DNA from: a virus
Length of the DNA: 48,217 nucleotides
IMG/VR virus record: IMGVR_UViG_3300036859_000196
Location: 1 to 48,217 of that record
Strand: one strand, 5' to 3'
Shown here: piece after piece, positions 1 to 48,217 of the stretch
How the letters are laid out: each line of letters starts with the position of its first letter
Position numbering within the stretch: position 1 is the stretch's first letter
Made by a program: the position numbers and the translations under genes
Notes under the pieces: model-generated
The model's input: the letters and a program-made list of their open reading frames with translations, nothing else
What the model was told of the DNA's origin: nothing
The model's database searches: none

Positions 1-125
1 TTACTGTGGATTGGGACCGCGACGTGATGGGCTACTCGCCCGACCGCGTCGACGCCCTGGTGTGGGCGATCACCGAACTGATGCTGGCCAACCGCGCCCG
101 CGGCGGCCTTGTGGGGACGTTCTGA
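1..125 (+). CDS. terL: Terminase large subunit, 3' terminal fragment (window-edge copy of 47403..47527)
   Basis: nt 1..127 identical to 47403..47529 and 48091..48217; stop TGA 123-125 overlaps portal ATG 125-127. Confidence 0.6.
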   Translation, partial: TVDWDRDVMGYSPDRVDALVWAITELMLANRARGGLVGTF

Positions 126-1501
126 TGCGCAAGCATGGCTTCATGTTGCGGTTGCGCACCGCCATCACGGCGTTCTGGCTCGCCAAGGCCTCCGCCGTCG
201 GCCCCCTCATCGCGCGCCTCGTCGTCGGCCGCGCCGTCTATCCCGAGCGAGACTACGCTAAGCTCGCGCAGGAGGCCTACCAGCGCAACAGCGTGGCCTC
301 GTCCGCCATCCGCATGATCGCCGAGTCAGTGGCCCAGATCCCATGGTGCATGTACTCCGGCAAGGGCGACAACCGCACAGAGATCGAGGAGCACCCGTTC
401 CTCGACCTGATGCAGTCGCCCAACCCCACGCAGGACTGGCAGTCGCTGATCACCGCACTGATCAGCAACTACAAGATCAGCGGCAACCTCTACTGCGAGC
501 GGACCGAGGAGGCGAAGATCGAGCGCATGGAGCTCTACGCGCACCGTCCCGACCGCATCACCATCGTGCCGGACGAGACCGGCGTGCCGGCGGCGTACAA
601 GTACCGCTGCGGCGGTGCCGAGCGCGACTTCGAGATCGACATCGACAAGCAGACGCGGCCGCTGCTCCACCTCAAGACGTTCAATCCGCTCAACGACTGG
701 TATGGTCAGAGCCCCCTCGATGCGTGCGCGTGGGCCATCGATCTGCACAACGGCTACTCGTCGCACAATCTGGGCCTGTTGCAGAACAGCGGCAGCCCAT
801 CGGGCGCGCTGGTATTCAGGGGTACCACGCAGGAGCCCGGCTCGCTGGACCCCGACCGGGCCGCGATCCTGCTTGCCCAGATCCGCGGCGAGGAACGCGG
901 CTACGACAAGAACGGCTCGCGAATGCTGCTCGACGGCGGCGAGTGGCAGTGGCTGCAGATGGGCCTCGATGCCGACAAGATGCAGTCGATGGAGGGCAAG
1001 AACCAGGCCGCGCGAGAGATAGCCTTCACGCTCGGCGTCCCCCCGATGCTGCTCGGCATTCCCGGTGACAACACCTATTCCAACTACCAGGAAGCGCGGC
1101 AGGCCTTCTACCAGGAGACCGTCATCCCGCTCGCGAGCATGCTGGTGCGTGCGTTCCAGCAGTGGTTCGCCAAGGCCCTCGGCAAGGGCGTGTATCTGGA
1201 GGCCAACATCGACGATCTCGACGCCCTGGCCGCAGCCCGCGCCGAGCAGTGGGACCGCATCGAGAAGTCCGAGCAGCTCACCACCAACGAGAAGCGCGAC
1301 GCCATGGGCTACGAGCCTGTCGACGGCGGCGACGTGCTGTACGTGAGCGCTGGCAAGATCCCGATCGATCAGGCGGTGGACACCTTCGAGGCCGATCAGG
1401 ACCGCGCCGACGAGGCGCTTGCGGCGAAGAAGCCGCCCAAGGTCAAGTCGGGCGGGCCGGTGTTCAAGTCGCCGCCCGTTGTCCATGAGGCAAGCGAATG
1501 A
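125..1501 (+). CDS. Portal protein (HK97-family-like)
   Basis: 458-aa ORF directly after terL; portal-like size and position; ATG 125 inside longer TTG-initiated ORF 11..1501. Confidence 0.8.
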   Translation: MRKHGFMLRLRTAITAFWLAKASAVGPLIARLVVGRAVYPERDYAKLAQEAYQRNSVASSAIRMIAESVAQIPWCMYSGKGDNRTEIEEHPFLDLMQSPNPTQDWQSLITALISNYKISGNLYCERTEEAKIERMELYAHRPDRITIVPDETGVPAAYKYRCGGAERDFEIDIDKQTRPLLHLKTFNPLNDWYGQSPLDACAWAIDLHNGYSSHNLGLLQNSGSPSGALVFRGTTQEPGSLDPDRAAILLAQIRGEERGYDKNGSRMLLDGGEWQWLQMGLDADKMQSMEGKNQAAREIAFTLGVPPMLLGIPGDNTYSNYQEARQAFYQETVIPLASMLVRAFQQWFAKALGKGVYLEANIDDLDALAAARAEQWDRIEKSEQLTTNEKRDAMGYEPVDGGDVLYVSAGKIPIDQAVDTFEADQDRADEALAAKKPPKVKSGGPVFKSPPVVHEASE

Positions 1502-1875
1502 GCGCCCACGACTACTACAGCGGCAAGGGCCTCCAGCTCCAATCCAAGTATTCCAGCGGGCACGGAACAGTGGTGTTGCAATACGACCGCGATCCAGAAC
1601 TTGACACGATTTGGTACGGTCGCCGGCTCGAAACGGTGCACATCACAATCGCCGAGGATGGCTCGATGTCCGAGACGATTGAGGAGTGGACGGGAGCGCC
1701 GTCGAACGTCAATCACTACTTGGTGCTTGCCGAAGCGCCCCCCGAGTTGCCGACGGATGCACAGATCGATGCCATCCGACAACTCAACCGCGAGGGTCAC
1801 CCCAGTGGTTATGAGGTAATCAAGTGGATCGCCGGCAAAGACGCCGCGGACCGCGCCGGTAGGATGCACGACTAG
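1498..1875 (+). CDS. Hypothetical protein (moron-like, lower GC), starts MSAHDYYS
   Basis: 125-aa ORF, ATGA overlap with portal stop; its first ~26 nt recur at 47968. Confidence 0.5.
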   Translation: MSAHDYYSGKGLQLQSKYSSGHGTVVLQYDRDPELDTIWYGRRLETVHITIAEDGSMSETIEEWTGAPSNVNHYLVLAEAPPELPTDAQIDAIRQLNREGHPSGYEVIKWIAGKDAADRAGRMHD

Positions 1876-1879
1876 CCCC

Positions 1880-3166
1880 ATGGTTCTCCCCCGGCTTGCC
1901 CCCCGCCAGCGCATGGAGCGGGCGGCCTCGGTGCGCCTGGTCGTTGCCCTGGAGACCGCGCTGGAGCGGAACCTCGCCCGCACCATCGTCGCCATCGGCC
2001 GCAACGCCATGTCACGCTACGTCGCCGGCGGCGATCCTGCCGCCGTTGATGCCGTTGATATGTCAACAATCGGCCGCGTGCTCGCCCCATCGCTCCGCAA
2101 CACGGCGCGGGTGTTCGGCCGCGCCCTCGTATCGAAATCGACAGACATCGGCATCGAGACCAAGGCCTTCGAGGATCTCGATGCCGGCGTCGAGGAGTTC
2201 CTTCGCGCGCACACGGCCGACCGCGTGGTTCAGATCTCCGACGCCCTGAAGCGCATCATCACCAACATCATCCGCGACGGGTTGGAGGCCAACCGCGGCG
2301 TCGAGGAGGTGGCCCAGGCCATCGTCGAGGCCACGTCCGGCACCATGGCCATGGCCAGAGCCCGGCGCATCGCCCGCACCGAGACGCACATGGCGGCCAA
2401 TGCCGGCCAGCTCGCCGCCGCCCGCGCATCGCCGCTGCAATGGCGTAAGGAGTGGCTCGCCACCGAGGACCAGCGCACGCGCGAGGACCACGCCGAGGCC
2501 AACGGGCAGACGGTCGACCTTGACGAGCCGTTCATCGTCGGCGGCGAGGAGATGATGATGCCGGGCGATCCGAATGCGCCGCCCGAGCAGACCATAAATT
2601 GTCGGTGTGCAGTTCTTTACAGCCCGATCGCCGCGGTGCAGCGCCCCGATGATGATGAAGCCGGCGGCGTCGAGCTCAACGACCTGCTCACCGATCCCGA
2701 CCTGTGGCGCGCGTTCTTCCAGCAGTTGGAGGAGCGCAACGCCCTGCCGGCCGACGTCGTGCTCTACGCCACCGGCGAGGCGTGCGGCCTGCCGCAATTC
2801 GCGTCCGCCGATGACATCGAGATAGGGAGTGAACTCGTCACCCCGCGCTCAGCGAGCATGAACCCCATCTTGGTCAATGCCGGCGCGGGGCTGCCCGATA
2901 CTTTCCCGCTCTACGGACGCCCGGTGGTCGTGAAGATCGCCGCGCCGGCCGGCACGCCGGCGGAGAGCGGCGCCACGATCGCCATGGAGGTGAAGCTCCG
3001 TGAGGACGTGCGCATCGTCGTCACCGCCGTGACCGAAGAGCGCTGGGGCGAGGCGCAGGACGAGGCCGGCGTCGAACGCGACCGTCCGCGTGCCCGCTAC
3101 CGCCATCAACGCATGCCCGCGAGGCGAGGCATCACATTGGTTGAAGCAGAGGTTCAGACGAAATGA
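1880..3166 (+). CDS. Head morphogenesis protein (Mu gpF / SPP1 gp7-like)
   Basis: Motifs ARTETHMAANAGQ, TEDQRTREDHAEANGQTV, INCRCAV typical of Phage_Mu_F domain. Confidence 0.7.
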   Translation: MVLPRLAPRQRMERAASVRLVVALETALERNLARTIVAIGRNAMSRYVAGGDPAAVDAVDMSTIGRVLAPSLRNTARVFGRALVSKSTDIGIETKAFEDLDAGVEEFLRAHTADRVVQISDALKRIITNIIRDGLEANRGVEEVAQAIVEATSGTMAMARARRIARTETHMAANAGQLAAARASPLQWRKEWLATEDQRTREDHAEANGQTVDLDEPFIVGGEEMMMPGDPNAPPEQTINCRCAVLYSPIAAVQRPDDDEAGGVELNDLLTDPDLWRAFFQQLEERNALPADVVLYATGEACGLPQFASADDIEIGSELVTPRSASMNPILVNAGAGLPDTFPLYGRPVVVKIAAPAGTPAESGATIAMEVKLREDVRIVVTAVTEERWGEAQDEAGVERDRPRARYRHQRMPARRGITLVEAEVQTK

Positions 3167-3867
3167 CCAAGCCGCTCACCCGAGCCGAGCTGGAGCACAA
3201 GGCCGTCAGGCTCGAATTGAAGTCGCTGGACGAGGCCGGCATCTTCGAGGGCTACGCCAGCGTCTTCGGTAACGAGGATCTCGGCGCCGACATTGTCGCC
3301 AAGGGCGCATTCGCCAACTGCCTTCGCCAGCGCGGCGTGCGCGGCGTCAAGATGCTGCACGAGCACGACTGTCAGAAGCCCATCGGGCGCTGGGTCGATC
3401 TCATGGAGGACAGCCACGGACTGCTCGCCAAGGGCAAGCTCAACCTCAATCTCGCGAACGGCCGCGAGGTCTACGAGATGCTCAAGGATGAGATGCTTGA
3501 CGGACTCAGCATCGGCTTCCGGGTTGTCAAGGCAACATCCGCACGCGGAAACGAGTCCGTGCGGACACTCGAAGAGGTCGATCTCAGAGAAATTTCAACA
3601 GTCCTCTTCCCAATGAACGAAATGGCTGTTATAGGCTCGGTCAAGGGTATTCACCCGCCGGACAGCAGCGAATTCGTTCGCGAGTTCGAGCGGTGGCTCA
3701 TGCAGGACGCTGGGCTTACCCGCACGAAAGCCCGCCAAATCCTTGGCGGGTACAAGACCCTCAGAGCCATGCCGGACGCTGGCGACGAGGTGGCAATGCC
3801 ACCTGGCGTCGTTTGGTCGTCCCTTGAGGACGGTCTGCGACGCCTCAGCGACGCAGCTAGCCAATAG
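3163..3867 (+). CDS. Prohead protease (HK97 gp4-like)
   Basis: N-terminal FEGYASVFGNEDLGADIVAKGAF resembles HK97 prohead protease family; sits upstream of capsid gene. Confidence 0.75.
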   Translation: MTKPLTRAELEHKAVRLELKSLDEAGIFEGYASVFGNEDLGADIVAKGAFANCLRQRGVRGVKMLHEHDCQKPIGRWVDLMEDSHGLLAKGKLNLNLANGREVYEMLKDEMLDGLSIGFRVVKATSARGNESVRTLEEVDLREISTVLFPMNEMAVIGSVKGIHPPDSSEFVREFERWLMQDAGLTRTKARQILGGYKTLRAMPDAGDEVAMPPGVVWSSLEDGLRRLSDAASQ

Positions 3868-3879
3868 GGGTGTCCAACA

Positions 3880-5226
3880 ATGCCTGATGGCGCAATCCCA
3901 ACCGAAGTGAAGGCCCTCTTCGACGACCTGCAGAAGACGCTCCTCGCCAACCGCACGAAGGCCGAGGAGTTGGAGAAGCAGGTCAAGAAGACCGGCGAAG
4001 ACGCTGTGACGAAGGCGGAGCTCAAGAAGACCGACGACGCCTTCGAGGCCCTCAAGACGAAGATCACCGACGAGATCAACGCGCTTCACAAGAAGGCGTC
4101 CCGTCCCGTCGTGGCGCAGGTCACCGACGCCAAGTCCGCGGCGCTGGAGACCAAGGCTAATGCCGAGTTCGGCCGCTGGATCACGCCCGCCGGACATGCG
4201 GTGGACGTGACCAAGGCCGGCGCGGCGCGCATTGAGTATTCCAAGGCCTTCGAGACCTACCTCCGCAAGGGCAAGGACGGGCTGAGCGACCTCGAAGCGA
4301 AGGCGCTGTCCGTCGGCAGTGCACCCGACGGCGGCTTCTTCGTCGAGCCGTTCCGCAGCCAGCAGATCATCGACAAGCTCTACGAGACGAGCGCCATGCG
4401 CGCGATCGCCTCGGTGATCTCCATCACCTCGAAGTCGGTGGAGTATCCCATCGACCGCGATGAAGCGACCACCGGCTGGGTCGGCGAGCAGTCCTCGCGC
4501 CCGGAGACCAACACGCCGCAGGTCGGCATGCTGGAGATCCCCGTGCACGAGCTCTACGCGCTGCCCAAAGCGACGCAGAACCTTCTCGACGACGCCGGCT
4601 TCAACGTCCAGTCCTGGCTCGATATGAAGGTGGCTGACGAGATGGGCCGCGAGGAGAACAAGCAGTTCGTCCTCGGCAACGGGGTCAAGCAGCCCAAGGG
4701 CTTCACGACCTACACGACCGCGGCGACGGCCGATGCCTCCCGAGCCTTCGGGACGCTGGAGCGCGTCAACACTGGCCAAAACGGCGCATTCAAGACGCTG
4801 GCCGCCGGCCCGCCTATCGTCAACCCGGCGGACGACCTGCTGGACCTGATCTACAAGTTCAAGTCCGGCTATCGCTCGCGTCTGCGCTGGGGCGGCACCA
4901 AGCTCACCCTGGGCGCGGTCCGCAAGTTCAAGGACCTCCAGGGCAACTACATATATGACGCCCGCCTAGGCGCCAACGGCATCATCGACACGGTGTTCGG
5001 CTATCCGTGGGACGAGCTCGCCGACATGGCGGACTACACCACGACCGGCGCGCTCGGCATCGCGCTCGCCGACTGGAAGCGCGGCTACCAGATCGTCGAC
5101 CGCCAGGGCATCCGCCAACTGCGCGATCCCTACACGTCGAAGGGCTACGTGCTGTTCTACACGACCAAGCGTGTCGGCGGCGGCGTGCTCGACAGCGACG
5201 CGATCAAGTTCATTCAGTTCAGCTGA
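3880..5226 (+). CDS. Major capsid protein (HK97 fold)
   Basis: 448 aa, N-terminal coiled-coil delta-like domain then capsid-like body; follows protease. Confidence 0.8.
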   Translation: MPDGAIPTEVKALFDDLQKTLLANRTKAEELEKQVKKTGEDAVTKAELKKTDDAFEALKTKITDEINALHKKASRPVVAQVTDAKSAALETKANAEFGRWITPAGHAVDVTKAGAARIEYSKAFETYLRKGKDGLSDLEAKALSVGSAPDGGFFVEPFRSQQIIDKLYETSAMRAIASVISITSKSVEYPIDRDEATTGWVGEQSSRPETNTPQVGMLEIPVHELYALPKATQNLLDDAGFNVQSWLDMKVADEMGREENKQFVLGNGVKQPKGFTTYTTAATADASRAFGTLERVNTGQNGAFKTLAAGPPIVNPADDLLDLIYKFKSGYRSRLRWGGTKLTLGAVRKFKDLQGNYIYDARLGANGIIDTVFGYPWDELADMADYTTTGALGIALADWKRGYQIVDRQGIRQLRDPYTSKGYVLFYTTKRVGGGVLDSDAIKFIQFS

Positions 5227-5238
5227 GGGAGGCCGAAC

Positions 5239-5619
5239 ATGGATGCGCTCCAAGTCGCCACACTGACGGTTCTGAATGGCCAGAGCCTGTCGGACGCAGT
5301 GGACCTAAGCGGGTGGGACGTCGTCGCGCTTCGCTCTCCCGCCAGCGTTGAGGCCAGTGCCTTCGGCTTCAAGGCCTCGTTGGATGGATCGAACTTCTTC
5401 GATGTGAACTACGCATGGAAGAACAGCAGCGGCGACTTCGTACGGAAGAAGCTTGAATACCCGTCTTCTTCCTCTGAATACGCCGTTATTTCCAACGAGG
5501 ATGCTCGCGTTGACTGGCGATCCATCCGCTGGCTGAAGCTCGAAATGCGTTCGGGTGGCTCGCCCATCAACGTGGGGGCCAACCGCGTCTTCGAGCTGGT
5601 CCTTCGTCGCTGCAACTAA
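5239..5619 (+). CDS. Hypothetical protein
   Basis: 126-aa ORF with RBS-like context after capsid gene. Confidence 0.45.
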   Translation: MDALQVATLTVLNGQSLSDAVDLSGWDVVALRSPASVEASAFGFKASLDGSNFFDVNYAWKNSSGDFVRKKLEYPSSSSEYAVISNEDARVDWRSIRWLKLEMRSGGSPINVGANRVFELVLRRCN

Positions 5620-5639
5620 TCTCAGGAGACCAGGGACCA

Positions 5640-6061
5640 TGATCCCACACGACCTTCACAACCGGCTGTCGTTCCTGCGCAGCAACGAGCCGGTCACGCT
5701 CACCAACCTCAACACGGCGCAGGTCGGCCAGATCATCGACATGGTCGACCTCATGTCGCTGGAGTACGTCATTGCCGCGGGCGCTCTGACAGACGCTGCC
5801 ATGACGCTGACGCCGCTGGTGGAGCACGGCGACGCATCGAACCTCTCGGATGCCGCAGCGGTGGACGACGTCGACCTCCTCGGCACCGAGGCTGCCGCCA
5901 TCTTCACCCAGGCGGACGACAACGCGGTGAAGACCGTTGGCTACGTCGGCACCAAGCGCTACGTGCGCCTGACGCTGACGCCTGCGGGCAACGACGCCGG
6001 CAGCGCCACTTTTGGAGCCACGGCGGTCGGCATCAAGCGCTTCCGTGGCACTGGCAACTGA
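5640..6061 (+). CDS. Hypothetical protein
   Basis: ATG 5640 inside ORF 5555..6061; co-oriented with late operon. Confidence 0.45.
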
Positions 6062-6133
6062 TGCTGTCGGACTGGCGGTCCTCCGGCCTGGTGCCGAGCA
6101 GGCCCGCCAGCCGACCCCCGCAGGTGGAGAGAA

Positions 6134-6489
6134 TGCGCTACGGCCTACCGCCAGAGCAACCCCCAGAGGCCACGATCCGCGTCCGCATGGTGAAGACCAC
6201 CAAGGCAACGCTGGATGGTGGCCGCACCGCCAAGGTCTACGAGGCCGGGCGGGACTACGATCTCCCGGAGTGGCTGGCGGAAGCGTTCTTCAAAGGTGGG
6301 GAAGGCGACCCCGCCGAGGCGCACGAGGGGCTGGACGCGGCGGGCGAACAGACTCATTCCGAGGCTGCACAAGCAGCAACGGGAGATGGAAATGACGCCA
6401 CAGGCGGCGCTGACCACGATACTGAAGCGTCTCACCCGCCTCGCCAATCGCGGCGACCGCGCGGACCTCGACGCCTTCATGGAGAGTGA
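6134..6489 (+). CDS. Hypothetical protein (frame overlaps next gene)
   Basis: Internal Met MRYGLPPEQ... of ORF 6061..6489; C-terminal half low complexity. Confidence 0.25.
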
Positions 6490-6844
6490 CGAACTTTCCA
6501 GGCTCCGGCAGTTCATTCTGCCGAAGAGCATCCCGGTGGTCGGGGCGGCGTACGACAAGGCGTTGGAGCGGATACAACTGCGCCACCGGCCGCTTGCCCC
6601 CGGAAAGCGGCGCGCGTGCTGGACGGCCGACATGGTGGCGAGGCTCAAGGCGTCCTGGGATCGCCACGGCAACCCGTACCGCGTCGCTCGCGAACTCGGC
6701 ATCACCGAGAAGGCGGCCAAGGTTGCATATCGCAAGTTTATCGAGAATGGCGCCGCGCCGCGCCAGACGCTCCAGGACGGCCGCTCAGTGGCTGGGGGCC
6801 CTACTAGCGGCCCGGTCCTGGACCCCCTGAAGCGCGCGGCGTGA
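6392..6844 (+). CDS. Hypothetical protein with HTH-like segment
   Basis: ATG 6392 with GGAG 6 nt upstream, inside ORF 6215..6844; segment PYRVARELGITEKAAKVAYRKF. Confidence 0.35.
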   Translation: MTPQAALTTILKRLTRLANRGDRADLDAFMESDELSRLRQFILPKSIPVVGAAYDKALERIQLRHRPLAPGKRRACWTADMVARLKASWDRHGNPYRVARELGITEKAAKVAYRKFIENGAAPRQTLQDGRSVAGGPTSGPVLDPLKRAA

Positions 6845-6853
6845 GGCGTTCCC

Positions 6854-7501
6854 ATGGGCCCCTCCCGCGGCAGCCTCGAACTGGTGACCGCCCCGGCAAC
6901 GGAGCCGGCCACGATTGCAGAGGCAAAGGCGCACGCCCGCATCGAGACTTCGGCCGACGATGCGCTGCTCGGCGCCTACATCACGGGGGCGCGCGAGCTG
7001 GTCGAGCGCACCACCGGCCGGGCGCTTATCACGCAGACCTGGAAGCTGACCCTCGACTGCTGGCCCGGATCGCGGGACGACGACTGGTGGGACGGCGTTC
7101 GGGAACTGCCGATCAGCTACGGCGAGGGCACCCACGTCGAGATCCGCAAGGCGCCGTTCCTGGCCATAACGTCGGTCGTGACGCTCGACGAGAGCGACAC
7201 GCCTACCACGTGGGCGTCGAGCAACTACTACGTCGACAAGCGCCACGGCTTCGGCCGGCTGATCAAGAAGCAGGGTGTGGTGTGGCCGACCATCATCGGC
7301 CGGGACTTCGGGGCGATCGTCATCGCCTTCACGGCAGGGTACGGAGCGAACGCGAGCGACGTGCCGATGGCGCTGCGGCAGTCGGTGAAGGATATCGTGG
7401 CCCACTGGTATGAGAACCGCGAGGCGGCCGCAGAGGTGAACTTCAACGAGGCGCCGATGAAGACGCGGGCGCTGCTGCAGCAATACACGGTGGCGAGGTG
7501 A
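6854..7501 (+). CDS. Head-tail connector protein (gp6-like, GTA-type)
   Basis: N-terminal ATIAEAKAHARIETSADDALLGAYITGARELVERTTGRAL typical of phage gp6 connector family. Confidence 0.65.
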   Translation: MGPSRGSLELVTAPATEPATIAEAKAHARIETSADDALLGAYITGARELVERTTGRALITQTWKLTLDCWPGSRDDDWWDGVRELPISYGEGTHVEIRKAPFLAITSVVTLDESDTPTTWASSNYYVDKRHGFGRLIKKQGVVWPTIIGRDFGAIVIAFTAGYGANASDVPMALRQSVKDIVAHWYENREAAAEVNFNEAPMKTRALLQQYTVAR

Positions 7502-7537
7502 GACGGATGAGCACGGAATGGAAGACCGATATGAGCG

Positions 7538-7600
7538 ATGAGGCCGACGGTCTACGCCGTCTCGAAGACCGCACCGGGGGCGCATAGCGCATACCGCTAA
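7538..7600 (+). CDS. 20-codon micro-ORF MRPTVYAVSKTAPGAHSAYR ending in the PGAH-x-[VA]-YR tail
   Basis: Hand translation; stop TAA 7598-7600 overlaps ATG 7600 of next gene; tail matches four larger ORFs. Confidence 0.35.
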   Translation: MRPTVYAVSKTAPGAHSAYR

Positions 7601-7971
7601 TGCCCAAGCACGCCGGCGAGCTCCGCGACCGCATCCGCATCGACCAGGACCTCGGCGCGACGGTGAACGTCATCGGCGACGCGGTGCCGGATTGGCAGCC
7701 GCTGATTACGGGCACCGACGACGGAATGATCTGGGCCAACGTCGCCCCGATGAGCGCGGGCGAGCAGTGGCGGCGTCTACAGATGAATGCGGAGGCGAAC
7801 TGGAAGGTCACGATCCGCCACCGCACGGACATAACCCCCAGGATGCGCGTCGTCTTCGGCCCGCGCGTCATGGAGATACGCGGCATCGTCAACCCCGACA
7901 TGAAGCGCCGGTTCCTCGAATTGGCCTGCGAAGAATTGGTAGCCGCCGATATAGTGGGGGCCGTGCCGTGA
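7600..7971 (+). CDS. Head closure / head-tail joining protein
   Basis: 123 aa; size, position and sequence pattern consistent with Phage_H_T_join family. Confidence 0.65.
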   Translation: MPKHAGELRDRIRIDQDLGATVNVIGDAVPDWQPLITGTDDGMIWANVAPMSAGEQWRRLQMNAEANWKVTIRHRTDITPRMRVVFGPRVMEIRGIVNPDMKRRFLELACEELVAADIVGAVP

Positions 7972-8465
7972 GGATCGCCGTCACCACGCCGCCGGACCTC
8001 GATTTCTCCGCCCTCGAAGCGGAGGCCCGCGCCGCCGTGGACCAGGCGCTCAAGGCCGGCGTGCAGATGATCGCCAACGATGCGAAGCGCGCGGTGGCAA
8101 GCGGCCCCAAGACGGGCAATATCTATACGCACTATTTCCGTACCGGCCCCAACGGCGGCGTGTTCCCGGTCGAGAAGCGCGGCGTGCCGCACCAGGCCTC
8201 CGCCCCGGGCGAGGCGCCGGCAACCGACACGGGGCGGCTGGTCAACTCCATCGTCGCCGATGCGGAGTGGACCGGCGACAGCATCACCGGCTACGTGCGT
8301 GCCGATGTGGAGTACGCGCGCTGGCTCGAATACGGCACGCGCAAGATCCTGCCGCGCCCGTTCCTGATCCCGGCGATCGAGCGCAACCGGCAGCGCATCG
8401 TCGACCTGATCCGGGTCGCATTCGCAACGGCCGCGGGGCAGTTCGCCCGCAAGGTGAGGAGATAG
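7968..8465 (+). CDS. Tail component protein, HK97 gp10 family
   Basis: GTG 7968; C-terminal EYARWLEYGTRKILPRPFLIPAIERN resembles HK97 gp10 family. Confidence 0.65.
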   Translation: MRIAVTTPPDLDFSALEAEARAAVDQALKAGVQMIANDAKRAVASGPKTGNIYTHYFRTGPNGGVFPVEKRGVPHQASAPGEAPATDTGRLVNSIVADAEWTGDSITGYVRADVEYARWLEYGTRKILPRPFLIPAIERNRQRIVDLIRVAFATAAGQFARKVRR

Positions 8466-8470
8466 GCCCC

Positions 8471-8764
8471 ATGGACGAGAAGCGAGCAGCCGACGACGCA
8501 GTCCGGTACCGCGAGGCGCTGTCGATGATCGAGCAGATGCAGCCGATGGCCGACAAGCTCTACGACTGGCGCATCGACCCCAACGGCCGGTTGCGGGACG
8601 CGCTCGACGTATTCCAGCGCACCTGCAGTGACATCATCGAGGCGCTATCCACCGACGCTCTGGCAGAGGGCTTGAACGATTTGTCGCGGGACGGAGGGCG
8701 CATGTTCTCCGACCGCCGCCCGCTCGATGCCAAGGCAAGGGGCGCGCATAGCGTCTACCGCTGA
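8471..8764 (+). CDS. Small acidic helical protein, C-terminal ...ARGAHSVYR tail family
   Basis: ATG 8471 with GAGGAG upstream inside ORF 8267..8764; shared C-terminal motif. Confidence 0.6.
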   Translation: MDEKRAADDAVRYREALSMIEQMQPMADKLYDWRIDPNGRLRDALDVFQRTCSDIIEALSTDALAEGLNDLSRDGGRMFSDRRPLDAKARGAHSVYR

Positions 8765-8767
8765 TTG

Positions 8768-9178
8768 ATGGCCGACCGCTCCGTCGAACTGTTCGCAGCC
8801 CTCCGCACCGCCCTCGCGGGCGACGCGGCGCTGGCGACAGTGCTCGGCGGATCGGGGCGCGTGCACAGCGCCATGACGCCCGCTGGTGCGCCGCCGCCCT
8901 ACGTGGTGATCGGCGATGAGACGGCCGCGGACTATGGCGCCAGCGACGGAGACAGCCAGGAGCACACCGTCACGATGCACGTGTGGACCGAGGAGCCCGG
9001 CAAGCTGCAGTGCCTGCAGGCGATGTCCGCGGTGCGCGCGGCACTGCACGACGTAGATCTGTCCCTCTCCGGCGGGCTGCTGGTCAACCTGCGTTGCGAG
9101 TTCAAGGAGACGTTCCGCGACCCGGACGGCGTTTCCCAGCACGGCGTCATGCGCTTCCGGGCCGTAACGACGGGGTGA
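8768..9178 (+). CDS. Tail completion-like protein (DUF3168-like)
   Basis: 137 aa; segment PPPYVVIGDETAADYG...HTVTMHVWTEEPG; position as in GTA clusters. Confidence 0.55.
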   Translation: MADRSVELFAALRTALAGDAALATVLGGSGRVHSAMTPAGAPPPYVVIGDETAADYGASDGDSQEHTVTMHVWTEEPGKLQCLQAMSAVRAALHDVDLSLSGGLLVNLRCEFKETFRDPDGVSQHGVMRFRAVTTG

Positions 9179-9182
9179 CATC

Positions 9183-9473
9183 ATGGGAAGGCGACACGCT
9201 TACATCGAGGCCATAAGCGAAAAATTGGGCGAGTTGGAGACACAGCTCCATGATCTCGCGGATGCAGCGGCGCGCGTGCGCGATGAGTCAATGCAGATGA
9301 GCGTCGCGCAGAGCATGAATGAGTTCCTTGCTGGGCTGTCGCGCTCTCAGAGCGCGCTACTCAGCGCAAGACGTGCTCTCGACACGATCGAAGATCCGAC
9401 CATATGGGACCCGACGAAGTCTGCACCCGGCGTCGAGGGCAGAATTCCCGGCGCGCACCGCGCCTATCGCTAG
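9183..9473 (+). CDS. Small helical protein, C-terminal ...IPGAHRAYR tail family
   Basis: 96-aa ORF; shared C-terminal motif. Confidence 0.6.
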   Translation: MGRRHAYIEAISEKLGELETQLHDLADAAARVRDESMQMSVAQSMNEFLAGLSRSQSALLSARRALDTIEDPTIWDPTKSAPGVEGRIPGAHRAYR

Positions 9474-9488
9474 CAAGGAGCACTCCCC

Positions 9489-9902
9489 ATGGCCAATCTC
9501 TCCCAGACCGCGGCAAACGTTGCAGCCGCCGCCGGCGCCAAGATCGACACCACGAAGATCGCCGGCGCCACGCTCACCGCGGGCATGCCGGTCTACATCG
9601 ACGCCGCCGACGGCAAGGCCAAGATTGCCGACAACAATGTATCGGCTGCGCTCGCCGCAGTCTACGGCATCGCCCTCAACGGCGCCTCCGATGGGCAGCC
9701 GGTGGCGATCTGCACCGAGGGCGATGTGAACCTCGGCGCCACCCTCGCGATCGGCGAGATCTATGCGCTCTCCGCCACCGCGGGCGCGATCTGCCCGGAC
9801 GCGGATGTCGTGTCCACCAATTTTGTCAGCCACCTCGGCACGGCACGAACGCCGGCGCTCATGCAGCTGAAGATCAACAATACCGGCGTCGCGCACGCCT
9901 GA
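9489..9902 (+). CDS. Hypothetical structural protein (DUF2190-like)
   Basis: AAGGAG RBS 8 nt upstream; Gly/Ala/Val-rich 137-aa pattern. Confidence 0.4.
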   Translation: MANLSQTAANVAAAAGAKIDTTKIAGATLTAGMPVYIDAADGKAKIADNNVSAALAAVYGIALNGASDGQPVAICTEGDVNLGATLAIGEIYALSATAGAICPDADVVSTNFVSHLGTARTPALMQLKINNTGVAHA

Positions 9903-9939
9903 CGTATTGACAACGTATATACGCTGAGGAGCACACGAC

Positions 9940-10347
9940 ATGGCCAGGCAGAAGGGGAGCGACGTACTCCTCAAGCTCGACACTACTGGGTCCAGCAACT
10001 ACGTCACCATCGGAGGCATTCAGAACGCGCGCATCACGCTCGACCGCGGCGACGCCGATGTCACCAACCAGGGCTCACCGTCCAAGCACCGCGAGCTTCT
10101 GGAGGCCGCGGGCATCTTTAAGATGAGCGTGTCCGGCGACGGCGTGTTCGACAGCGCCGCCCCGCAGGACACCCTGCGCTCCATCATGATGCAGGGCCTG
10201 CACCGCAACTGGCAGGTCATCGTGCCGGGCCAGGGCACCTACTCCGGCGCCTTCATGGTGACCAAGCTGGAGTTCGGCGGGCCGCACGAGAAGGAGGTCA
10301 CCATGCAGATCTCCCTCGAAAGCGCCGGGCTGATCAGCTTCGTCTGA
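9940..10347 (+). CDS. Major tail protein (TP901-1/GTA type)
   Basis: 135 aa; GAGGAG RBS; size and position typical of GTA-like major tail protein. Confidence 0.65.
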   Translation: MARQKGSDVLLKLDTTGSSNYVTIGGIQNARITLDRGDADVTNQGSPSKHRELLEAAGIFKMSVSGDGVFDSAAPQDTLRSIMMQGLHRNWQVIVPGQGTYSGAFMVTKLEFGGPHEKEVTMQISLESAGLISFV

Positions 10348-10356
10348 GGGGGAACC

Positions 10357-10710
10357 ATGGACAACGACCTGCGCGGCAGCGCCACCATCACGATCGACGG
10401 GGAGGACTATGAGGTCGGGCAGAGCATCGGCGCGCTCGCCCGCCTCGCCAAGGCCTTCGGGGTCAAGACGTTCGACGACGTGAACCGCCGCGTCAACGAG
10501 ATGAACCTTGAGGACATGCCAGTCGTGCTGCAGTGCCTGCTGCGCGGCAACGGCCATAAGGTCTCCGACGAGGCCATCGAGCGGCTGGCGCCAGGCAGCT
10601 ATTTCGCCATGCTGCGCATGCTGTACGACTCCGCGTTCCCGGCGTCCAAGCCGAACGGCGCCGCGGAGGGCGCCACTGCAAACCCTCCCCAGACATCGCT
10701 GAGTTCCTGA
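10357..10710 (+). CDS. Tail assembly chaperone-like protein
   Basis: 117 aa between major tail and tape measure genes. Confidence 0.5.
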   Translation: MDNDLRGSATITIDGEDYEVGQSIGALARLAKAFGVKTFDDVNRRVNEMNLEDMPVVLQCLLRGNGHKVSDEAIERLAPGSYFAMLRMLYDSAFPASKPNGAAEGATANPPQTSLSS

Positions 10711-10718
10711 CCGAGGCG

Positions 10719-10910
10719 ATGCAGTTCGGATTGGGCATCCTCCACCTTCCCCCCGACGCTTTCTGGCGCATGACGCTCCGCGAGTACGACGCCGCGCTCG
10801 CCGGCCATAACCGATTTCACGGCGGCGACACCAAGCCCGACATCGACGTGCCCGGCATGCGGTCCTTCATTGATGAGATGAAGGCCAAGCATCCCGACAA
10901 CCCGGCCTGA
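10719..10910 (+). CDS. Small tail assembly protein
   Basis: 63-aa ORF immediately upstream of tape measure gene. Confidence 0.4.
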   Translation: MQFGLGILHLPPDAFWRMTLREYDAALAGHNRFHGGDTKPDIDVPGMRSFIDEMKAKHPDNPA

Positions 10911-10918
10911 GCACCCCA

Positions 10919-12778
10919 ATGCCCGACGCCAATCTCAATTTCCAGATCACCGGCGACGCATCGCAGTTCCGCGCGGCGCTGAACCAGGCGCAGACGGCAA
11001 GCCGGCAGACCGCGGAGGGCATGACGACCGCCTTCACGCGCGCGACCGAGAAGGTCGCCACGTCGGTGCGCGATCTCGGCCGCGGCATAGGGGGCGTCTT
11101 CGAGCAGGTCGCCCGCAACATCGGCCAGGCCGCGACGCAGTGGGGCGATCAATGGGCGGGCACGGCGCAGGGCGCTTTCAACTCGGTGTCGTCTGCCGCG
11201 CGCGGAATGATTTCCGCCGTGGCGGGGATCTTCGGCGGCGCTACCGCGCGCATGGCGGACATCGCACTCAACCTGTTTGCGCTGCCGTTCGAGAACGCCC
11301 TGGACCACGCGTCACGCGCCGCTGCGCGGTTCCTGCGAGACATCCCATCGGCATCCACCGCAAGCGCCGGGACGGGCATGAGCTACTTCGAGGCCAACCT
11401 TGCGGTGCTGCGCCGGGCCGTCAGATCGATGATGGGTCTGTCCGGCGGCCTCGGCGACAGGCCCCAAGCGTTCGAATTTGAGCAGGCCATGGCCGGGATC
11501 AATCCCGCGGGCACTAGCCAGTCGCCAATGGAGCGAATGGACCCGCTGCGGATGACGGAACTGGGCCGGACTTTCGGCCCAGCCGTTGCCAACCTCACGG
11601 GCCAGGCGCAGTTGGAGGAGCGCGCTGCCGCAGTGGTCGGCCAGACCGCGGGCGCCATTGCGAGGGCGCGCGCCGAATTGGAGCTGTGGCGCGCGCTGTG
11701 GCTTCAGGGCGACCGGGAGCCGAACGCCGATCAGGTTGCAGCCATGGAGGCAATCCTCAACCGGATCGCCAATGCTGCCGACGCGCGCCAATCGAACCAG
11801 GACAGACAGCAAGTGCTCGCGCAGATCCGGCGCGAGATCGAGATGGAGCGTGAGCGGGCGGACGCGATCAATCTGACCGCAGGCGCTCGTGCGCGGGAAC
11901 GCTCCGAGGCCATAGTCCGCGGCTTCCGCCAAGGCCGGGGCGGCCGAGGCGCGAACCTTCTCGAAGATGACGAGGTGCAGGCTGCGCTCGCGCGCAGGGA
12001 AGCCGCCGCCGACGCCGCCGCGCACACGCGCCTTGCGGCCGAAATGGGCCAGGCGGTGCAATTTCAGACCATGGCATTCGACCGCCAGCGCCAATCGATC
12101 GGGGCCACCGCCGGCGAGATGGCGCGGCTTCTGTTCGTGGAGCAGCAGCACCAGGCGGCGATCCGTGCTGGCGTGCTTCTGTCGGATGATGAAGCAGAGG
12201 CGATCAACCGCAACGCCGAAGCAATCGCTCAAAGGACGCAGGCGCTGACGCTCGCGAACGAGCAGTTCAGGCGGTTGTTGGACACCGGCCGCGTGGTTGC
12301 GAGCAGCCTGGAGAGCGCATTCGCCAAGTTCATGGACGGCACCAAGCAGAGCTGGCGCTCGCTCGTGAACGACCTCTCCAAGGACATGGCCAAGCTCGCC
12401 TTCCGGCAGCTGTTCATCAACACCCTGTTCGGCCAGGGCGCCGGCTCGTCCAACCCGCTGGGGCTATTCGGTCAGGTGTTCGGCGGCTTCCGCGCCGAGG
12501 GCGGCTCGGTGTCGGCCGGCACGTCCTACATGGTCGGCGAGCGCGGCCCGGAACTGTTCCGCCCGCGCCAGTCCGGCACCATCGTGCCCAACAGCGCCAT
12601 GCGCGGCGGCGACCCCGCAGTCATCAACATGCGCATCGACCTCTCCGGCGCGAACGGCGACGAGACCATCGCCCGCATCTCCGGCCAAGCGGCGCGCATG
12701 GCGGCGATGGCGGCGGTGCAGGAGAGCAACGCGGCGTTCCCCGCGCGACAGCGCCGGCTGCAGATGCTGGGGACGTGA
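10919..12778 (+). CDS. Tail tape measure protein
   Basis: 619 aa, Ala/Gln-rich helical; C-terminal FRAEGGSVSAGTSYMVGERGPELFRP typical of tape measure C-terminus. Confidence 0.8.
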   Translation: MPDANLNFQITGDASQFRAALNQAQTASRQTAEGMTTAFTRATEKVATSVRDLGRGIGGVFEQVARNIGQAATQWGDQWAGTAQGAFNSVSSAARGMISAVAGIFGGATARMADIALNLFALPFENALDHASRAAARFLRDIPSASTASAGTGMSYFEANLAVLRRAVRSMMGLSGGLGDRPQAFEFEQAMAGINPAGTSQSPMERMDPLRMTELGRTFGPAVANLTGQAQLEERAAAVVGQTAGAIARARAELELWRALWLQGDREPNADQVAAMEAILNRIANAADARQSNQDRQQVLAQIRREIEMERERADAINLTAGARARERSEAIVRGFRQGRGGRGANLLEDDEVQAALARREAAADAAAHTRLAAEMGQAVQFQTMAFDRQRQSIGATAGEMARLLFVEQQHQAAIRAGVLLSDDEAEAINRNAEAIAQRTQALTLANEQFRRLLDTGRVVASSLESAFAKFMDGTKQSWRSLVNDLSKDMAKLAFRQLFINTLFGQGAGSSNPLGLFGQVFGGFRAEGGSVSAGTSYMVGERGPELFRPRQSGTIVPNSAMRGGDPAVINMRIDLSGANGDETIARISGQAARMAAMAAVQESNAAFPARQRRLQMLGT

Positions 12779-12780
12779 CA

Positions 12781-13212
12781 ATGACCGACGCGTTGCGACT
12801 GGAGCGCAAGACTTGGGTCGAAGCTCTGATGTTGATCGCCGGCGGCGCTGCCATGATCACGGCATATGCTGTCTGGGTTGCCGGTAAAATGGCCGTCACC
12901 GAGTTCGGGAAGCGCAAGATCGTTGAGCTTTTCCTGACGGAGGAGGAGCGCATTGAGCGCGAGATTGCTGAGATCGACCTCGATGTTCGGCGCAATGAGC
13001 GCTACCTGGAACGCGGGGCGGTAGATGCACATAGGGACGACGCGCGCGACATCTTGCTCGAGCGCAACGAAGGGCTTCTTGAGCGGCGTGCCGTGCTTGA
13101 TGACAAGCTCCGCGAGCTCCGTCGCGTCATGAGCGAATTTGACGATGTGCCAACCGCAGGCGAGGACGAGAAGTCCGCCCGTGTCCCCGGCGCGCACATG
13201 GTCTACCGATGA
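12781..13212 (+). CDS. Membrane-anchored coiled-coil protein, C-terminal ...VPGAHMVYR tail family
   Basis: N-terminal hydrophobic segment; stop overlaps next ATG (ATGA); shared C-terminal motif. Confidence 0.6.
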   Translation: MTDALRLERKTWVEALMLIAGGAAMITAYAVWVAGKMAVTEFGKRKIVELFLTEEERIEREIAEIDLDVRRNERYLERGAVDAHRDDARDILLERNEGLLERRAVLDDKLRELRRVMSEFDDVPTAGEDEKSARVPGAHMVYR

Positions 13213-14213
13213 ATTTCTACCCCTCGATCATCTACTGGCCGCGCATTCTGCAGCGCGACCGCCGCTGGACGTGGGAGCTGGCCGCCCGCACGCTCTCCGG
13301 TGGCCGCTCCATGTCCGGCCTGATGCCGGTCGCGCGCCTCGACGGCGGCGGCATGTGGATGGCCTCGCTCGGCGATGTCCAGGTGTCCACCCCGGACCAG
13401 GTCAGGGCGTGGCGGGCCATCGCGGCTCGGCTCGACAGCGGGGCGACGCCGATCGCCGTGGAGGCGCGGGACGAACGCCACTCGCCATGGCCGCTCGTGG
13501 GCGGCGTGCCGCTGGTCGCCGAATACGAGGCCACCAACTCGGACGGCAGCACACCGTCCGATCAGACGAACTACGTCTCCGACGTGATCCAAGCCGAGGT
13601 CAAGACGGCCGCGGCGCTCAGGGCGACAACTCTGGATCTGATCCTGGAGAACGCCCAGGCGCTTCGCGGCGGCGAATACTTCAGCATACAGCACGACACG
13701 TTCAGTCACCGGCTCTACCGCCTCGGCAAGGTGACAAAGATCGACACGAGCGACCACGCAGTCAGCGCGATGACGGTGACCATCGCCTCGCCTGGCGTGT
13801 TCACCGTGACGGCGCACGGCTTCGCGGCCAGGCAGCGGGTCTACTTCCGCACCTCCGGCGCGCTGCCGACGGGGCTGTCGCCGGAAACGCTCTACTTCGT
13901 GTTGTCCACAGATTTGTCGGCCAACACCTTCAAGGCCTCCGCGACCGAGGAAGGGACCGCGATCAACACGTCGGGCAGCCAGTCCGGCACGCACCGCGTG
14001 GTGACTGGTGGCTTCCCGACCGTGACAATCCGCCCGCCGCTGCGCGAGGACACTACCGCCGGCACGCGTGTCGAGTTCGACAACCCCACGTGTATCATGC
14101 GGCTCGCGGCGCCTGATGCCATGGATCTGGTACTCGACCGCCGCATCTACGGCCAAGCCGATGTCAAGTTCGTCGAGGACTTCCCGCCGTTCGATCTGGT
14201 GGAGGACGCATGA
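13209..14213 (+). CDS. Putative distal tail protein
   Basis: 334-aa ORF after tape measure; assignment by position only. Confidence 0.45.
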   Translation: MNFYPSIIYWPRILQRDRRWTWELAARTLSGGRSMSGLMPVARLDGGGMWMASLGDVQVSTPDQVRAWRAIAARLDSGATPIAVEARDERHSPWPLVGGVPLVAEYEATNSDGSTPSDQTNYVSDVIQAEVKTAAALRATTLDLILENAQALRGGEYFSIQHDTFSHRLYRLGKVTKIDTSDHAVSAMTVTIASPGVFTVTAHGFAARQRVYFRTSGALPTGLSPETLYFVLSTDLSANTFKASATEEGTAINTSGSQSGTHRVVTGGFPTVTIRPPLREDTTAGTRVEFDNPTCIMRLAAPDAMDLVLDRRIYGQADVKFVEDFPPFDLVEDA

Positions 14214-14818
14214 CCTCCCCCGCCTTCGACGCCGCGCTTGCATCGGGCAATCCCCGCGTCGGCATCTTCTTCCGCCTCGGCGTCATCATGGAGGACGGCG
14301 AACCGTTCCGCATGTGGCTCGGCATCGGCGATTGCGAGGCGGGCATAGATGCGGAGGACGGAGCCGGCGAGATCTATAGGGGCATGGGCGAGATGCTCAA
14401 CGTCCCCGCATTTCAACAGTTGATCAACGGCGTCGCGGAACGCGTGACGTTCACGCTGTCGGGCGTGCCGCCGCGCGCTGTCGAGCTGGCCACCGGCGAA
14501 GCCGCCGAGGTCAAGGGCGTCGCCCTCAACGTCGGCCTCGGCGTGTTCGATCAGGATTGGCAGCTTGTCGACGAGCCGGTGTGGCTGCGGCGGTACATCG
14601 TCGATTTTCTGACCGTCGCGCGCCAGCAGTCCGGCACCGAGGAGGCGGTCTATACCGTCTCGCTGTCGACGCGATCGATCTTCACGGGCCGCCGCCGGCC
14701 GGGGCTGTCGTTCTTCACCGACGAGGACCAGCAGCGCCGCTCGCCTGGGGATCGGTTCTGCGAGCACGCGCGGCGCTATGCACAGCTGGAGGCCAAGGCG
14801 TGGCCCAAGACCACCTAG
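14210..14818 (+). CDS. Putative tail hub protein (GTA gp13-like)
   Basis: 202 aa; synteny with GTA tail module. Confidence 0.4.
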   Translation: MTSPAFDAALASGNPRVGIFFRLGVIMEDGEPFRMWLGIGDCEAGIDAEDGAGEIYRGMGEMLNVPAFQQLINGVAERVTFTLSGVPPRAVELATGEAAEVKGVALNVGLGVFDQDWQLVDEPVWLRRYIVDFLTVARQQSGTEEAVYTVSLSTRSIFTGRRRPGLSFFTDEDQQRRSPGDRFCEHARRYAQLEAKAWPKTT

Positions 14819-15198
14819 CCGCGTTCCTCTCCCGCGCCGCCTCTCGCGGCTTCGTGTGGGGCGTGCACGACTGCATGCTGTTCGCGGCGGACTGGGCGCT
14901 GGCGCTCACCGGGCGCGATCCGGCGGCGGCATGGCGCGGTACCTACTGCTCCAAAGAGGAGGCCATAGTCATCATCCACGAGGCCGGCGGCATGATGCAC
15001 CTGATGCATCGCGCGCTGGGACTATGCGGTTGGGCCCCGGCCCCCGGCGACGAAGGTGATATCGCTCTCGTGCGGCGCTCGCACCACGCCGATCCGGCTG
15101 CGGCGGTTTGCGTCTCGCGGCAGCGCGTCGCCTTGTTGACACGCCGCGGCCTTGTCGTGAGCCACTGCCCGATCATGGATGCCTGGCGTCATGGCTGA
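14800..15198 (+). CDS. Phage cell-wall peptidase, NlpC/P60 family
   Basis: GTG 14800; motif RGFVWGVHDCMLFAADW with catalytic-like Cys. Confidence 0.6.
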   Translation: MAQDHLAAFLSRAASRGFVWGVHDCMLFAADWALALTGRDPAAAWRGTYCSKEEAIVIIHEAGGMMHLMHRALGLCGWAPAPGDEGDIALVRRSHHADPAAAVCVSRQRVALLTRRGLVVSHCPIMDAWRHG

Positions 15199-17386
15199 GA
15201 CCATCGGCTTCCTGATCCTGGCCGGCGCCGAGGCGGCCGGCGCCGCCGGCGCTGCGGCGGCTGGCGCTACCGTCATTCTGCCCGGCCTCACGGTGGCCAC
15301 GGCCGTGGGCACTGCGGCCATCCTCGGCGCCTCGATCGCGGTGGCGTTCGCCACCCAGCCGGAGGTGCCCAAGGCTTCGGACGGCTCGCAGCCCATCCGC
15401 CAGCCGATCCCGCCGCGTCCCTTCGGCTACGGGCGCACGCGCGTTGCCGGCGCCTACATGCTGTTCGAGGTCGACGACGCCGGGGAGAGCTGGGACGTGC
15501 TCGCCCTGCACCACGGCCGTATCGACAGCATCGTACACGTCTACCTTAACGATGACCTGGTCCAGCTCAGCCCGACCGGGTTCGTGAACGGACTCCTGAA
15601 CCTGCCCGACACCGACACGCGCTACAACCACAACGTCGGCAACCTCGTCCAACTCAAGTTCACCCTGGGGGCGGACTCCGAGACTGCGTTTGCTGATGTC
15701 GTGGCGGTCCTGCCGACGCTGTGGACCAGCAATCACCGCGGTGACGGCGTGGCCTCGCTGATGCTCCACTGCATCGACGTGAGCACAACCAATGTGCTCA
15801 AGAACTACCCTCGCGGCCTGCCGAAGCCCTCCGTGGTGGCGGACCTCTCCCCCATCTGGGACCCGCGCGACGGCGGCCAGGACCCAGACGATCCCGACAC
15901 GTGGGAGGTCTCGTCCAACCCGGTACTGCAGCTGCTCGACTATCTCACCAACGCCGACCGCGGGCCGGCGCTCGACTACGCGGCCCTGATCGAGCCGGTG
16001 ATCGACGAGTGGATGGCCGAGGCCGACATCTGCGACGAGATCGTCGACAAGGCCGACCTGTCAACCGAGCCGCGCTACAGGTCCGACGGCTGGGCGTTTC
16101 TTACCACCGACCCGGCCGAAGTGATCGGTGCCATCCTCAACGCGTGCGACGGATGGCTGGCAGAGAACGGCGACGGCACGCTCTCCCTGAAGGTCGGCCA
16201 GTACCGCGCGCCCGATGTCACCTTCACCGACGACCACATCGTCGGCTTCGCCATCGACAAGGGCGTCGCTGACGAGGAGATCGTCAACGAGGTGCAGTTC
16301 ACGTACACAGCCGCGCAGGCCAATTGGCGCGACGCGCCGGGCGTGTCGTTCCGCGACGAGGCCTCCATCTCCGAACTTGGCGTCTTGCGCTCGACGCGGC
16401 TCAGCCTCAACTGGGTGCAGAGCCATTCGCAGGGCCGCCGCCTCGCCAAGCGTGCGCTAGCCCGCCACACGGCGGCGGCGCGCGGCCAACTCATAACAAC
16501 GCTGTACGGGTTGCGGGCGCTGGGCGAGCGCTGGGTCAACGTGCGCTCGCGCCTGATCGCCGACCTCACCGACGCCGTCATCGAAATCACCAGGGTGCGC
16601 ATTGATCTTGCCAATGCCCGGCTCACCTTCGAGTGGACGCTCGTCAACCCCAACAGCGTCGATGCGTGGGACGAGGAGACCGAGGAAGGCGTCGCGCCGC
16701 ACTACTTCCCGGTGCCCACGAACGTCACTGCCGAGGACCACGGGGCCGGCAACGAGATCCGGGTGGACTTCGACGAGGTCGACCCGGCGCAGCCGTGGCT
16801 CTGGTACGCCATCGACTACCGCCTCGGCACCTCCGGGTCGTGGACGCGCGTGCTGCGCTTTGCCGAGGAAGACCTCACGACGCTCGGCGGCGGGCGCGTC
16901 CGTCTCACCACCGACGCAGTGTCTCCCGGCGCCTACTCGGTGCGCATCGCCGCCACAGGCCGGCAGCTGATCAACAGCAATCCATATTGGCGAGTGGGCG
17001 AGCCTGAGCTGGTTGAAGCCGCCACGACGGTCAACATCACCCTGTCTGGCGAGCAGACCATCGACGGCGTCGCCGTCATCGCGACCAACCGCGTGCTGGT
17101 CAAGGACCAGGCCACGCCGGCGAATAACGGCATCTACACGGTGGCAGTGGGTGCGTGGACTCGCGCCGCCGCCATGGACACCTGGGCCGAGACGGTCGGC
17201 ATCGTCGCCGACGTCGCCGCCGGCACGGTCAACGGCCGCACCAGGTGGGCCTCGACGACAAGCCCATCAGGAACGCTCGGGGTTACGGCCATCGAATTTG
17301 CTCTGATCGGGCCAGACCAGCTGGTCGATCCCGATCTGGTGTGGGCGCCCAGCGTCGACGGCTTCACCAACGTGGTCATCTCATGA
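15191..17386 (+). CDS. Host specificity / central tail fibre protein (GTA gp15-like)
   Basis: ~730 aa; C-terminal RVLVKDQATPANNGIYTV module. Confidence 0.6.
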   Translation: MAETIGFLILAGAEAAGAAGAAAAGATVILPGLTVATAVGTAAILGASIAVAFATQPEVPKASDGSQPIRQPIPPRPFGYGRTRVAGAYMLFEVDDAGESWDVLALHHGRIDSIVHVYLNDDLVQLSPTGFVNGLLNLPDTDTRYNHNVGNLVQLKFTLGADSETAFADVVAVLPTLWTSNHRGDGVASLMLHCIDVSTTNVLKNYPRGLPKPSVVADLSPIWDPRDGGQDPDDPDTWEVSSNPVLQLLDYLTNADRGPALDYAALIEPVIDEWMAEADICDEIVDKADLSTEPRYRSDGWAFLTTDPAEVIGAILNACDGWLAENGDGTLSLKVGQYRAPDVTFTDDHIVGFAIDKGVADEEIVNEVQFTYTAAQANWRDAPGVSFRDEASISELGVLRSTRLSLNWVQSHSQGRRLAKRALARHTAAARGQLITTLYGLRALGERWVNVRSRLIADLTDAVIEITRVRIDLANARLTFEWTLVNPNSVDAWDEETEEGVAPHYFPVPTNVTAEDHGAGNEIRVDFDEVDPAQPWLWYAIDYRLGTSGSWTRVLRFAEEDLTTLGGGRVRLTTDAVSPGAYSVRIAATGRQLINSNPYWRVGEPELVEAATTVNITLSGEQTIDGVAVIATNRVLVKDQATPANNGIYTVAVGAWTRAAAMDTWAETVGIVADVAAGTVNGRTRWASTTSPSGTLGVTAIEFALIGPDQLVDPDLVWAPSVDGFTNVVIS

Positions 17387-17967
17387 GCTACTTCTCCAAG
17401 CTCTTCTCCGAGATCTGGCGCGACTACGTCACGGCCGGCGTGCCCGCGTCGGGCGCGCACGATCCGGTCAAGGGGGATATCCGCAACTGGGGTGCCGTGG
17501 TGGAGGAGCACCTGTGGCAGGTGCTGGCCGCCTCGGCGGTGGCGGTCTCGCACACCGTCAGCACGACCGAGACCGCGCTCGCCACCATCCAGATCCCCGC
17601 GAACACGTTGGGGGCCAACGGCATCTTGCGCGTGACGACGCTGTGGACGATCACCAACAGCGCCAATGACAAGACATTGCGCGCGCGCCTCGCGGGCCTG
17701 GTAGGGACGGCCTACCTCGAAGTCGTGCTGACAACGCAAGCCAGTTACCGCGACCAGCGACAGATCGCCAACCGCAACGCCGCGAATTCTCAGATCGGCG
17801 GCTCGTTCTCAGCGCTGGGCGGCTTTGGGAACTCCGGAAACGCCAACGTCACTTCGGCCGTCGACACCACCGCCAACCAGGACCTCGTCATATCCGGCCA
17901 ACTCGAGACCGGTAGCGAGACGATCACGCTCGAAGCCTACCTCGTCGAAGTGTTGAAGCGCGCCTGA
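17383..17967 (+). CDS. Tail fibre protein 1
   Basis: 194 aa; N-terminal FSKLFSEIWRDYVTAGVPASGAHD shared with next gene. Confidence 0.5.
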   Translation: MSYFSKLFSEIWRDYVTAGVPASGAHDPVKGDIRNWGAVVEEHLWQVLAASAVAVSHTVSTTETALATIQIPANTLGANGILRVTTLWTITNSANDKTLRARLAGLVGTAYLEVVLTTQASYRDQRQIANRNAANSQIGGSFSALGGFGNSGNANVTSAVDTTANQDLVISGQLETGSETITLEAYLVEVLKRA

Positions 17968-17977
17968 GAAAACCGAC

Positions 17978-19642
17978 ATGATCTTCACCAAGCTAGGCGC
18001 CGAGATCTGGCGCGACTTCGTCACGGCCGGCGTGCCCGGTTCGGGCGCGCACGATATCGCCAAGGCCGATGTTCGCCAATGGATGGAAGCCGTCGAGTCC
18101 GCGCTCGGCGCCGGCCTCCTCATGACCACCACGCCGCTCGACACCGATGCGATAAGCGCTTTCTTCGCATCCTATGAATGCCTCGGCGCCACGAAGTTTC
18201 AGCTGATCCAGGCGGAAGATCAATCCGACCTGGATGACAGCGGCATGCGTGACTTGATGTTCGTGGAGCACCAGGACGAGGACCTCGTAGACTACACGTC
18301 GGCGCTCACCGACCCCAGCGATCGCAAAGTCTCGAACGCGCTGCGCGTCTTTATGACGGGCAAGAATACCGCTGGCTCTTACGCGAACGATCAGTTCAAA
18401 GACTTGCATGCCGGCTGGTTTGCCGCCATTGGCCGCACCCGCGGCCTGCGGGGCGTCTCAGGTCTGCTCTCCAACTCGATACAATACAGCGACGGCGTGG
18501 GCGGGAACGAATGCCGCGTCGAGCAGCCGGCCGCGGCCTCTTTGCAGAGCACCCAACTCTTCGGCTGGCTGATCACGTTGAACGCCCGCAAGGGGGATGC
18601 CGACGGTTCACACTTCGTGCGCGCGCTGGAGATCCAGAACGCCGGCAAGCTGGCAACGGCGGCGATGGAGGTCTTCACGCTTAGCGGCTTCGGCGAGGCG
18701 GGGACATGGCAGTACCTCCTCAAGGGCGATCAGGCGACCGTCACGACCGCTGCCATTCGCATGCCGGCTTCGGCGAGCGGCGATGTCGGCACGATCATTG
18801 AGTACGACAGCAACGACTATTCGTACTATGAGCGGGCATCGAACCATTTTCATTGGATCATCGGCGGAGCAGATGCGGCCGAGCTGACGGCGGGCGGCTT
18901 CAACATCTCAGGCGGCTTGCGCGTCGGCTTCGGCGTTGGCACATCGCCGACAGCTGATCGGGTCGAGATTGCCGATGCAAATTTTGCACTGGATATTGCT
19001 GCCGGAGGAGCCGCCGCGCAACCTGGGGTAATTTTCGACAGTGGCGATACTCTTATTTTCATCAGAGCGTCTAATGAGTTCCGCTTCCGCATAGGTGGCA
19101 GCTCAGCATTCGTTCTGCAGTCCGGTGCCATCTTGCCGCCGACTAACGACACCGTTGCCTTGGGGCTTGCGGCAACGTCCTTTTCCGACCTGTTTCTGGC
19201 ATCCGGCGCCGTCATCGGCTATGCCAACGGCGACTACAGCCTCACGCATTCCAGCGGCCTGCTGACCGCGAGCGGCGCGTTCAAATCCGCCCACGCGACG
19301 GGCGGCATTGGTTATGCGACCGGCGCAGGCGGGACCGTCACGCAGACGACGAACAAGGCGACCGGCGTCAGTCTCAACAAGGTGGTCGGGCAGATCACCA
19401 TGGACGCCGCGGCGCTTGCGGCCAACACGACTGTTGCCTTCACGCTCACCAATTCGGCCATCGCAGCAACCGACTTGGTGAGTGTCGCGCATAGCTCCGC
19501 CGGTACTGCGGGGGCCTATCAGGTATGGGTAACGACGCTGGCGGCCGGATCGTGCGTGATCCAGGTGCGCAACATCACGGCGGGTTCACTGAGCGAGGCA
19601 ATCGTCCTGAGCTTCGCCGTGCTCAAGGGCGTTACTTCCTGA
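17978..19642 (+). CDS. Tail fibre protein 2
   Basis: 554 aa; N-terminal FTKLGAEIWRDFVTAGVPGSGAHD; Gly/Ala/Thr-rich C-terminal region. Confidence 0.55.
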   Translation: MIFTKLGAEIWRDFVTAGVPGSGAHDIAKADVRQWMEAVESALGAGLLMTTTPLDTDAISAFFASYECLGATKFQLIQAEDQSDLDDSGMRDLMFVEHQDEDLVDYTSALTDPSDRKVSNALRVFMTGKNTAGSYANDQFKDLHAGWFAAIGRTRGLRGVSGLLSNSIQYSDGVGGNECRVEQPAAASLQSTQLFGWLITLNARKGDADGSHFVRALEIQNAGKLATAAMEVFTLSGFGEAGTWQYLLKGDQATVTTAAIRMPASASGDVGTIIEYDSNDYSYYERASNHFHWIIGGADAAELTAGGFNISGGLRVGFGVGTSPTADRVEIADANFALDIAAGGAAAQPGVIFDSGDTLIFIRASNEFRFRIGGSSAFVLQSGAILPPTNDTVALGLAATSFSDLFLASGAVIGYANGDYSLTHSSGLLTASGAFKSAHATGGIGYATGAGGTVTQTTNKATGVSLNKVVGQITMDAAALAANTTVAFTLTNSAIAATDLVSVAHSSAGTAGAYQVWVTTLAAGSCVIQVRNITAGSLSEAIVLSFAVLKGVTS

Positions 19643-19839
19643 GCAGATAATCCGTAGGTTCATCGCCAGCTATGCGCCGGAACTCTGCTTCAGCCTCACG
19701 AACCGCTTTCCTCTGTTCTCGAGTTCCGTACCACGCCCCTGTCGGTCGGCGCCAAGGCTTACGCCGCAAGAGCGCAGCCGCGCCAACCGAAAGAAACACA
19801 GTCCACACGGTCGCGCCAGACCACCACAAGAACGAGTCA

Positions 19840-20037
19840 ATGACCATGACCCCTGACCTCCAGAAACTCCAGGACATGCTCGGCGCCATGCAGCAGCAGC
19901 GCGACCAGGCGCTGAACTCCGTGGTGCTCGCTTATGCTGAGATCGCGGCGCTGAAGCGCACGGTAGCGGAGCAGGGTTTGCGGATCAAGGAGCTGGAGGC
20001 CACAGCGCTTCCTAAAACGGAAGGCGTCGCTCCATGA
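19840..20037 (+). CDS. Small coiled-coil protein
   Basis: ATG 19840 inside ORF 19672..20037; stop overlaps endolysin ATG. Confidence 0.35.
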   Translation: MTMTPDLQKLQDMLGAMQQQRDQALNSVVLAYAEIAALKRTVAEQGLRIKELEATALPKTEGVAP

Positions 20038-20888
20038 CTGACCGCTTCCCAGCGTGTCTGGCCGAGACCCTGCGCCACGAGGGTGGCTGGAGTGAGGTTC
20101 GTGAGGACCCCGGCGGAGCCACCATGAAGGGCGTCACCATCGCGGTGTACGCCGGCTATATTGGCATCCCGCTCACGCCAGCCACGACGCCGTCTCTCAA
20201 GGCGCGCCTGCGCAACATCACTGACGCCGAGCTCAAGGCGATCTACGGCAAGAACTACTGGGGCGCGGCGCGCTGTGGTGAGATGCCGGTCGGTGTAGAC
20301 CTCGCCGTCTTCGACGTGGCGGTGAACAGCGGCGTCGGCCGCGCCGCGAAGCTCCTGCAGAAGGTGGTCGGCGCCACCCAGGACGGACACATCGGAGCCG
20401 CAACACTGGCCGCGGTCAAGCGCGCAGATCCCCCTTCTGTCGTGCGCAATCTGATGGCGGAGCGGCGTGCGTTCCTGCGCCGCCTGCCCACGTTCTGGCG
20501 CTTCGGCACGGGCTGGATGCGCCGTTGCGATGCCATCGAAGCCGCGGCGATCGCGGCGAGCGGACCGGCAGGTCTCGACGACACCATAACCGTCGTCACC
20601 GCCCCTGCGCCGCTGCCGGATGCTGACGCGCAGTCAGCAACTCAGGGCCGCGCTGTGGCGCCCGACCCGAAGCCGCCGGTCGCCACCGAGGTCACGCTCG
20701 CCGCCACCGGCATCGCCACGAACATCGGCGGGTGGGCCAACGGCTTCGCCAAGGTCTACGGCATGCAGGGCAACCCGAATGTGTGGGCGATCGTTCTGGC
20801 GTTCCTGTCCGAGCCGCTGTTCCTCACCAGCATCGTCACGCTGGTGGGCGCGCTGATGACGTACCTGTGGAGGCGCAAGCACGCATGA
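20034..20888 (+). CDS. Endolysin: GH108 lysozyme + PG_binding_3 domains, C-terminal hydrophobic segment
   Basis: LRHEGGWSEVREDPGGATMKGVT (GH108-like); YWGAARCGEMPVGVDLAVFDVAVNSG (PG-binding); C-terminal VWAIVLAFLSEPLFLTSIVTLVGALMTYLW. Confidence 0.85.
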   Translation: MTDRFPACLAETLRHEGGWSEVREDPGGATMKGVTIAVYAGYIGIPLTPATTPSLKARLRNITDAELKAIYGKNYWGAARCGEMPVGVDLAVFDVAVNSGVGRAAKLLQKVVGATQDGHIGAATLAAVKRADPPSVVRNLMAERRAFLRRLPTFWRFGTGWMRRCDAIEAAAIAASGPAGLDDTITVVTAPAPLPDADAQSATQGRAVAPDPKPPVATEVTLAATGIATNIGGWANGFAKVYGMQGNPNVWAIVLAFLSEPLFLTSIVTLVGALMTYLWRRKHA

Positions 20889-21250
20889 TCGCGCTCCTCT
20901 CCGCCGCCTGGTGGGGGCAGAAGCTCTCCGGCATCGCCGCTCAGGCCGTCGGCATCGCCGTGGCCGTCGCCATCGTCATCGGCGGCGTCTGGTGGCTCCG
21001 GCACGACGCCCGCATGGATGAGCGCGCGACGTGGGAAGCCAGGCTCACGGCTGCGAAGCTCGCCGCCACACTGAAGGCGCGCGCCCGCGAGCGGCAATCC
21101 GAGGCCATCGGCAAGCAGCAAGCCGAGAATTGGGCGGCGTCGCTCGCCGCATCCGAGGCCGCGCGCCGCGACGCGGAGACCAGGCTGGAAGCCATGCGCG
21201 CCCGCATCATCGCGTACCCGAAAGAGATCGTCGAGGCCCTGAACCGATGA
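20885..21250 (+). CDS. Inner-membrane spanin (i-spanin-like)
   Basis: N-terminal transmembrane helix then Ala/Arg-rich coiled coil; ATGA overlaps on both sides. Confidence 0.55.
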   Translation: MIALLSAAWWGQKLSGIAAQAVGIAVAVAIVIGGVWWLRHDARMDERATWEARLTAAKLAATLKARARERQSEAIGKQQAENWAASLAASEAARRDAETRLEAMRARIIAYPKEIVEALNR

Positions 21251-21570
21251 CCCGCAACGCTCACCGCTCGGCACGGCGCCTTGTGCTGGCGATCGGCCTC
21301 GCCATCATGGCGCTGTCCCTCGTGCTCTTTCTGGCCGGCTGCGCCACGACCACGGCGGCCGACGGCCCGGTCTATGTAACGACCGCCGCGCCCGCAATCC
21401 CAGCGGAGTGCTCGGCGCGCTGCCCTGCGGAACCGAAGCTGCCTATCGAGGACATAACCGACATTGCCGCGGCGAAGGACCGCTCGGCCATGAAGACGGC
21501 GCTCCGGTGCGAGGCGCACTACCGCCGGACGTGCGCAGCGCGGCTCAAGGTGCTGCTGCCGCCCCTGTGA
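21247..21570 (+). CDS. Outer-membrane lipoprotein spanin (o-spanin-like)
   Basis: Signal peptide with lipobox LAGC; Pro- and Cys-containing mature region. Confidence 0.6.
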   Translation: MTRNAHRSARRLVLAIGLAIMALSLVLFLAGCATTTAADGPVYVTTAAPAIPAECSARCPAEPKLPIEDITDIAAAKDRSAMKTALRCEAHYRRTCAARLKVLLPPL

Positions 21571-21577
21571 GCAGTCA

Positions 21578-21901
21578 ATGGAGCATCAGGTCATGACCAT
21601 GCACTACCCCGAGAACGGGCGCGCCGGACCCCCGCATTGGCCACCGCCTGCGGCGCCCGACGGCGGCAGAATGCACGACATCAGGAAATTCGGGCTGCCG
21701 ATCGGCGTCCTGTCCGGCGCGGCGTTCGCCGTGTGGGCACTGGTTCAGATCAGCTACGCCGCGGGCGAGAACGTCGGCGCTTATAAGCATACGCTCATCA
21801 CGCTTCAGCGTGATGTCAACGAGCTGAAGGCCGACATGCGCGAGATCAAGGGCGTTCTGGCCCGGTTGGATCAGCGGTGGGCGGTAGAGGTGAGGAAATA
21901 G
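21578..21901 (+). CDS. Membrane protein, possible holin
   Basis: 107 aa, one predicted transmembrane segment, last gene of late operon. Confidence 0.3.
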   Translation: MEHQVMTMHYPENGRAGPPHWPPPAAPDGGRMHDIRKFGLPIGVLSGAAFAVWALVQISYAAGENVGAYKHTLITLQRDVNELKADMREIKGVLARLDQRWAVEVRK

Positions 21902-21904
21902 GCA

Positions 21905-22483
21905 TCACATAGGTGCGACCGAGCCCCGCCGGCCTTCGGGCTGGCGGTCGGGCGGCGCATCTCCAGGTCGCGGGCGGCCTGCATTCGGCCAATCTGCGGG
22001 ACGATGCCCGGCCAGGTACGCTTCTATGAGCTGGCGCTGCGGCGGCCTGATGCGGCGCTGGCCGGATTCCAGAGCGTAGCCGATTTGCCTGGTTGGCTTG
22101 TACCCGAGCACGCCAGCCATCTGGTCAAGGGTGAGGCCGAGCTGGTGCCGGGCCTGCCGGAAATACTCGCGAGCCTCGATCGCGTCTGCCGCGGCAGCAC
22201 CGTGCAATCCGGTCAGTGCGCGCACCTCCGTCAGCGTGGGTCGATCAAACTTGGACGTGCCTAGCACCACAAGGCCACGCTCGGGGAAGGGCCCCTCGCT
22301 GTCCTGATCCATGGCGCGGTGCGAGCCGTCGGCCATCAGCCGGTAGGACACCACGTCGCTATCTCGGTCATGGATGCTGCAGACGCCTATGCCTCTGACG
22401 GTGCACTCATCGGATGTGATGTAGAGGATTGTGCGGCCGTACCTGTCGAGAACCTGGTGCCAGGCGGTTGCTGACCGTGGCAT
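21905..22483 (-). CDS. XRE-family HTH regulator with N-terminal extension
   Basis: C-terminal GLTLDQMAGVLGY...GQRRIRPPQRQLIEAYLAGHRPADWP; paralogue of 25713..26006. Confidence 0.55.
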   Translation of the reverse strand: MPRSATAWHQVLDRYGRTILYITSDECTVRGIGVCSIHDRDSDVVSYRLMADGSHRAMDQDSEGPFPERGLVVLGTSKFDRPTLTEVRALTGLHGAAAADAIEAREYFRQARHQLGLTLDQMAGVLGYKPTRQIGYALESGQRRIRPPQRQLIEAYLAGHRPADWPNAGRPRPGDAPPDRQPEGRRGSVAPM

Positions 22484-22524
22484 GGTTGGGGTATCCTTCT
22501 TGTGTCGCCGCCCCGCACGGGACG

Positions 22525-22609
22525 GTGTTGGGTTGAAACAGAGTTACTGCCCAAACGGGCTCAGACAGTCTCCGCCCCCATGTGAGGGGTGGGTGTTGGG
22601 TTGAAACTC
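22525..22609. promoter_or_regulatory. Two direct copies of GGTGTTGGGTTGAAAC in the upstream region
   Basis: 16-bp exact repeats at 22525-22540 and 22594-22609, upstream of the minus-strand regulator. Confidence 0.35.
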
Positions 22610-22634
22610 ACTCTGATCACATACTGAGCAAAAC

Positions 22635-22662
22635 CCCAGCCTCGTGGTTGGGGTTTTGTGTT
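22635..22662 (-). terminator. Hairpin with T/U-run downstream of the minus-strand gene
   Basis: AAAACCCCAGCC..GGTTGGGGTTTT inverted repeat just after stop of 22664..23062. Confidence 0.3.
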
Positions 22663-22663
22663 G

Positions 22664-23062
22664 TCAGCGCCGGCCGCCGTGAAGCGCGATCTCGTCGTCG
22701 TGCTCGTCGTCGTAAGAGTTGCGGGCGCGCGGCTTGCGGTAGGCACCCTCGCGCTTCAGGCTCTCCTTGATGTGGCGGGACACCTCGGCTTTGTAGCCGT
22801 CCAGCAGCTCACGTACGCCAGCAAGGTGCTCTGCCGGCACGCCGATGCGGATGCCATCGGTGTACAGCTTGAGATGCGGACCGTCGGCATGTTGCTCGAT
22901 GAGGTCAACGCCGCAGCCGTACCGCCTGCCATTGAGTGTGATGCGCAGATCGTGGCAGGGCACCTTGACGTTATGGTCGATATCCAACTCGCGCTCGGTG
23001 ATGATTTGCAGCGACACATCGGCGCCGCGGGCGGTCTTGAAGCTGATCTGTTGCATCGTCAT
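22664..23062 (-). CDS. Hypothetical protein
   Basis: ATG 23062 with AGAGGGA RBS inside ORF 22664..23146. Confidence 0.5.
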   Translation of the reverse strand: MTMQQISFKTARGADVSLQIITERELDIDHNVKVPCHDLRITLNGRRYGCGVDLIEQHADGPHLKLYTDGIRIGVPAEHLAGVRELLDGYKAEVSRHIKESLKREGAYRKPRARNSYDDEHDDEIALHGGRR

Positions 23063-23218
23063 CGTCCCTCTATGTGTCTCGATGAGCTGACTATCGCTGA
23101 TTTGTGCATGTAACACAAGCGTATTACGTGATGCGCGGCATGTCAAGCCTTAAAGCGTACATTTCCGTTCCTTCGGGCTTGGGTTCGATGGTTCATCGGG
23201 GAATGGGGAATTATATAC

Positions 23219-23247
23219 TTGACGTACTGACCTTGAGCGTCTACATT
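23219..23247 (+). promoter_or_regulatory. Sigma70-like promoter inside the left inverted repeat
   Basis: TTGACG, 17-nt spacer, TACATT upstream of transposase start. Confidence 0.4.
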
Positions 23248-23275
23248 GGCGGTCATGAGATCAGGGGATGCCGCC

Positions 23276-24202
23276 ATGAACCTCACCAATTCGATTTTCC
23301 AGGACGCCGAGAAGGCCCGCGAGTTTCTTGAGGCTCAGCGTTGGCCGGATGGTCCCATTTGCCCCCACTGCGGCGTTATCGCTGACGCCACCAAACTCGC
23401 CGGCAAGAGCACGCGAGCTGGCGTCTACAAGTGCAAGTCTTGCGAGAAGCCTTTCACCGTCACGGTCGGCACCGTATTCGAGCGCTCAAAGATCCCACTC
23501 AACAAGTGGTTGCTGGCGACGTTTCTGCTCACGGCTTCCAAGAAGGGAATGAGCAGCCACCAGATCCACCGTAGTCTGGAGGTTACTTACAAGACCGCTT
23601 GGTTCATGACCCATCGCATCCGCGAGGCCATGCGTGACATCAATGCCGGCCCCATCGGTGGCGAGGGCGGCGACCTGGAGAGCGACGAAACTTACATCGG
23701 CGGCAAGGCCAAGAACGCCCACAAGGGCAAGCCCGAGCCGAAGAAGCATGCCGTGCATGCCCTTGTGGAGCGCGGCGGTCGTGTGCGCGCCACCCATGTC
23801 GCCGACGTGACCGCCAGGACGTTGCGCTCGGTCATGGAGAAGCACGCAGACAAGCGTTCTACGCTTCATACGGACGACGGCCTCACGGGCTTGTCCATTG
23901 GCAAGGACTTCGCCGGCAGCACAACCGTCAACCACAGCGCTGGCGAGTATCACCGCTACAAGGACGGCGCCGGCATCCAATCTGCCGAGAGCTTCTTTGC
24001 GATCCTGAAGCGGCAGGTCTACGGAACGCACCACGCGATCAGCGAGGCGCATCTGCAGCGCTATGTGACGGAAGCCACCTTCAAGTGGAACCACCGCATT
24101 GCGCTGGGCGTGGACGACACCGGCCGCGCCAAGGCTGCTCTCAAGTCCATCGGCGGCAAGCGTTTGACCTATGGGACGATTCGTGGAGCCCAGAACGCCT
24201 AA
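23276..24202 (+). CDS. IS1595-family transposase (ISXO2-like DDE)
   Basis: N-terminal zinc ribbon RWPDGPICPHCG...YKCKSCEKPFTVTVGTVFERSKIPLNKWL then LEVTYKTAWFMTHRIREAM. Confidence 0.85.
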   Translation: MNLTNSIFQDAEKAREFLEAQRWPDGPICPHCGVIADATKLAGKSTRAGVYKCKSCEKPFTVTVGTVFERSKIPLNKWLLATFLLTASKKGMSSHQIHRSLEVTYKTAWFMTHRIREAMRDINAGPIGGEGGDLESDETYIGGKAKNAHKGKPEPKKHAVHALVERGGRVRATHVADVTARTLRSVMEKHADKRSTLHTDDGLTGLSIGKDFAGSTTVNHSAGEYHRYKDGAGIQSAESFFAILKRQVYGTHHAISEAHLQRYVTEATFKWNHRIALGVDDTGRAKAALKSIGGKRLTYGTIRGAQNA

Positions 24203-24500
24203 GCAGAAAGATCGGCGGCGACGCTGCCGATAGTCCCGCTTATCGGCTGCCACCGAATCGTGTCATGAGCCCCATTGCGGCGTTTCTGAGCCAAACGACT
24301 GCGGGAACAATGGGGCTGAGCACGACGGGGATCGTAGCTACACGGACACCTAGATAGGACGCAAAGACAAGCCTTGCGAGGCGGTCTTTGGCGTCCTGCT
24401 CGTCGTGGGCGCGGATCTCGAACTGCCAGACCTTGCCACCGTGGTTGTAGCGGAACAGGTGCGTCTGCATATCGTCAACAACACCAAGAGGTGTGAACAC

Positions 24501-24663
24501 CATGTATGCCGAGATATGGAAGAGCGCGCTGAATGGCCTTTGGTACTGGCACATCCGCAGCGGCAACCATGAGATCGTGAGCCAGAGCGAGGGCTACACG
24601 ACTAAGACTGCAGCTCTCCACGGACTGCGGCTGATCTTCGACGGTCCTGCCTACGACCGCTAA
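24501..24663 (+). CDS. DUF1508 (YegP-like) small protein, IS passenger
   Basis: Hand-translated 53 aa MYAEIWKSALNGLWYWHIRSGNHEIVSQSEGYTTKTAALHGL...; AAGAGG RBS. Confidence 0.5.
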
Positions 24664-24701
24664 CCCAGGAGACAGGAGACCAAGGGGCTCGCTGGCGAGC
24701 A

Positions 24702-24920
24702 TCACCCCTTGGCTCCCTTCCCAGACGAACGGGGGTCGCGCTTCGGCGCGGCCCCTTTCGTTTTCTCTGCTTTATCGACCGGCTTATGCGGTTTGTGAGG
24801 CGTACTGAGCATGCGACGAATCGTGCGCTCAAACTGCTGAGCGTCAATCCCGCCTTTCGCCTCAGTATCTGCCGTACCACGCTTCGGCATCAGACTGTGA
24901 ACCACCTTCAATTTCGACAT
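24702..24920 (-). CDS. Small Lys-rich basic protein, IS passenger
   Basis: Internal Met MSKLKVVHSLMPKRG... of ORF 24702..25118. Confidence 0.3.
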   Translation of the reverse strand: MSKLKVVHSLMPKRGTADTEAKGGIDAQQFERTIRRMLSTPHKPHKPVDKAEKTKGAAPKRDPRSSGKGAKG

Positions 24921-25371
24921 CGATGCGCCCCCAAGAATCTGATGAGTCCAGGGGGGCACGGGGCGTGGGGCCGGCGTAGTGCGGCTGCTGGGCTTCCCAT
25001 CCGGGCGGCCGTGGGTGCAAATCCCACCGGCTCCAGCGCCCCGTGTATCGTCAACCGTTGCATGCAGCTCTGCTGCGTGCAAGCGGGCTATTTGTGCTCT
25101 GACTCGGTAAGCAAGCACTTAACGCCGCATGGCCTCAGTGGTTGCATCGCTCGTCCCCTCGCTTGCCAGCCCGCGCTTCGCGCCGGGCGGTCCCTACCAA
25201 GCTACCGGTTAGTCTCTAGAGCTACCGATGGTGCTTGACTGCCACGATTCGCGGTGGAAGCAAGAGCTTGAAAATTTCACGAATCACTTATTCCGCGAAC
25301 GTGGAATCGATTGGCAACAGTACGTCAAGTATATAATTCCCGGGGAATGGCTGGTGCCGGTACAGGCGGCG

Positions 25372-25701
25372 TCAATCTGCCGCTTGCGCCTCTATGGCGG
25401 CAAGAAAGCCGCCGAGCGCGGAGTATAGTGCGTAGCCGGCGGTCGGGCCTCCCGTAGCGAACCCCAGCCGATTATGGAGCGCACGTAGCCGCTCCAAGGC
25501 GTCTCTCGGGTACTCCGCCTCCCATCCGCCGTTGTAGAATGAGCGGACTGTCCGCACGTCGGTCCTAATGGACTTGCCGGTATAGCTCTGGTCGGGAAAC
25601 CCTGATCCCGTTGGTACCGGCGACACGTGGCTCAGCGTCTCTGTCACTGATGCGCACACGACCATGTAGTCGTGGCGCAGATTGTCGAATGTCGTTATCA
25701 T
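25372..25701 (-). CDS. Hypothetical protein
   Basis: 109-aa ORF directly downstream of HTH gene 25713..26006. Confidence 0.45.
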   Translation of the reverse strand: MITTFDNLRHDYMVVCASVTETLSHVSPVPTGSGFPDQSYTGKSIRTDVRTVRSFYNGGWEAEYPRDALERLRALHNRLGFATGGPTAGYALYSALGGFLAAIEAQAAD

Positions 25702-25712
25702 CGGCCTTTCTC

Positions 25713-26006
25713 CTATCTCTTGGCGGGCAACCTATCCCGCATTTTCTCCATGCACTCGGGGGCCGAAGCCGGCCGCAATGCTTTCGGGGTGCAGACAGCG
25801 AGCAGCTCCGGCCAATCCCCCGGGCGATAGCCGGCGAGGTATGCTGCGACTAGGCGGCGCTGTGCTGGTCTGATCCCACGACGGCCATTCTCCATGTGGT
25901 GTACCTGAGACTTGGCCTGCTCGCCCTCGTATCCCAGCATCATCGCCATCTGCTCAAAAGTAAGGCCCAGATCGCGCCGGGCCCGCTTGAATTCGTCGGG
26001 GGTCAT
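25713..26006 (-). CDS. XRE-family HTH regulator
   Basis: GLTFEQMAMMLGY...ENGRRGIRPAQRRLVAAYLAGYRPGDWP. Confidence 0.6.
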   Translation of the reverse strand: MTPDEFKRARRDLGLTFEQMAMMLGYEGEQAKSQVHHMENGRRGIRPAQRRLVAAYLAGYRPGDWPELLAVCTPKALRPASAPECMEKMRDRLPAKR

Positions 26007-26215
26007 GACTCAGCCGTAGCGGCGGGCCAGCGCGTTGCCCACTCCAGGTCGGGCAAGTCGCCGCTGTCGTCGAGCAGGAACGGCTGCATCGCGATTGTCG
26101 CCCGCGCCTTCACGAGGTCGCAGACGTTGTTGCCGTCGGCAAGCTCGTTGAGCACTTGGCACATGGCGTCTGCCAGTGCCTCAACGTGTGCTTCTGTCGG
26201 TCGCTGCATGCTCAT
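26003..26215 (-). CDS. Hypothetical protein
   Basis: 70-aa ORF, ATGA-coupled to neighbour. Confidence 0.4.
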   Translation of the reverse strand: MSMQRPTEAHVEALADAMCQVLNELADGNNVCDLVKARATIAMQPFLLDDSGDLPDLEWATRWPAATAES

Positions 26216-26265
26216 GGGGCGGGCTCCTTCGTGATGTGGGCGCTGATGATATCAAGGATGGTGGG

Positions 26266-26484
26266 TCATTCCGGCCTCCGAGCACTGGCGATAATGGCGT
26301 CAATCGCCCTGTCAAGCTGGTCGGCGAGATCATCGTTCCGCCCATCCGGGTCGTGCTCGGCCCAAGCAGCTACTGCCGACTCTATCTCACGCTCTACCCG
26401 TCGACGCTCGTCGGCGTCGACAATTGCGGCTACGCGGGCCTTGATTGCTTTCTGGTCGAAGCTGTTCAGATGCGAAATGTCCAT
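26266..26484 (-). CDS. Hypothetical acidic protein
   Basis: 72-aa ORF in minus-strand operon. Confidence 0.4.
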   Translation of the reverse strand: MDISHLNSFDQKAIKARVAAIVDADERRRVEREIESAVAAWAEHDPDGRNDDLADQLDRAIDAIIASARRPE

Positions 26485-26539
26485 TCCGGTTCTCCCTGCA
26501 AAAGAAAAATGGCCGCACCCCGAAGGATGCGGCCCGATC

Positions 26540-26800
26540 TCAGTGTGAGAAGCCCGTCTCCCAGCACCGGGAGCCGTCGCCGCGGGTCACATACTCGCCG
26601 CACTCGGGGCATCCGTAGCGGCGGCCCTTGCGGGCATTGCCGCTGGAGTGACTGTGATCCTCGCTGATCGAAACCAGGCTGAGGTCCACCCAGAATTCCT
26701 TGCTCCCGTCCCAGAATTGGAGCTTGGCCTTCTCCCCGAACTTGGTCTTGCCCGACCAAGCCAGCTTGTACTTGCGACCCTTGTAAGTAGCGACTTGCAT
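26540..26800 (-). CDS. Hypothetical protein with C-terminal zinc-ribbon-like CPEC...C motif
   Basis: 86-aa ORF, lower GC. Confidence 0.4.
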   Translation of the reverse strand: MQVATYKGRKYKLAWSGKTKFGEKAKLQFWDGSKEFWVDLSLVSISEDHSHSSGNARKGRRYGCPECGEYVTRGDGSRCWETGFSH

Positions 26801-26894
26801 TTTTGAACCCCTAGGAAGGAGCGGCTGACAATGATCAATATACTTTCGCGGTCACAGAAAGCCAAGGACGACGAACGGAGGGGCGCCGATCACA

Positions 26895-26921
26895 TTGTTG
26901 TGACTTCTGAAGTCACAACAA
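26895..26921. promoter_or_regulatory. Perfect 27-bp palindrome (13-bp arms), operator candidate
   Basis: TTGTTGTGACTTC-T-GAAGTCACAACAA about 20 bp upstream of the RHH gene. Confidence 0.5.
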
Positions 26922-26941
26922 ATCAGCGACGATTTGCAGCG

Positions 26942-27145
26942 ATGGCGACGACCACACGAAAGCGCATGGGGCGGCCCCCGAAGCCGCCGGAGGCCCGGAT
27001 GATCGATGTCGGTCTGCGGCTCGATCCTGGGACGCATGCAACGGTCACCGCCATGGCGGTTGAGCGCGGCATTGAGCGGGCTGCGATGATCCGCGAATTG
27101 TTGGCGGAGGCGCTCGCTGCGCGGGCGAAGAGGGATAAGAGATGA
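26942..27145 (+). CDS. Ribbon-helix-helix (CopG-like) DNA-binding protein
   Basis: RKRMGRPPK...LRLDPGTHATVTAMAVERGIERAAMIRELLAEAL. Confidence 0.5.
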   Translation: MATTTRKRMGRPPKPPEARMIDVGLRLDPGTHATVTAMAVERGIERAAMIRELLAEALAARAKRDKR

Positions 27146-27157
27146 CCAGTCGTCGCC

Positions 27158-27405
27158 ACATCCGCGAGGCCATGCGTGACATCAATGCCGGCCCCATCGG
27201 TGGCGAGGGCGGCGACCTGGAACGCACCACGCGATCAGCGAGGCGCATCTGCAGCGCTATGTGACGGAAGCCACCTTCAAGTGGAACCACCGCATCGCGC
27301 TTGGCGTAGACGATACTGCTCGTGCCAAGGCCGCTCTCAAGTCCATTGGCGGCAAGCGCTTGACGTACGGGACAACTCGTGGAGCCCAGAACGCCTAAGC
27401 AGCGG
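27158..27405 (+). pseudogene. Internally deleted remnant of the IS1595 transposase gene
   Basis: Near-identical to 23618-23691 joined to 24035-24207 (343-bp internal deletion); no inverted repeats nearby. Confidence 0.7.
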
Positions 27406-27437
27406 GCGCGCAAACGCGGTCGCCCGCCGTAGCCTAA

Positions 27438-27908
27438 CTATGCTGCCTTCGACTTAGCTGACTCGAAATCCAGCTCCACTTTGTCGCCTTGCCAAAGGAC
27501 GATTGGAACCTTCTTCCCATCCGCCTTCACCTCAATCGCGACAATCCCCAACCTCTCTAGGCTGCGCAGCGTGCGAGTTAGATTTGACAGGGCGCGATCT
27601 GACTTCTCAGCCAACTCAGTCAATGACTGAGGCTGTGAATTTCGGATGATCTCCAGCAACAACATGTTCTTCTCGGTCAACACCTTGAAGAGCGCATCTA
27701 GCGACGACACCCAAACCCTCGGCTCGTGGGCCGACGGCTTCTCCCCGCGCGCGATCCTTATCATTCGCTCCCGAACGTAACTGGGCGGAGCGATGCCAAC
27801 TCGCAAAGTCTTCGTTACTGCCACGGCACGCCCTCGTCCTCGTCCGCCGCGTCGCACTCCAGCCATATGATGTCTCGTGTGATGGTGCCGCTCAGTTCTA
27901 CGCTCCAT
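27438..27908 (-). CDS. Winged-helix DNA-binding protein
   Basis: LLLEIIRNSQPQSLTELAEKSDRALSNLTRTLRSLERLGIV; start codon uncertain. Confidence 0.45.
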   Translation of the reverse strand: MERRTERHHHTRHHMAGVRRGGRGRGRAVAVTKTLRVGIAPPSYVRERMIRIARGEKPSAHEPRVWVSSLDALFKVLTEKNMLLLEIIRNSQPQSLTELAEKSDRALSNLTRTLRSLERLGIVAIEVKADGKKVPIVLWQGDKVELDFESAKSKAA

Positions 27909-28060
27909 ATCGCCATCGCCGGCCTTCTCCTACTCGTCGTCATCCGTGTAGCCAACAGCCTCTGGCGTCATGCGCCGCAGCCAGCCACGGCATCGCGGCG
28001 CTCGCCCCCCTGGAGTTTCTTGCCGATGGTGTCGAGTGTATGATCGGTCATCGCGGGGCC

Positions 28061-28366
28061 TCAATCTCTCGTTTCCAGGAACCCAGCAGCGCCGACAGTC
28101 CACGTGAAACCGCCGCGCCGCATCATCTCCTCGAACCCGACAACCTCCTCCTGTCTGATGGTGAGGTCGCCGCACTTGCCGCCGTTGATCCAGACACCAT
28201 AGGTGGTGTGGCCCGGAGTGTCATGCAGGACGCGGAACGAAGCGCTGCGGATGTCCACTTGCTTGTCGCTCTTCGGCATCGCGGGGGGGCATCCTTCGTG
28301 GTGAATGAGTTCTGCTTCAAGCTTCGCGAACAACGCGTGCGGCTCCAAGCTCAGCACGCGCGCCAT
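28061..28366 (-). CDS. Hypothetical protein
   Basis: High third-position GC in minus frame; overlaps upstream gene by 16 nt. Confidence 0.5.
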   Translation of the reverse strand: MARVLSLEPHALFAKLEAELIHHEGCPPAMPKSDKQVDIRSASFRVLHDTPGHTTYGVWINGGKCGDLTIRQEEVVGFEEMMRRGGFTWTVGAAGFLETRD

Positions 28367-28599
28367 CGCGAACACGTGGCGCAGTCCAAGGCATCGTCCC
28401 TAGGGCAGGCGCACTTGATGTCCCGGTCGGCGATCAGCTTCATCGTTCGGCGCTCCGCTGCGTCGAGCGCGAGGCGCACAAGACGGTCAGCCTTCTCTCG
28501 CCCAAGTTCTTTGGTGCATGAGGCATGCAGACTGGCGAGGTTCTTCGCCATGTGGGACGCCCACTCCTCGCCGGACAGTTTCAGCGGCATTTGGCTCAT
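28351..28599 (-). CDS. Cys-rich small protein (C-terminal CxC...CxxC)
   Basis: ATG 28599 with AAGGA RBS; codon bias drops upstream of this start. Confidence 0.45.
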   Translation of the reverse strand: MSQMPLKLSGEEWASHMAKNLASLHASCTKELGREKADRLVRLALDAAERRTMKLIADRDIKCACPRDDALDCATCSRWRAC

Positions 28600-28795
28600 C
28601 CTTGCGCAGTTGGCGGCGAGCCGCACCGAGGACACGTCGCCGGCTCCGTCACATAGTTTTCGGAGGCGCCAGAAGAGGGGATGATCGACCTGACGCGATA
28701 GTGCAGAGAATGTAGTACGTAATCGCGTGGCTGTCAAGTCGCCTCACGAGCTGACACAGCTTGACTCTTGCCGTCGTGTCTGCTATGTGTCAGTC

Positions 28796-28969
28796 ATGAG
28801 CACCATGGCGCGACTCAAGAAGCTGTTTACGCTCTACCTTGACCCTAAGCTGCTGGCGCGGCTGGAAGCGTGGCTGTCCAGGCAGGACGTGCCACCCAGC
28901 AGGACGGCCGTAGTCGAGGCGGCCCTGCGCGAGTTCCTGGAGAAGCGCGAGAAGGGGCGGAAAGCGTGA
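28796..28969 (+). CDS. Ribbon-helix-helix (CopG/Arc-like) protein
   Basis: MARLKKLFTLYLDPKLLARLEAWL...SRTAVVEAALREFLE; TTGACT-17-TATGTG promoter-like upstream. Confidence 0.55.
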   Translation: MSTMARLKKLFTLYLDPKLLARLEAWLSRQDVPPSRTAVVEAALREFLEKREKGRKA

Positions 28970-29055
28970 GCTGCGTCTACGTGACGGCGTGAACTGACGA
29001 GAAGGAATAGGAGGCCGCGTGTGGCGCAACGCCTTGGCGTGCTATCCGGAACAAC

Positions 29056-29286
29056 GTGACCGCCCAGGATGACACCATGCCGAAATTCGACGCTGAGCGC
29101 TACCGCCAGCCGCACGCTGAGGCGACCCTTGCGAGGGTCATCTGGGGCGATGAGTACGGCCCTCAGCCACTGTCGGCGATGGCATGGTGGGAGCAGCTGC
29201 CGGAGCGCCGCAAGCGCATCATCCGAGCGGCGCTGGATGAGATCGCCGGGCTTCCGCGTGAGCGGAAACCCGGAACGCTAAAATAA
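29056..29286 (+). CDS. Hypothetical protein
   Basis: 76-aa ORF. Confidence 0.3.
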   Translation: MTAQDDTMPKFDAERYRQPHAEATLARVIWGDEYGPQPLSAMAWWEQLPERRKRIIRAALDEIAGLPRERKPGTLK

Positions 29287-29298
29287 GGGCCGCCCACC

Positions 29299-29682
29299 AT
29301 GACCGAACGCAAGCCGATACTATGCTTGGATTTTGACGGCGTGATCCACAGCTATACCAGCGGTTGGCAAGGCGCAGACAAGGTGCCTGATCGGCCGGTG
29401 CCTGGCGCCATTGAGTTTCTGGCTGAGGCCGTGCAGCACTTCCGCGTCGCGATCTTTTCGAGCCGCAGCAACCAGCCCGGCGGCTACGAGGCCATGCGGG
29501 CTTGGCTTGAGCGGAACGCGATGGAGAAGCTGCCCGGAAACTTCGAATGGCTTCACGAGATCGAGTGGCCGCTTGAGAAGCCGCCAGCGCTGGTGACCAT
29601 CGACGACCGCGCCATCACCTTCAACGGTACGTGGCCCACCATCGAAGCCATCAAGGGGTTCAAGCCATGGAACAAGCGATAA
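29299..29682 (+). CDS. HAD-superfamily phosphatase-like protein
   Basis: N-terminal ILCLDFDGVIH (HAD motif I DxDG) and later LVTIDDRA. Confidence 0.55.
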   Translation: MTERKPILCLDFDGVIHSYTSGWQGADKVPDRPVPGAIEFLAEAVQHFRVAIFSSRSNQPGGYEAMRAWLERNAMEKLPGNFEWLHEIEWPLEKPPALVTIDDRAITFNGTWPTIEAIKGFKPWNKR

Positions 29683-29894
29683 GAGAGACAGAAAGCCATC
29701 AGGACATGAAATACCGCCACTGGCTCGCGTTGCTCGGTGTCCTGCTCATCGCGGGGTCGCCGTCGGCGCCGTTGCTGGCCGCGGACTGGCTGCCGGTGGC
29801 TGGTCTGTTCATTGGCGCCGGCGTCCTATGCCTGAGCGGCGCCGCTATCATCACGCCAGACGGACAACCGAGTAGGATGAGGAGGCCATGGTGA
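29667..29894 (+). CDS. Small membrane protein (two hydrophobic segments)
   Basis: ATG 29667 overlaps previous gene end. Confidence 0.4.
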   Translation: MEQAIRETESHQDMKYRHWLALLGVLLIAGSPSAPLLAADWLPVAGLFIGAGVLCLSGAAIITPDGQPSRMRRPW

Positions 29895-30347
29895 TCACGA
29901 TAGACGGGCCGCAAGGTCAAGGTGCTCAGGCTACAACCCGGACGTTGGCGAGTACGTGAAGATGGTTGAGATCGACGGCAAGCGACAGATGGCGGTCGGC
30001 GGTCCAGGCCGCTGACGGCTATGGACTGCGCGAGACCGCACCGAGCCGTTGCGCGAGGCGGCGACCAAGGGAGGGTGTCCTGTGCCAGCCGAGACCAGGG
30101 AACGTGAAGACTGGATTGCACGCAACCATGCGCAGTACATGCTAGTCGCCCTGCGGGACATCGCACGAGGTGGCGATGACGGCAAACCAATCGCCGCGAA
30201 GGCGGCGCAAGACCGCGCCCGCCGCGCACTGAAGAATATTGGGCTAGGTTGGCCCTTTTGGGCAAAGCCGAAGCGATAAAGGAGAAGCAGGATGAGCGAC
30301 GAAGGAAGTCGCCGCCGCGCTGCTGGAACGCAAAGGATGAGGAGGCC

Positions 30348-30578
30348 ATGACGCTGGCCGAGATGGTGGTTGAGGTGCGCACCGGCGTTGAGATGTCGCA
30401 AAAGGCATTCGCCTCAGCACTCGGTTTCTCGCCGCAGTACCTCTGCGACTTGGAGCACGGTCGGCGTCCGGGCTCTGTCGAATTTGTCAACCGCCTTTGT
30501 GATTGGATGGGGCGTGGCCCGAAGGGTCGCAAGGAATGGCACATGGCCGGTGCGCGGTCGCACGGCTGGGAAGTATAG
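30348..30578 (+). CDS. XRE-family HTH regulator
   Basis: MSQKAFASALGFSPQYLCDLEHGRRPGSVEFVNRL. Confidence 0.5.
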   Translation: MTLAEMVVEVRTGVEMSQKAFASALGFSPQYLCDLEHGRRPGSVEFVNRLCDWMGRGPKGRKEWHMAGARSHGWEV

Positions 30579-30590
30579 GATAGGGAGCCA

Positions 30591-30815
30591 ATGAATCCGG
30601 AAGTCCACTGCGCGACCTGCGGGCGCACCAAAGACCCGATGCAACACATGCGTGCCGACCATCCGCCGACTGCGGCGAAAGCGTGGCTAAAGCGCACGTG
30701 CAAACGCGAGGGCAAGCCGTGTGAGTTTGGCTATCGGGCCGGCGTTGACGTAGAAGGCCTGCGCCGGGCTCTGAAGCGCGGGACAACCGAACAGAGCAAG
30801 GATGAGGAGCGCTGA
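30591..30815 (+). CDS. Hypothetical Cys-containing protein
   Basis: 74-aa ORF. Confidence 0.3.
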   Translation: MNPEVHCATCGRTKDPMQHMRADHPPTAAKAWLKRTCKREGKPCEFGYRAGVDVEGLRRALKRGTTEQSKDEER

Positions 30816-30985
30816 CATGCCGCTGTGCGAGCATAGGCAATGGGTCGGTTCCTGCGATAGGTGCCGCATCCGGGATGGCGAACTTGGTGCTCATCGGGCC
30901 GCCTCCGCACCCGGAGCATCGGCAAAGTCGGTACATCTGTCCCGACCAACATCCGCGCGTCGGTTAATCTTTCCCTTGGAAATCA

Positions 30986-31035
30986 TGGCGGTCCCGGCAG
31001 GGCTTGAACCCGCAACCTCCGCGTTCGAAGCGCGG
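30986..31035 (-). other. attP core: 3' ~50-nt fragment of a tRNA-Arg(UCG)-like gene
   Basis: Minus strand reads anticodon stem-loop CCGCG-CTTCGAA-CGCGG, T-arm GCGGG-TTCAAGC-CCTGC, acceptor 3' strand, CCA; no D-arm or 5' acceptor strand. Confidence 0.55.
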
Positions 31036-31120
31036 CCACACGGCGCCACATGTGTGATTTTGCTGGGGTTTTTCGCGCGCATCGTCGTCCAAATCGCCCG
31101 CTCTTCGCATTTCGTTCTCG

Positions 31121-31936
31121 CTAGGTCGGTTCACATGAACCGACCAACGTCCGCGTATCCGAGAAGCGGGGGGGGGCCGCAGGGGTGCTGGCGAGTTCAC
31201 CCACCATCCACTTCGCGGCATCGGCCTTGATCTGCTCGAACACGACGGGGTGCTGGCTCTTGAAGTCCGGCATGCGCGACGACGCCACGTATCCCTGCGC
31301 GGTCGCGTCGAGCCAAATCTGCGTCCAGCGCGCCGCGTCGAGTCCGAGCAGTTTGAAGTCGCGTCGCGTCACGGGTCTCCGCTCCAGAATGGCAACGATC
31401 TTGAGCGCCTTGATCTTCCACGCCGTCAGTTGGACCGGGGCACTATGGCCGGCGCCGCTGTCGGGGACATAGTCAGGGAGGGCGACCCGCTTCACCGGGC
31501 ACCACTCGTGCCAATGTCGGTCATCGCCCCAGCGCTCGGCGACGTGCGGCAGATCGGGTTCGAACCTGCGGCGGTAGACCCGCTCGGACGGTGGCCATAT
31601 CGTTATCACAGTGAGTCCGAGCCAGTTGCAGATCGTGCCGAGCCCGTTCTGCTTTCCTCCTTCTGGCACCAGCACGGCACGACAATCCGGGCCGATCTCG
31701 GCGGCTCCGTACCAACGTTCGGGCAGCGCCTGCACCGCCACCGTGTTGTTGAGGATGAGCTTGGCCTCGATGCCAATCTGGAAGCCGTCTTCCCTGCGAA
31801 CGAGCAGGATGTCCCAGCCGCCAGTCTCGGCATACGCAACCCAGGCGTCACCCTTTGTGACCTGCGTGATGAACTCGGCGCAGAGCGCGACCTCGCTCTC
31901 GAAACCGGGCTTGCGGGATCGCTTCGTGGCCGTCAT
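31121..31936 (-). CDS. Hypothetical protein with PD-(D/E)xK nuclease-like motif
   Basis: Starts at ATG overlapping integrase stop; motif DILLVRREDGFQIGIEAKL; G9 tract encodes PPP near C-terminus. Confidence 0.45.
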   Translation of the reverse strand: MTATKRSRKPGFESEVALCAEFITQVTKGDAWVAYAETGGWDILLVRREDGFQIGIEAKLILNNTVAVQALPERWYGAAEIGPDCRAVLVPEGGKQNGLGTICNWLGLTVITIWPPSERVYRRRFEPDLPHVAERWGDDRHWHEWCPVKRVALPDYVPDSGAGHSAPVQLTAWKIKALKIVAILERRPVTRRDFKLLGLDAARWTQIWLDATAQGYVASSRMPDFKSQHPVVFEQIKADAAKWMVGELASTPAAPPRFSDTRTLVGSCEPT

Positions 31937-33039
31937 TCCCTGCCCCGCTTGTCCTCGATCGCCTTCGGCTCCCGCAGCGACAGCGCATTCGCCGCGCGCT
32001 GCAGGTAGTCCGGGTGGAAGCGCGCATAGACGCGCTCGGTGATCGCCGTGGAAGTGTGGCCCATGTACTGGCTGATCTCCGCCATTGGCAGCCGGGCCTG
32101 GGCCATCCAGACACCGGCGGTGTGGCGGAGCACGTAGGGTGTGACATCGTCGAGCTTGGCGCGGCGTGCGGCAGCCACGATGGCCTGGCGCACGCCCTGG
32201 CGGCCAGTGATGGGAGCCTCGTTGTACTCGATTACCCACTCGGTCTGAGCCATCTCGCGCGCCAGCTTTAGCGTCTCATAGGCCTCCTCATTGAGCGGCA
32301 CGCGAGCGCGGCCCTTGCGGGTGGCATCGCGCTCCGGGTCGTCGAGGTTCACGTGACCGAAGTAGGTGACCCCGCTCTGGGGGTGCGTCCACTTCTTGAG
32401 CGTGACGCGGTCCCATGTGAGCTGCAGGATGTGGCTCGGCCGGCCGGCGGTGGCGAACGCCAGCTGCAGCCACACCTTGACGTGGAACGCCTTGGCGGCG
32501 TCGATCAGTCGGACGGCCTCAGCCTTGGTCAACCACCGCTCACGCGGCCGGGCTGCCGGCGGGCGCTCGATCTCCGGACGGTCGCCTGAATAGAGCTTCT
32601 TCCGCTTGCCAAAGCCGAGCGCCGCAGAGAGATAAACCAGCTCGGACCGGATGCCGCCGTTCGACACCCCATGACCGCGCCGATGCCTGGCATAGGCCCG
32701 GCAGGTGGTGTCCTCGATCTGGTCCGGCATCAGGTGCCCGAAGTGTGATGCCATCGGTTTCCAGGCCTCGCGCATGCGGCGCGCGTCCTTGCCGACCGCC
32801 TCGCGGTCCTTGACGTACAGGTCGTAGATCGAGGCCATGGCAACCGCCTTCCCGTCTTTCCCCTGGCGCTGTGCCTCGGAGAGGCCGCTGTTCCAGCGCG
32901 CTACCTCGCGGTCAGCATCCGGCCGATTGCCCGTTGTCGCTTTGATGCCGAGCGCATGGCGCTGTTTGCTGCGTCCATGCCCCCAGACGACGCACCAGAC
33001 GCCGCGGTGTCGTCCGCGCCTGTAGACTTGATCCCCCAT
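31933..33039 (-). CDS. int: Tyrosine integrase
   Basis: N-terminal RGVWCVVWGHGRSKQRHALG arm-type region; C-terminal VLRHTAGVWMAQA...YMGHTSTAITERVYARF catalytic region. Confidence 0.85.
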   Translation of the reverse strand: MGDQVYRRGRHRGVWCVVWGHGRSKQRHALGIKATTGNRPDADREVARWNSGLSEAQRQGKDGKAVAMASIYDLYVKDREAVGKDARRMREAWKPMASHFGHLMPDQIEDTTCRAYARHRRGHGVSNGGIRSELVYLSAALGFGKRKKLYSGDRPEIERPPAARPRERWLTKAEAVRLIDAAKAFHVKVWLQLAFATAGRPSHILQLTWDRVTLKKWTHPQSGVTYFGHVNLDDPERDATRKGRARVPLNEEAYETLKLAREMAQTEWVIEYNEAPITGRQGVRQAIVAAARRAKLDDVTPYVLRHTAGVWMAQARLPMAEISQYMGHTSTAITERVYARFHPDYLQRAANALSLREPKAIEDKRGRE

Positions 33040-33233
33040 CGCACCAGCAACGCCTCCAGATCCTCGCGCCTCACGCGCACCATGCCGTCGATCCGAACCA
33101 CGGGTAGGCCCGTGCCGGGTTGATCCTTCTCGCGCTCGATCAGCGCGTAGACCTTGCTCTTCGAGCAATCGAGCTCCCGCGCGACGCTGCGGACCGAGAG
33201 AAGACGCGGCGGCAGAACTGCGGTGTCGGTCAT
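32901..33233 (-). CDS. xis: Excisionase / AlpA-like HTH protein
   Basis: LLSVRSVARELDCSKSKVYALIE...LPVVRIDGMVRVRREDLEALL; 3' end overlaps int start. Confidence 0.5.
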   Translation of the reverse strand: MTDTAVLPPRLLSVRSVARELDCSKSKVYALIEREKDQPGTGLPVVRIDGMVRVRREDLEALLVRWGIKSTGADDTAASGASSGGMDAANSAMRSASKRQRAIGRMLTAR

Positions 33234-33451
33234 GGCCCCGCCCTCTCATAGACCCGCGCCAGCTCGGCCCGCGTATAGGCCCCGTCGTAGCGGTCGCTCG
33301 CGGCGTCGACGACCCGGCAGCCCGCCTCGAATTCACGCATCTCGCGGCGGTGCATCCACCACAGCATCGCAAGGCCGCCAGCGAGACCGACGACGCAGCC
33401 GACGAGGCCGCCAAGGGCGCCGACGGCGAGAAGGATCGGATCGAAAGTCAT
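33230..33451 (-). CDS. Small membrane protein
   Basis: Hydrophobic N-terminus ILLAVGALGGLVGCVVGLAGGLAMLWW. Confidence 0.4.
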   Translation of the reverse strand: MTFDPILLAVGALGGLVGCVVGLAGGLAMLWWMHRREMREFEAGCRVVDAASDRYDGAYTRAELARVYERAGP

Positions 33452-33454
33452 GGC

Positions 33455-33706
33455 TCACTCCCCATCCGACTCGATGATCTGCTTCGCGGGGTCGGTCTCA
33501 TCCGCTGACCACATATCGATGAGCCACGGGTGCTCCATAACGGCTTTGCGGATCGCGCCTGGCGTCGTGTTGAATGCGTTGGTTGCCGCCTCGACCGTCG
33601 GCGGCGCGTCCTGCATGTAAACCCAGATGGCGAGCGCCGAGACGAAGCTGTCCCAATGCACGCCCGGCTGGTCGGGGTCGGTCTCGAAGTCGACAAACGG
33701 CGGCAT
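33455..33706 (-). CDS. Hypothetical protein
   Basis: 83-aa ORF in early minus-strand operon. Confidence 0.4.
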   Translation of the reverse strand: MPPFVDFETDPDQPGVHWDSFVSALAIWVYMQDAPPTVEAATNAFNTTPGAIRKAVMEHPWLIDMWSADETDPAKQIIESDGE

Positions 33707-33707
33707 C

Positions 33708-33926
33708 TCAGCACCTCAGCAGCCAGTGGTTGCGATTGGCGTCGTGGTCGCATTCGCAGGGGTAGGCGATGTGCTGCAGTTCCGCGATCCACCAGAGCCG
33801 CGGCACACAGTCGGGCGACTGCGCTTGGTTCACACGTATCTGCACGACCTCCCGCTGCATGCCGGCCGGCGCACAAACCGCTACGGCGTGTTGGTCGCAG
33901 ACGAAAATGTTGACGCGGTCGCTCAT
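33708..33926 (-). CDS. Hypothetical Cys-rich protein
   Basis: 72-aa ORF. Confidence 0.35.
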   Translation of the reverse strand: MSDRVNIFVCDQHAVAVCAPAGMQREVVQIRVNQAQSPDCVPRLWWIAELQHIAYPCECDHDANRNHWLLRC

Positions 33927-34114
33927 CTCATCACCCGCTTCACTGCATCGACGAGCGTGCGGGCTTCATCCCACTCATGCTTTCGCACGGTGATGAAGCC
34001 AACCTCGTGCAGATCACGGAGAATTGCGCGCGCGACGTTTTCCTCGACGCGCCTAGAGATGACCGCCAGTGCCTTGTGGTTGGTGCCGCAGCTCAGCGTG
34101 TTGATGTCGCTCAT
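33923..34114 (-). CDS. Hypothetical protein
   Basis: Internal Met MSDINTL... of ORF 33923..34252. Confidence 0.35.
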   Translation of the reverse strand: MSDINTLSCGTNHKALAVISRRVEENVARAILRDLHEVGFITVRKHEWDEARTLVDAVKRVMR

Positions 34115-34115
34115 C

Positions 34116-34373
34116 TCACCACCCCTGATCCGGCAGCCGCCGCCCGAGCTTCCACCTGCCCCCGATGAACGAGGCCTTGAAGTAGGCGGCGCGGTCGCCG
34201 TTGAGGGCTCGGACGATCGGCTGCACAAGTGCCTGCCTGCGGATACGCGCATCGTCCTCCCGAGGCACGATCAGCACCATCTCGCGATGCGGACCGGCAT
34301 GGACGACGGTTGCCTTGACGACTTCGACGGTCATGTCCTGCGTGCCCTCCAGGTCTGGCCGATAGTCGGTCAT
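34116..34373 (-). CDS. Hypothetical protein
   Basis: Internal Met MTDYRPDLEG... of ORF 34116..34421. Confidence 0.35.
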   Translation of the reverse strand: MTDYRPDLEGTQDMTVEVVKATVVHAGPHREMVLIVPREDDARIRRQALVQPIVRALNGDRAAYFKASFIGGRWKLGRRLPDQGW

Positions 34374-34831
34374 CACGCGGCCGCCCTCGCCTGCTTGAGG
34401 TGCGCGCGCCGGTCGAGCCACGCCGCGATCTCGGTGGCCCCACGGCTGAAGGCGCGCAGGTCCTCCGAGGTGTAGGTGTCTGCCGCAGCAACGACGGAGC
34501 GGTCGCGCGGCTTGTCGCTTGGTTCGACCGCGCCGATCGCCGCGAGCAGAGACTTGGCGTCATCGGACAGCGCATCCCAGTCGCGATGCTCGGATACGAA
34601 CGTGCCCTTCCCCTGCCTGCGGATCAGCACGCCCTCCGCTTCCAGCGCGTCGAGCGCCTTGCGCATCGTACCGGAGCTGACGCCGTACTCAGCAGCCAGA
34701 GCGCCCTCATTGGGGAGGGGGAAGCCGGGTTTCCATTCGCAGGAACGAATGCGCTCAGTCAGGCGCTCTTGCGCCTGAATGTAGAGCGGCGTGATTTTGA
34801 AACGGTTCTCGCCGTTGATGGTCGTGTGCAT
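34373..34831 (-). CDS. GntR-family winged-helix regulator
   Basis: LPNEGALAAEYGVSSGTMRKALDALEAEGVLIRRQGKGTFV. Confidence 0.55.
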   Translation of the reverse strand: MHTTINGENRFKITPLYIQAQERLTERIRSCEWKPGFPLPNEGALAAEYGVSSGTMRKALDALEAEGVLIRRQGKGTFVSEHRDWDALSDDAKSLLAAIGAVEPSDKPRDRSVVAAADTYTSEDLRAFSRGATEIAAWLDRRAHLKQARAAA

Positions 34832-34835
34832 GGTG

Positions 34836-35573
34836 CTACTCCTTCGCTGCGGTGGCGGCGTGCTTCATCGCGGCCTCGTACACGCGCAGGGCCTTGATGG
34901 CGTGGTCGGCATCGAGGCGGTGCTGAGAGTTCTTGACGTGGGCGTCCCACGCTTCCTTGAGCTCCACAGCGTCCATGCCAGTCCACTCCTCCTCGATATT
35001 CACGAGATAGCCTTCCTGATCGGCGTAGAGGTCATCAACCGCAATCCGCTCAGCGCCGGGGATGGCATCGACCTCGCTCTCATCGCTGAAGCCGAGTCCG
35101 GAAATGGAGAGTGTGACGCGGCGCTTGGCTTTGGTCGTCGCTTTCATCAAAGCGTTGGCTGCCGCTTCGCCCTCAAGGCCGTCGACACGCACCACGCCGA
35201 TGTCCTCGTCCTGCCGGCCGGTGCCATCGCGGGCGCGGGCCGTGACGATGCACAGGCCGTTCGTCACCTTGCGATCGACAATCTCGATCGACACGCCGTT
35301 GAGCTTTCGCAGTTGGTCGGTGCAATCCTTCAGCGCGTAGAGCGTCAGCTTGCCGTTGAGCTTGATGTAGGCGAACGGCTTGGTGAGCGGGTTGAGACCC
35401 AGCGAGGAGCAGACCTTGCCGTAGTACTCCGTGCGCTGCAGCGGGCTGAGCTGGCCGAGGTCGCCATTGATCATCACGGCTTCCATTGCCTTGCCTACGT
35501 CCTGGCCGGCGGCGGCGAGGGCACGGCTCGAATTGCCGTTGGGGTGGGCGACTGCGGTCGATTGAGCTGCCAT
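34836..35573 (-). CDS. RecT/Red-beta-like single-strand annealing protein
   Basis: LGLNPLTKPFAYIKLNGK...ALMKATTKAKRRVTLSISGLGF; strong GAGGAGG RBS; alternative in-frame start near 35707. Confidence 0.5.
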   Translation of the reverse strand: MAAQSTAVAHPNGNSSRALAAAGQDVGKAMEAVMINGDLGQLSPLQRTEYYGKVCSSLGLNPLTKPFAYIKLNGKLTLYALKDCTDQLRKLNGVSIEIVDRKVTNGLCIVTARARDGTGRQDEDIGVVRVDGLEGEAAANALMKATTKAKRRVTLSISGLGFSDESEVDAIPGAERIAVDDLYADQEGYLVNIEEEWTGMDAVELKEAWDAHVKNSQHRLDADHAIKALRVYEAAMKHAATAAKE

Positions 35574-35778
35574 TGTGGTCCTCCTCAGAAAGCGGGTTCG
35601 TCTTGGTCGTCGGCATAGCTGGGAAGCTGCGGCGCGGCGCAGGTGTCCCATCAGTTCCAGAATGGCCCAACTATCGAATGCCTGCGGCGCTGGCGTCTCA
35701 CTCATGGCTCCCTCCTTCAGGTCAGTGTCTGCGCCGCCTGCTCGCGGCGTTTCTGTTTCGGACCTGTCTTGTACGTTC

Positions 35779-36285
35779 TCATCCCAACCTGACCTGCAAT
35801 GTCTGACCACCGTTGCTCAGTTCGGCGCCTGGGATGGCTTTGCCGTCCTTCAGCGCGGCGAGAACGGCGCGCCTGTCGAGCTTCGGTGTTTGCGTGACCT
35901 TGAAATCGTCAGGGATCGCCGCCTCGTCCGTGATCACCAGCGACGGCGGCACGGCCCGGCACGACACGGTGCCGAGCGGCGTCTCCAGCCGCTGCAGGCC
36001 GCCGACCTCCATGGCCGTGAGTAGAGCGGCACGGATGCGCTCCTCCTGATCCTCCAGCCGCTTGCCGCGCTCACCCAGGACGCTGAGCGTCGCGTTGATC
36101 CCGCTGACCAGCGCGCGGATCTCGACGATGCGCGCCAACGCGTGCCGAATGGCGTCGTGCAAGTCGGTGCTGCCCTCAACCATGTCGCGCTGCAGAATGT
36201 CGTCGTTCTCCAGGTCCAGCGCGAACATGGCCAGAAGCGCGCGCGCCGCATCAATCTGGGTACGCAATTCGCCGGCCGCGCTCAT
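35779..36285 (-). CDS. Hypothetical coiled-coil protein (Gp157-like by position next to recombinase)
   Basis: 168-aa ORF upstream of RecT-like gene. Confidence 0.35.
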   Translation of the reverse strand: MSAAGELRTQIDAARALLAMFALDLENDDILQRDMVEGSTDLHDAIRHALARIVEIRALVSGINATLSVLGERGKRLEDQEERIRAALLTAMEVGGLQRLETPLGTVSCRAVPPSLVITDEAAIPDDFKVTQTPKLDRRAVLAALKDGKAIPGAELSNGGQTLQVRLG

Positions 36286-36515
36286 CGCCCGCCCCCGTTC
36301 AGCTCAATGTCGATCGCCGTGATCACCGGGTTGCCCGGCCAGAGCGGAATGCTCTCGCGCGCCACCTTGAGCAGGTGCCGCAGGCGCCTGTTCTCGGCCT
36401 TGAGCTTGCCGACGTGGTAGTTGATGGTGTCGATGCTCCCGAGAGCGCGCAGATATGCGGCGTCTGCCGGCGTCGGGGACGCGGGCGGGTCGGTCCGCAG
36501 CTCACTGATGGTCAT
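36282..36515 (-). CDS. Hypothetical protein
   Basis: Internal Met MTISELRTD... of ORF 36282..36704. Confidence 0.35.
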   Translation of the reverse strand: MTISELRTDPPASPTPADAAYLRALGSIDTINYHVGKLKAENRRLRHLLKVARESIPLWPGNPVITAIDIELNGGGR

Positions 36516-36799
36516 TACACGGTCTCCTTCTCTGCGCGCTGCTTCGCGACGTTCTCGGCCCACTCCGCGCTGATCTCGACGTACTTCGTCTGCTGCAGGT
36601 GCAGAGCGATGCGCGTGTAGAGCGGATCGTCCTGGGCAAGGGCGACCGATGCGTCGCCAGCGCCCTTCTTCCACCCGTACAGGTCGATGCCGGCGATGTG
36701 CCAACCGCTGCCATCGCAGCGATCGATGCGCGCGGTGCCCTCGTAGAGCGCGATCTCCACGTCTCCGCGCGTCTCTGGAAAATCGAAATTATGGAGCAT
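36515..36799 (-). CDS. Hypothetical protein
   Basis: ATG 36799 with GGAGGAAGG RBS. Confidence 0.45.
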   Translation of the reverse strand: MLHNFDFPETRGDVEIALYEGTARIDRCDGSGWHIAGIDLYGWKKGAGDASVALAQDDPLYTRIALHLQQTKYVEISAEWAENVAKQRAEKETV

Positions 36800-36947
36800 G
36801 CCTTCCTCCCGTTCAGATGTGCGGGCGCGGCCCGCCGTCGAAACCGCGCCCGCCTTGGCTCTCGGGTTGCATTGCGGAGCCCCCGAGAACCAACGCCCTG
36901 CCCTCGCCCCGCTGACCGGGGGCACGGGTGAAACTCCGTGCTGGTTG

Positions 36948-37793
36948 CTATGCGGTCTCAATCAACTCGATCACCTTGTCGGCCATTTTTGTCCACGCCG
37001 CGCTCCACGCCGCGCTCCACGCCGCGCTCTCCGCGCTCCACGCCGCGCTCTCCGCGCTCCACGCCGCGCTCTCCGCGCTCCTCGCCGCGCTCTCCGCGCT
37101 CCTCGCCGCGCTCCTCGCCGCGCTCGCCGCGCTCCTCGCCGCGCTCTCCGCGCTCCACGCCGCGCTCCACGCCGCGCTCCACGCCGCGCTCTCCGCGCTC
37201 ATCGCCGCGCTCCACGCCGCGCTCTCCGCGCTCATCGCCGCGCTCCTCGCCGCGCTCGCCGCGCTCCTCGCCGCGCTCCTCGCCGCGCTCCTCGCCGCGC
37301 TCGCCGCGCTCCTCGCCGCGCTCCTCGCCGCGCTCTCCTCTGGACGTGCGCCCTTGCACATCGGCAAGAGAACGTCAGCACACTGACGCACAGCGTCCCG
37401 CACCAGATCATGCTCGATGCCTGGATTGACGCTGCTGTCTGTCAGCAGCCAATGCAGAAAGCGCCAGCCCACGCAGGACAGATCGGCGCCGGGGCGGATC
37501 GCGCGCATGAAACGCTCGGGCCACGCCTGAGCGGCGCCATTCGGCAGGCCTTCAAAGATCGAGTCTTCCAGGTGTGCCAGCATCACCGGGATGCCGAAGC
37601 GCGTCTCGTACTCCACGTGGTTGTCGCTGTAGAGCGTGCAGCCGACCGCGCACCCCTTGCCGTTCTGCCAATACTGGCCCTTGATGATCTCGTCGGCGGC
37701 GCGGTGGCGGGCGAGTTGGGCCAGGATGTCGATCTTGGCCTGGGGGTCGCCGTGGTAGGCCTGCATCGGGGTGCTCTCCTGCAATGGCGGCAT
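36948..37793 (-). CDS. Protein with globular N-terminal domain and ~29 tetrapeptide repeats
   Basis: Repeats SAAR/SAAW/SAES/SAAS/SAAM encoded by 12-nt units; likely start ATG 37766 (AGGAGA RBS). Confidence 0.55.
   Translation of the reverse strand: MPPLQESTPMQAYHGDPQAKIDILAQLARHRAADEIIKGQYWQNGKGCAVGCTLYSDNHVEYETRFGIPVMLAHLEDSIFEGLPNGAAQAWPERFMRAIRPGADLSCVGWRFLHWLLTDSSVNPGIEHDLVRDAVRQCADVLLPMCKGARPEESAARSAARSAASAARSAARSAARSAASAARSAAMSAESAAWSAAMSAESAAWSAAWSAAWSAESAARSAASAARSAARSAESAARSAESAAWSAESAAWSAESAAWSAAWSAAWTKMADKVIELIETA
36990..37340. repeat. Tandem array of ~29 imperfect 12-nt repeats
   Basis: Units like GCGCTCCACGCC / GCGCTCTCCGCC; all six frames open across the array. Confidence 0.85.
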
Positions 37794-38392
37794 GACGCGG
37801 GAACTCCGGGGACGAATGACTGATGTAGGCCAAGCTAAGGGGAAATCTCCCCCATGTCAATTAATATCTGGGAACTTTCCCCCACTCCTTGCTGAGGCGT
37901 GACCATTCTGCCACGATCAGCACGCGGGGCATTTGGCAGTGTGAGGGGTATGCAATGTTGGTGCGCGTTTCGTTGTTGCTGCTATTGTCGACCTGGTGCG
38001 GTCCATCGCTCGCGCAAGACGCCCGCCTCGACGAAGCCATCAAAGCCGAGCGCAGGGCGGTGCACGATGCGATCAATCTGGCCCAGGAACCGCTGCGGCG
38101 CTTCAGGGCGCCAAAGCCAGCCGGATTGCGCGTCAAAGGACCTCAACGACGCGATCGTATTTAGTCAGGGCATCATCTCTGCTCTGGTGCAGAAGCCAGG
38201 CAACTTGGACCCGACGTTATTCCTGGAGCTTGGGGCGTCTGCGCTTGACGTCGGCGATGGGGCGCGCATAGCGGGTTGCCGCGAGGACGCTCGCAAGATG
38301 TACGACTACGTCATCAGGGTGTTTGTCGGGGGCGCCTATGCCGGCCTGCGCCAGCGGGCGCAGATCGGCATCGATGATCTCCGCGCGGCGCG

Positions 38393-38839
38393 CTAACGCC
38401 CGCCGCGTCGGACCCAGGTTATCGGCGCGGCCCAATCGATCAAGACGTTTTCCATGGGCCGCGACAAGGGGTTATAGGACCGCAGCGTGTAGCGATCCGG
38501 CATAGTGCCCTTGTCGAGGATCTTAATCAGCGTCTCGCCGTCGTCGGTCCGCAGCGCGCAGTCGAGCCCGATCAGGTTGTCGAGATACTTGCCGGCCCGT
38601 CTCTGGCAGAACAGCTGATCGCCGTCGCGATACGTGGGCGACATCGAGTCGCCGCGAACCTCGATTGCAAAGGCTCCCGACCCCGCCTCGAAAGCGAAGT
38701 CGGCCACCTCGGGCGGGCGGCCCTTTGTCGGCTCCTGGAAGGGCGTCCAGCGCTCCGCGCCATTTGCAATGCCCACCAGCGGGATCTGGAGCTGGAAGCG
38801 CTCGTCGCCCGACAAGAGCATCATGGGGTGCACGTCCAA
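38393..38839 (-). CDS. S24 (LexA/CI-type) peptidase domain, probable C-terminal part of a frameshifted CI-like repressor
   Basis: VRGDSMSPTYRDGDQLF (Ser) and TLIKIL (Lys); HTH-like sequence continues upstream in this frame and in the neighbouring frame. Confidence 0.65.
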   Translation of the reverse strand: MDVHPMMLLSGDERFQLQIPLVGIANGAERWTPFQEPTKGRPPEVADFAFEAGSGAFAIEVRGDSMSPTYRDGDQLFCQRRAGKYLDNLIGLDCALRTDDGETLIKILDKGTMPDRYTLRSYNPLSRPMENVLIDWAAPITWVRRGGR

Positions 38840-39081
38840 GACGTGGGCCAGCTTGACGAACTTATCGATGCTTGGATCGTGGCCGCGATTGAGCCAGTCA
38901 CGCGCCCCCCAATCTTTAGCGACGCCTCCCGCATGCTCATGCCCTTCTGCTTGAGCAGCCGGAGGGCGCGCCTGCGCCAGTCCAAGTCCATGGCGACGCG
39001 GTAGGGGCTTTTTCCATCGTGCACAATCCTTGAGGGAAATTTGCCCTTGTCATAGGGGTTTTTTCCCCCTATAAGGCGGTC

Positions 39082-39297
39082 ATGAGCGAAGCGCAATCCT
39101 TCCTGGTCGAGATCGAAAAGTTTCTTGTGCGCACGGGCATGACGCCCGCGGCGTTCGGCAAAAGGACGGCCAACGATGGCAAGTTCGTCGATCGGCTGCG
39201 GCGCGGCGGTCAGGTGACCTTGGGCACTGCCGAACGTATCCGCGAGTTTATCGCTGGGTACGAGGTGCCGCGCGAGCGGCGGCGTCGGGTGGCTTAA
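39082..39297 (+). CDS. Cro-like small regulator
   Basis: 71-aa ORF divergent from repressor; GMTPAAFGKRTANDGKFVDRLRRGGQVTLGTAERI. Confidence 0.4.
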   Translation: MSEAQSFLVEIEKFLVRTGMTPAAFGKRTANDGKFVDRLRRGGQVTLGTAERIREFIAGYEVPRERRRRVA

Positions 39298-39623
39298 CCA
39301 TGTGGCGTACTCCGGGCAACCGAGTGCGCCAGTTGCGTTTGTTGCACCAACCTCCAGCTTGGCCCGCACGCGCCAAGCTCCCGAGGTTGACCCTGCAACG
39401 TGTGCGTGCTGCGGCGCAAGTGGGGAATTCCACAGCCCGCCGATAGTCAGTTGCGATGTGTCTGAAATCGCACAGTCCCCGTAGCGTTCCATTGCGTCGG
39501 TGGCGGTCAGCCGGGCCGAAGAGGTCGCCCGCCGCGTGGCGGCGGGCGCGGATTGAAACACGTTGCTGCGCGTTGCTTCACGTTGCGTCCAGAGTCACCT
39601 CAACGCACCGCAAGGGACTGCGC

Positions 39624-41057
39624 ATGCACGGCAATCGCATAATCGGCGGAACGATCGCGGCTCTCACGGTGGGCTGCCTGTTCCTCACCGCCTGGATCAT
39701 GCACCGCAGCGGGGCGCTGCAGGGCGCCACCGAGGATGGACGATGGGCGCTGGGGCTCGCGGCGATCGCGGTGCATCTAGGCCTCGCGGTGTTCGGCCTG
39801 GCCATGTTCGCGTCGCGCAAGCTCGCGGTCACCCTGGTCTGCGGGTTGATGGTGCTCGGCGCCGCGGCGTGTTCGGCCTGGCAGATCGCGACCTTCCTGG
39901 CCACCGAGGTGATCAGCGTCACCAAGGCGCGGGAGGCAATCGAGAAGCGTGAGGATGTTCGCGCGGCCGCGGCGCTCGAAGCGGCCAAGGAGCAGCGCAA
40001 GACGCAGGCCAAGCTCGCCGAGGACGAGCTCAAGTGGAGCCGTGGGACAACGCGCGAGGTCGGCGGCCGGCGCGAACGCAAGGAGATGGCCGACGCGCGA
40101 GCGAAGCTGATTGCCGAGATGGGCAAGGCCGAGATGGCCGCAGCGGCGCCGGCGCCGAAGGCCGAGACGGCGCCGCAGGTACAATCCGGAGCCGTGGCGC
40201 AGTGGGTCGCCGCCCGCATGGGCTGGGACGAGACCGCCATGCAGGCGTCACCCTACCTGATGATCGCGCTCATGCTGCTGGCCATCGAGGTCGTCGGCTG
40301 GCCGATGGCGAGCTTCTATTGGAACCGGCCTGGGCCACAGATCATCACCGTGACTGCGGAGCAGGTGGCGCCTGTGCCGACGCCGCCCCGAACCGAACCC
40401 ATTGCCGCCGCATCTGAGTTGCCCGCTCTACTCCTGCCGGCGCCCGAGCCCGCCAAGGTGCAGCCCGCCAGGCTGCCGCCTCCCCGCACGCGCCAGCCGG
40501 TCTCAGAGCCTGCGCGCGCCGCACTGGATGCCGTGGGCTACCCATGGATCAAGCCGCGCGGGCCGCTGCTGGAGCAGCCACTCACCGCGGAGAAGTTTGC
40601 GGTCTGGCTGCGCGCATTCGGTTTCGACGGCGCACACGATTTCCACAAGATCCAGCGCCTCTACCAGGAGGCCTGCACCGAGTTCCACTGCGAGGCGCTG
40701 AGCTACAAGACGCTCGCCGGCACGCTCGACAACCGCCGTCTCGGCGTCGTCAAGAAGACCGGCGGCCCCGTGACCTGGATCGTCACACCCTTCCGCGCAA
40801 AGAAGGCCGCGCCTGAGGCGGCGGCTGAGCAGCCAGAACAGCGTCTCGACGGCGAGCAAGAGCCGGTCTCGGAGGGCCGGCGAGGGATCATCCCTTTCTC
40901 CGCCGCGGCACGGGCGCCGCATAAGCCAATGGCCCGGATCAACTTCCGCCAGTTCGACCACCCGGCAATCGTGCAAGCGAGGGCGCACGCGCTGCGGCGC
41001 GAGGGGCGCATGGTGCGGCGGCAGCGTGGTGCGCGCGTGAACAGGAGGGCGGCGTGA
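39624..41057 (+). CDS. Large membrane protein of unknown function
   Basis: ATG 39624; about four N-terminal hydrophobic segments, Ala/Glu/Lys coiled coil, Pro-rich linker, C-terminal domain. Confidence 0.5.
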   Translation: MHGNRIIGGTIAALTVGCLFLTAWIMHRSGALQGATEDGRWALGLAAIAVHLGLAVFGLAMFASRKLAVTLVCGLMVLGAAACSAWQIATFLATEVISVTKAREAIEKREDVRAAAALEAAKEQRKTQAKLAEDELKWSRGTTREVGGRRERKEMADARAKLIAEMGKAEMAAAAPAPKAETAPQVQSGAVAQWVAARMGWDETAMQASPYLMIALMLLAIEVVGWPMASFYWNRPGPQIITVTAEQVAPVPTPPRTEPIAAASELPALLLPAPEPAKVQPARLPPPRTRQPVSEPARAALDAVGYPWIKPRGPLLEQPLTAEKFAVWLRAFGFDGAHDFHKIQRLYQEACTEFHCEALSYKTLAGTLDNRRLGVVKKTGGPVTWIVTPFRAKKAAPEAAAEQPEQRLDGEQEPVSEGRRGIIPFSAAARAPHKPMARINFRQFDHPAIVQARAHALRREGRMVRRQRGARVNRRAA

Positions 41058-41074
41058 CTGAGGGGCGCACCGAG

Positions 41075-41338
41075 ATGGCGCTGAGGTTCATCGACCTTGC
41101 GATTGCCAAGGGCGACCTCAAATTCGGCTACGGAGCAATCGCCGCTCATCTGGAGATCATGACCGGCGAGGAACACACGGTCGGCATGGTAGCGGGATTG
41201 CTCGACAGAGAAGGGAAGCGTAGGCCGCATGAAAAGCAGAAGCCCCCGGCTGCTGACCGCCGAGGGCTTCGAGAACTGAGTAACCCGTCCCGGCAAGGAG
41301 GATCACACATGGACACCAAGGAGGCATCCGATGCCTGA
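41075..41338 (+). CDS. Hypothetical protein
   Basis: Internal Met MALRFIDLAIAKGDLKFGYG... of ORF 41054..41338. Confidence 0.3.
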   Translation: MALRFIDLAIAKGDLKFGYGAIAAHLEIMTGEEHTVGMVAGLLDREGKRRPHEKQKPPAADRRGLRELSNPSRQGGSHMDTKEASDA

Positions 41339-42305
41339 TGAAATAGAGGCAAACGGCGGCAAAAGCAAGGCCCCCAAGCGGAAATCCACGCGCGATAGCG
41401 ACCTTTGGTACAAGCGCTACCCGGCTCGGTTCCGCAGAGACACGATGCACGATCATCCGATGCCGTTCGATCTGCGATGCCAGTGGAGCCTGCTGACCGA
41501 TCTGTTCTACGAGCACGGCGGTCCGCTGCTGAATGACGACCGATGGGTCGCTCTCCAGTTCGGCTGCGACGTGCGCAAATGGAAGCATATCCGCGCGCAG
41601 CTTTTCGCTCATGGGAAACTAACCATCGGCCCCGACGGATTGATCCACAACAAGACCGCCGACGAGGTGATCGGCGAGCGCGCCGACAAGCTCGTAAAGA
41701 CTGCCGTTGCGCCAGCAAGACGACGCCTCGGGAAGGGCGCGACCCCTGCCAGTACCCCTGCCACTACCTCGGTCGGTAGTCCCCCCGGTAGTCCCCCCGG
41801 TACTGGCGCCGATCTTTCCGAAAAGCCCAATGATATCAACGAAGGCGCGCAAAAAACGGCCGGAGACACGCGCGCGTCTTTAGATCTTCCTTCGGAAGAG
41901 AGAAGAGAGATAGAGAGAAGAGAGATCCAGACTCGTCCTTTTTCCTCTGTTGCTGCGCGTGAGGAAAAGGACGACGAGCGCAGGGTCGTTTTTGAAAACG
42001 GCAAGATCGAACTGTTCAACGGGATGCGAGCCTATTGGCTCGATCGGTTCGATGGTGACGGCGACCGACTGGAACTTGGTCTGATCCAGGCAGCGGCGTT
42101 CGTGCAGTCCAACTCGTCACGCCCCATCGAAGCGCAGGTCAGCGCGCAGCTCGCCCGGCAGTGCGCCGAGAGGCACGACCGCGACAAGCGGTACGCGGCC
42201 GCAGCTGACCGCAAGGCGGCAACCAACCCCGCGTCGGGTACAGACCCGCTGATGTCACCCAAACGCGCCCGTGCGCTCGCTGCCTACCAGGAGATGTTCG
42301 GATGA
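41331..42305 (+). CDS. Replication initiation protein (DUF1376/YdaU-like N-terminal domain)
   Basis: WYKRYPARFRRDTMHDHPMPFDLRCQWSLLTDLFYEHGGPL; internal repeats and AT-rich patch. Confidence 0.55.
   Translation: MPDEIEANGGKSKAPKRKSTRDSDLWYKRYPARFRRDTMHDHPMPFDLRCQWSLLTDLFYEHGGPLLNDDRWVALQFGCDVRKWKHIRAQLFAHGKLTIGPDGLIHNKTADEVIGERADKLVKTAVAPARRRLGKGATPASTPATTSVGSPPGSPPGTGADLSEKPNDINEGAQKTAGDTRASLDLPSEERREIERREIQTRPFSSVAAREEKDDERRVVFENGKIELFNGMRAYWLDRFDGDGDRLELGLIQAAAFVQSNSSRPIEAQVSAQLARQCAERHDRDKRYAAAADRKAATNPASGTDPLMSPKRARALAAYQEMFG
41895..41930. repeat. Two tandem ~15-bp direct repeats inside the replication gene, iteron-like
   Basis: AGAGAAGAGAGAT-AGAGAGAAGAGAGAT with adjacent CTTCC..GGAAG inverted repeat and T-run. 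Confidence 0.35.
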
Positions 42306-42733
42306 CACCCGACGAGTTCGTGCAGCGCCTGTTGAACCACATCGGTCCGCCCGATCACGCGACCGACCTAAAAACCTTCAAGGCCGACTACGTCGCAGCA
42401 CTCGGCGGTGCCGAGCCCGACATCCTGCGGGAAGCCTCGGAGCGACTGCTGAAGGCCCGCACGTACCGCGCGTGGCCGATGGTCGGCGAGTGCGTCGAAG
42501 CCGTCGGGGCTGTCGCCGGCGAACGCGAGCGGAAGCGCCAGCGCGAGAGCCGTGGCGGCACATCGCCCTACGCGACCAACAACGCGACGCCGGAGATGCG
42601 CCAGCGTGTCGCTGCCTTGGTGAAGGCCACCGTCGCGGAGATGGCCGAGAAAGCCGCGCATCGTGGCAATAAGCCGATCCTCTACGCGCTCTACGAGGAA
42701 ATTCACGGCAGGCCATGGAGGGAGCCGACATGA
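42302..42733 (+). CDS. Hypothetical protein
   Basis: 143-aa ORF coupled to replication gene. Confidence 0.4.
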   Translation: MTPDEFVQRLLNHIGPPDHATDLKTFKADYVAALGGAEPDILREASERLLKARTYRAWPMVGECVEAVGAVAGERERKRQRESRGGTSPYATNNATPEMRQRVAALVKATVAEMAEKAAHRGNKPILYALYEEIHGRPWREPT

Positions 42734-43077
42734 TCCGCCAGGTCCTCGCCAAGGACCCCGACGAGCCGATTTGCGACGCGTGCGCCGGGGCGCTCGGCGC
42801 GCATCCGACAGTGAACGCCATTGCCACCGTCTCGACGCGCGCGTGCTGCCTCTGCGACGAGGAACGCCCATGCGCCGCGATCCGCGACTGGTCGTGGCCG
42901 ACAAATCCCACGGCGGGGCGGGGCGACACGCGCGCGCTGCATCAAGCAATCTCTGCCGACACTGACAGCCAGGCGAGCGCTGCTGCCCCGTCCGTGGGCC
43001 TGACAACACCGCGCCGGCCGCACGACGAGCCGGACGACTACAGCGAACTCGAAACGCTGCTCGGGAGGCGCGCATGA
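42730..43077 (+). CDS. Hypothetical Cys-rich protein
   Basis: ATG 42730 overlaps upstream stop; CDAC...CCLCDEERPC. Confidence 0.4.
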   Translation: MIRQVLAKDPDEPICDACAGALGAHPTVNAIATVSTRACCLCDEERPCAAIRDWSWPTNPTAGRGDTRALHQAISADTDSQASAAAPSVGLTTPRRPHDEPDDYSELETLLGRRA

Positions 43078-43601
43078 CCAGAGCCCACCGCGACGGCCTC
43101 ATCGCCGCCGCCGTCCTGCTCGCGCTCATCGCGCTGCTCGCCGCCAACGCGCGATCGGAGCCCTACCGCGGCGACTACATCGACGAAGAGCAGCGCGCCA
43201 ACCGCCGCGCGCTGCTGGCGCACAATTGCTTCTGGTACGGAACACACTGCCGCGGCTGGCGCCCGCGCGCGCAGCAGCGCCATGCCCAGCCTTCGATCGA
43301 CAGCGACGTGGTGTGCCATCGCCTCACCGAGGCCACCGGCGAGCAGGCGCAATCGAAGGAAGCCGCAGAGGAGCGCGCGCTTCGCGCTTGGCAAGGCCGC
43401 GTGCGGTTCCACTTCGGCGAAAGATTTATCGCCTTCGATAACGCACGCGACGCGCGCATCGCCTGCTCGCCGTCGTCGGTCGCCGATACGGTGGGCGGCA
43501 AGATCCAGGACAAGCTTCTCGGCATCTCGCACTTCCGCTGCGAGATCTCGGCAAGGCCCTGCCGGGCTCCGGCCCGCAAGGTCAATCGCGGCGATGACTG
43601 A
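43074..43601 (+). CDS. Secreted or membrane-anchored protein
   Basis: N-terminal LIAAAVLLALIALLAANA signal-like segment; several Cys. Confidence 0.45.
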   Translation: MTRAHRDGLIAAAVLLALIALLAANARSEPYRGDYIDEEQRANRRALLAHNCFWYGTHCRGWRPRAQQRHAQPSIDSDVVCHRLTEATGEQAQSKEAAEERALRAWQGRVRFHFGERFIAFDNARDARIACSPSSVADTVGGKIQDKLLGISHFRCEISARPCRAPARKVNRGDD

Positions 43602-43653
43602 TCATCGCCGATGCGTTTCCGTTGCGTTGCGTTTGACATGTCAACAACCAAGG

Positions 43654-44322
43654 ATGAAAACCGCAATGGAATGGTTCAACTCAAGCGACAACCGCAAGAC
43701 GGTTTGGAAGGTCGGTCTGATCTGCCTCGGCGTGCTCGCCGCGGTGATGATCTTCAGCGGCCTGCTCAACAGGGCGCGTGCCGACGGCCCGTCGAAGAAG
43801 GGCCAGATCGCAGCCGCTACGCCCGCGCCAGCCCGGCTATGGACGGGCGTCTACGTCGGCGGCTTCGGCAGCTACGCCACCGGCACGCTGGGCGACTCCG
43901 GCCCCATCGACATCTCGTCGACCGGGCCGTTCGCCGGCCTCAACGTCGGCCTCAACGTGCAGACCGGCCAGATCGTGTGGGGCTTCGAGGTCGCGCACGC
44001 CTGGGCGTTCGGCGACCTCAAGGACATCGGCATCGATCGCGAGCTTGAATACACTGGCCGCGTCGGCGTCCTGTGGAACCCGCAGGCACTGCTGTACGTG
44101 CACGGATCGTTCGCGCAGATCGCGACCAAGTTCGGCGACTTCGAGGGCTGGAAGGGCGGCGTGGGCGTCGAGATCCGCACGCCGTCCGAGGGCTGGTCTA
44201 TGGACCTGCGCGGCGGCTATGCAGACTATGACGTTCACCCCTCAGTTGAGGCGAACATGCTGTGGCTGCGCGTCGGCCTCAACAAGCGGTTCGACATGCC
44301 GGCGGGGTGGTTCGGCCAATGA
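43654..44322 (+). CDS. Outer-membrane beta-barrel-like protein
   Basis: Signal peptide then alternating hydrophobic/aromatic strands, Gly/Tyr-rich; ends ...AGWFGQ. Confidence 0.5.
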   Translation: MKTAMEWFNSSDNRKTVWKVGLICLGVLAAVMIFSGLLNRARADGPSKKGQIAAATPAPARLWTGVYVGGFGSYATGTLGDSGPIDISSTGPFAGLNVGLNVQTGQIVWGFEVAHAWAFGDLKDIGIDRELEYTGRVGVLWNPQALLYVHGSFAQIATKFGDFEGWKGGVGVEIRTPSEGWSMDLRGGYADYDVHPSVEANMLWLRVGLNKRFDMPAGWFGQ

Positions 44323-44429
44323 CACGCGCCATCCTGTTCGCGTTCCTACTGCTCGCCGGCTGTGCCGAGGTGCGTGAGGTCATGCATCTCGGACAGCCAG
44401 CGGGCCACACTGAAGGGGAGCGGAAGTGA
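44319..44429 (+). CDS. Small lipoprotein (36 aa)
   Basis: Hand translation MTRAILFAFLLLAGCAEV... with lipobox LLAGC; ATGA overlap with upstream stop. Confidence 0.35.
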   Translation: MTRAILFAFLLLAGCAEVREVMHLGQPAGHTEGERK

Positions 44430-44937
44430 TCTCCGAGACCCATACAGCAATCATCGTTTGGCTGGCCCTGGCGATACTCGCCAGCGGCCTGCCGGGAGGG
44501 TGGTGATGAGCATCGAGCTATCCGTCATAATCCACCACGAGACGGCCGCCGCTTGGCTGGTCTCCGACACGGGCGAGCGCGCCGACGGTGAGGCGCGGGC
44601 ATGACGCGGTACGTCACGGAGATGCGGAAGCCGCCGAAAGCCGACTGGATGGACGCCGTTGTCGTCCCAACGCTCGTTCACCCGGTCGTGAGCGTGGGGC
44701 CCCCTGTTTATACGGGCCTGCTTGATCGGAACGGCCACCGCATCTTGCGCGTGCCCAACGAGGTCGGCTTTGTCCCGAGGCGTGAGAAGCCATGAGCCGC
44801 CCCGTCCACCTCAAGGGCTTCCGCATCGGCAAGGGCGGCCGGGTCGAGAAGGACCCGAAACGGCTCGACGCCTCGGCTCGCGCGCGGCAGCGGCCGGGCG
44901 GGTCGAAGCGGGTGCGCGTCAAACGCAAGGGCGCCTG

Positions 44938-45516
44938 ATGCGCGAGATTGGCCCCGAGCTGACCGGCCGCACCGAGTATGTGCCCCATCGGGCGCTAACG
45001 CTGATCGACATGCTCTACCGCGATCGGGATCCAGAAAAGCGGCTCAGCGACGCGAAATTCCACGCGGGCCGCGATCTGCGCCGGCTGTGGATAGTGCGCC
45101 TCGGCCACAGCGAGGGTGTCGGCGGCTACGGCGATGGATCGCGCGCAACGGACCTACCGAAAGCCGATCGCGCCGGCCTCGCGCAGACCGGTTTCCGGAT
45201 CCAGAATGACGGCTCCGTCACGTTCAAGGCAGGCAAGCGCCGCGGCCGCACCAACGAGCGCCACCTGGAGGACGCCCTTTTCGCCGCCCTGGGCTTGCAC
45301 GACCAGGAGGGCAACAAGGTGCACGCCACCGAGCTTGAGATAGCGCTGTTGATCGGTGCGGTCGACCAAGCCGATCCGCCGTTGACGCTGACCGGCATCA
45401 CGCTTGCGCTCAGCCGGCGCTACAAGGAGACTTCTAAGCAGGCGCCACCCTGGGGCATGGGCTTCCTAGACGTGACGCTGGGGCGGCTCGCCAAGCACTT
45501 CGGCTACATGCGATGA
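44938..45516 (+). CDS. Hypothetical protein
   Basis: ATG 44938 inside ORF 44722..45516; upstream of terS. Confidence 0.4.
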   Translation: MREIGPELTGRTEYVPHRALTLIDMLYRDRDPEKRLSDAKFHAGRDLRRLWIVRLGHSEGVGGYGDGSRATDLPKADRAGLAQTGFRIQNDGSVTFKAGKRRGRTNERHLEDALFAALGLHDQEGNKVHATELEIALLIGAVDQADPPLTLTGITLALSRRYKETSKQAPPWGMGFLDVTLGRLAKHFGYMR

Positions 45517-45654
45517 ACGGTCGCGCGGGATCCAAATTCCGCCCCGCCGGGATCTATGGCAGGTGTGGAAATCACTACAGTGGCGCTTCACGCCCACGCC
45601 CCAAGCCCGCCCGCGCCGAACGTGCCGAGGCGGGCTTTCCATTGCCCCACATCG

Positions 45655-46245
45655 ATGGCCAGCAAGCAGAAGTCCCGCTCGAAGTCCGCACCGAAGGCAA
45701 AGCCCGCGAACAGCTCCAAGCGGAGCCGCGGCAGGCCAAGCGACTTCAAGTCGGAGTTCTGCGATCAGGCCGAGAAGCTGTGCAAGCTCCTCAACGCCGA
45801 CGATCTGGCGCTCGCGGCCTTCTTCGAGAAGGACGTCGCCACCATCAACCGATGGAAGAAGGCGCACGCTGAATTCCGCGCGTCGATAAAAAGGGGGAAG
45901 ATCGCGGCCGACATCGAGGTCGCGCACAGCTTTCATGAACGCGCCCGCGGCTACGAGTGGCAAGAGGCCGTGCCGATCAAGCTGAAGACCGTCGAGTACC
46001 ACGATGGCAAGCGGGTCAAGGAGAGCGAGCGCGTCGAGATCGTCATGGTCACAAAGCGCCAACCTGCGGACGTGACGGCGGGCATCTTCTGGATGAAGAA
46101 CCGACAGCACGAGACGTGGCGCGACAAGCACGATCACGCGCACTCCGGCGCCGTCGATGTGAACCTCACAGAGGTACGCGGTGGAATTGCGGGCAAGCTC
46201 GATCGCATCGCTTCCGCCCTCGAAAAGGCAAGCGTTCCTCGATAG
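45655..46245 (+). CDS. terS: Terminase small subunit
   Basis: Basic N-terminus then RGRPSDFKSEFCDQAEKLCKL..DVATINRWKKAHAEFRASIKRGK HTH-like region. Confidence 0.65.
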   Translation: MASKQKSRSKSAPKAKPANSSKRSRGRPSDFKSEFCDQAEKLCKLLNADDLALAAFFEKDVATINRWKKAHAEFRASIKRGKIAADIEVAHSFHERARGYEWQEAVPIKLKTVEYHDGKRVKESERVEIVMVTKRQPADVTAGIFWMKNRQHETWRDKHDHAHSGAVDVNLTEVRGGIAGKLDRIASALEKASVPR

Positions 46246-47527
46246 CCTGAGCGGCGACGAGCTCGCCCACATCGAGCACGACTGGCGCTTCTGGGCTCGC
46301 GACGAGCAACTCGCACCGCCGGGCCTGTGGCGCATATGGCTGCTGCTGGCCGGACGCGGCTTCGGCAAGACCCGCGTCGGTGCCGAGTGGTGCCACGAAC
46401 GCGCCGCCGAGTCCGTCTGCCGCATCGCCATCGTCGGCGCCACGATGGACGACGCCCGCAAGATCTGCGTCGATGGCGAGTCCGGCATCATGGCGTGCGC
46501 CAAGCCGTGGTTCCGCCCGACCTTCGAGCCGTCGAAGAACGGCGGCACGGTGACGTGGCCCAACGGCTCGCTGGCCGAACTCTACTCGGGCGAGAAGCCG
46601 GACGGCCTGCGCGGGCCGCAGTTCCATGCGGCGTGGCTCGACGAGCTGCTGAAGTGGCGCCGCATGCAGGCGGCCTGGGACATGCTCAGGTTCGCGCTGC
46701 GGCTTGGCACTCACCCGCGCACCGTGATAACCACCACGCCGACGCCAGCGAAGCTGATCAAGGACCTGGTCAATGACAAGCGCACGGGGGCGGACGGTTT
46801 GCCCATGGTGCGCGTAGTGCGCGGCTCGACCTACGCCAACGCCGCCAACCTATCGGCCGACGCCCTCGACGAACTGCGCACCAAGTACGAGGGCACCCGC
46901 CTCGGCCGGCAGGAGCTGTTCGGCGAGATCCTCGAAGACCGCCCCGGCGCGCTCTGGACATATGCCAACATCGACGAGCACCGCATCAATGACCCGGAAC
47001 AGGTCCCCAAGCTTGAGCGCACCATCGTCGCCATCGATCCTCCCGTCACTTCGGGCGAGGATGCCGACGAGTGCGGCATCGTCGCCGCCGGGCGGGGGCC
47101 GCACTCGCACGCCTACGTGCTCGGCGATGCGTCCGAGCGGGGCCTCTCGCCTAAGCAATGGGCTCAGAAGGCGCTTCGGCTTTACCACGACACCGGTGCG
47201 GGCCTGATCGTCGCCGAGGCCAACAACGGCGGCGAGATGATCAAGCACGTGATCAACACCGAGGCGCCGGAGGTCAAGGTCAAACTGGTGCACGCTAGCA
47301 AGGGCAAGGTCACCCGCGCCGAGCCGGTGTCGAGCCTCTACGAGCAAGGCCGAGTGCACCACGTCGGCACCTTCAAGGCGCTCGAAGATCAGCAAACTGA
47401 CTTTACTGTGGATTGGGACCGCGACGTGATGGGCTACTCGCCCGACCGCGTCGACGCCCTGGTGTGGGCGATCACCGAACTGATGCTGGCCAACCGCGCC
47501 CGCGGCGGCCTTGTGGGGACGTTCTGA
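46181..47527 (+). CDS. terL: Terminase large subunit (GTA-like family)
   Basis: N-terminal LSGDELAHIEHDWRFWARDEQLAPPGLWRIWLLLAGRGFGKTR (Walker A-like); GTG start overlapping terS. Confidence 0.85.
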   Translation: MELRASSIASLPPSKRQAFLDSLSGDELAHIEHDWRFWARDEQLAPPGLWRIWLLLAGRGFGKTRVGAEWCHERAAESVCRIAIVGATMDDARKICVDGESGIMACAKPWFRPTFEPSKNGGTVTWPNGSLAELYSGEKPDGLRGPQFHAAWLDELLKWRRMQAAWDMLRFALRLGTHPRTVITTTPTPAKLIKDLVNDKRTGADGLPMVRVVRGSTYANAANLSADALDELRTKYEGTRLGRQELFGEILEDRPGALWTYANIDEHRINDPEQVPKLERTIVAIDPPVTSGEDADECGIVAAGRGPHSHAYVLGDASERGLSPKQWAQKALRLYHDTGAGLIVAEANNGGEMIKHVINTEAPEVKVKLVHASKGKVTRAEPVSSLYEQGRVHHVGTFKALEDQQTDFTVDWDRDVMGYSPDRVDALVWAITELMLANRARGGLVGTF

Positions 47528-47529
47528 TG
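47357..47529 (+). repeat. 173-bp direct repeat, copy B (3' end of terL)
   Basis: Identical to 48045..48217; its last 127 nt equal window 1..127. Confidence 0.85.
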
Positions 47530-47946
47530 GGTGACCTACTGGCAAGAGCGAGAGACCTTGCGCAGCGCGCCAGGAGCATTGAGGCGGATGCGCAGCGCCT
47601 TGACGACGCAATGGCCGGATCTCCGACGAGAAGTGAGGTCGAGCGCGCAGTCGACGAAGCTCAGCGGCTTAAGCCCGCCGTCTCGGCTCTCGCCAGGGGA
47701 CAGCACGCCCTCATCGATGAGGCCGGCCGCCTCGATGACGTCGATGACGCACCCGGCATCGAGGATGCCGTTGGCGCACTATTCGACGATCTGGAGTTCG
47801 ACGCCGAGCGCATCCTCTGGCTCATCAACAGCGTCATCTATGATGGTGGGAAGTACCTATCCACCCATACGCACGACACGTTTAACGATTGGCTAGACGC
47901 GAACAAATCGGCCCCTCGCCCCGGCGCTCACGCCGTCTACCGCTAA
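47527..47946 (+). CDS. Small acidic helical protein, C-terminal ...RPGAHAVYR tail family
   Basis: ATG 47527 overlaps terL stop (TGATG); shared C-terminal motif. Confidence 0.6.
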   Translation: MGDLLARARDLAQRARSIEADAQRLDDAMAGSPTRSEVERAVDEAQRLKPAVSALARGQHALIDEAGRLDDVDDAPGIEDAVGALFDDLEFDAERILWLINSVIYDGGKYLSTHTHDTFNDWLDANKSAPRPGAHAVYR

Positions 47947-47967
47947 CCGCGCCCTGAGGTACATCAT

Positions 47968-48044
47968 ATGAGCGCGCACGACTACTACAGCGACCTGCGC
48001 GGCAAAGGCGAAGTCGTCCATGTGCGCGAAAGGGTCGAGAGCGT
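47968..48044 (+). pseudogene. Truncated 5' copy of the MSAHDYYS gene (homologous to start of 1498..1875)
   Basis: First ~26 nt near-identical to 1498-1523; frame then runs into the terL 3' repeat. Confidence 0.4.
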
Positions 48045-48217
48045 CACCACGTCGGCACCTTCAAGGCGCTCGAAGATCAGCAAACTGACTTTACTGTGGA
48101 TTGGGACCGCGACGTGATGGGCTACTCGCCCGACCGCGTCGACGCCCTGGTGTGGGCGATCACCGAACTGATGCTGGCCAACCGCGCCCGCGGCGGCCTT
48201 GTGGGGACGTTCTGATG
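48045..48217 (+). repeat. 173-bp direct repeat, copy C (terL 3' end remnant)
   Basis: Identical to 47357..47529; continues as window 1..127. Confidence 0.85.

What the first reader, a model, noticed from the sequence alone, without database searches (positions are those of the whole stretch)
7538..13212. Family of ORFs in the morphogenesis operon that share only a C-terminal tail P-G-A-H-x-[V/A]-Y-R-stop
Five ORFs end with the same peptide: MRPTVYAVSKTAPGAHSAYR (7538..7600), ...DAKARGAHSVYR (8471..8764), ...GRIPGAHRAYR (9183..9473), ...KSARVPGAHMVYR (12781..13212) and ...KSAPRPGAHAVYR (47527..47946). Their N-terminal parts are unrelated (soluble helical, or membrane-anchored coiled coil). The underlying codons differ at synonymous positions (CAT/CAC, TAC/TAT, CGC/CGA, GCG/GCT) and the stop codons differ (TAA/TGA/TAG), so selection is on the peptide, not the DNA. 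Each sits at a gene junction, ending at or just before the start codon of a conserved structural gene (head closure, DUF3168, DUF2190-like, distal tail, and after terL). They look like insertions into the GTA-like gene order. I know of no described family with this tail. Possible roles: a shared docking or virion-incorporation tag, or a regulatory nascent peptide tuning translation of the downstream gene.
Basis: seen in the sequence. Interest (0 to 1): 0.85.

Follow-up and report, generated by a model that had tools for sequence, protein, structure and literature searches.

The report
Shared end-tag on swappable phage genes
A small group of uncultured phages carries many unrelated little genes, wedged between their virion-building genes, whose proteins all end in the same short floppy peptide (…G-A-H-x-V-Y-R); this is most likely a common docking tag, but its partner is unknown.

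Summary
Exactly five GAH..YR-stop peptides occur in the six-frame translation, all on the + strand; about 0.0008 are expected by chance.

Related metagenomic phage contigs raise the count to about 21 tailed ORFs in at least 10 unrelated body families. The consensus is [SA]D[RD]RP[LI]xxKxx(P)-G-A-[HY]-x-[VAIL]-Y-[RK]-stop.

Codon usage shows selection on the peptide, not the DNA. Ala uses all four GCN codons, Arg uses CGC, CGA and AGG, and all three stop codons occur. No RNA structure, Rfam, Pfam, PHROG or PDB match was found.

The ORFs are precise, translationally coupled cassettes that are gained, lost, deleted and moved between junctions. One body with its tail precedes five different genes in five phages. 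This argues against a regulator tied to a particular downstream gene.

AlphaFold gives acidic helical hairpins followed by a disordered tail, as expected for a short linear docking motif. A related motif, MSA[HY]DYY, sits at the N-terminus of other cassettes.

Two caveats apply. ORF 7538..7600 is a decayed relic. ORF 47527..47946 is flanked by a perfect 173-bp repeat at the contig ends.

The binding partner and the function remain unproven.

The parts
8471..8764 (+). Tailed cassette ORF (97 aa) between the HK97-gp10-like gene and the tail-completion gp17 gene. It ends ...SDRRPLDAKARGAHSVYR-TGA, and the tail core is 8741-8764.
   Evidence: GC3 0.86. It was called as a gene in L001. Orthologue in L011 is 13681-14016, and a homologous segment sits in the L010 fusion protein P0004. 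AF2 gives helices 2-32 and 40-73, with residues 73-97 at pLDDT<50.
9183..9473 (+). Tailed cassette ORF (96 aa) between gp17 and the conserved 137-aa gene 9489-9902. It ends ...GRIPGAHRAYR-TAG, and the tail core is 9450-9473.
   Evidence: It is absent from L011, where gp17's TAG is followed directly by the same CAAGGAGCACTCCCCATG, so this is a precise insertion.
12781..13212 (+). Tailed cassette ORF (143 aa; an alternative GTG start is at 12775). It has an N-terminal transmembrane helix, a helical hairpin and the tail ...KSARVPGAHMVYR-TGA. The stop overlaps the distal-tail-protein ATG, and the tail core is 13189-13212.
   Evidence: Only 4 relatives exist among 1.84 billion representative proteins. 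AF2 gives helices 3-77 and 87-121, with tail residues 128-143 at pLDDT<50. Homologues sit at other junctions in L009/L064, L010, L011 and L012.
47527..47946 (+). Tailed cassette ORF (139 aa, acidic) after terL. It ends ...NKSAPRPGAHAVYR-TAA, and the tail core is 47923-47946.
   Evidence: It is an ORFan: only itself was found among 5.8 billion proteins. Its start codon is the last 3 nt of the 173-bp repeat.
7538..7600 (+). Relic of a tailed cassette between the connector and the head-completion gene. The tail-coding 3' end (KTAPGAHSAYR-TAA, overlapping the HCP ATG) is kept. It is readable only as a 20-aa mini-ORF.
   Evidence: Alignment with L011 12185-12515 shows a deletion of about 180 nt and a 2-nt frameshift. 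It was not called as a gene in L001.
7507..7587 (+). N-terminal remnant of the same decayed cassette in another frame (MSTEWKTDMSDEADGLRRLEDRTGGA*). It resembles the N-terminus of the L011 12848 ORF (MSTERKTDGDAADYERR).
1498..1875 (+). Untailed cassette ORF (125 aa) between portal and MuF. Its N-terminus MSAHDYYSG matches the relaxed tail motif [GS]A[HY]x[VAILY]Y.
47968..48117 (+). Truncated ORF starting MSAHDYYSD. It runs into the second copy of the 173-bp repeat and is homologous to the 92-aa ORF between terL and portal in L009.
47357..47529 (.). Copy 1 of a perfect 173-bp direct repeat: the terL 3' end plus ATG.
48045..48217 (.). Copy 2 of the 173-bp direct repeat. Its last 127 bp equal window 1-127 (the assembly overlap), and its final ATG is the portal start.

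Best explanation
The tail is a short linear docking motif. It is an intrinsically disordered terminal peptide with core G-A-[HY]-x-[VAIL]-Y-[RK]-COOH, often preceded by DRRP[LI]..K. It tethers a changing set of small, acidic, helical-hairpin accessory proteins to one common partner late in infection.

Because every copy lies inside the virion operon, the partner is most likely part of the assembling particle (procapsid interior or portal/neck). The tag would then work like a capsid-targeting or cargo-loading peptide.

The genes are cassettes that sit exactly between a stop codon and the next start codon and are translationally coupled to their neighbours. They are gained, lost, internally deleted and moved between junctions by recombination. 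The conserved tail-coding end and the SD-stop-start microhomology probably serve as the joints.

Shown: the peptide is under purifying selection; the tail is terminal and predicted disordered; the bodies are unrelated; the cassettes move.

Inferred: that the tail binds something, and what that something is.
For: (1) Peptide-level selection. In 18 tails Ala uses GCA/GCC/GCG/GCT, Arg uses CGC/CGA/AGG, His CAT/CAC and Tyr TAC/TAT, and all three stops occur. Information content at third positions is far below that at first and second positions.

(2) Specificity. The relaxed motif occurs about 21 times at C-termini, 4 times directly after Met, and once internally in a single orthologous protein. 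It never occurs on the other strand or in other frames of about 115 kb of clade DNA (about 230,000 six-frame codons). It is absent from outgroups L015 and L067.

(3) At least 10 unrelated bodies carry the tail.

(4) AF2 gives confident helical hairpins followed by 16-25 residues at pLDDT<50 in two families. Bodies have pI 4.2-5.2 and tails are mostly basic.

(5) The same body and tail are found at five different junctions, so the function acts in trans and does not depend on the neighbouring gene.

(6) All tails lie between terL and the distal tail genes. None is in the 34 kb of early, lysogeny and lysis genes of the window or in the early regions of L010, L012 and L065.

(7) An in-frame deletion in L008 keeps 23 N-terminal and 16 tail residues.

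(8) In the natural fusion P0004 only the terminal copy of the tail is kept.
Against: - No partner is identified. The window encodes no obvious peptide-binding domain such as PDZ, TPR or AAA+.
- The prohead protease of these phages uses a different conserved C-terminus (...LRRL[NST][DE]A..), so the known internal protein does not share the tag.
- One family is membrane-anchored, which fits poorly with packaging inside a capsid.
- There are no expression or virion proteomics data.
- The family is confined to roughly five related uncultured phages.
- A close relative, L007, has no tailed ORF across terL-portal-MuF-protease-MCP, so the tag is dispensable.
Confidence: 0.4

Rival explanations
1. The tail is a C-terminal degron or protease-adaptor tether. 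It hands the accessory proteins, or whatever they bind, to a host AAA+ protease such as Lon or ClpXP. Known examples of this principle are the SulA C-terminus for Lon and the SspB C-terminal XB peptide for ClpX (recalled from memory, not tested here).
For: The tail is a disordered, terminal, hydrophobic-aromatic-basic peptide on otherwise unrelated proteins. It is independent of gene neighbourhood.
Against: There is no sequence match to a known degron. A related motif at N-termini would have to work as well. The restriction to the virion operon is unexplained. Nothing was tested.
Confidence: 0.15
2. The tail is a regulatory nascent peptide. It acts in the ribosomal exit tunnel at termination and tunes re-initiation on the next gene.
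For: Conservation is confined to the last 13-20 residues, about the length of the tunnel. Most tails end 0-21 nt from the next start. Three tails use AGG-TGA, which doubles as a Shine-Dalgarno sequence. Several downstream genes encode low-copy virion parts.
Against: - The same cassette precedes five different genes.
- The gap to the next start is 82 and 318 nt in L064 and L010.
- Indels shift DRRPL relative to the stop, and one tail is GAHSTYNGR.
- R can be K.
- A related motif sits at N-termini.
- No RNA structure is present (z -0.4 to +1.0), and there is no Rfam hit.
- The bodies are folded, conserved proteins rather than spacers.
Confidence: 0.08
3. The tail has no function as a peptide. 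It is a 'landing pad' or recombination joint. New bodies are swapped into pre-existing non-essential cassettes, and they inherit the 3' end because the junction with the essential downstream gene must be kept.
For: - At the DTP junction the window and L012 share the tail-coding DNA and the downstream gene but have unrelated bodies.
- L003 and L004 share tail and downstream DNA but differ in the body.
- The L011 12824 cassette carries a copy of the connector 3' end.
- The tails of orthologous pairs are nearly identical in DNA.
Against: Neutral inheritance cannot explain about 20 copies with only synonymous change at G, A, Y and R, including CGN versus AGG. As DNA repeats the tails are weak, 23-31 nt at 78-81% identity, no stronger than chance repeats in the region. 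This mechanism probably contributes to cassette shuffling but is not the whole story.
Confidence: 0.08
4. The tail is a DNA- or RNA-level element (protein-binding site, structure, attC-like site) or a chance repeat.
For: The GGCGCGCA core recurs, and all copies are in one orientation.
Against: Variation has a three-base periodicity, with all Ala codons and two Arg codon families in use. The motif is always in frame and followed by a stop. No structure, no Rfam hit, and no promoter or terminator was found. The chance expectation is 0.0008.
Confidence: 0.02

Closest known systems
Capsid targeting sequences of packaged internal proteins (T4 IPIII CTS; P1 DarB N-terminal signal; PMC9024508)
   Same: A short terminal peptide is shared by, or transferable to, unrelated proteins, and directs them to one assembly partner in a tailed phage. 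The cargo proteins are accessory.
   Different: Those signals are N-terminal, and in T4 they are cleaved by the prohead protease. Here the tag is C-terminal in about 21 cases and N-terminal in 4. Packaging is unproven, and one member is membrane-anchored. There is no sequence similarity.
Encapsulin cargo-loading peptides (PMC8346489, PMC8802124)
   Same: A disordered C-terminal peptide on diverse cargo proteins that are encoded next to an HK97-fold shell gene.
   Different: The motif is different. This is a complete tailed phage with portal, terminase and tail. The cargo genes are interleaved through the head, neck and tail genes.
HbYX motif (hydrophobic-Tyr-X-COOH) of proteasome activators (PMC12352868, PMC11475706)
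   Same: The last three residues, [VAIL]-Y-[RK]-COOH, formally fit HbYX.
   Different: No 20S proteasome was found in the phage, and none is expected in a likely alphaproteobacterial host. The tripeptide occurs in 0.72% of bacterial proteins by chance (PMC11475706). The conserved G-A-H and DRRPL parts are not part of HbYX.
Ribosome arrest or monitoring peptides (SecM, MifM, TnaC; recalled from memory)
   Same: A variable N-terminal part, sometimes a membrane anchor, is followed by a conserved C-proximal peptide upstream of another gene.
   Different: There is no fixed regulated target, no RNA switch, variable spacing, and a related motif at N-termini.
Phage morons and free-standing mobile genes
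   Same: Accessory genes are inserted between conserved late genes and are variably present among relatives.
   Different: They have no promoter or terminator of their own and no nuclease domain. They are inserted codon-exactly and are translationally coupled.

Membership tests
T4/P1-type capsid targeting sequence proteins | The protein is present inside the virion or procapsid. | not testable with these tools
   No proteomics is available and the phage is uncultured.
T4/P1-type capsid targeting sequence proteins | The signal is N-terminal, and in T4 it is removed by the prohead protease. | tested here: not met
   The tag is C-terminal in about 21 ORFs. It follows Met directly in only 4 ORFs.
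Encapsulin cargo-loading peptide | A short disordered C-terminal peptide on cargo encoded next to an HK97-fold shell gene. | tested here: met
   The tail has pLDDT<50. An HK97-type MCP lies in the same operon.
Encapsulin cargo-loading peptide | The shell lacks portal, terminase and tail, and the motif matches the known CLP consensus. | tested here: not met
   Portal, terL, tape measure and tail genes are present. The motif GAHxVYR is unlike the GSL-type CLPs (recalled from memory).
HbYX proteasome-binding motif | Hydrophobic-Tyr-X at the extreme C-terminus. | tested here: met
   [VAIL]-Y-[RK]-stop occurs in 20 of 21 tails.
HbYX proteasome-binding motif | A 20S proteasome alpha ring is available as receptor. 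| tested here: not met
   No proteasome-like domain is present in the window. The GcrA and DUF1376 genes in relatives point to Alphaproteobacteria, which are known to lack 20S (inference).
Ribosome arrest / leader peptides | A fixed position upstream of one regulated gene, with an RNA structure that masks its ribosome-binding site. | tested here: not met
   There are five different downstream genes, and the gaps range from -4 to +318 nt. Folding z-scores are -0.4 to +1.0.
Ribosome arrest / leader peptides | The ribosome stalls at the motif. | not testable with these tools
   This needs toeprinting or ribosome profiling.
Morons | A promoter and terminator of their own flank the inserted gene. 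| tested here: not met
   In 6800-14300 there are 0 promoter-like sites and 1 terminator-like site, which is on the opposite strand. Gaps to neighbouring genes are 0-7 nt.
Integron-type cassettes (attC) | An imperfect inverted repeat or structured recombination site at the 3' end, plus an integrase acting on it. | tested here: not met
   No hairpin is present at the tails. The only integrase is a phage tyrosine integrase in the lysogeny region.
Any curated protein family (Pfam-A, PHROGs, PDB) | A significant profile match of the body or the tail. | tested here: not met
   Searches gave only sub-threshold coiled-coil noise. The one exception is phrog_839 (E=5e-4, unknown function) for the body of L012 356-733.

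The most novel reading that the evidence does not exclude
These HK97-like siphophages have a portable virion-loading system. The G-A-H-x-V-Y-R end-tag, which may be usable at either terminus, would dock a freely exchangeable repertoire of small proteins onto the procapsid or portal. The proteins would then be packaged, or positioned, and delivered to the next host. This would be a C-terminal counterpart of the T4 capsid targeting sequence and a phage-side analogue of encapsulin cargo loading. The tag-coding DNA would double as the recombination joint that lets cassettes hop between gene junctions.
Probability: 0.2. Interest if true: 0.8.

Novelty: new variant of a known kind. Interest (0 to 1): 0.6.

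Why it matters
If the tail is a docking tag, it defines a minimal, transferable address label of about 8-20 residues. A temperate siphophage would use this label for a whole set of otherwise unrelated accessory proteins. That is useful for finding hidden virion or anti-host cargo proteins, and for engineering protein delivery by phages.

It also gives a clean natural example of how non-essential genes are slotted codon-exactly into a tightly coupled late operon and then shuffled between junctions.

Even without a known function, the motif is a sharp search key: a terminal regex with two or more hits per contig. It can be used to find this phage group and its accessory gene pool in metagenomes.

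Tried and rejected
- **Tail-only profile against 5.8 billion proteins.** A 44-aa version found only 11 word-sharing candidates and nothing at E<=10. The result was uninformative, apart from showing that the tail is rare.
- **Single-protein locus searches.** The gp17 and MCP queries found nothing in IMG/VR or the GTDB genomes.
- **MCP-alignment scan of JGI metagenomes.** It returned three loci, none with tails.
- **DNA pattern scan of 185,579 genomes.** It gave 48 loci. Most were PGAH..YRW (TGG, not a stop), largely in Methylobacterium genomes and probably one conserved host gene. The rest were isolated chance hits. L002, L005 and L006 from IMG/VR are also chance hits.
- **GenBank phages.** The nearest portal is only 40% identical. 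MW202613 has no shared-terminus family.
- **Foldseek of the TM-coiled-coil model.** It returned only generic helical hairpins (Vipp1/ESCRT-III, E>0.1), which I do not take as homology.
- **Common ancestry of body families.** Rejected by hhalign.
- **Classical morons, attC-like sites and RNA elements.** Rejected.


Full report
**1. Check of the observation**

The window is a 48,217-bp contig at 65% GC from a temperate HK97/GTA-like siphophage. The relevant gene order is:

| Gene | Coordinates |
|---|---|
| terL | 46181-47527 |
| portal | ~125-1501 |
| MuF-like | 1880-3166 |
| S78 prohead protease | 3163-3867 |
| MCP | 3880-5226 |
| gp6-like connector | 6854-7501 |
| head completion (HCP) | 7600-7971 |
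| HK97-gp10-like | 7968-8465 |
| tail completion gp17 | 8765-9178 |
| major tail | 9940-10347 |
| tail assembly chaperones | 10357-10910 |
| tape measure | 10919-12778 |
| distal tail (DTP) | 13209-14213 |

Integrase, an S24 repressor, a GH108 lysin and an IS1595 transposase lie elsewhere.

In the six-frame translation GAH..YR occurs exactly five times. All copies are on the + strand and each is followed directly by a stop. The ends are at 7600, 8764, 9473, 13212 and 47946. From residue frequencies 0.0008 are expected, and 300 Markov simulations produced none. The four longer ORFs have coding-type composition, with GC3 0.69-0.86 and GC2 0.40-0.49. Three were called as genes in an independent Logan assembly.

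**2. The family is larger than the window**

ORF 47527-47946 has no relative other than itself among 5.8 billion proteins. The membrane-anchored ORF 12781-13212 has only four relatives among 1.84 billion representative proteins.

Their contigs (L010, L011, L012, L064) and two IMG/VR contigs found by a DNA pattern (L003/L009, L004/L008) are close relatives. Portal identity is 75-79%. Scanning them gave many more tailed ORFs:

| Contig / lineage | Tailed ORFs |
|---|---|
| L011 | 8 in 12 kb |
| L064/L008/L009 lineage | 4 ORFs at 3 junctions |
| L010 | 2 |
| L012 | 2 |
| window | 5 |

The total is about 21 tailed ORFs in at least 10 body families that BLAST and hhalign cannot connect. The consensus is [SA]D[RD]RP[LI]xxKxx(P)-G-A-[HY]-x-[VAIL]-Y-[RK]-stop. 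One variant ends GAHSTYNGR.

More distant relatives have no such tails. These are L015 (MCP 63% identical) and GenBank MW202613 (portal 40% identical). A pattern scan of 185,579 genomes found no prophage with tails. A close relative, L007, has none across terL to MCP.

**3. Peptide or nucleic acid?**

In 18 aligned tails the invariant Ala uses all four GCN codons. Arg uses CGC, CGA and AGG, His uses CAT/CAC, Tyr uses TAC/TAT, and all three stops occur. Information content is 1.6-2.5 bits at first and second codon positions, against 0.2-1.1 at third positions.

The motif never appears in another frame or on the other strand. As DNA repeats the tails are only 23-31 nt at 78-81% identity, no better than chance repeats nearby.

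Folding gives no common structure, with z-scores from -0.4 to +1.0. Rfam finds nothing there. The region has no promoter-like sites, and its one terminator-like site lies on the opposite strand.

Selection is therefore on the translated peptide. In three tails AGG-TGA also forms a Shine-Dalgarno-like AGGTGA 5-7 nt before the next ATG, so those codons carry a second constraint.

**4. Anatomy of the cassettes**

Insertions are codon-exact. L011 has ...GGC TAG CAAGGAGCACTCCCC ATG between gp17 and the next gene. The window has ...GGG TGA CATC ATG[ORF 9183-9473]CGC TAG CAAGGAGCACTCCCC ATG.

The membrane-anchored body with its tail lies at a different junction in each phage:

| Contig | Position of the TM-coiled-coil cassette |
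|---|---|
| window | before DTP |
| L012 (73% identical protein) | after DTP |
| L009/L064 | between portal and MuF |
| L011 | before the protease |
| L010 | fused to a w8471-like domain, between MuF and protease |

In L012 the slot before DTP holds a different tailed ORF (...KKSFPGAYAIYR). That ORF shares the tail-coding DNA and the TACCGATGA junction with the window.

L008 carries an in-frame deletion that keeps 23 N-terminal and 16 tail residues. The L011 cassette at 12824 carries a copy of the connector gene's last codons and spacer.

The window's 7538-7600 'ORF' is the relic of the 90-aa L011 ORF 12221-12493. About 180 nt are deleted and a 2-nt frameshift separates the old N-terminus (7507-7587) from the tail.

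ORF 47527-47946 lies between perfect 173-bp repeats (47357-47529 and 48045-48217) that end exactly on the ATG. The contig's 127-bp terminal overlap lies inside this repeat. This is either a very recent duplication or insertion, or an assembly join of variants.

**5. Properties of the proteins**

Bodies are acidic, with pI 4.2-5.2, and tails are mostly basic.

AF2 gives the following models:
- For 12781-13212: a long helix (3-77, including the membrane segment), a second helix (87-121) and a tail (128-143) at pLDDT<50.
- For 8471-8764: a confident helical hairpin (2-32 and 40-73, pLDDT about 90) and 25 disordered tail residues.

Foldseek returns only generic hairpins. No Pfam, PHROG or PDB family matches.

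**6. A related N-terminal motif**

Four other cassette ORFs start MSA[HY]DYY[SG]: window 1498 and 47968, L007 2527 and L009 4310. Their bodies are unrelated to each other, apart from the window 47968 and L009 4310 ORFs, which are homologous. They show the same synonymous variation as the tails.

They match the relaxed tail pattern [GS]A[HY]x[VAILY]Y. In about 230,000 six-frame codons of clade DNA this pattern occurs only at these termini, at the C-terminal tails, and once inside one orthologous protein. It occurs zero times in 120,000 outgroup codons.

I read this as the same peptide used at either end, or as a tail remnant fused to the next ORF. This is an inference.

**7. Interpretation**

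The data fit a short linear docking motif on a disordered terminus, shared by exchangeable accessory proteins and acting in trans. All copies lie in the virion operon, and the bodies resemble scaffold- or chaperone-like acidic hairpins. I therefore favour a virion-assembly partner (procapsid interior or portal/neck). This would be functionally analogous to the T4 and P1 capsid targeting sequences (PMC9024508) and to encapsulin cargo-loading peptides (PMC8346489).

This is not shown. The protease of these phages uses a different C-terminus. One member is membrane-anchored. No peptide-binding domain is encoded in the window.

The rivals fare as follows:
- **Degron or adaptor tether to a host protease.** Possible, but untested.
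- **Nascent-peptide regulator.** Disfavoured by the changing downstream genes, gaps of up to 318 nt, indels within the tail and the N-terminal copies.
- **Pure recombination joint.** It probably contributes to cassette shuffling, but it cannot explain the purely synonymous divergence.
- **HbYX.** The last three residues formally fit HbYX (PMC12352868). That tripeptide is common by chance (0.72% of bacterial proteins, PMC11475706), and no proteasome is expected in the likely alphaproteobacterial host. The host assignment rests on the GcrA and DUF1376 genes in relatives.

**8. Verdict**

This is a real sequence feature, under selection as a peptide, and not previously catalogued. It belongs to mobile, translationally coupled accessory cassettes in a narrow clade of uncultured phages. 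The mechanism is inferred, not demonstrated. I rate interest as moderate to high (0.6).

Noticed in passing
window 1-127, 47357-47529, 48045-48217: The contig ends overlap by 127 bp (1-127 = 48091-48217), so the real circle is about 48,090 bp. The same sequence is part of a perfect 173-bp direct repeat of the terL 3' end. That repeat flanks ORF 47527-47946 and a truncated MSAHDYY ORF. This is either a recent duplication or insertion, or an assembly join of two variants.
   Followed up: partly
window 1498-1875 and 47968-48117; L007 ~2527; L009 4310: A second shared-terminus family. These ORFs, with otherwise dissimilar bodies, start MSA[HY]DYY[SG] directly after the stop of portal or terL. Variation is synonymous, and the H/Y alternative is the same as in the tails.
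   Followed up: partly
L010 10001-11509 (P0004, 502 aa): A natural fusion of a long coiled coil, a w8471-like domain and the TM-coiled-coil body, with one terminal tail (...KSAAGAHHLYK). The internal tail of the w8471-like part is missing.
   Followed up: partly
L011 12827-12856 versus L011 12204-12232 and window 7489-7517: The sequence GGTGGCGAGGTGAGACG(G)ATGAG, which is the connector's last codons VAR-stop plus a spacer and ATG, is copied to the end of the L011 head-completion gene. That gene therefore ends ...MVAR instead of ...GAVP as in the window. This is a footprint of cassette duplication that took flanking codons with it.
   Followed up: partly
window 23617-23679 = 27159-27221 (100%) and 24023-24206 ~ 27219-27402 (92%): A partial duplicate of the 3' part of ORF 23246-24202 lies about 3.2 kb downstream. 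An IS1595-type transposase was detected in this part of the window, but I did not check whether it is this ORF.
   Followed up: no
window 30989-31047 (-): A weak tRNA match in Rfam (30.8 bits; gathering threshold 29).
   Followed up: no
L065 171-1146: A relative carries an OMP beta-barrel gene and an Acb2/Tad1-hairpin gene (a Pfam family of anti-CBASS/anti-Thoeris nucleotide-sponge proteins) upstream of its terminase genes. The window also has an OMP beta-barrel gene.
   Followed up: no
L020, L023, L028, L029, L033, L041, L043, L049, L052, L053, L055, L058 (Methylobacterium genomes): The DNA pattern for the tail hits many Methylobacterium genomes, but none of these hits is followed by a stop codon. 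It is unrelated to the phage tails, and I did not identify the gene.
   Followed up: no
L009 6138 / L064 1921: The TM-coiled-coil protein of this lineage has a 7-residue insertion (VIVGAHG) that creates an internal GAHGVYQ next to its membrane segment. It is the only internal match to the relaxed motif in the clade.
   Followed up: no

What the first reader, a model, noticed from the sequence alone, without database searches (positions are those of the whole stretch)
7538..7600. 20-codon micro-ORF consisting of little more than the shared tail, overlapping the head-closure start codon
The 98-bp gap between connector and head-closure genes holds ATG 7538 ... TAA 7598-7600, encoding MRPTVYAVSKTAPGAHSAYR; its stop overlaps the ATG of the next gene (TAATG). 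A minimal copy of the tail as a leader-peptide-sized ORF suggests the tail is a self-contained module. It may act in cis on translation of the overlapping downstream gene, as stalling leader peptides do.
Basis: partly seen in the sequence, partly recalled or inferred. Interest (0 to 1): 0.6.

Follow-up and report, generated by a model that had tools for sequence, protein, structure and literature searches.

The report
Leftover stub of deleted phage gene
The 20-codon ORF is really there, but it is the out-of-frame leftover end of a 65-262-codon accessory gene that related phages still carry between the same two neck genes, not an evolved leader peptide. Its main value is that it exposes an undescribed family of swappable phage genes that all end in the same short tail.

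Summary
ATG 7538...TAA 7598-7600 encodes MRPTVYAVSKTAPGAHSAYR, the stop overlaps the head-closure (Hc1) ATG, and K-x-PGAHxxYR-stop ends five + strand ORFs (0.045 expected by chance). Codon usage shows the tail is conserved as a peptide.

The micro-ORF is not a minimal evolved module. In seven related phages the adaptor|head-closure junction holds a full-length tail-bearing gene whose stop abuts the Hc1 start. One of them ends in the identical KTAPGAHSAYR (37/39 nt).

The window's 98-nt gap is a scar of such a gene:
- The native Shine-Dalgarno (SD) site and ATG 7507 plus about 19 N-terminal codons (MSTEWKTD..., compare MSTERKTD in relatives) lie in one frame.
- They are joined out of frame to the last 12 codons.
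- ATG 7538 is an accidental out-of-frame ATG with no SD.

There is no RNA structure, Rfam hit or slippery site. Stalling-leader regulation is unsupported. Ordinary termination-reinitiation coupling onto the SD-less Hc1 start remains possible, and more likely comes from the 26-codon frame-1 ORF that ends 12 nt upstream.

The more interesting result is the parent family: up to eight exchangeable late-operon cassettes per genome, with unrelated bodies and a shared tail, found only in a rare phage clade and absent from Pfam, PHROGs, NCBIfam and PADLOC.

The parts
6854..7501 (+). Head-tail adaptor (Ad1) gene. Its last codons and stop (..GTG GCG AGG TGA) contain the SD (GAGG, 7495-7498) that serves ATG 7507.
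   Evidence: PF05135 / phrog_442. SD duplex energy -7.7 kcal/mol for the 7507 start.
7507..7563 (+). 5' remnant of the deleted junction gene: native start plus about 19 codons (MSTEWKTDMSDEADGLRRL), in frame 1, which is also the Hc1 frame. The conserved ERK has decayed to EWK.
   Evidence: It aligns to the 5' ends of the MSTERKTD-family genes of L246 and L248, including the shared upstream GGTGGCGAGGTGAGACGATGAG.
7507..7587 (+). The 26-codon ORF now read from the native start (MSTEWKTDMSDEADGLRRLEDRTGGA*). TAG 7585-7587 lies 12 nt upstream of the Hc1 ATG.
   Evidence: Best SD in the gap.
7564..7600 (+). 3' remnant: one leftover base (G 7564), then the tail codons K T A P G A H S A Y R and TAA, in frame 2. 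The deletion junction lies within about 7555-7564.
   Evidence: 37/39 nt identical to the end of the L248 90-aa gene, with an identical peptide KTAPGAHSAYR*. 33/39 nt identical to L246.
7538..7600 (+). The micro-ORF as reported. Its ATG spans the frame-1 codons GAT GAG, and the frame opens only after TGA 7532-7534.
   Evidence: No SD: -3.3 kcal/mol against a background mean of -2.98.
7600..7971 (+). Head-closure (Hc1) gene. Its start has no SD (+1.3 kcal/mol) and overlaps the tail stop (TAATG).
   Evidence: PF05521.. The start agrees with homologues P0003-P0007.
8471..8764 (+). tailA: an intact 97-aa tail-bearing gene at the Neck1|tail-terminator junction (..SDRRPLDAKARGAHSVYR*).
   Evidence: Orthologue in L248: 61% aa identity, dN/dS about 0.39.
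9183..9473 (+). tailB: an intact 96-aa tail-bearing gene at the tail-terminator|9489 gene junction.
   Evidence: In L243 a different body occupies this junction, and similarity resumes at the PGAH codons.
12781..13212 (+). tailC: an intact 143-aa tail-bearing gene (transmembrane segment, coiled coil, tail) at the tape-measure|distal-tail junction.
   Evidence: It is homologous to genes at other junctions in relatives (37% identity, E = 3e-21). All 4 library relatives carry the tail.
47527..47946 (+). tailD: an intact 139-aa tail-bearing gene at the terminase|portal junction. The cassette is flanked by a 173-bp direct repeat (47357-47529 = 48045-48217).

Best explanation
The 98-nt gap is the scar of a tail-bearing 'junction gene' that once sat between the adaptor and head-closure genes, as it still does in relatives. 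The micro-ORF is an accidental reading of the 3' part of that scar.

Shown:
- One internal deletion of roughly 400 nt (3n+2) removed the body of the gene.
- It kept the 5' end (SD, ATG 7507 and about 19 codons) and the 3' end (the last 12 codons, with the stop overlapping ATG 7600).
- The two ends were left in different frames.
- The micro-ORF is the frame-2 reading of the 3' piece. It opens at an ATG that merely spans the old frame-1 codons GAT GAG, and it has no ribosome-binding site.

Inferred:
- Ribosomes mainly load at ATG 7507, make the 26-residue frame-1 peptide and stop at TAG 7587.
- Some of them reinitiate 12 nt downstream on the SD-less Hc1 start.
- Only deletions that spared both gene junctions were viable, because the tail codons sit where the Hc1 SD would be. 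Hc1 translation therefore depends on ribosomes delivered from upstream.
- The 20-residue peptide is at most a minor by-product with no evolved function.

The tail itself is a peptide-level module shared by many exchangeable late-operon genes. It is most likely a docking or targeting signal for a common partner. This last point is inferred and not tested.
For: 1. Synteny. The Ad1|Hc1 junction holds a full-length tail gene whose stop abuts or overlaps the Hc1 start in seven relatives.
- L248: 90 aa. L246: 163 aa. L249: 91 aa.
- L250: at least 74 aa. L016: 96 aa. L012/P0001: 65 aa.
- L251: 262 aa plus 91 aa.
- Sources.

2. The L248 gene ends ..AAKTAPGAHSAYR* with a TAATG overlap, which is identical to the window tail. 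37/39 nt match, and both differences are synonymous in the tail frame.

3. Window 7495-7563 aligns with the 5' flank and N-terminus of the MSTERKTD family (L246, L248/P0009). The window reads it in frame 1 and reads the tail in frame 2.

4. SD duplex energies are -7.7 (7507), -3.3 (7538, at background level) and +1.3 (Hc1) kcal/mol.

5. Independent mini-derivatives show the same process.
- L015 equals L018 minus exactly 387 nt. This reduces a 168-aa gene to 39 codons that keep the N-terminus and the tail, with flanks 99-100% identical.
- L251 has a 39-codon relic at the MuF|protease junction.

6. Among 32 tails with an identifiable downstream start, 22 end within -4..+3 nt of it. Those starts have weak SDs (my mean of the listed values is about -1.5 kcal/mol). 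Starts 15-32 nt away have -3.8 to -7.7 kcal/mol.

7. The conserved ERK in the remnant's N-terminus has decayed to EWK (two nucleotide changes), as expected for a dead gene.

8. No RNA structure, Rfam family, promoter or terminator lies in the gap.
Against: - No close relative carrying the same scar was found. The timing of the deletion, and whether the phage is viable, are therefore unknown.
- The tail residues in the remnant are all intact, and there are no nonsynonymous differences from L248. Flanking genes show dS of 0.36-0.84. This fits a recent deletion, or recent recombination, but also continued selection on the frame-2 peptide.
- The TAATG overlap is the ideal geometry for termination-reinitiation. 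The frame-1 ORF stops 12 nt short of ATG 7600, and at distances like that coupling is reduced in a gene-pair-specific way (PMC10666635). A bridging role for the micro-ORF therefore cannot be dismissed.
- The only other copy of this sequence that I found (L139, 8,783 nt, 100% identical) is one Logan-assembled contig from a single run. It may come from the same DNA as the window, so it is not a clearly independent confirmation.
Confidence: 0.8

Rival explanations
1. Bridge ORF. Whatever its origin, the micro-ORF is translated from ATG 7538, and its termination at TAATG hands ribosomes to the SD-less Hc1 start by ordinary termination-reinitiation. It would then be retained for that cis function, not for its peptide.
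For: - The -1 overlap is the commonest and most efficient coupling geometry (PMC6728339; PMC10666635).
- Hc1 has no SD (+1.3 kcal/mol).
- In relatives Hc1 is always abutted by the upstream tail gene.
- In-frame mini-ORFs that would act this way exist (L015).
Against: - ATG 7538 has no SD (-3.3 kcal/mol, background level).
- It lies 37 nt past the adaptor stop, too far for efficient reinitiation from Ad1.
- The SD-equipped start at 7507 is in another frame and would capture the incoming ribosomes first.
Confidence: 0.2
2. One reading: the tail is a ribosome-arrest peptide. A ribosome stalled on the micro-ORF stop codon regulates initiation of the overlapping head-closure gene, as SecM, TnaC or Erm leaders do.
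For: - The conserved residues lie in the last 8-20 positions before the stop, and conservation is at the peptide level. That is the layout of arrest peptides.
- Most tails end on or next to the next start codon.
Against: - Relatives have no small ORF here, only 65-262-aa genes.
- The bodies of tail genes are under purifying selection (dN/dS about 0.39; 37% identity across the full length). They are proteins, not spacers.
- Ten of 32 tails are followed by spacers of 6-32 nt, and the four longest (15-32 nt) precede starts with SD energies of -3.8 to -7.7 kcal/mol.
- No competing RNA structure exists.
- The micro-ORF lacks an initiation signal of its own.
Confidence: 0.03
3. Free tail peptide. 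The 20-mer is made and acts in trans, for example as a cargo-less competitor or occupant of the site that the tails of the four intact proteins bind.
For: All invariant tail residues (K, P, G, A, H, Y, R) are intact in the remnant.
Against: - It has the same initiation problem.
- The origin by an out-of-frame deletion makes its expression accidental.
- There is no recurrence of an independent tail-only ORF with its own start. The other mini-ORFs keep the native N-terminus.
Confidence: 0.05
4. Recoding or sequencing error. A +1 frameshift, or a 1-nt assembly error, joins the SD-driven frame-1 ORF to the tail. The product would be a 30-residue in-frame mini-protein (MSTEWKTDMSDEADGLRRL-KTAPGAHSAYR) like the L015 mini-ORF.
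For: - The two frames meet exactly between ..RRL and KTAP.
- An in-frame equivalent exists in L015.
Against: - The stretch 7535-7567, where the shift would have to occur, contains no run of 3 identical bases. There is therefore no X XXY YYZ heptamer, no homopolymer prone to indel error, and no CUU-stop type +1 site.
- The Logan contig L139 carries the identical sequence.
Confidence: 0.03

Closest known systems
Gene remnants left by internal deletion in mosaic phage genomes (pseudogene scars)
   Same: A short stretch retains both ends of a gene that is intact at the same position in relatives. The frames are disrupted and a conserved N-terminal motif has decayed.
   Different: The parent gene belongs to a family that is not in Pfam, PHROGs, NCBIfam or PADLOC. 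Both retained ends coincide with translational junctions to essential neighbours.
Translational coupling by termination-reinitiation at overlapping stop/start codons (ATGA, TGATG, TAATG)
   Same: There is a TAATG overlap and the downstream gene has no SD. Most intact tail genes show the same arrangement (PMC6728339 and PMC10666635).
   Different: Here the ORF that overlaps the start has no initiation signal. The ORF that has one stops 12 nt short. Coupling was not measured.
[quoted passage not shown]
   Same: A diverse, fast-changing set of proteins within one phage lineage shares only a short terminal peptide (PMC3012670). Here unrelated bodies share only the tail and are swapped between relatives.
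   Different: - The T4 CTS is N-terminal and is removed by the prohead protease. This tail is C-terminal.
- Packaging and cleavage are untested here.
- Some members have transmembrane segments.
- The genes are scattered over every junction of the morphogenesis operon rather than clustered.
Encapsulin cargo-loading peptides (C-terminal peptides that dock cargo inside an HK97-fold shell; from my own knowledge)
   Same: A short C-terminal linear motif on otherwise unrelated proteins, in a system built on an HK97-fold capsid (PF05065 capsid and S78 protease in relatives).
   Different: There is no sequence resemblance and no evidence of capsid binding. This is an analogy only.
Ribosome-arrest leader peptides (SecM, TnaC, ErmCL; from my own knowledge)
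   Same: Small size, and conserved residues in the last 10-20 positions before the stop.
   Different: There is no own SD, no conservation as a small ORF, no RNA switch and no downstream SD to unmask. The same tail ends large, selected proteins.

Membership tests
Shared-tail junction genes of this phage clade (defined here) | C-terminal K-x(1-8)-[P]GAHxxYR followed directly by a stop | tested here: met
   The frame-2 ORF ends SKTAPGAHSAYR*.
Shared-tail junction genes of this phage clade (defined here) | Native SD and start next to the upstream gene's stop, in frame with the tail | tested here: not met
   The native start (7507, frame 1) and the tail (frame 2) are out of frame.
Shared-tail junction genes of this phage clade (defined here) | Protein body of 65 aa or more between the N-terminus and the tail | tested here: not met
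   Only about 19 N-terminal and 12 C-terminal codons remain. Relatives have 65-262 aa.
Shared-tail junction genes of this phage clade (defined here) | Stop overlapping or abutting the start of the next structural gene | tested here: met
   TAATG at 7598-7602. 22 of 32 family members end within -4..+3 nt of the next start.
Regulatory leader / ribosome-arrest peptide | Own translation-initiation signal | tested here: not met
   Anti-SD duplex energy -3.3 kcal/mol, at background level.
Regulatory leader / ribosome-arrest peptide | Conserved as a short ORF upstream of the regulated gene in relatives | tested here: not met
   Seven relatives carry 65-262-aa genes at this junction instead. L143 carries a 170-aa gene without a tail.
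Regulatory leader / ribosome-arrest peptide | An RNA structure, or a masked downstream SD, whose state depends on the stalled ribosome | tested here: not met
   The MFE z-score is -0.44. There is no Rfam family. Hc1 has no SD.
Regulatory leader / ribosome-arrest peptide | The nascent peptide arrests elongation or termination | not testable with these tools
   This needs toeprinting or in vitro translation.
Termination-reinitiation coupled gene pair | Stop/start overlap of -1 or -4 nt | tested here: met
   TAATG.
Termination-reinitiation coupled gene pair | Downstream start lacks an independent SD | tested here: met
   +1.3 kcal/mol, the weakest value among the operon starts tested.
Termination-reinitiation coupled gene pair | The upstream ORF is itself translated | tested here: inconclusive
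   7538 has no SD. The SD-driven ORF (7507) is in another frame and ends at +12 nt.
Virion-targeting terminal peptides (T4 CTS / encapsulin cargo peptide type), considered for the tail and not for the micro-ORF | A short terminal peptide shared by otherwise unrelated proteins of one phage | tested here: met
   Five ORFs in the window share only the tail. There are 35 distinct tails in 14 loci.
Virion-targeting terminal peptides (T4 CTS / encapsulin cargo peptide type), considered for the tail and not for the micro-ORF | Bodies vary or are exchanged among close relatives while the peptide stays | tested here: met
   L243 versus the window at the same junction. The same body family sits at different junctions.
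Virion-targeting terminal peptides (T4 CTS / encapsulin cargo peptide type), considered for the tail and not for the micro-ORF | The proteins are physically incorporated into the (pro)capsid or virion through the peptide | not testable with these tools
   No cultured relative exists: the best GenBank phage capsid match is below 40% identity, and no GenBank phage carries the tail.
Programmed ribosomal frameshift | A slippery site in the window where the frames must switch (7535-7567) | tested here: not met
   There is no run of three identical bases in that stretch.

The most novel reading that the evidence does not exclude
The shared tail marks an undescribed accessory-gene system of a rare clade of HK97-like siphoviruses.
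- Each genome carries up to eight or more late-operon cassettes.
- Their bodies are unrelated (soluble coiled-coil proteins, membrane-anchored ones, one with a T4_Y16D domain), and they are exchanged and moved between gene junctions.
- All end in (SDRRPLxxK / DEKS)-x-PGAHxxYR.
- In this reading the tail is a common docking or virion-targeting signal. It would be a C-terminal counterpart of the T4 capsid targeting sequence or of encapsulin cargo peptides.
- The micro-ORF would then be the scar of one such cassette, which may still yield a cargo-less tail peptide.
Probability: 0.3. Interest if true: 0.65.

Novelty: new member of a known kind. Interest (0 to 1): 0.3.

Why it matters
The micro-ORF on its own is ordinary. 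It is a deletion scar, and it should not be annotated as a leader peptide or a small protein without ribosome data. It matters for two other reasons.

1. It shows how such relics arise and why they persist.
- The tail codons occupy the place of the next gene's ribosome-binding site.
- Deletions can therefore remove the body of a junction gene but not its ends.

2. It led to the parent family.
- These are exchangeable late-operon genes that share only a C-terminal peptide under purifying selection.
- The family is absent from the four profile libraries searched, and 50,697 GenBank phage records gave no match to a 25-aa tail query.
- If the tail is a targeting or docking signal, it would be a portable tag for loading proteins into, or onto, HK97-type virions.
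- It would also offer a way to study how phages shuffle accessory cargo.

Tried and rejected
1. Tail as a DNA or RNA repeat.
- An exact or 3-mismatch DNA search and the repeat finder found no DNA-level repeat.
- Codon analysis shows peptide-level conservation instead.

2. RNA element in the gap.
- The fold z-score is -0.44, Rfam finds nothing there, and no promoter or terminator is predicted.

3. Read-through from the adaptor gene. Rejected because three in-frame TGA codons lie between the adaptor stop region and the micro-ORF.

4. Resemblance of the frame-1 peptide 'DGLRRLED' to the prohead-protease C-terminus 'EDGLRRLSD'. Not significant (tblastn E = 0.58 in a small database). The N-terminal homology to the MSTERKTD family explains that stretch better.

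5. Tail-profile protein search. It returned only one protein, P0001, because the word index is too coarse for a 12-residue motif.

6. Degenerate DNA pattern scan of genome contigs.
- Every stop-terminated hit I inspected looked like chance: no upstream K[ST][AV], not coding.
- The scan was therefore spent without result, and it says nothing firm about prophages.
- The same pattern in viral contigs gave 7 true loci out of 12.

7. Family libraries. Pfam, PHROGs, NCBIfam and PADLOC returned only coiled-coil noise for the tail-bearing proteins I scanned. One L248 member carries a precomputed PF26092 (T4_Y16D) annotation.

8. GenBank phages. There is no close relative (the best DNA and capsid matches include Azospirillum phage Cd; best capsid identity is below 40%) and no tail match.

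9. Structure prediction was not run.

Full report
**The observation**

ATG 7538 opens 20 sense codons (MRPTVYAVSKTAPGAHSAYR), TAA lies at 7598-7600, and ATG 7600 opens the next gene. The neighbours are a head-tail adaptor (6854..7501, PF05135/phrog_442) and a head-closure protein (7600..7971, PF05521/phrog_25). The 'shared tail' exists. The regex GAH..YR over all six frames gives five hits, all on the + strand and all directly followed by a stop (stops ending at 7600, 8764, 9473, 13212, 47946). Shuffles give 0.045 hits.

**The tail is a peptide, not a nucleic-acid element**

There is no DNA repeat at this site. In 17 distinct tails from this and related phages, the first two codon positions of G, A, H and Y are invariant. 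Third positions vary: P is CCC/CCG/CCA/CCT, A is GCG/GCT/GCC, H is CAC/CAT and Y is TAC/TAT. Arg is coded by CGC, CGA, CGT and AGG, and all three stop codons occur.

**Context in the window**

The window is a circular phage genome (1-127 = 48091-48217) with a canonical HK97-type late operon. Family scans of the window proteins and the Pfam annotation of the identical contig L139 identify these genes:
- adaptor, 6854..7501
- head closure (Hc1), 7600..7971
- Neck1, 7968..8465
- tail terminator, 8768..9178
- an unassigned gene, 9489..9902
- major tail protein, 9940..10347
- chaperones
- tape measure, 10919..12778
- distal tail protein, 13209..14213

The head end is assigned by sequence inspection and by the Pfam annotation of syntenic homologues in L248:
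- terminase (TerL), 46181..47527
- portal, 125..1501
- MuF, 1880..3166
- S78 protease, 3163..3867
- capsid, 3880..5226

Four intact small genes end in the tail, and each sits at a junction between two conserved genes:
- tailD, 47527..47946, between terminase and portal
- tailA, 8471..8764, between Neck1 and the tail terminator
- tailB, 9183..9473, after the tail terminator
- tailC, 12781..13212, between tape measure and distal tail protein

Their bodies do not align with one another. They match no Pfam, PHROG, NCBIfam or PADLOC family, and their third-position G+C content (GC3) is lower than that of their neighbours. The micro-ORF occupies a fifth such junction.

**Relatives**

GenBank phages hold nothing close and gave no tail match. 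A degenerate tail pattern found true tails in seven high-GC IMG/VR loci. Its hits that ended in TGG instead of a stop were chance matches in unrelated contigs. A scan seeded with the tail terminator showed that tails are confined to the nearest subgroup (51% identity or more). They are absent from L144, where Neck1 and the tail terminator are adjacent.

Homologues of Hc1 led to the closest relatives. L248 has eight tail genes in 15.9 kb. Across 14 loci I counted 35 distinct tails. The extended consensus is xSDRRPLxxK-x(0-5)-PGAHxxYR* or [DE]3KS[AV]-x(0-3)-PGAHxxYR*.

The bodies are real proteins:
- The tailA orthologue in L248 is 61% identical, with dN/dS about 0.39.
- tailC is 37% identical over its full length (E = 3e-21) to a gene that sits at a different junction, portal|MuF, in L018.
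- All four tailC relatives among 1.84 billion representative proteins carry the tail.

The bodies are also exchanged. At the tail-terminator junction, L243 has flanks 80-92% identical to the window but an unrelated body, and similarity resumes exactly at the PGAH codons.

**What the micro-ORF is**

In seven relatives the adaptor|Hc1 junction holds a full-length tail gene whose stop abuts or overlaps the Hc1 start:
- L248: 90 aa
- L246: 163 aa
- L249: 91 aa
- L250: at least 74 aa
- L016: 96 aa
- L012/P0001: 65 aa
- L251: 262 aa plus 91 aa

The L248 gene ends ..RRPLAAKTAPGAHSAYR* with TAATG. Its last 11 residues equal the window's, and 37 of 39 nt are identical. Both differences are synonymous in the tail frame.

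The L246 gene begins MSTERKTDGDAADYERR. Window 7495-7563 aligns to that 5' end, including the shared upstream GGTGGCGAGGTGAGACGATGAG. There it encodes MSTEWKTDMSDEADGLRRL from ATG 7507, in frame 1. The tail is in frame 2.

The gap is therefore 5' stub + 3' stub of one gene, joined out of frame at about 7555-7564. An L246-sized parent implies a loss of about 398 nt, which is 3n+2. The micro-ORF's ATG spans the frame-1 codons GAT GAG. The same GATGAG is present, in frame, in the intact L248 gene at this junction, so the ATG is inherited and accidental. The ERK motif that starts many family members has become EWK in the stub.

**The same process elsewhere**

L015 is identical to L018 except for a clean 387-nt in-frame deletion. 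It reduces a 168-aa tail gene to 39 codons (the first 23 and the last 16), with flanks 99-100% identical. L251 has a 39-codon relic at the MuF|protease junction, whose tail is disturbed by one extra C. In all three cases both gene junctions survive.

**Translation**

Anti-SD duplex energies are:
- -7.7 kcal/mol for ATG 7507
- -3.3 for ATG 7538 (background mean -2.98)
- +1.3 for Hc1
- +0.6 for the tail terminator
- -2.2 for the distal tail protein

The three genes that start on or next to a tail stop have no SD, because the tail codons lie where it would be. Across relatives, 22 of 32 tails end within -4..+3 nt of the next start. Those starts have weak SDs (my mean of the listed values is about -1.5 kcal/mol). 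Starts 15-32 nt away have -3.8 to -7.7 kcal/mol.

So Hc1 probably depends on ribosomes arriving from upstream (inference). In the window, the ORF with a loading site is the 26-codon frame-1 ORF, which stops 12 nt before ATG 7600. The ORF with the ideal overlap has no loading site. Published reporter work found termination-reinitiation to be strongly distance dependent. Losses were variable and gene-pair specific at +2 and +14 nt, and 80-100% at +38 nt (PMC10666635).

**Rivals**

- An arrest-peptide or leader mechanism is unsupported. No relative has a small ORF at this junction, there is no alternative RNA fold (z = -0.44), no Rfam hit, promoter or terminator, and no downstream SD to unmask. 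The same tail also ends large, selected proteins, some followed by spacers with their own SD.
- Frameshifting or an indel error is unlikely. 7535-7567 has no run of three identical bases, and a Logan contig is 100% identical over 8,783 nt.
- A bridging role for the micro-ORF, or a free tail peptide, cannot be excluded without ribosome data. All tail residues are intact, which fits either a recent deletion or continued constraint.

**What the tail does**

This is not shown. The pattern resembles the T4 internal proteins, which are diverse and share only a capsid targeting sequence (PMC3012670). It also resembles encapsulin cargo peptides (my own knowledge). The shared features are unrelated and exchangeable bodies, a constant terminal peptide, late-operon location only, and an HK97-type capsid with an S78 protease. 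I therefore favour a common docking or targeting function, with low confidence.

The capsid alignment conserves ..LExK followed by (A/T)LSVGxAPxGGF. By analogy with HK97 this may be the maturation cleavage site and may resemble the K-[ST]-A of the tail. That is speculation.

**Verdict**

It is wrong on the main point: the micro-ORF is a scar, not a leader. The micro-ORF itself is ordinary, and the cassette family behind it is the part worth following.

Noticed in passing
window 47357-47529 and 48045-48217 (= 1-127 across the circular junction); insert 47530-48044: The last 173 bp of the terminase gene are duplicated, 100% identical, on both sides of the tailD cassette. Downstream of the tailD stop lies a 5' fragment of a gene like orf 1498..1875 (47968.., 'MSAHDYYS'). 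This looks like a very recent recombinational insertion of a tail cassette that carried pieces of its former neighbours.
   Followed up: partly
L248 9701-9735 and 10338-10372; L246 1351-1385; window 7489-7512: The MSTERKTD-type cassette travels with its 5' flank GGTGGCGAGGTGAGACGATGAG (..V A R stop, SD, ATG). The flank follows the adaptor gene in the window and in L246, but follows the head-closure gene in L248. There it has rewritten the Hc1 C-terminus to ..MVAR*.
   Followed up: partly
N-termini of tail genes: window 12781.. (MTDALRLERKTW); L246, L248, L249, L250, L251, L243: Many tail-bearing genes also share an N-terminal motif, M-x(1-8)-ERK-x-[WF]. Two long proteins (P0013, 502 aa; P0010, 262 aa) look like in-frame fusions of several cassettes, joined as ..SDRRGL|ERKGW...
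   Followed up: no
window 36948..37793 (-), repeats at 36992-37338: A 281-aa ORF has a C-terminal array of SAA[RWMS]SAA / ESAA repeats (DNA periods 12/21/33, about 31 copies of the 12-mer). Its function is unknown.
   Followed up: partly
window 23206-23229 / 25318-25341; 23617-23679 = 27159-27221; 24023-24206 ~ 27219-27402: A perfect 24-nt inverted repeat (GGGAATTATATACTTGACGTACTG) brackets 2.1 kb. Nearby direct repeats are 100% and 92% identical. All lie in the lower-GC part of the genome (0.61), which may mark an invertible or duplicated segment or a mobile element.
   Followed up: no
window 30989-31047 (-): A tRNA-like match just above the Rfam gathering score (30.8 bits against 29).
   Followed up: no
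window 125..1501 and 1880..3166: The long ORF at the start of the window is the portal, and 1880..3166 is a MuF/SPP1 gp7-like head protein. Neither is terminase or portal respectively, as the gene order might suggest. The terminase large subunit is 46181..47527 (with the L248 annotation).
   Followed up: yes
L251 2091-2210: A 39-codon relic of a tail gene sits at the MuF|protease junction. One extra C turns ..APGAHAIYR* into ..APGAPRHLQVTRT*, and the new stop overlaps the protease ATG.
   Followed up: partly

What the first reader, a model, noticed from the sequence alone, without database searches (positions are those of the whole stretch)
17383..18060. Adjacent fibre genes share a ~45-aa N-terminal module and a ~50-nt near-identical stretch
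Genes 17383..17967 and 17978..19642 both begin xxKLxxEIWRDxVTAGVPxSGAHD, with nucleotide near-identity around 17405-17455 and 18000-18050, then diverge completely. This is the pattern of a conserved virion-attachment module with swappable distal domains, and the shared DNA gives a recombination substrate for host-range switching.
Basis: seen in the sequence. Interest (0 to 1): 0.45.

Follow-up and report, generated by a model that had tools for sequence, protein, structure and literature searches.

The report
Two tail-fibre genes share one anchor
Two neighbouring tail-fibre genes of an uncultured temperate phage start with the same ~45-residue attachment module and then carry unrelated, swappable receptor-binding ends, which is a common phage design seen here in an uncatalogued module family.

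Summary
Gene A (17383-17967, 194 aa) and gene B (17978-19642, 554 aa) share a 41-residue N-terminal match (63% identity, E 8e-16). They also share a 56-nt stretch with 3 mismatches (17408-17463 vs 18000-18055).

Both genes lie directly after the J-like central tail fibre gene of a ~48-kb temperate siphovirus related to rhizobiophages 16-3 and phiLM21.

The shared module always occupies residues 1-45. It occurs in at least 1,974 protein clusters, on proteins of 57-1419 aa. Their bodies are typical receptor-binding or depolymerase domains. No Pfam, NCBIfam or PHROG model matched it.

DNA similarity to related phages stops at the 3' edge of the module in both genes and resumes at the next conserved block. 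The distal parts therefore behave as exchangeable cassettes.

Inside the module, a 19-codon core is 93% identical between A and B. All 15 synonymous-capable codons are the same (expected 7.6; P about 2e-5 for a core chosen after seeing the alignment). This is the highest value among 105 module pairs. The next 14 codons are only 57% identical, and other phages with tandem pairs show no such excess. I read this as a short recent gene-conversion tract.

The kind of system is well known, so this is a new member of it and of moderate interest.

The parts
15179..17386 (+). J-like central tail fibre / host-specificity protein (735 aa). It is a homologue of the H protein of phage 16-3 and the presumed docking partner of the module.
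   Evidence: phrog_5616 E 3.9e-109, phrog_31 'central tail fiber J', Pfam Phage-tail_3. tblastn: 35% identity to the phiLM21 tail fibre and 29% to 16-3 h. Its stop codon overlaps the gene A start as ATGA.
17322..17510 (+). Conserved DNA island made of the last ~21 codons of J plus the N-module of gene A. It is flanked on both sides by variable cassettes.
   Evidence: blastn: window 17322-17510 matches L007 8009-8194 at 74%, with no match on either side.
17383..17967 (+). Gene A, a short fibre or knob protein of 194 aa.
   Evidence: ORF. It is identical to the called protein P0001 and has full-length orthologues P0002-P0004 at 67-71% identity.
17383..17517 (+). N-terminal module of gene A (aa 1-45), predicted as helix 3-18, a conserved G-x-P-x-S-G loop, and helix 27-42.
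   Evidence: Profile hit E 2.9e-28. AF2 secondary structure, pLDDT 61-73 in this part.
17518..17955 (+). Distal domain of gene A (aa 46-191), a jelly-roll beta-sandwich.
17978..19642 (+). Gene B, a long fibre protein of 554 aa.
   Evidence: ORF. There is no full-length homologue; the best is P0275 at 42% identity over 60% of the query.
17978..18109 (+). N-terminal module of gene B (aa 1-44).
   Evidence: Profile hit E 2e-23. BLASTP against A, E 8e-16.
19340..19624 (+). C-terminal beta-sandwich tip domain of gene B (aa 455-549), a widely shared mobile module.
   Evidence: phrog_18251 E 4.5e-41. 60-63% identity to cyanophage proteins. Most of the 120 metagenomic proteins listed match only this end, typically at 60-79% identity over about 20-25% of the query, and carry other N-termini. 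AF2 pLDDT 79-93.
17408..17463 (+). Copy 1 of the near-identical 56-nt core, the putative gene-conversion tract (gene A codons 9-27).
18000..18055 (+). Copy 2 of the near-identical 56-nt core (gene B codons 8-26), the probable donor type.
   Evidence: winA carries A18 and D27, which are otherwise seen in B-type modules.

Best explanation
Genes A and B encode two receptor-binding proteins of a temperate siphovirus. Each has a ~45-residue N-terminal helix-loop-helix module joined to an unrelated distal part. In A that part is a 150-aa jelly-roll knob. In B it is a ~500-aa fibre ending in a beta-sandwich tip. I infer that the module is the anchor that docks the (probably trimeric) protein onto the baseplate, most likely onto the J-like protein encoded just upstream, whose stop codon overlaps the start of gene A. 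Because the module is conserved while the distal parts are not, it acts as a homology island. Recombination within it, between phages or between the two copies, replaces distal cassettes, and this is visible as breakpoints at the module's 3' edge. In this lineage a ~56-nt tract of the module was also copied between the two genes, probably from B to A, which made the two anchors identical at 16 of 19 core residues. Shown: the homology, the strictly N-terminal position, the diversity of attached domains, the breakpoints and the excess of shared codons. Inferred: docking on J, trimer formation, presence of both proteins on the virion and any effect on host range.
For: Context: the gene order is tape measure, Dit-like protein, hub, DUF6950, J, A, B, GH108 endolysin. 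Family: the exhaustive profile search found 1,974 clusters at E<=1e-3 and 410 at E<=1e-10. In the 150 listed, the match starts within the first few residues in all but one, and lengths range from 57 to 1419 aa. Attached domains in 83 members: Pect-lyase 10, Beta_helix 5, CBM_5_12 5, NosD 4, SASA 4, RCC1 2, DUF2793 2, Peptidase_S74 2, plus endosialidase, GDSL and collagen. Cultured examples have the module at the start of the gene that follows the J/H gene: 16-3 p023 'tail fiber protein', RHph_X2_25, RHph_TM3_3_14B, Brucella phage BiPBO1 gp30 (pectate lyase), and a degenerate form in phiLM21 gp47. Breakpoints: window and L035 are collinear over 14217-17482 and then break; similarity resumes at 17977-18111 and breaks again. 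Window and L007 break at 17510 and resume at the endolysin (20030). Window and L006 run through gene A and the B module to 18143 and then break. L007 has both modules with different distal domains. Tandem pairs recur in L007, L004/L006, L035 and L041. In L044 and L045 two module genes are separated by two small genes. Conversion: the core is 53/57 nt identical with 15/15 codons shared (expected 7.6, P 2e-5), the top of 105 pairs. The next 14 codons are 24/42 nt identical. Other within-genome pairs are 0.65-0.75 identical with codon identity at chance. Structure: gene A has two N-terminal helices and a confident jelly roll. Analogy: the RcGTA fibre Rcc00171 has a 45-residue N-terminal alpha-helical rod that docks on a fibre-binding domain of the J-like megatron protein (PMC7296036). 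The J-A start/stop overlap is conserved in the window, L004, L035, L007 and L044.
Against: There is no direct evidence that the module binds J or any other tail protein, and no covariation analysis was possible. The module region of the AF2 model is only moderately confident (pLDDT 61-73). The gene B model is poor apart from its tip. The conversion test rests on 15 codons and a core window chosen after seeing the data; about 1,000 windows are possible, so the corrected P is about 0.02. winA and winB also share 13/15 and 13/14 codons with L035B, so part of the codon identity could reflect a recently spread B-type core or stronger local codon bias than my model assumes. The exact runs of 15-20 nt are short for RecA-dependent recombination.
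Confidence: 0.75

Rival explanations
1. The shared stretch reflects only purifying selection on a common docking peptide combined with strong GC-rich codon bias. No DNA was exchanged between A and B.
For: The module is conserved at protein level across the whole family. Many core codons are the preferred ones. winA and winB each share 13 of 14-15 codons with L035B, which comes from another sample.
Against: 15/15 identical codons against 7.6 expected from the window's own codon usage, including non-preferred ACG, CCC, TCG, GCG and GAT. The pair is the highest of 105, and the other three within-genome pairs are at chance. Identity drops abruptly from 93% to 57% although protein conservation continues.
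Confidence: 0.15
2. The near-identity is left over from a very recent tandem duplication of one fibre gene, after which everything outside the core diverged or was replaced.
For: The genes are adjacent direct repeats in the same orientation.
Against: The tandem arrangement is shared with L007, L004/L006, L035 and L041, so it predates their divergence. The first 8 and last ~20 codons of the module are more diverged between A and B (48-57% nt) than between orthologues in different phages (62-70%).
Confidence: 0.05
3. Gene A is not a receptor-binding protein. It is an accessory baseplate, adaptor or decoration protein that merely uses the same docking peptide. Only gene B determines host range.
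For: Gene A is short (194 aa) and has no PHROG or Pfam annotation. In L044 and L045 the same position holds a 79-aa protein that is almost only the module. Jelly rolls also occur in capsid and decoration proteins.
Against: The distal domain of A is the C-terminal end of many longer proteins with fibre-type N-termini such as DUF2793 (the RcGTA fibre domain), Mtd_N, T4_gp9_10 and Gly-rich stalks. Its fold matches trimeric TNF/C1q-like lectin heads and phage fibre tips. It is replaced by an unrelated domain in L007, as expected for a specificity element.
Confidence: 0.15
4. The repeats belong to a programmed diversification system, either a diversity-generating retroelement (TR/VR) or an invertase-driven fibre switch.
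For: There are two similar sequences in adjacent fibre genes.
Against: The repeats are direct, lie at the 5' ends of the genes, and both are coding. Only 1 of the 3 mismatches involves adenine. No reverse transcriptase or serine invertase was found among about 39 ORFs scanned; the only recombinases seen are a tyrosine integrase at 31933-33414 and an IS1595 transposase. No Rfam match.
Confidence: 0.01

Closest known systems
Modular receptor-binding proteins with a conserved N-terminal anchor and exchangeable C-terminal specificity domain, as described for multi-RBP Klebsiella phages (PMC6872550, PMC8262889)
   Same: A short conserved N-terminal structural part, with unrelated C-terminal depolymerase or binding domains. 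Several RBP genes lie side by side. Specificity changes by domain swapping at the module boundary.
   Different: This is a different module family with no sequence relation to the T7 gp17-like anchor and no curated model. The tail is siphovirus-type and J-based rather than podovirus or myovirus. Here both RBPs carry the same anchor, whereas in those phages a first RBP carries the anchor and a second docks on the first through a conserved peptide.
Rhizobium phage 16-3 tail genes h and p023, and relatives phiLM21 gp48/gp47 and Brucella phage BiPBO1 gp29/gp30
   Same: The same tail-module gene order. The J/H homologue is 29-35% identical. The gene after it begins with the same module.
   Different: Those phages have a single large module-bearing gene, a beta-helix tailspike type of 620-890 aa. 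The window has two, one short and one long, with different distal domains.
RcGTA tail fibre Rcc00171 (DUF2793) docking on the fibre-binding domain of the megatron g15 protein (PMC7296036, PMC5026251)
   Same: A fibre gene associated with a J-like hub protein. A ~45-residue N-terminal alpha-helical segment serves as the attachment part. The distal domain of gene A occurs elsewhere fused to DUF2793.
   Different: Neither gene A nor gene B has DUF2793. In P0141 and P0144 the module sits upstream of a DUF2793 core, so it is an alternative adaptor and not the same domain. The window's J did not match the megatron sequence in the PDB search.
Constant and variable tail-fibre segments of Mu/P1 (Gin/Cin inversion) and the Bordetella phage DGR
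   Same: One constant fibre part is combined with alternative receptor-binding ends.
   Different: Those systems use site-specific inversion or retrohoming with dedicated enzymes. Here both variants are complete genes, presumably expressed together, and exchange appears to occur by ordinary homologous recombination.

Membership tests
Modular phage RBPs with a conserved N-terminal anchor | Encoded in the tail/baseplate module next to the hub or central fibre gene | tested here: met
   The order is tape measure, Dit-like, hub, DUF6950, J, A, B, endolysin. The same position is seen in 16-3, BiPBO1, L007, L035, L033 and L044.
Modular phage RBPs with a conserved N-terminal anchor | The same N-terminal segment is joined to many unrelated C-terminal domains typical of RBPs or depolymerases | tested here: met
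   1,974 clusters, with the match starting within the first few residues in 149 of the 150 listed and lengths of 57-1419 aa. Pfam domains found: pectate lyase, beta-helix, CBM_5_12, SASA, endosialidase, Peptidase_S74, RCC1, DUF2793.
Modular phage RBPs with a conserved N-terminal anchor | Mosaic breakpoints between related phages fall at the anchor/distal boundary | tested here: met
   blastn breaks at window 17482-17510 and 18111-18143.
Modular phage RBPs with a conserved N-terminal anchor | The anchor physically attaches the protein to the tail | not testable with these tools
   This is only inferred from gene order, translational coupling with J and the RcGTA analogy (PMC7296036).
DUF2793 / Rcc00171-type GTA tail fibre | Presence of the DUF2793 (PF10983) domain | tested here: not met
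   No Pfam hit for A or B at E<=0.01. DUF2793 is found only in other proteins that share gene A's distal domain, or downstream of the module in P0141 and P0144.
Diversity-generating retroelement (TR/VR pair) | A reverse transcriptase nearby, adenine-specific TR/VR mismatches, and a VR at the 3' end of the target gene | tested here: not met
   No RT in the ORFs scanned. The mismatches are A/T, C/G and G/T. The repeats are at the 5' ends of the genes.
Invertible tail-fibre switch (Gin/Cin/Min type) | Inverted crossover sites flanking alternative fibre ends, plus a serine invertase | tested here: not met
   The repeats are direct. No invertase was found among the scanned ORFs. Not every small ORF was scanned.
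Paralogues under gene conversion (concerted evolution) | A within-genome paralogue tract more similar at synonymous sites than orthologues are, with sharp boundaries | tested here: met
   15/15 codons shared against 7.6 expected, P 2e-5. Core identity is 93% against 57% for the next 42 nt. It is the highest of 105 pairs. Caveat: the tract is short, the window was chosen post hoc, and few DNA relatives were available.

The most novel reading that the evidence does not exclude
The two co-resident receptor-binding proteins compete for the same docking sites on the J trimer, so virions carry mixed sets of A and B. Gene conversion keeps their anchors matched to that one site, which would be concerted evolution of a docking peptide. 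In some relatives the same module works as a free 79-aa adaptor (L044/L045). The in-register direct repeats would also allow a 592-nt deletion, or an unequal crossover, that removes or adds whole RBP cassettes at measurable frequency, making the number of fibres a fast-evolving trait.
Probability: 0.25. Interest if true: 0.5.

Novelty: new member of a known kind. Interest (0 to 1): 0.33.

Why it matters
The finding defines a large N-terminal anchor family for tail fibres and tailspikes of J-type siphoviruses of Alphaproteobacteria, including phages of Rhizobium, Sinorhizobium and Brucella. The family has at least ~2,000 clusters and matched no model in Pfam, NCBIfam or PHROGs.

A profile for it would flag receptor-binding genes in metagenomic phages and mark the exact junction where distal domains can be exchanged. 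That is useful for host prediction and for engineering host range.

The conversion tract is a small but concrete example of how two anchors within one genome are kept alike. The general principle is already textbook, so the value lies in annotation and engineering, not in new concepts.

Tried and rejected
- **Word-indexed search:** a protein search with the 48-aa module profile returned only 8 short proteins. The exhaustive HMM search was needed instead.
- **Genome scans:** the first genome contigs attempt failed because the alignment had no conserved stretch. The second found no confirmed relative.
- **DNA pattern scans:** the exact core in viral contigs and a back-translated EIWRD[YF]VTAGVP pattern in metagenome contigs both gave nothing. 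Even the window's own contig is not in those collections.
- **PDB sequence searches:** no significant match for gene A (one hit at E 0.99) and none for gene B. J matched only a capsid decoration protein through its C-terminal add-on domain.
- **Gene B structure:** the model was too poor (mean pLDDT 55) for a fold search.
- **Clustering of distal regions:** single-linkage clustering was uninformative because mosaic sharing merges 109 of 131 proteins.
- **RNA and transcription signals:** there was no Rfam match and no promoter-like site, and the two terminator-like sites match the number expected by chance, so nothing explains the repeat.
- **Rejected readings:** DGR and invertase switches (see the rival explanations).
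- **Literature:** the papers I could open on phage 16-3 did not characterise p023.
Full report
**Observation**

Gene A (17383-17967, 194 aa) and gene B (17978-19642, 554 aa) are real ORFs on the + strand.
- BLASTP between them gives one significant segment: A residues 4-44 against B residues 3-43, 26/41 identical, E 8e-16. Nothing else is significant.
- The repeat finder reports 17391-17490 vs 17983-18082, 100 nt at 82% identity.
- The best core is 17408-17463 vs 18000-18055, 56 nt with three mismatches and exact runs of 20, 18 and 15 nt.
- A 56-mer search allowing 3 mismatches finds only these two sites. None of 100 shuffles of the window gave a second match.

**Context**

The window looks like a complete, circularly permuted temperate siphovirus genome.
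- Packaging and head genes: large terminase 46181-47527, portal 11-1501, head morphogenesis protein 1880-3166, major head protein 3880-5226.
- Integration and mobile elements: integrase 31933-33414 on the minus strand and an IS1595 transposase at 23246-24202.
- Tail module: tape measure 10919-12778, Dit-like protein 13209-14213, hub-like protein 14210-14818, DUF6950 protein 14815-15198, J-like central fibre 15179-17386, then gene A, gene B and a GH108 endolysin at 20034-20888.
- The gene A start overlaps the J stop codon as ATGA. Gene B starts 10 nt after the gene A stop.
- The J-like protein is 35% identical to the phiLM21 tail fibre and 29% identical to the H (host-range) protein of phage 16-3. 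The element therefore belongs to the broad group of 16-3/phiLM21-like phages of Hyphomicrobiales.

**The shared module**

A profile of 13 module sequences was searched exhaustively against 1.84 billion representative proteins.
- It found 1,974 clusters at E<=1e-3 and 410 at E<=1e-10.
- In the 150 listed, the match starts within the first few residues in all but one and ends at about residue 45.
- The proteins range from 57 to 1419 aa, with a median of 494.

A Pfam scan of 83 members found domains typical of phage receptor-binding proteins and depolymerases:
- pectate-lyase-like 10, right-handed beta-helix 5, NosD 4;
- CBM_5_12 5, SASA acetylesterase 4, RCC1 propeller 2, DUF2793 2, Peptidase_S74 chaperone 2;
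- single cases of endosialidase, GDSL esterase and collagen.

The module region itself matched no model in Pfam, NCBIfam or PHROGs.

In cultured phages the module starts the gene that follows the J/H gene. Examples are 16-3 p023 (annotated 'tail fiber protein'), RHph_X2_25, RHph_TM3_3_14B and Brucella phage BiPBO1 gp30 (pectate lyase). phiLM21 gp47 has a degenerate form. L033 joins the module to a beta-helix protein.

The AF2 model of gene A (mean pLDDT 88.7) gives helix 3-18, the conserved G-x-P-x-S-G loop and helix 27-42. Confidence in this part is only moderate.

**The distal parts**

Gene B has no full-length homologue. Most of the listed metagenomic proteins match only its C-terminal end (about 20-25% of the query), typically at 60-79% identity, and carry diverse N-terminal or middle domains. 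That end is also 60-63% identical to cyanophage proteins. Both proteins are therefore mosaics of mobile modules.

**Cassette structure**

blastn of window 13000-21500 against related loci shows conserved islands separated by unrelated cassettes.
- With L035, similarity is collinear over 14217-17482 (71%) and stops at the end of module A. It resumes at 17977-18111 (78%, module B) and stops again.
- With L007, similarity runs to 16959. It skips 16960-17321, a C-terminal add-on domain of J that L007 lacks. It resumes at 17322-17510 (the J tail plus module A), stops, and resumes at the endolysin (20030).
- With L004/L006, similarity continues through all of gene A and module B to 18143 and then stops, although the L006 contig continues.
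- L007, the closest relative found in the viral-contig scan (J 68% identical), has both modules but two unrelated distal domains of 208 and 365 aa.

Two module-bearing genes in tandem also occur in L004/L006, L035 and L041. In L044 and L045 the two are separated by two small genes. On the contigs of P0002 and P0004, which yielded no DNA, the gene A orthologue is followed by a second gene of 873 aa and 396 aa respectively.

**Is the DNA identity more than protein conservation?**

I aligned modules from 15 genes codon by codon.
- In the 19-codon core (S/A-E-I-W-R-D-Y/F-V-T-A-G-V-P-A/G-S-G-A-H-D), winA and winB are 53/57 nt identical.
- All 15 positions that have the same amino acid and a choice of codon use the same codon. 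The window's own codon usage predicts 7.6 (Poisson-binomial P 2e-5). The shared codons include the non-preferred ACG, CCC, TCG, GCG and GAT.
- This is the highest core identity of all 105 pairs. The others have a mean of 0.655 and a maximum of 0.86.
- The next 14 codons are only 24/42 nt identical.
- The three other within-genome pairs (L007, L006, L035) are 65-75% identical, with codon identity at chance.
- Over codons 28-48, winA groups with its orthologue L006A (70%) and winB with L006B (68%), while winA against winB is 48%.
- winA is the only short A-type gene with Ala18 and Asp27, residues otherwise seen in B-type modules. Both winA and winB are 86% identical to L035B in the core.

The simplest reading is a short gene-conversion tract copied from the B module into the A module in this lineage.

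Caveats apply. The tract is short and the window was chosen after seeing the data. Only a handful of relatives with DNA were available. The codon sharing with L035B shows that this core is also unusually conserved between phages.

**Mechanism**

These points are shown by the analyses above:
- The module is a strictly N-terminal element joined to many RBP bodies.
- Breakpoints fall at its edge.
- The two copies in this genome have exchanged DNA.

The following points are inferred:
- The module docks the protein on the baseplate, most likely on the J-like protein. The gene order is fixed. The J-A start/stop overlap is conserved (window, L004 and L035 ATGA; L007 TGATG; L044 shares a base). In RcGTA, the fibre's 45-residue N-terminal alpha-helical rod binds a fibre-binding domain of the J-like megatron protein (PMC7296036).
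- In L044 and L045 the position after J holds a 79-aa protein that is almost only the module. This fits a docking role that does not depend on any distal domain.
- The two copies are direct repeats aligned codon to codon. A crossover between them would delete 592 nt and produce one hybrid gene, module plus B body, still coupled to J. Unequal exchange between genomes would add cassettes.
- Whether A and B share the same sites on one virion is unknown.

**Alternatives considered**

- Selection plus codon bias alone: disfavoured by the codon test.
- A recent duplication: disfavoured, because the tandem pair predates the divergence of several relatives and the flanks are more diverged between paralogues than between orthologues.
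- Gene A as a non-RBP accessory protein: possible, but its domain is a common fibre tip and it is swapped out in L007.
- DGR or invertase switch: rejected. The repeats are direct and at the 5' ends, the mismatches are not adenine-specific, and no RT or invertase was found in about 39 scanned ORFs. There is no Rfam match.

**Comparison with known systems, and verdict**

The architecture matches the well-described modular RBPs with N-terminal anchors (PMC6872550, PMC8262889) and the RcGTA fibre-megatron arrangement (PMC7296036). It differs in three ways:
- The anchor family is not captured by Pfam, NCBIfam or PHROGs.
- Both co-resident RBPs carry the same anchor.
- There is a detectable conversion tract.

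It is a new member of a known kind, and interest is moderate to low. The practical value is an annotation handle for RBPs of alphaproteobacterial siphoviruses and a defined junction for domain swapping.

Noticed in passing
window 16960-17321 (J residues ~595-715): The J-like protein carries a ~100-aa C-terminal add-on domain. It is absent from the J proteins of L007 and L004/L006 (620-621 aa) and present in L035. It matches PHROGs annotated as tail fibre, head decoration and virion structural protein, and the PDB capsid decoration protein 9nx3_A (E 4.5e-5). It is flanked by conserved DNA and looks like a third exchangeable cassette.
   Followed up: partly
L044 5001-5240 and L045 2291-2530; proteins P0122, P0124, P0126-P0128, P0132, P0148: These are stand-alone proteins of 64-79 aa made of the module plus a short tail with a conserved end (for example RLELARRRMLFHFAS). 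They are encoded directly after J and followed by two small genes and a second module-bearing gene. They may be free adaptors or split fibre genes.
   Followed up: partly
window 19340-19639 (gene B residues ~455-554): The C-terminal tip domain is 60-63% identical to hypothetical proteins of Prochlorococcus and Synechococcus phages (MED4-184, P-HS2, S-CBS4, KBS-S-2A). It is typically 60-79% identical to metagenomic proteins with DUF2793, Phage_T7_tail, Mtd_N, pectate-lyase or esterase parts. This is unusually high conservation for a module shared across phages of different phyla.
   Followed up: partly
window 23246-24202: An IS1595/ISXO2-like transposase (DDE_Tnp_IS1595 E 1e-28 plus its zinc ribbon) sits inside the phage genome, at the start of a lower-GC stretch (about 58-62% from 23 to 29 kb, against 65-69% elsewhere).
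   Followed up: no
window 43282-44322: A 346-aa ORF with an outer-membrane beta-barrel domain (OMP_b-brl, E 3.4e-7) lies in the phage genome just upstream of the packaging genes. It could be a moron or lysogenic-conversion gene.
   Followed up: no
window 19632-20037: Between gene B and the endolysin there are competing small ORFs. One is a minus-strand 85-aa ORF (19632-19889) with hydrophobic segments. The other is a plus-strand ORF whose last ~65 codons look like a coiled coil and overlap the endolysin start. Neither was assigned.
   Followed up: no
P0141 and P0144: In these proteins the module (residues 1-44) is followed by a DUF2793 core at residues ~66-160. The module therefore replaces the first ~15 residues of RcGTA-type fibres, which links the two fibre-anchor systems.
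   Followed up: partly
window 35779-36285 (minus strand) and neighbour 34836-35810: A Sipho_Gp157 protein lies next to an unassigned 324-aa ORF. From memory, Gp157-family genes often lie near phage recombination genes, so the neighbour could be the phage's own recombinase, which bears on exchange at short homologies. This was not tested.
   Followed up: no

What the first reader, a model, noticed from the sequence alone, without database searches (positions are those of the whole stretch)
23198..25349. IS1595-family element with perfect 24-bp inverted repeats, 8-bp target duplication and passenger genes
GGGAATTATATACTTGACGTACTG occurs at 23206-23229 and inverted at 25318-25341, bracketed by the direct repeat GGGGAATG. 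The element is 2136 bp, about twice a minimal IS, because ~1.1 kb of passenger DNA lies between the transposase stop and the right repeat, including a DUF1508/YegP-like ORF. The left repeat carries a TTGACG-17-TACATT promoter. The insertion sits in the middle of a minus-strand accessory operon and could decouple or re-drive gene 22664..23062.
Basis: seen in the sequence. Interest (0 to 1): 0.5.

Follow-up and report, generated by a model that had tools for sequence, protein, structure and literature searches.

The report
Transposon in phage carrying tRNA-like gene
A 2.1-kb jumping gene of a known family (IS1595) has recently landed in a temperate phage genome, and its extra DNA holds a conserved small-protein gene and a previously unlisted RNA gene shaped like an alanine tRNA.

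Summary
A perfect 24-bp inverted repeat (23206-23229 / 25318-25341) is flanked by the 8-bp duplication GGGGAATG. It encloses an intact IS1595-family transposase, with a zinc ribbon and residues D137, D200, E238 and K245.

The whole 2,136 bp moves as one unit. A copy 86% identical over its full length, with identical repeats and a different 8-bp duplication, sits in an unrelated phage contig. Six further relatives also have their own 8-bp duplications.

The 1.1 kb of "passenger" DNA has structure of its own:
- two small genes shared by the sub-lineage (a 76-aa ORF and DUF1508);
- a small basic protein gene with an RMLxTPPKPH motif, found in 28 of 39 distant relatives;

The RNA has a cloverleaf inside an outer helix. 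It keeps an invariant GGGG/CUCC acceptor with G3:U70 and A73, and 19 pairs show compensatory changes. It is 91% conserved against about 70% at neutral sites. It resembles the tRNA-like domain of tmRNA but fails the tRNA and tmRNA thresholds.

The transposon is an ordinary member of a known kind. The conserved RNA cargo is the new part, and its function is unknown. No empty site was found, and effects on the phage operon are untested.

The parts
23198..23205 (.). Left copy of the 8-bp target-site duplication GGGGAATG
   Evidence: Read. It is identical to 25342-25349. The chance of such a match is 1 in 65,536.
23206..23229 (+). Left terminal inverted repeat (IRL) GGGAATTATATACTTGACGTACTG. It contains the -35 hexamer TTGACG at 23219-23224.
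   Evidence: The same 24 nt end the L083 copy and form the left end of L001. The family consensus is GGnAATTATATACTTGAC.
23219..23247 (+). Putative transposase promoter TTGACG-17-TACATT, with the -35 inside IRL
   Evidence: A -10-like hexamer at the same spacing occurs in 21 of 43 left ends but only 2 of 43 right ends of related elements. This is a motif only; expression was not tested.
23276..24202 (+). Transposase gene, 308 aa: N-terminal zinc ribbon (C29, C32, C53, C56) plus a DDE domain (D137, D200, E238, K245)
   Evidence: These residues are invariant in 21 relatives of 47-92% identity. Compared with L083 there are 78 synonymous and 25 non-synonymous codon changes.
24240..24470 (-). orf76: a conserved small protein with a hydrophobic C-terminus and no family match
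   Evidence: It was called as a gene in L082, L083, L164, L193 and the P0005 context. It is 90% identical at the amino-acid level in L083 and 43% in L164. No Pfam, NCBIfam, PHROG or PADLOC hit.
24502..24663 (+). DUF1508 (YegP-like) gene, 53 aa, preceded by the ribosome-binding site AAGAGG
   Evidence: Pfam PF07411, E 2.4e-9. It holds the same position in L083, L164, L193 and the P0005 context.
24680..24766 (+). Two hairpins followed by a T-run: a terminator-like end of the transposase/DUF1508 transcription unit. It overlaps the 3' coding end of the small ORF on the other strand.
   Evidence: The terminator scan found 24731-24756 plus a T-run. Only weak resemblance to alphaproteobacterial sRNAs, far below their thresholds. 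91% identical to L083.
24702..24890 (-). Small basic protein gene with the motif ERTIRRMLSTPHKPHKP. It is 62 aa from Met at 24890; an upstream ATG at 24920 would give 72 aa.
   Evidence: Homologues occur in 28 of 39 delimited distant elements and in L083, L164, L165, L168, L193, L194 and L196. There is an in-frame 9-nt indel relative to L083. L083 lacks the upstream ATG. No Pfam, NCBIfam or PADLOC hit.
24955..25048 (+). tRNA-like RNA gene resembling the tmRNA tRNA-like domain. An outer helix (24957-24965 with 25037-25045) encloses a cloverleaf at 24967-25035. The acceptor is GGGGCCG/CGGCUCC with G3:U70 and A73. The loop is CUUCCCA and the T-loop is UGCAAAU.
   Evidence: Rfam tRNA scores 19.7 bits against a threshold of 29. 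Relatives match the two ends of the tmRNA model at 33-38 bits, E 1e-10 to 1e-12. RNAalifold predicts 34 pairs. In 10 copies inside elements, 90.7% of cells are paired and 19 pairs have compensatory changes, with 0 of 500 shuffles reaching this and slid controls at no more than 48%. The + strand folds at -64.1 kcal/mol (z -4.9) and the - strand at -50.9 (z -2.9). It is 91% identical to L083.
25055..25086 (+). Conserved hairpin just after the tRNA-like RNA, with an invariant UUGC/GCAA base and a variable interior
   Evidence: The segment 25049-25100 is 92% identical to L083. Support is modest, from five sequences.
25161..25317 (.). Poorly conserved spacer before the right repeat
   Evidence: 64-71% identity to L083, about the same as transposase third codon positions at 72%.
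25318..25341 (-). Right terminal inverted repeat (IRR)
25342..25349 (.). Right copy of the target-site duplication GGGGAATG
   Evidence: Read.

Best explanation
An intact, recently inserted IS1595-family 'transporter IS' of 2,136 bp sits in an intergenic spot of the leftward early operon of a complete temperate siphophage genome. The site is 22 bp after the stop of gene 25372..25701 and about 135 bp before gene 22664..23062.

Shown:
- A zinc-ribbon/DDE transposase gene lies between perfect 24-bp ends flanked by an 8-bp target duplication.
- The whole unit, extra DNA included, transposes as one piece.
- The extra DNA carries four conserved features: orf76 and DUF1508 (specific to the sub-lineage), a small basic 'RMLxTPPKPH' protein gene (family-wide), and next to it, on the opposite strand, a structured tRNA-like RNA gene.

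Inferred:
- The transposase is transcribed from a promoter whose -35 lies in the left repeat. It binds both ends and inserts the element by DDE chemistry with staggered 8-bp cuts.
- The small basic protein is an element-encoded accessory or regulatory factor, not cargo.
- The RNA adopts a tRNA L-shape. Its invariant G1-G4/C69-C72, G3:U70 and A73 are the alanine identity set shared by tRNA-Ala and tmRNA. It is therefore most likely recognised by tRNA-handling proteins (RNase P, AlaRS, possibly SmpB or EF-Tu). It may act as a mimic or decoy that benefits the mobile elements and phages carrying it. This last step is speculation.
For: Ends, duplication and domains.

Catalytic and zinc residues are invariant in 21 relatives.

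Mobility as a unit:
- L083 5952-8073 is 86% identical from end to end, has identical repeats and the duplication GAACAATC, and lies between capsid and portal genes of another phage contig.
- Further relatives have their own 8-bp duplications: L001 CTATACAA, L164 GATGTGAG, L165 CCCGGCTA, L168 AAAAACTC, L193 GCTAGTCT, L196 AGCGGAAC.
- About 20 IMG/VR elements also show their own duplications.

Purifying selection: transposase 78 synonymous against 25 non-synonymous changes; repeats 100% identical; RNA block 91-92%; neutral spacer 64-71%.

Small ORF: 28 of 39 distant elements plus all 8 close relatives examined.

RNA:
- Present in 7 of 8 elements whose transposase is at least 70% identical. In all 7 it lies just upstream of the small ORF on the opposite strand.
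- Present in three distant elements, L017, L072 and L031. In L031 the module is inverted and about 1 kb separates the RNA from the small ORF.
- Covariation is strong.
- The match to the tmRNA tRNA-like domain has E 1e-10 to 1e-12.
- D-loop UAGU goes with T-loop UGC and UGGU goes with UUC, consistent with the G18/U55 tertiary contact (alignments).
- The + strand is more stable.

Published work records that IS1595-family elements can carry passenger genes ('transporter IS', tIS): PMC3129680 and PMC7986276, both citing Siguier et al. 2009.
Against: - No empty site of this phage was found, so the date and reversibility of the insertion are unknown.
- No expression data exist for any part.
- The RNA fails the curated thresholds for tRNA (19.7 against 29 bits) and tmRNA (33-38 against 47), and ARAGORN calls nothing.
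- Its D-stem has only 2 pairs and position 37 is not a purine in the window copy.
- The alignments used for pair counts were fitted to the model, and true tRNA-Ala genes already score 26-38 bits with it. The three distant copies at 40-49 bits are therefore only modestly above background.
- The RNA is absent from most distant relatives and from L194. It is sub-lineage cargo, not a family-wide transposition component.
- The ISNwi1 subgroup assignment rests on a remembered ISfinder consensus, not on a database comparison.
Confidence: 0.85

Rival explanations
1. The extra 1.1 kb is accidental cargo. On this view the tRNA-like stretch is a decaying pseudo-tRNA picked up from a host or phage tRNA-Ala/tRNA-Gly region and has no function of its own.
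For: It fails the tRNA threshold and ARAGORN. Most distant family members lack it. Similar alanine-acceptor tRNA-like sequences occur elsewhere in viral contigs, so a source for capture exists.
Against: The block is 91-92% identical between copies whose neutral sites are about 64-72% identical. Nineteen pairs change on both sides while staying paired, and the first four acceptor pairs, including G3:U70, are invariant. Its position and orientation relative to the small ORF are kept in 7 close and 2 distant elements (L017, L072) and preserved as an inverted module in L031.
Confidence: 0.12
2. The conserved block 24955-25100 is protein-coding, as an N-terminal extension of the small ORF (the 138-aa frame 24702..25118, minus strand), and is not an RNA gene.
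For: The minus-strand frame is open across the block in the window, L083, L164 and L165.
Against: A 1-nt indel relative to L083 changes the frame over the block, so the translated sequences differ: GAGAGGICTHG in the window against EPVGLAPT in L083. L168 has a stop before the block. L083 lacks the upstream ATG. The substitutions are compensatory for base pairing, not biased to third codon positions. 'GIEP'-type peptides are the usual product of reading a T-arm on the antisense strand.
Confidence: 0.03
3. The RNA acts only in cis for the element. It could be an RNase P/RNase Z processing site, a stabiliser, or an antisense regulator of the divergent small-ORF mRNA, tuning transposition. On this view it is not a trans-acting tRNA or tmRNA mimic.
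For: It lies 30-65 nt from the start of the small ORF, on the opposite strand. Any small-ORF promoter further right would therefore give a 5' UTR antisense to it. The outer helix pairs the leader with the trailer, as in processed precursors. In 19 of 39 relatives the same slot holds a roughly 200-aa protein gene instead.
Against: A purely cis role does not explain strict invariance of the alanine identity set (G1-G4, G3:U70, A73) while pairs 5-7 covary. Similar RNAs occur outside these elements.
Confidence: 0.25
4. The 24-bp repeats are not transposon ends. They would instead be a phage feature, such as an invertible segment or recombination sites, that happens to bracket a domesticated transposase.
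For: No empty site was recovered.
Against: The same ends bracket the same unit in unrelated phage and chromosomal contexts, each time with a new 8-bp direct repeat. Relatives of the transposase number at least 7,983.
Confidence: 0.01

Closest known systems
IS1595 family, ISNwi1-type elements with passenger genes ('transporter IS', tIS; Siguier, Gagnevin and Chandler 2009, as cited in PMC3129680 and PMC7986276)
   Same: Zinc-ribbon plus ISXO2-like DDE transposase. Terminal repeats that begin GGnnATTAT, which matches the ISNwi1 end consensus as I remember it. 8-bp duplication. A single transposase ORF followed by extra genes inside the ends.
   Different: The extra DNA here is not a variable passenger. 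It includes a small-protein gene conserved across the lineage and a structured tRNA-like RNA gene. I know of no description of an RNA gene in these elements and found none in the held literature. The host replicon is a phage genome.
tRNA-like domain of tmRNA (Rfam RF00023) and tRNA-Ala
   Same: Acceptor stem GGGGnnn/nnnCUCC with G3:U70, discriminator A73 and often a following CC. A 5-bp T-arm with UUCGAUU in most copies. A reduced D region with a GG (or AG) loop. The tmRNA model aligns to both ends with E 1e-10 to 1e-12.
   Different: The RNA is only about 70 nt. It has no mRNA-like reading frame and no pseudoknots. The middle is a short anticodon-like hairpin, with loop CUUCCNA in most copies. 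A 9-10-bp outer helix extends the acceptor stem. It scores below both families' thresholds and ARAGORN finds nothing.
Phage-encoded tRNA genes and tRNA mimics (functional analogy only, from general knowledge)
   Same: A tRNA-shaped RNA carried by mobile DNA that ends up in phage genomes.
   Different: Here the RNA rides on a transposon, is not a canonical decoder, and no target system is known. The analogy is a lead and was not tested.
DUF1508 / YegP family (Pfam PF07411)
   Same: The 53-aa ORF passes the Pfam threshold over a single repeat.
   Different: It has a single short copy of the domain, and the family itself has no known function.
IS1 family
   Same: A weak match of the N-terminal zinc-binding region (NCBIfam transpos_IS1, 22 bits), consistent with the published IS1-IS1595 relationship.
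   Different: The score is far below the cutoff of 100. There is a single ORF without frameshifting, and the ends and duplication length differ.

Membership tests
IS1595 family insertion sequence | Transposase with an N-terminal zinc ribbon and an ISXO2-like DDE domain | tested here: met
   PF12760 E 7e-12; PF12762 E 1.3e-28; NF033547 at 159.9 bits against a cutoff of 75.
IS1595 family insertion sequence | Intact catalytic D, D, E (+K) and four zinc-binding Cys | tested here: met
   D137, D200, E238, K245 and C29, C32, C53, C56 are invariant in 21 aligned relatives.
IS1595 family insertion sequence | Terminal inverted repeats flanked by an 8-bp target duplication | tested here: met
   24/24 repeat and GGGGAATG on both sides.
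IS1595 family insertion sequence | Independent copies at other sites with different duplications, showing mobility | tested here: met
   L083, L001, L164, L165, L168, L193 and L196 each have their own 8-bp duplication.
ISNwi1 subgroup (with passenger genes) | End sequence ggnnatTAT and extra genes between the transposase and the right repeat (consensus recalled from ISfinder, not held here) | tested here: inconclusive
   The ends GGGAATTAT fit the remembered consensus, and 43 related elements share GGnAATTATATAC. No ISfinder comparison was possible.
tRNA (Rfam RF00005; ARAGORN) | Score at or above the curated threshold, or detection as a tRNA gene | tested here: not met
   19.7 bits against 29. 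ARAGORN finds none in the window or in L083, L164, L165, L168, L017, L031, L059, L072.
tRNA (Rfam RF00005; ARAGORN) | Cloverleaf helices supported by covariation | tested here: met
   Acceptor, anticodon-like and T helices: 90.7% of cells paired and 19 compensatory pairs, with controls at no more than 48%. The D-stem has only 2 pairs.
tmRNA (Rfam RF00023) | tRNA-like domain: GGGG.../...CUCCACCA acceptor with G3:U70, plus a T-arm | tested here: met
   Relatives L164, L165 and L168 align to both model ends with E 1e-10 to 1e-12. G3:U70 is present in 10 of 10 copies. The window copy has a non-canonical T-loop.
tmRNA (Rfam RF00023) | mRNA-like tag reading frame and pseudoknots; score at or above the threshold | tested here: not met
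   About 310 model positions are missing. Scores are 33-38 bits against 47. ARAGORN finds no tmRNA.
DUF1508 (PF07411) | Pfam gathering score | tested here: met
   37.4 bits against 22.
Known anti-phage defence systems (PADLOC) | Any cargo protein matching a defence model | tested here: not met
   No hit for orf76, DUF1508, the small ORF, or five of the roughly 200-aa partner proteins.

The most novel reading that the evidence does not exclude
A lineage of IS1595-family transposons, and some phages independently, carries a previously undescribed class of about 70-nt RNA genes that mimic the alanine-accepting tRNA-like domain of tmRNA and tRNA-Ala. Each is paired with a small basic protein gene. 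The RNA would be charged by AlaRS or bound by SmpB/EF-Tu. It would then act in trans on trans-translation, decoding, or tRNA-targeting immunity, giving the transposon a selectable payload that it delivers into phage genomes.
Probability: 0.3. Interest if true: 0.75.

Novelty: new variant of a known kind. Interest (0 to 1): 0.55.

Why it matters
The transposon itself is routine: another IS1595-family element with extra genes. Two things make it more than that.

First, it sits in a complete, circularly assembled temperate phage. A near-copy sits in a second phage and a related element in a third phage-like contig. This lineage therefore moves between bacterial chromosomes and phage genomes.

Second, its cargo includes a covariation-supported RNA that keeps exactly the nucleotides which make tRNA-Ala and tmRNA substrates for alanyl-tRNA synthetase. 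Current tRNA, tmRNA and Rfam detectors all miss it. If it is charged, or binds the trans-translation machinery, it would be a new kind of mobile translational mimic.

The family-wide small 'TPPKPH' protein would also be a candidate accessory factor of IS1595-type transposition.

Tried and rejected
Searches that led nowhere:
- Empty site or related phages. Megablast of the element and of window 1-21000 against phages and plasmids gave no match. tblastn of both flanking proteins against phages gave none. The same proteins in IMG/VR gave none. The empty-site DNA pattern gave none in IMG/VR or in JGI metagenomes.
- Exact look-ups of the flanking proteins. These found only L082, a 3.1-kb contig identical to the window with the same insertion.
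- The exact repeat in one-genome-per-species contigs. This gave one related, non-identical element, L001.
- Family libraries. Pfam, NCBIfam, PHROGs and PADLOC gave nothing for orf76, the small ORF, or the roughly 200-aa partner family.
- Literature. Searches for a tRNA-like or tmRNA-like RNA in insertion sequences found nothing relevant. The IS reviews I wanted are not in the held library.

Ideas tested and rejected:
- A remnant of the partner gene in the window's non-coding part. A profile search of the six-frame translation found nothing.
- A coding explanation for the conserved RNA block.
- A tmRNA or true tRNA identity for the RNA.
- An inward promoter in the right repeat. It is poor here, with TCCACG as the candidate -10, and such a -10 is rare across the family.

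The resemblance of 24680-24761 to the sRNAs SorY, mmgR and BjrC68 is far below their thresholds. I treat that stretch as a terminator region.
Full report
**1. The observation**

The 24-nt sequence GGGAATTATATACTTGACGTACTG lies at 23206-23229. Its exact reverse complement lies at 25318-25341. With up to three mismatches allowed, these are the only two matches in the window, and shuffles gave none. GGGGAATG lies directly outside both arms, at 23198-23205 and 25342-25349. The unit is 2136 bp.

The only long ORF, 23276-24202 on the + strand (308 aa), matches Zn_ribbon_IS1595 and DDE_Tnp_IS1595. It also matches NCBIfam transpos_IS1595 at 159.9 bits against a cutoff of 75. In an alignment with 20 relatives of 47-92% identity, several residues are invariant. 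These are four cysteines (C29, C32, C53, C56) and D137, D200, E238 and K245. The enzyme therefore looks intact.

**2. The surroundings**

The window is a complete contig with a 127-bp terminal overlap, so it is a circular assembly. It encodes a portal protein, a head-morphogenesis protein, a major head protein, a tape-measure protein and a tail-fibre protein. It also encodes a tyrosine integrase at 31936-33414 on the minus strand. It is therefore a temperate siphophage.

The element lies in a run of small minus-strand genes. It sits 22 bp after the stop of 25372..25701 and about 135 bp before the start of 22664..23062. No reading frame is interrupted. The element is 60.0% G+C against 65.5% for the rest of the genome.

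**3. Does it move, and as what unit?**

I could not find an empty site or any close relative of this phage. The only other record of the locus is L082, a 3.1-kb contig with the same insertion.

A transposase 92% identical (P0002) lies in L083, a different phage-like contig, between capsid and head-tail connector genes. There the whole element, 5952-8073, aligns end to end at 86% identity. It has identical 24-bp repeats and a different duplication, GAACAATC.

Elements with transposases 69-72% identical are also bounded by matching repeats and their own 8-bp duplications:

| Locus | Duplication |
|---|---|
| L164 | GATGTGAG |
| L165 | CCCGGCTA |
| L168 | AAAAACTC |
| L193 | GCTAGTCT |
| L196 | AGCGGAAC |

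So is L001 in a Pseudolabrys genome bin, with CTATACAA.

Among 80 IMG/VR relatives of 42-60% identity, I delimited 38 elements. Their repeat consensus is GGnAATTATATACTTGACAAAG, and about 20 have clean 8-bp duplications. Their lengths are 1.9-4.6 kb. Only one, L041 at 1155 bp, is a bare insertion sequence.

This meets every family criterion I could test. It fits what the literature calls a transporter IS, an IS1595-family element with passenger genes (PMC3129680 and PMC7986276, both citing Siguier et al. 2009). The ISNwi1 subgroup label rests on my memory of its end consensus (ggnnatTAT). I could not check it here.

**4. The promoter claim**

TTGACG-17-TACATT at 23219-23247 is one of only two promoter-like sites in 22400-27000. 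Across 43 elements I looked for a -10-like hexamer 16-18 nt after the repeat's TTGAC. It follows in 21 left ends but only 2 right ends. The right ends serve as a built-in control, because they carry the same -35.

The motif is therefore conserved where a transposase promoter should be. Expression itself is untested.

**5. The extra 1.1 kb**

Comparing the window with L083 gives a scale for selection:

| Region | Identity or change |
|---|---|
| Transposase | 78 synonymous, 25 non-synonymous codon changes; third positions 72% identical |
| Last 157 nt before the right repeat | 64-71% identical (about neutral) |
| Terminal repeats | 100% identical |

Four features stand out against that background.

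(a) orf76 (24240-24470, minus strand) is 93% identical at the nucleotide level. It recurs at the same place in L083, L164, L193 and the P0005 context.

(b) DUF1508 (24502-24663, + strand) has a good ribosome-binding site and recurs in the same elements.

(c) A small basic protein gene lies at 24702-24890 on the minus strand. L083 lacks the upstream ATG at 24920. Its motif is (F)xxT(I/L)(K/R)RML(x)TP(P/H)KPH.
- Homologues occur in 28 of 39 distant elements and in all eight close relatives examined.
- An in-frame 9-nt indel relative to L083 fits a coding region.
- No library names it.
- A gene kept across transposases as different as 42-92% identity is better read as an accessory gene of the element than as cargo. 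That reading is an inference.

(d) A conserved non-coding block covers 24955-25100 and is 91-92% identical.

In 19 of 39 distant elements, the slot next to the small ORF holds a roughly 200-aa protein with an R-N-x3-H motif. That protein has no Pfam or PADLOC match. The window has no remnant of it.

**6. The conserved block is a tRNA-shaped RNA**

On the + strand, 24967-25035 forms a cloverleaf:
- an acceptor stem GGGGCCG/CGGCUCC with a G3:U70 wobble pair;
- the discriminator base A;
- a 5-bp T-arm;
- an anticodon-like hairpin with loop CUUCCCA;
- a reduced D region.

A 9-bp outer helix, CACGGGGCG/CGCCCCGUG, extends the acceptor stem.

*Database scores.* Rfam gives only a sub-threshold tRNA match, 19.7 bits against 29. 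ARAGORN finds nothing. In L164, L165 and L168 the T-loop is the canonical UUCGAUU. There the Rfam tmRNA model aligns to both of its ends, the tRNA-like domain, at 33-38 bits (E 1e-10 to 1e-12). About 310 internal model positions are absent.

*Covariation.* RNAalifold on five copies found by homology predicts 34 pairs, nine of them with compensatory changes. A covariance model built from these finds the RNA in L193 and L196. That makes 7 of 8 elements with transposases at least 70% identical; L194 lacks it. The model also finds it inside three distant elements: L017, L072 and L031. The module is inverted in L031, where about 1 kb separates the RNA from the small ORF.

On the ten copies inside elements:
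- 90.7% of cells are paired, against 44-48% when partners are slid;
- 19 pairs change on both sides;
- no shuffle out of 500 reaches any measure;
- the first four acceptor pairs, including G3:U70, never vary, while pairs 5-7 and the first two T-stem pairs covary.

*Other support.*
- D-loop UAGU goes with T-loop UGC (window, L083, L016). UGGU goes with UUC (six others). This is what the G18-U55 tertiary contact would predict (alignments).
- The + strand folds at -64.1 kcal/mol (z -4.9). The minus strand folds at -50.9 (z -2.9).
- A coding explanation fails. The minus-strand frames over the block differ between the window and L083, and L168 has a stop there.

*Cautions.*
- The pair counts use model-fitted alignments.
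- True tRNA-Ala genes score 26-38 bits with this model, so the three distant copies at 40-49 bits are only modestly above that.
- The loop sequence is not constant. It is UCC-like in most copies, ACC in L164 and AUG in L196.

**7. What the RNA does is unknown**

G1-G4/C69-C72 with G3:U70 and A73 is the set of alanine identity elements shared by tRNA-Ala and tmRNA. That statement is established knowledge and was not tested here. Its strict invariance, next to freely covarying neighbours, suggests selection for recognition by AlaRS or other tRNA-binding proteins.

My ranking of readings:
1. A trans-acting mimic or decoy of tRNA-Ala or the tmRNA tRNA-like domain, useful to the mobile DNA that carries it.
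2. A cis-acting processing, stability or antisense element for the adjacent small-ORF transcript.
3. A decaying captured tRNA. The selection evidence contradicts this one.

Alanine-acceptor tRNA-like sequences that ARAGORN does not call as tRNA-Ala also occur in viral contigs without this transposase. They are L178 (which ARAGORN calls tRNA-Ser), L183, L182, L173, L174, L185, L016 and L059. The RNA class may therefore be wider than this transposon lineage.

**8. Effect on the phage**

The insertion is intergenic. I found no outward-facing promoter. On the minus strand the internal hairpin at 24731-24756 lacks a T-run, so polarity cannot be predicted. Gene 22664..23062 has a weak candidate promoter of its own: TTGACA-17-TACGCT at 23146-23118 on the minus strand, read.

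**9. Verdict**

The added value is threefold:
- the extra DNA is a conserved module;
- it includes an RNA gene that no detector lists;
- this lineage repeatedly lands in phage genomes (the window, L083, L168).

Relatives of the transposase are annotated in genome bins of Hyphomicrobiaceae, Rhodomicrobium and Pseudolabrys. This points to an alphaproteobacterial host.

Noticed in passing
window 30989-31047 (-) and 31936-33414 (-): The only Rfam hit above threshold in the window (tRNA, 30.8 bits) is a 59-nt 3' part of a tRNA: anticodon arm, T-arm and acceptor strand. ARAGORN does not call it. It lies about 0.9 kb from a tyrosine integrase gene, so it is probably the attP core of this temperate phage.
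   Followed up: partly
window 1-127 and 48091-48217: A 127-bp direct overlap of the contig ends shows that the window is a circularly assembled, complete phage genome of about 48.1 kb.
   Followed up: yes
window 22484-22663: Two direct repeats of GGGTGTTGGGTTGAAAC lie at 22519-22539 and 22587-22607. Each is preceded by a G+C-rich hairpin. They sit in the intergenic region just downstream of gene 22664..23062, before a terminator-like hairpin at 22629-22658. Their function is unknown.
   Followed up: no
L002 6597-7277, L005 6661-7185, L013 4627-5214 and 16 other related elements: A family of roughly 170-250-aa proteins with a conserved R-N-x3-H motif (reminiscent of HEPN Rx4-6H) lies divergent from the small TPPKPH gene in 19 of 39 related transposons. 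In the window that slot holds the tRNA-like RNA. The family has no Pfam or PADLOC match.
   Followed up: partly
L178 9435-9530 (-); L183 2315-2392; L182 7068-7138; L173 558-630; L174 7778-7855; L185 5364-5435; L016 2235-2303; L059 6098-6166: tRNA-like sequences with the alanine-type acceptor GGGGnnn/nnnCUCCA occur in viral contigs without an adjacent IS1595 transposase. ARAGORN does not call them tRNA-Ala. L178, which ARAGORN calls tRNA-Ser, also has the outer helix and scores 55.6 bits with the model.
   Followed up: partly
L168 3432-5384 (Logan SRR14092395): A related element (transposase 70% identical, with the tRNA-like RNA) is also inserted in a phage-like operon of small minus-strand genes, near an AcrVA2-like gene. 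This is a third phage context for the lineage.
   Followed up: partly
L082 (window 24070-27188): An independent Logan assembly (SRR11829739) has the identical insertion, but its contig breaks inside the transposase gene. This hints at several transposase variants or copies in that sample.
   Followed up: no
window 25228-25428 (+): A 66-aa ORF reads from inside the element across the right repeat into phage DNA, and a gene caller called it in L082. It is probably an artefact, but it would be a fusion frame created by the insertion.
   Followed up: no
L194 3001-5500; L077 2913-5464: Some relatives carry different cargo between the transposase and the small TPPKPH gene: a roughly 270-aa protein plus a PIN-domain protein. 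This shows modular exchange of cargo around a constant small gene.
   Followed up: no

What the first reader, a model, noticed from the sequence alone, without database searches (positions are those of the whole stretch)
26895..26921. Perfect 27-bp palindrome upstream of a ribbon-helix-helix gene
TTGTTGTGACTTC-T-GAAGTCACAACAA has 13-bp perfect arms and lies about 20 bp before the RHH ORF start, a standard autoregulatory operator arrangement. The RHH gene is followed directly by the transposase remnant.
Basis: partly seen in the sequence, partly recalled or inferred. Interest (0 to 1): 0.45.

Follow-up and report, generated by a model that had tools for sequence, protein, structure and literature searches.

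The report
Operator palindrome of a phage RHH repressor
A perfect 27-bp palindrome sits 20 bp in front of a small ribbon-helix-helix repressor gene in a temperate phage genome; related genes carry their own palindromes at the same spot, so it is most likely that repressor's ordinary self-regulating binding site.

Summary
The palindrome TTGTTGTGACTTC-T-GAAGTCACAACAA is at 26895-26921 exactly as described. It is the longest perfect palindrome in the 48-kb contig, and 0 of 200 composition-matched simulations reach 13-bp arms. It lies in a 141-bp, AT-enriched intergenic region between a leftward operon (first gene 26540-26800) and a 67-aa gene (26942-27145). Profile, AlphaFold and Foldseek evidence show that gene encodes a ribbon-helix-helix (RHH) protein. 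The public 104-aa gene call, which would bury the palindrome in coding sequence, is an over-extension.

The contig is a temperate siphovirus-like phage. Its CI-like immunity region is elsewhere (about 38.4 kb), so this is an accessory regulatory cassette. Seven homologous RHH loci from metagenomes share the intergenic architecture:
- a conserved leftward promoter;
- a conserved ATCAC-N6-GTGA block;
- in about five of the seven, a locus-specific palindrome 20-40 bp before an ATG that lacks a Shine-Dalgarno sequence.

In four loci the same motif recurs in the spacer of the leftward promoter. Flanking genes are not conserved; only the RHH gene travels with these sites.

Best reading: this is the RHH protein's operator. 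It overlaps the -35 region of a probably leaderless own promoter, giving negative autoregulation. Control of the divergent promoter is possible but weakly supported here. It is ordinary in kind, in an uncharacterised family. No binding data exist.

The parts
26895..26921 (.). Perfect 27-bp palindrome (13-bp arms, 1 central base); proposed proximal operator of the RHH repressor. Contains inverted TGTGAC (26899-26904) and GTCACA (26912-26917) boxes.
   Evidence: Positional equivalents in homologous loci.
26888..26904 (.). Family-wide conserved block GATCACATTGTTGTGAC (ATCAC-N6-GTGA). Its right half is the left arm of the palindrome. It adds a third TCACA box at 26890-26894.
   Evidence: Alignment of 8 loci: ATCA, T, G and GA are invariant columns. 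Raw sequences.
26851..26856 (+). Fourth RTCACA box (GTCACA), in the spacer of the predicted leftward promoter; possible weak distal operator.
   Evidence: 4 RTCACA boxes in 67 bp; 0 of 300 simulations match this, but the count is post hoc. The shared 6-mer is not significant in the distal/proximal test for the window.
26837..26865 (-). Predicted leftward sigma-70-type promoter P_L (-35 TTGGCT 26865-26860, 17-nt spacer, -10 TATATT 26842-26837) driving the 86-aa gene and the operon behind it.
   Evidence: 9 of 12 matches; 0.1 expected. An equivalent top-scoring minus-strand promoter sits at the same relative position in L027, L004, L031, L002 and L009.
26905..26933 (+). Candidate own promoter P_R of the RHH gene (-35 TTCTGA 26905-26910 at the palindrome centre; -10 GACGAT 26928-26933). 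It would start transcription at or next to the ATG, giving a leaderless mRNA. Weak consensus match; inferred.
   Evidence: candidates with a -10 ending 7-9 nt before the ATG in the window, L027, L004, L031 and L009. No Shine-Dalgarno sequence in any of 8 loci (read).
26942..27145 (+). RHH repressor gene, 67 aa: basic N-terminal arm with invariant GRPPKP, beta-strand RMIDVGLRL, two helices.
   Evidence: Pfam RHH_1 below threshold for this protein alone. The family profile hits the NikR RHH domain at E=2e-4, plus CopG, Arc and antitoxins. 22 of 50 relatives hit PF01402. AF2 pLDDT 87.6 with H29-42 and H46-66. Foldseek top hits are all RHH, target-normalised TM about 0.8-0.9 and rmsd about 1 A for the best.
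26540..26800 (-). First gene of the divergent leftward operon (86 aa, weak zinc-ribbon-like hit). Followed by 72-, 70- and 97-aa (XRE-type HTH) genes down to 25713.
   Evidence: Not conserved in homologous loci.
27157..27402 (+). Internally deleted IS1595-family transposase remnant filling the gap between the RHH gene and the convergent winged-helix gene (27438-27908). Not part of the regulatory module; the RHH C-terminus is intact.
   Evidence: D1, D2.

Best explanation
The palindrome is the proximal operator of the 67-aa ribbon-helix-helix protein encoded 20 bp downstream.

Shown: the protein has the RHH fold. The palindrome is non-random. Homologous RHH genes carry homologous upstream regions, and about five of seven have a locus-specific palindrome or inverted repeat at the same position. 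Only the RHH gene is consistently linked to these sites.

Inferred: two RHH dimers, each inserting its beta-ribbon into a major groove, bind the two arms (TGTGAC/GTCACA boxes about 13 bp apart centre to centre). Further contacts may come from the neighbouring TCACA box at 26890 and from the basic GRPPKP N-terminal arms in the AT-rich DNA. The gene has no Shine-Dalgarno sequence in any of 8 loci. The best promoter candidates place a -10 element 7-9 nt before the ATG, so the mRNA is probably leaderless and the palindrome centre coincides with the -35 region. Bound repressor would therefore occlude RNA polymerase, giving negative autoregulation.

In four relatives the same motif is repeated in the spacer of the conserved divergent promoter P_L, so the family as a whole acts as a two-promoter switch in front of variable cargo genes. 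In this window the P_L spacer holds only a single GTCACA box, so co-repression of the leftward operon is possible but weakly supported.

The cassette lies in the accessory region between the lysis genes and the integrase, far from the CI-like immunity region. In layout it resembles the secondary immunity (immI: mnt/arc) region of phage P22.
For: Palindrome real and unique. RHH fold. True start at 26942.

Homologous intergenic architecture in 8 loci. Proximal palindromes in relatives:
- L002: TGTGAGTTCCGCGAAACTCACA at -41..-20
- L008: GAGTTTCGCGAAACTC at -38..-23
- L009: GTTTCGCGAAAC at -36..-25
- L027: TCGCG-ACA-CGCGA
.

The same motif recurs in the P_L spacer of four loci (shared 8-16-mers; 0-51 of 2000 shuffles match).

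A more distant subfamily (L015, L019, L022, L023) has 8-12-bp palindromes (TTGTGGCCACAA, TGTAATTACA, GTAGCTAC) between clear TTGACT and TATAAT-like hexamers, the classic autorepression layout.

Operator sequence differs where the beta-strand residues differ: window RMIDVGLRL; P0003 KFVVAGLRL; P0004 KWVFVGLRL; P0005 KWTYVATRL. The two loci with an identical strand, KFVDVGLKL (L004 and L031), share CTTGATATG.

Neighbouring genes are not conserved. P_L is conserved in position. Phage context and a separate CI-like repressor.
Against: There are no binding or expression data.

No relative closer than 55% identity exists in the searched collections. The exact palindrome is found nowhere else except as chance coding-sequence matches. 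The window's own site therefore has no direct covariation test.

The left arm overlaps a block (ATCAC-N6-GTGA) that is conserved regardless of beta-strand sequence. That block could be a promoter element or a site for a different, possibly host, factor.

L004, L031 and L021 lack a clear perfect palindrome at the equivalent position.

The own-promoter assignment rests on 3-of-6 hexamer matches.

In the window the distal/proximal shared motif is only 6 nt, which is not significant.

Arms of 13 bp are longer than typical RHH half-sites, so part of the symmetry may serve something else.
Confidence: 0.65

Rival explanations
1. The palindrome, or at least its left half with the conserved ATCAC-N6-GTGA block, is the binding site of a different DNA-binding protein. 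Candidates are a host factor (the block loosely resembles the IHF consensus WATCAANNNNTTR; from memory, not tested) or another phage regulator, such as the XRE-type HTH protein of the leftward operon (25713-26006) or the convergent winged-helix protein (27438-27908).
For: The block is conserved in all 8 loci irrespective of RHH beta-strand sequence. Long perfect palindromes are at least as typical of HTH dimers as of RHH proteins. Two HTH-type regulators are encoded within 1.2 kb.
Against: Neither HTH gene, nor any other neighbour, is conserved next to the homologous intergenic regions. The variable, locus-specific part of the site tracks the only conserved gene, the RHH. A host factor would not explain locus-specific palindromes duplicated within one locus.
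Confidence: 0.15
2. The palindrome acts at the RNA level, as a 5'-UTR hairpin (stability, RNase III processing or translational control) of the RHH transcript or of an antisense transcript.
For: It would fold into a 12-bp stem of about -14 kcal/mol. The relatives' palindromes would also fold.
Against: There is no U-tract, and it lies between divergent genes, so it is not a terminator. Folding of the surrounding 66 nt is not unusual (z = -1.8; 14 of 200 shuffles fold as well). In relatives the same sequence, not merely pairing, is repeated at a second place inside a promoter spacer, which points to protein recognition of DNA. If the mRNA is leaderless, the palindrome is not transcribed.
Confidence: 0.05
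3. The RHH protein is an orphan type II antitoxin whose toxin gene was destroyed by the IS insertion, and the palindrome is the toxin-antitoxin operon operator.
For: RHH antitoxins with palindromic operators are common (for example the reviews PMC4803016 and PMC7167474, listed by title and abstract, not read). The closest structural hits include antitoxins. An IS remnant sits exactly where a toxin gene would be.
Against: In L001-L003, L008, L009, L031 and L033 the RHH gene is followed within 2-20 nt by a convergent gene. No co-directional toxin gene follows it in those loci. The protein ends right after helix 2 and has no C-terminal toxin-binding extension. Its C-terminus matches that of its homologues, so it is not truncated.
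Confidence: 0.03
4. The palindrome is a chance or mobile-element scar, such as abutted IS ends or a MITE, with no regulatory role.
For: Two IS1595-family sequences lie within 4 kb.
Against: It has no similarity to the IS inverted repeats GGGAATTATATACTTGACGTACTG. The arm is unique in the window. 0 of 200 simulations reach this length. The surrounding region is homologous to IS-free loci elsewhere.
Confidence: 0.02

Closest known systems
Phage P22 immI region: Mnt and Arc RHH repressors with symmetric operators between divergent promoters (Pant/Pmnt)
   Same: Small RHH repressors of a temperate phage, encoded in a secondary regulatory region far from the main CI-type immunity region. Palindromic operators lie in a short divergent promoter region, and binding represses transcription, including autoregulation. 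Arc chains are among the best structural matches (1baz_B: rank 3, TM 0.87 by target, rmsd 1.0 A).
   Different: There is no significant sequence similarity beyond the fold (Arc E=0.08 with the family profile). The palindrome is 27 bp, against 21-bp (Arc) and 17-bp (Mnt) operators (operator sizes from established knowledge). No antirepressor homologue was detected in the leftward operon. Mnt has a C-terminal tetramerisation coiled coil that this 67-aa protein lacks.
CopG (pMV158) and the CopG/Arc/MetJ superfamily (Pfam RHH_1, PF01402)
   Same: Beta-alpha-alpha fold. An autoregulated small repressor whose pseudo-symmetric operator overlaps its own promoter. 22 of 50 family members hit PF01402. 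CopG-DNA complexes are among the top structural matches.
   Different: The window protein itself scores below the Pfam threshold (16.2 against 20.5 bits). It carries a 20-residue basic N-terminal arm with invariant GRPPKP, which CopG lacks. CopG is co-transcribed with repB, whereas this gene is monocistronic.
RHH regulators with DNA-contacting N-terminal arms: ArtA of plasmid pSK41 (PMC2777438) and AmrZ of Pseudomonas
   Same: An RHH domain preceded by a flexible N-terminal arm. For ArtA this arm is discussed in connection with alternate DNA-binding modes (title, abstract and term counts; the paper was not read). AmrZ-DNA complex chains are among the structural matches. All are stand-alone regulators, not antitoxins.
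   Different: The arm sequences are unrelated. The GRPPKP motif resembles an AT-hook core (one family member hits PF02178), but minor-groove binding is only a conjecture. The operators of ArtA and AmrZ are not long perfect palindromes (from memory).
NikR (RHH domain plus metal-sensing domain) with a widely spaced palindromic operator
   Same: Best sequence-profile match (E=2e-4 to the RHH domain). The operator is a long palindrome of about 28 bp (GTATGA-N16-TCATAC in E. coli; from memory).
   Different: NikR needs a C-terminal tetramerisation and nickel-binding domain to bridge distant half-sites. This protein has no such domain (67 aa), so adjacent-dimer binding is expected instead.

Membership tests
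Ribbon-helix-helix (CopG/Arc/MetJ) superfamily | Significant sequence match to an RHH profile | tested here: inconclusive
   The single sequence scores PF01402 E=0.01, 16.2 bits, below the 20.5 cut-off. A profile of 50 relatives hits the NikR RHH domain (E=2e-4), 2kke, Rv0298, CopG-family proteins and Arc. 22 of 50 relatives pass E<=0.01 to PF01402, best 1.2e-9. Membership therefore rests on transitive evidence.
Ribbon-helix-helix (CopG/Arc/MetJ) superfamily | N-terminal beta-strand followed by two helices (beta-alpha-alpha) of about 45 residues | tested here: met
   The AF2 model has pLDDT 87.6, an extended segment at about residues 20-27, and helices H29-42 and H46-66. Almost all of the best 28 Foldseek PDB hits are RHH proteins; the best have target-normalised TM about 0.8-0.9 and rmsd about 1 A.
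Ribbon-helix-helix (CopG/Arc/MetJ) superfamily | Obligate dimer forming a two-stranded antiparallel beta-ribbon that reads the major groove | not testable with these tools
   Only a monomer was modelled. The strand is not assigned by DSSP in the monomer, as expected for RHH proteins.
Autoregulated repressor with an operator at its own promoter | Symmetric or repeated site overlapping, or within a few bp of, the gene's own promoter | tested here: inconclusive
   The palindrome ends 20 nt before the ATG. No leader or Shine-Dalgarno sequence is present. The candidate -35 falls at the palindrome centre, but the hexamers match only 3 of 6 each. The layout is clear in the distant subfamily, where the palindrome lies between TTGACT and TATAAT.
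Autoregulated repressor with an operator at its own promoter | Site co-inherited with the regulator gene across relatives | tested here: met
   8 loci share a homologous upstream region, and about five relatives carry a locus-specific palindrome or inverted repeat at the same position. Neighbouring genes are not conserved.
Autoregulated repressor with an operator at its own promoter | Protein binds the site and lowers transcription | not testable with these tools
   This needs EMSA or footprinting and reporter assays.
Type II toxin-antitoxin RHH antitoxin | Co-transcribed toxin gene immediately downstream, and a C-terminal toxin-binding extension | tested here: not met
   In most homologous loci examined the RHH gene is followed by a convergent gene. 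The protein ends at helix 2.
P22 immI-type secondary immunity (Mnt/Arc/Ant) | RHH repressor(s) controlling an antirepressor gene from divergent promoters | tested here: inconclusive
   The divergent layout, the RHH protein and the location away from the CI-like repressor (38393-38839) are met. No antirepressor family was detected in the leftward genes, whose functions are unknown.

The most novel reading that the evidence does not exclude
The GRPPKP-armed RHH proteins, together with their conserved intergenic region of about 110-145 bp, form a portable two-promoter switch cassette. The region comprises a conserved leftward promoter, a conserved ATCAC-N6-GTGA block, and a rapidly diverging palindrome on the -35 region of a leaderless own promoter. 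Phages and islands of Alphaproteobacteria-like hosts place this cassette in front of unrelated cargo genes. Specificity would be re-programmed by co-evolution of two or three beta-strand residues with the palindrome. The AT-hook-like arm would read the invariant block.
Probability: 0.25. Interest if true: 0.45.

Novelty: new member of a known kind. Interest (0 to 1): 0.27.

Why it matters
It assigns a likely function and target to an unannotated 'hypothetical protein' and corrects its start codon. It also marks out an accessory regulatory cassette in an uncultured temperate phage. The family (129 representatives at E<=1e-3 among 1.84 billion) has no characterised member and no homologue among cultured phages. 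Its paired, fast-diverging operators and short beta-strand could make a compact natural set for studying how RHH specificity evolves, or a source of orthogonal repressor/operator pairs. The mechanism proposed is textbook, so a specialist would not be surprised.

Tried and rejected
- **Same 13-mer arm elsewhere in the window.** Only 3-mismatch chance hits turned up, so no regulon is visible.
- **Exact core TGTGACTTCNGAAGTCACA in IMG/VR.** Two contigs matched, both inside the same structural-protein coding sequence and unrelated.
- **Cultured phages and plasmids.** blastn 'distant' with the 2.3-kb region and tblastn with the RHH protein against cultured phages found nothing. The IS against plasmids found nothing either.
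- **Closer relatives.** Searches of genome contigs and metagenome contigs returned only relatives at 47% identity or less, so the window's own site has no close covariation set.
- **Rfam.** The window has only a tRNA-like hit at 30989-31047, and the related loci have nothing.
- **Link between the palindrome and the IS inverted repeats.** Rejected: no similarity.
- **Conserved partner gene.** Neither the convergent winged-helix gene nor the divergent first gene is a conserved partner.
- **Own-promoter assignment.** The E. coli consensus (only the leftward promoter passes) and a Caulobacter-type consensus recalled from memory (TTGTGAC-N12-AACAAATC fits the window but not the relatives) were both dropped as inconsistent.
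- **Two-operator model in the window itself.** The shared distal/proximal motif is only 6 nt, which is not significant.
- **Contigs without DNA.** Contigs for P0002 and P0008 could not be read because the sample files were too large.

Full report
**Observation.** The sequence TTGTTGTGACTTC-T-GAAGTCACAACAA occupies 26895-26921, exactly as reported.
- The 13-nt arm has no other copy in the window with fewer than 3 mismatches.
- A scan of the whole window shows it is the longest perfect palindrome; the next best have 10-bp arms. In 200 first-order Markov simulations none reached 13-bp arms and 3 reached 12.
- It is 37% GC. It lies in a 141-bp intergenic stretch of 50% GC, inside a genome of about 65% GC.

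**Context.** The window is a complete 48,217-bp metagenomic contig. It encodes portal, major head, tape-measure and tail-fibre proteins, an endolysin, an integrase and a large terminase, so it is a temperate siphovirus-like phage.
- A CI-like repressor (38393-38839, minus strand) faces rightward early genes. That is the main immunity region.
- The finding lies elsewhere, in the accessory region between the lysis genes (about 20-21 kb) and the integrase (31.9-33.4 kb).
- That region also holds an intact IS1595-family element at 23206-25341, with 24-bp perfect inverted repeats and an 8-bp target duplication GGGGAATG.
- The palindrome sits between a leftward operon and a rightward small gene. The operon consists of an 86-aa gene (26540-26800), then 72-, 70- and 97-aa genes, the last an XRE-type HTH.

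**The gene.**
- *Start codon.* The public call (P0001, 104 aa) starts at ATG 26831 and would include the palindrome. All relatives are 65-71 aa and begin at the Met equivalent to 26942. Third-position GC is 0.49 in the supposed extension, against 0.78 in the body and 0.64-0.91 in other genes of the phage. The extension also overlaps a conserved non-coding promoter (below). The gene is therefore 26942-27145 (67 aa).
- *RHH fold.* Alone the protein is sub-threshold for Pfam RHH_1. A 50-sequence family profile hits the NikR RHH domain (E=2e-4), an archaeal RHH NMR structure, RHH antitoxins, CopG and Arc. 22 of 50 relatives hit PF01402. The AlphaFold model (pLDDT 87.6) has an extended strand followed by helices 29-42 and 46-66. 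Its best PDB matches are almost all RHH proteins.
- *N-terminal arm.* The protein carries a basic arm with an invariant GRPPKP motif.
- *C-terminus.* It matches the homologues, so the IS remnant that starts 12 nt after the stop codon (27157-27402; two segments 100% and 92% identical to the intact copy) has not truncated it.

**Comparative evidence.** The family is small and uncharacterised.
- Only 3 clusters were found by the word-indexed search. The exhaustive search found 129 representatives at E<=1e-3 among 1.84 billion proteins. There is no homologue among 50,697 cultured-phage records.
- I recovered DNA for seven informative relatives: L002 (L001 and L003 carry the identical region), L004, L008, L009, L021, L027 and L031. 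They are 39-55% identical to the window protein.

Their upstream regions align with the window's and share three features:
1. *A leftward promoter at a fixed position.* In the window it is TTGGCT-17-TATATT, found by the consensus scan with 0.1 expected. Equivalents are TTGACT-TACATT, TTGACT-CATACT and so on in five relatives.
2. *An invariant block ATCAC-N6-GTGA.* In the window this is GATCACATTGTTGTGAC, 26888-26904.
3. *A locus-specific palindrome 20-40 nt before the ATG.*
   - L002: TGTGAGTTCCGCGAAACTCACA
   - L008: GAGTTTCGCGAAACTC
   - L009: GTTTCGCGAAAC
   - L027: TCGCG-ACA-CGCGA
   - L004: a weaker GTCAT-N8-ATGAC
   - L031 and L021: none that is clear
.

Further points:
- In L002, L008, L009 and L027 the same motif recurs inside the spacer of the leftward promoter. 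The shared words are 8, 16, 10 and 9 nt long, matched by 51, 0, 1 and 14 of 2000 shuffles respectively.
- A more distant subfamily (L015, L019, L022, L023) places a palindrome such as TTGTGGCCACAA or TGTAATTACA between obvious TTGACT and TATAAT-like hexamers.
- The genes flanking the module differ from locus to locus. They include a membrane protein, a 66/74-aa family, unrelated small proteins, a LuxR-type regulator, and various convergent genes. The RHH gene is the only constant companion of these sites.
- Operator sequence changes where the putative DNA-reading strand changes: window RMIDVGLRL; P0003 KFVVAGLRL; P0004 KWVFVGLRL; P0005 KWTYVATRL. The two loci with an identical strand, KFVDVGLKL (L004 and L031), share CTTGATATG. 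This is suggestive, not statistical.

**Mechanism.**
- *Leaderless mRNA.* None of the eight loci has a Shine-Dalgarno-like sequence in the 20 nt before the ATG (read). A simple sigma-70 scoring finds candidates whose -10 ends 7-9 nt before the ATG in the window, L027, L004, L031 and L009. A leaderless mRNA is therefore likely; the lambda cI transcript from P_RM is the classic example (established knowledge).
- *Promoter occlusion.* The corresponding -35 position falls on the centre of the proximal palindrome in each locus. In the window this is TTCTGA at 26905-26910. An RHH dimer of dimers on the palindrome would thus exclude RNA polymerase. The hexamer matches are weak (3 of 6), so this step is inferred.
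- *Extra boxes.* The window has four RTCACA boxes in 67 bp (26851, 26889, 26899 and 26912); 0 of 300 simulations match this. The one at 26851 lies in the P_L spacer. The count is post hoc, and the distal/proximal test is not significant for the window. I therefore treat co-repression of the leftward operon as possible only.

**Rivals.**
- *A different protein binding the conserved block or palindrome* is the main alternative (0.15). No other gene is co-inherited with the sites, which counts against it.
- *An RNA hairpin* is unlikely. There is no U-tract, the genes are divergent, the fold is unremarkable against shuffles (z = -1.8), and relatives show sequence-level repetition inside a promoter spacer.
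- *An orphan antitoxin* is contradicted by the convergent downstream genes in most relatives and by the lack of a C-terminal extension.
- *An IS scar* is excluded, because there is no similarity to the IS ends and the region is homologous to IS-free loci.

**Comparison and verdict.** In function and layout the closest analogue is the P22 immI region: the Mnt/Arc RHH repressors with symmetric operators between divergent promoters, away from the main immunity region. In autoregulation logic it resembles CopG, and in having an N-terminal arm it resembles ArtA and AmrZ. Membership of the RHH superfamily is met by fold and by transitive profile evidence. Membership of the antitoxin class is not met. 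The kind of element is well known. What is new is only an uncharacterised family and its conserved cassette architecture.

Noticed in passing
window 23206-25341: Intact IS1595-family element of 2,136 bp. It has 24-bp perfect terminal inverted repeats (GGGAATTATATACTTGACGTACTG) and an 8-bp target-site duplication GGGGAATG (23198-23205 and 25342-25349). The transposase gene is at 23246-24202. About 1.1 kb of extra sequence with small ORFs (24240-25238) lies inside the repeats, so it may carry passenger genes. No match in PLSDB plasmids.
   Followed up: partly
window 27157-27402: The transposase remnant is a mosaic. 27159-27221 is 100% identical to 23617-23679 and 27219-27402 is 92% identical to 24023-24206, joined across a 343-bp internal deletion at a GGA overlap. 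Both inverted repeats are missing. The unequal identities of the two pieces are unexplained; gene conversion is one possibility.
   Followed up: partly
window 26816-26833: A strong-looking Shine-Dalgarno sequence (AAGGAG) 9 nt before ATG 26831 on the plus strand led the public annotation to a 104-aa ORF. It lies within the predicted 5' leader of the leftward mRNA. On that strand it reads CUCCUU, which could pair with the AGGGG Shine-Dalgarno sequence of the 86-aa gene. A possible translational control hairpin; not tested.
   Followed up: no
L002 440-660; L004 2700-2860; L009 380-500; L031 1270-1385: Downstream of the conserved leftward promoter, several related loci share a 100-200-nt non-coding stretch (for example CTGCTGTGGGGGATGGTCTCA) before the first leftward gene. 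It could be a conserved 5' leader or small RNA. It has no Rfam match and is absent from the window, whose leader is only about 30 nt.
   Followed up: partly
window 38393-39300: The main immunity region: a CI-like repressor (38393-38839, minus strand; phrog_4 and phrog_6201) divergent from small rightward genes (38828-39004, 39082-39297). Operators were not examined.
   Followed up: no
window 30989-31047 (-): A tRNA-like sequence just above the Rfam threshold (30.8 bits against 29), about 0.9 kb from the integrase gene (31933-33414, minus strand). It may be a tRNA fragment marking attP.
   Followed up: no
window 28793-28969 (+): A second, unrelated RHH gene (58 aa; PF01402 E=2e-4, above threshold) 1.7 kb downstream. 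It also lies in a divergent arrangement, with the 128-aa gene 28351-28737 on the minus strand. Its upstream region was not examined for operators.
   Followed up: no
window 25713-26006 (-) and 21905-22483 (-): Two proteins match the same PHROG transcriptional-regulator family (phrog_14076; E=1e-21 and 1e-16), one on each side of the IS element. The leftward transcription unit may once have been continuous across the IS insertion site.
   Followed up: no
L012 3830-3980 (Reyranella aquatilis KCTC 52223 contig6): The only relative in an isolate genome (41% identity) sits directly after what looks like the 3' end of a tRNA gene (GGTTCGATCCC...CCACCA) and a hairpin. This suggests an island integrated at a tRNA gene in an alphaproteobacterium, and hints at the host range of the family.
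   Followed up: no
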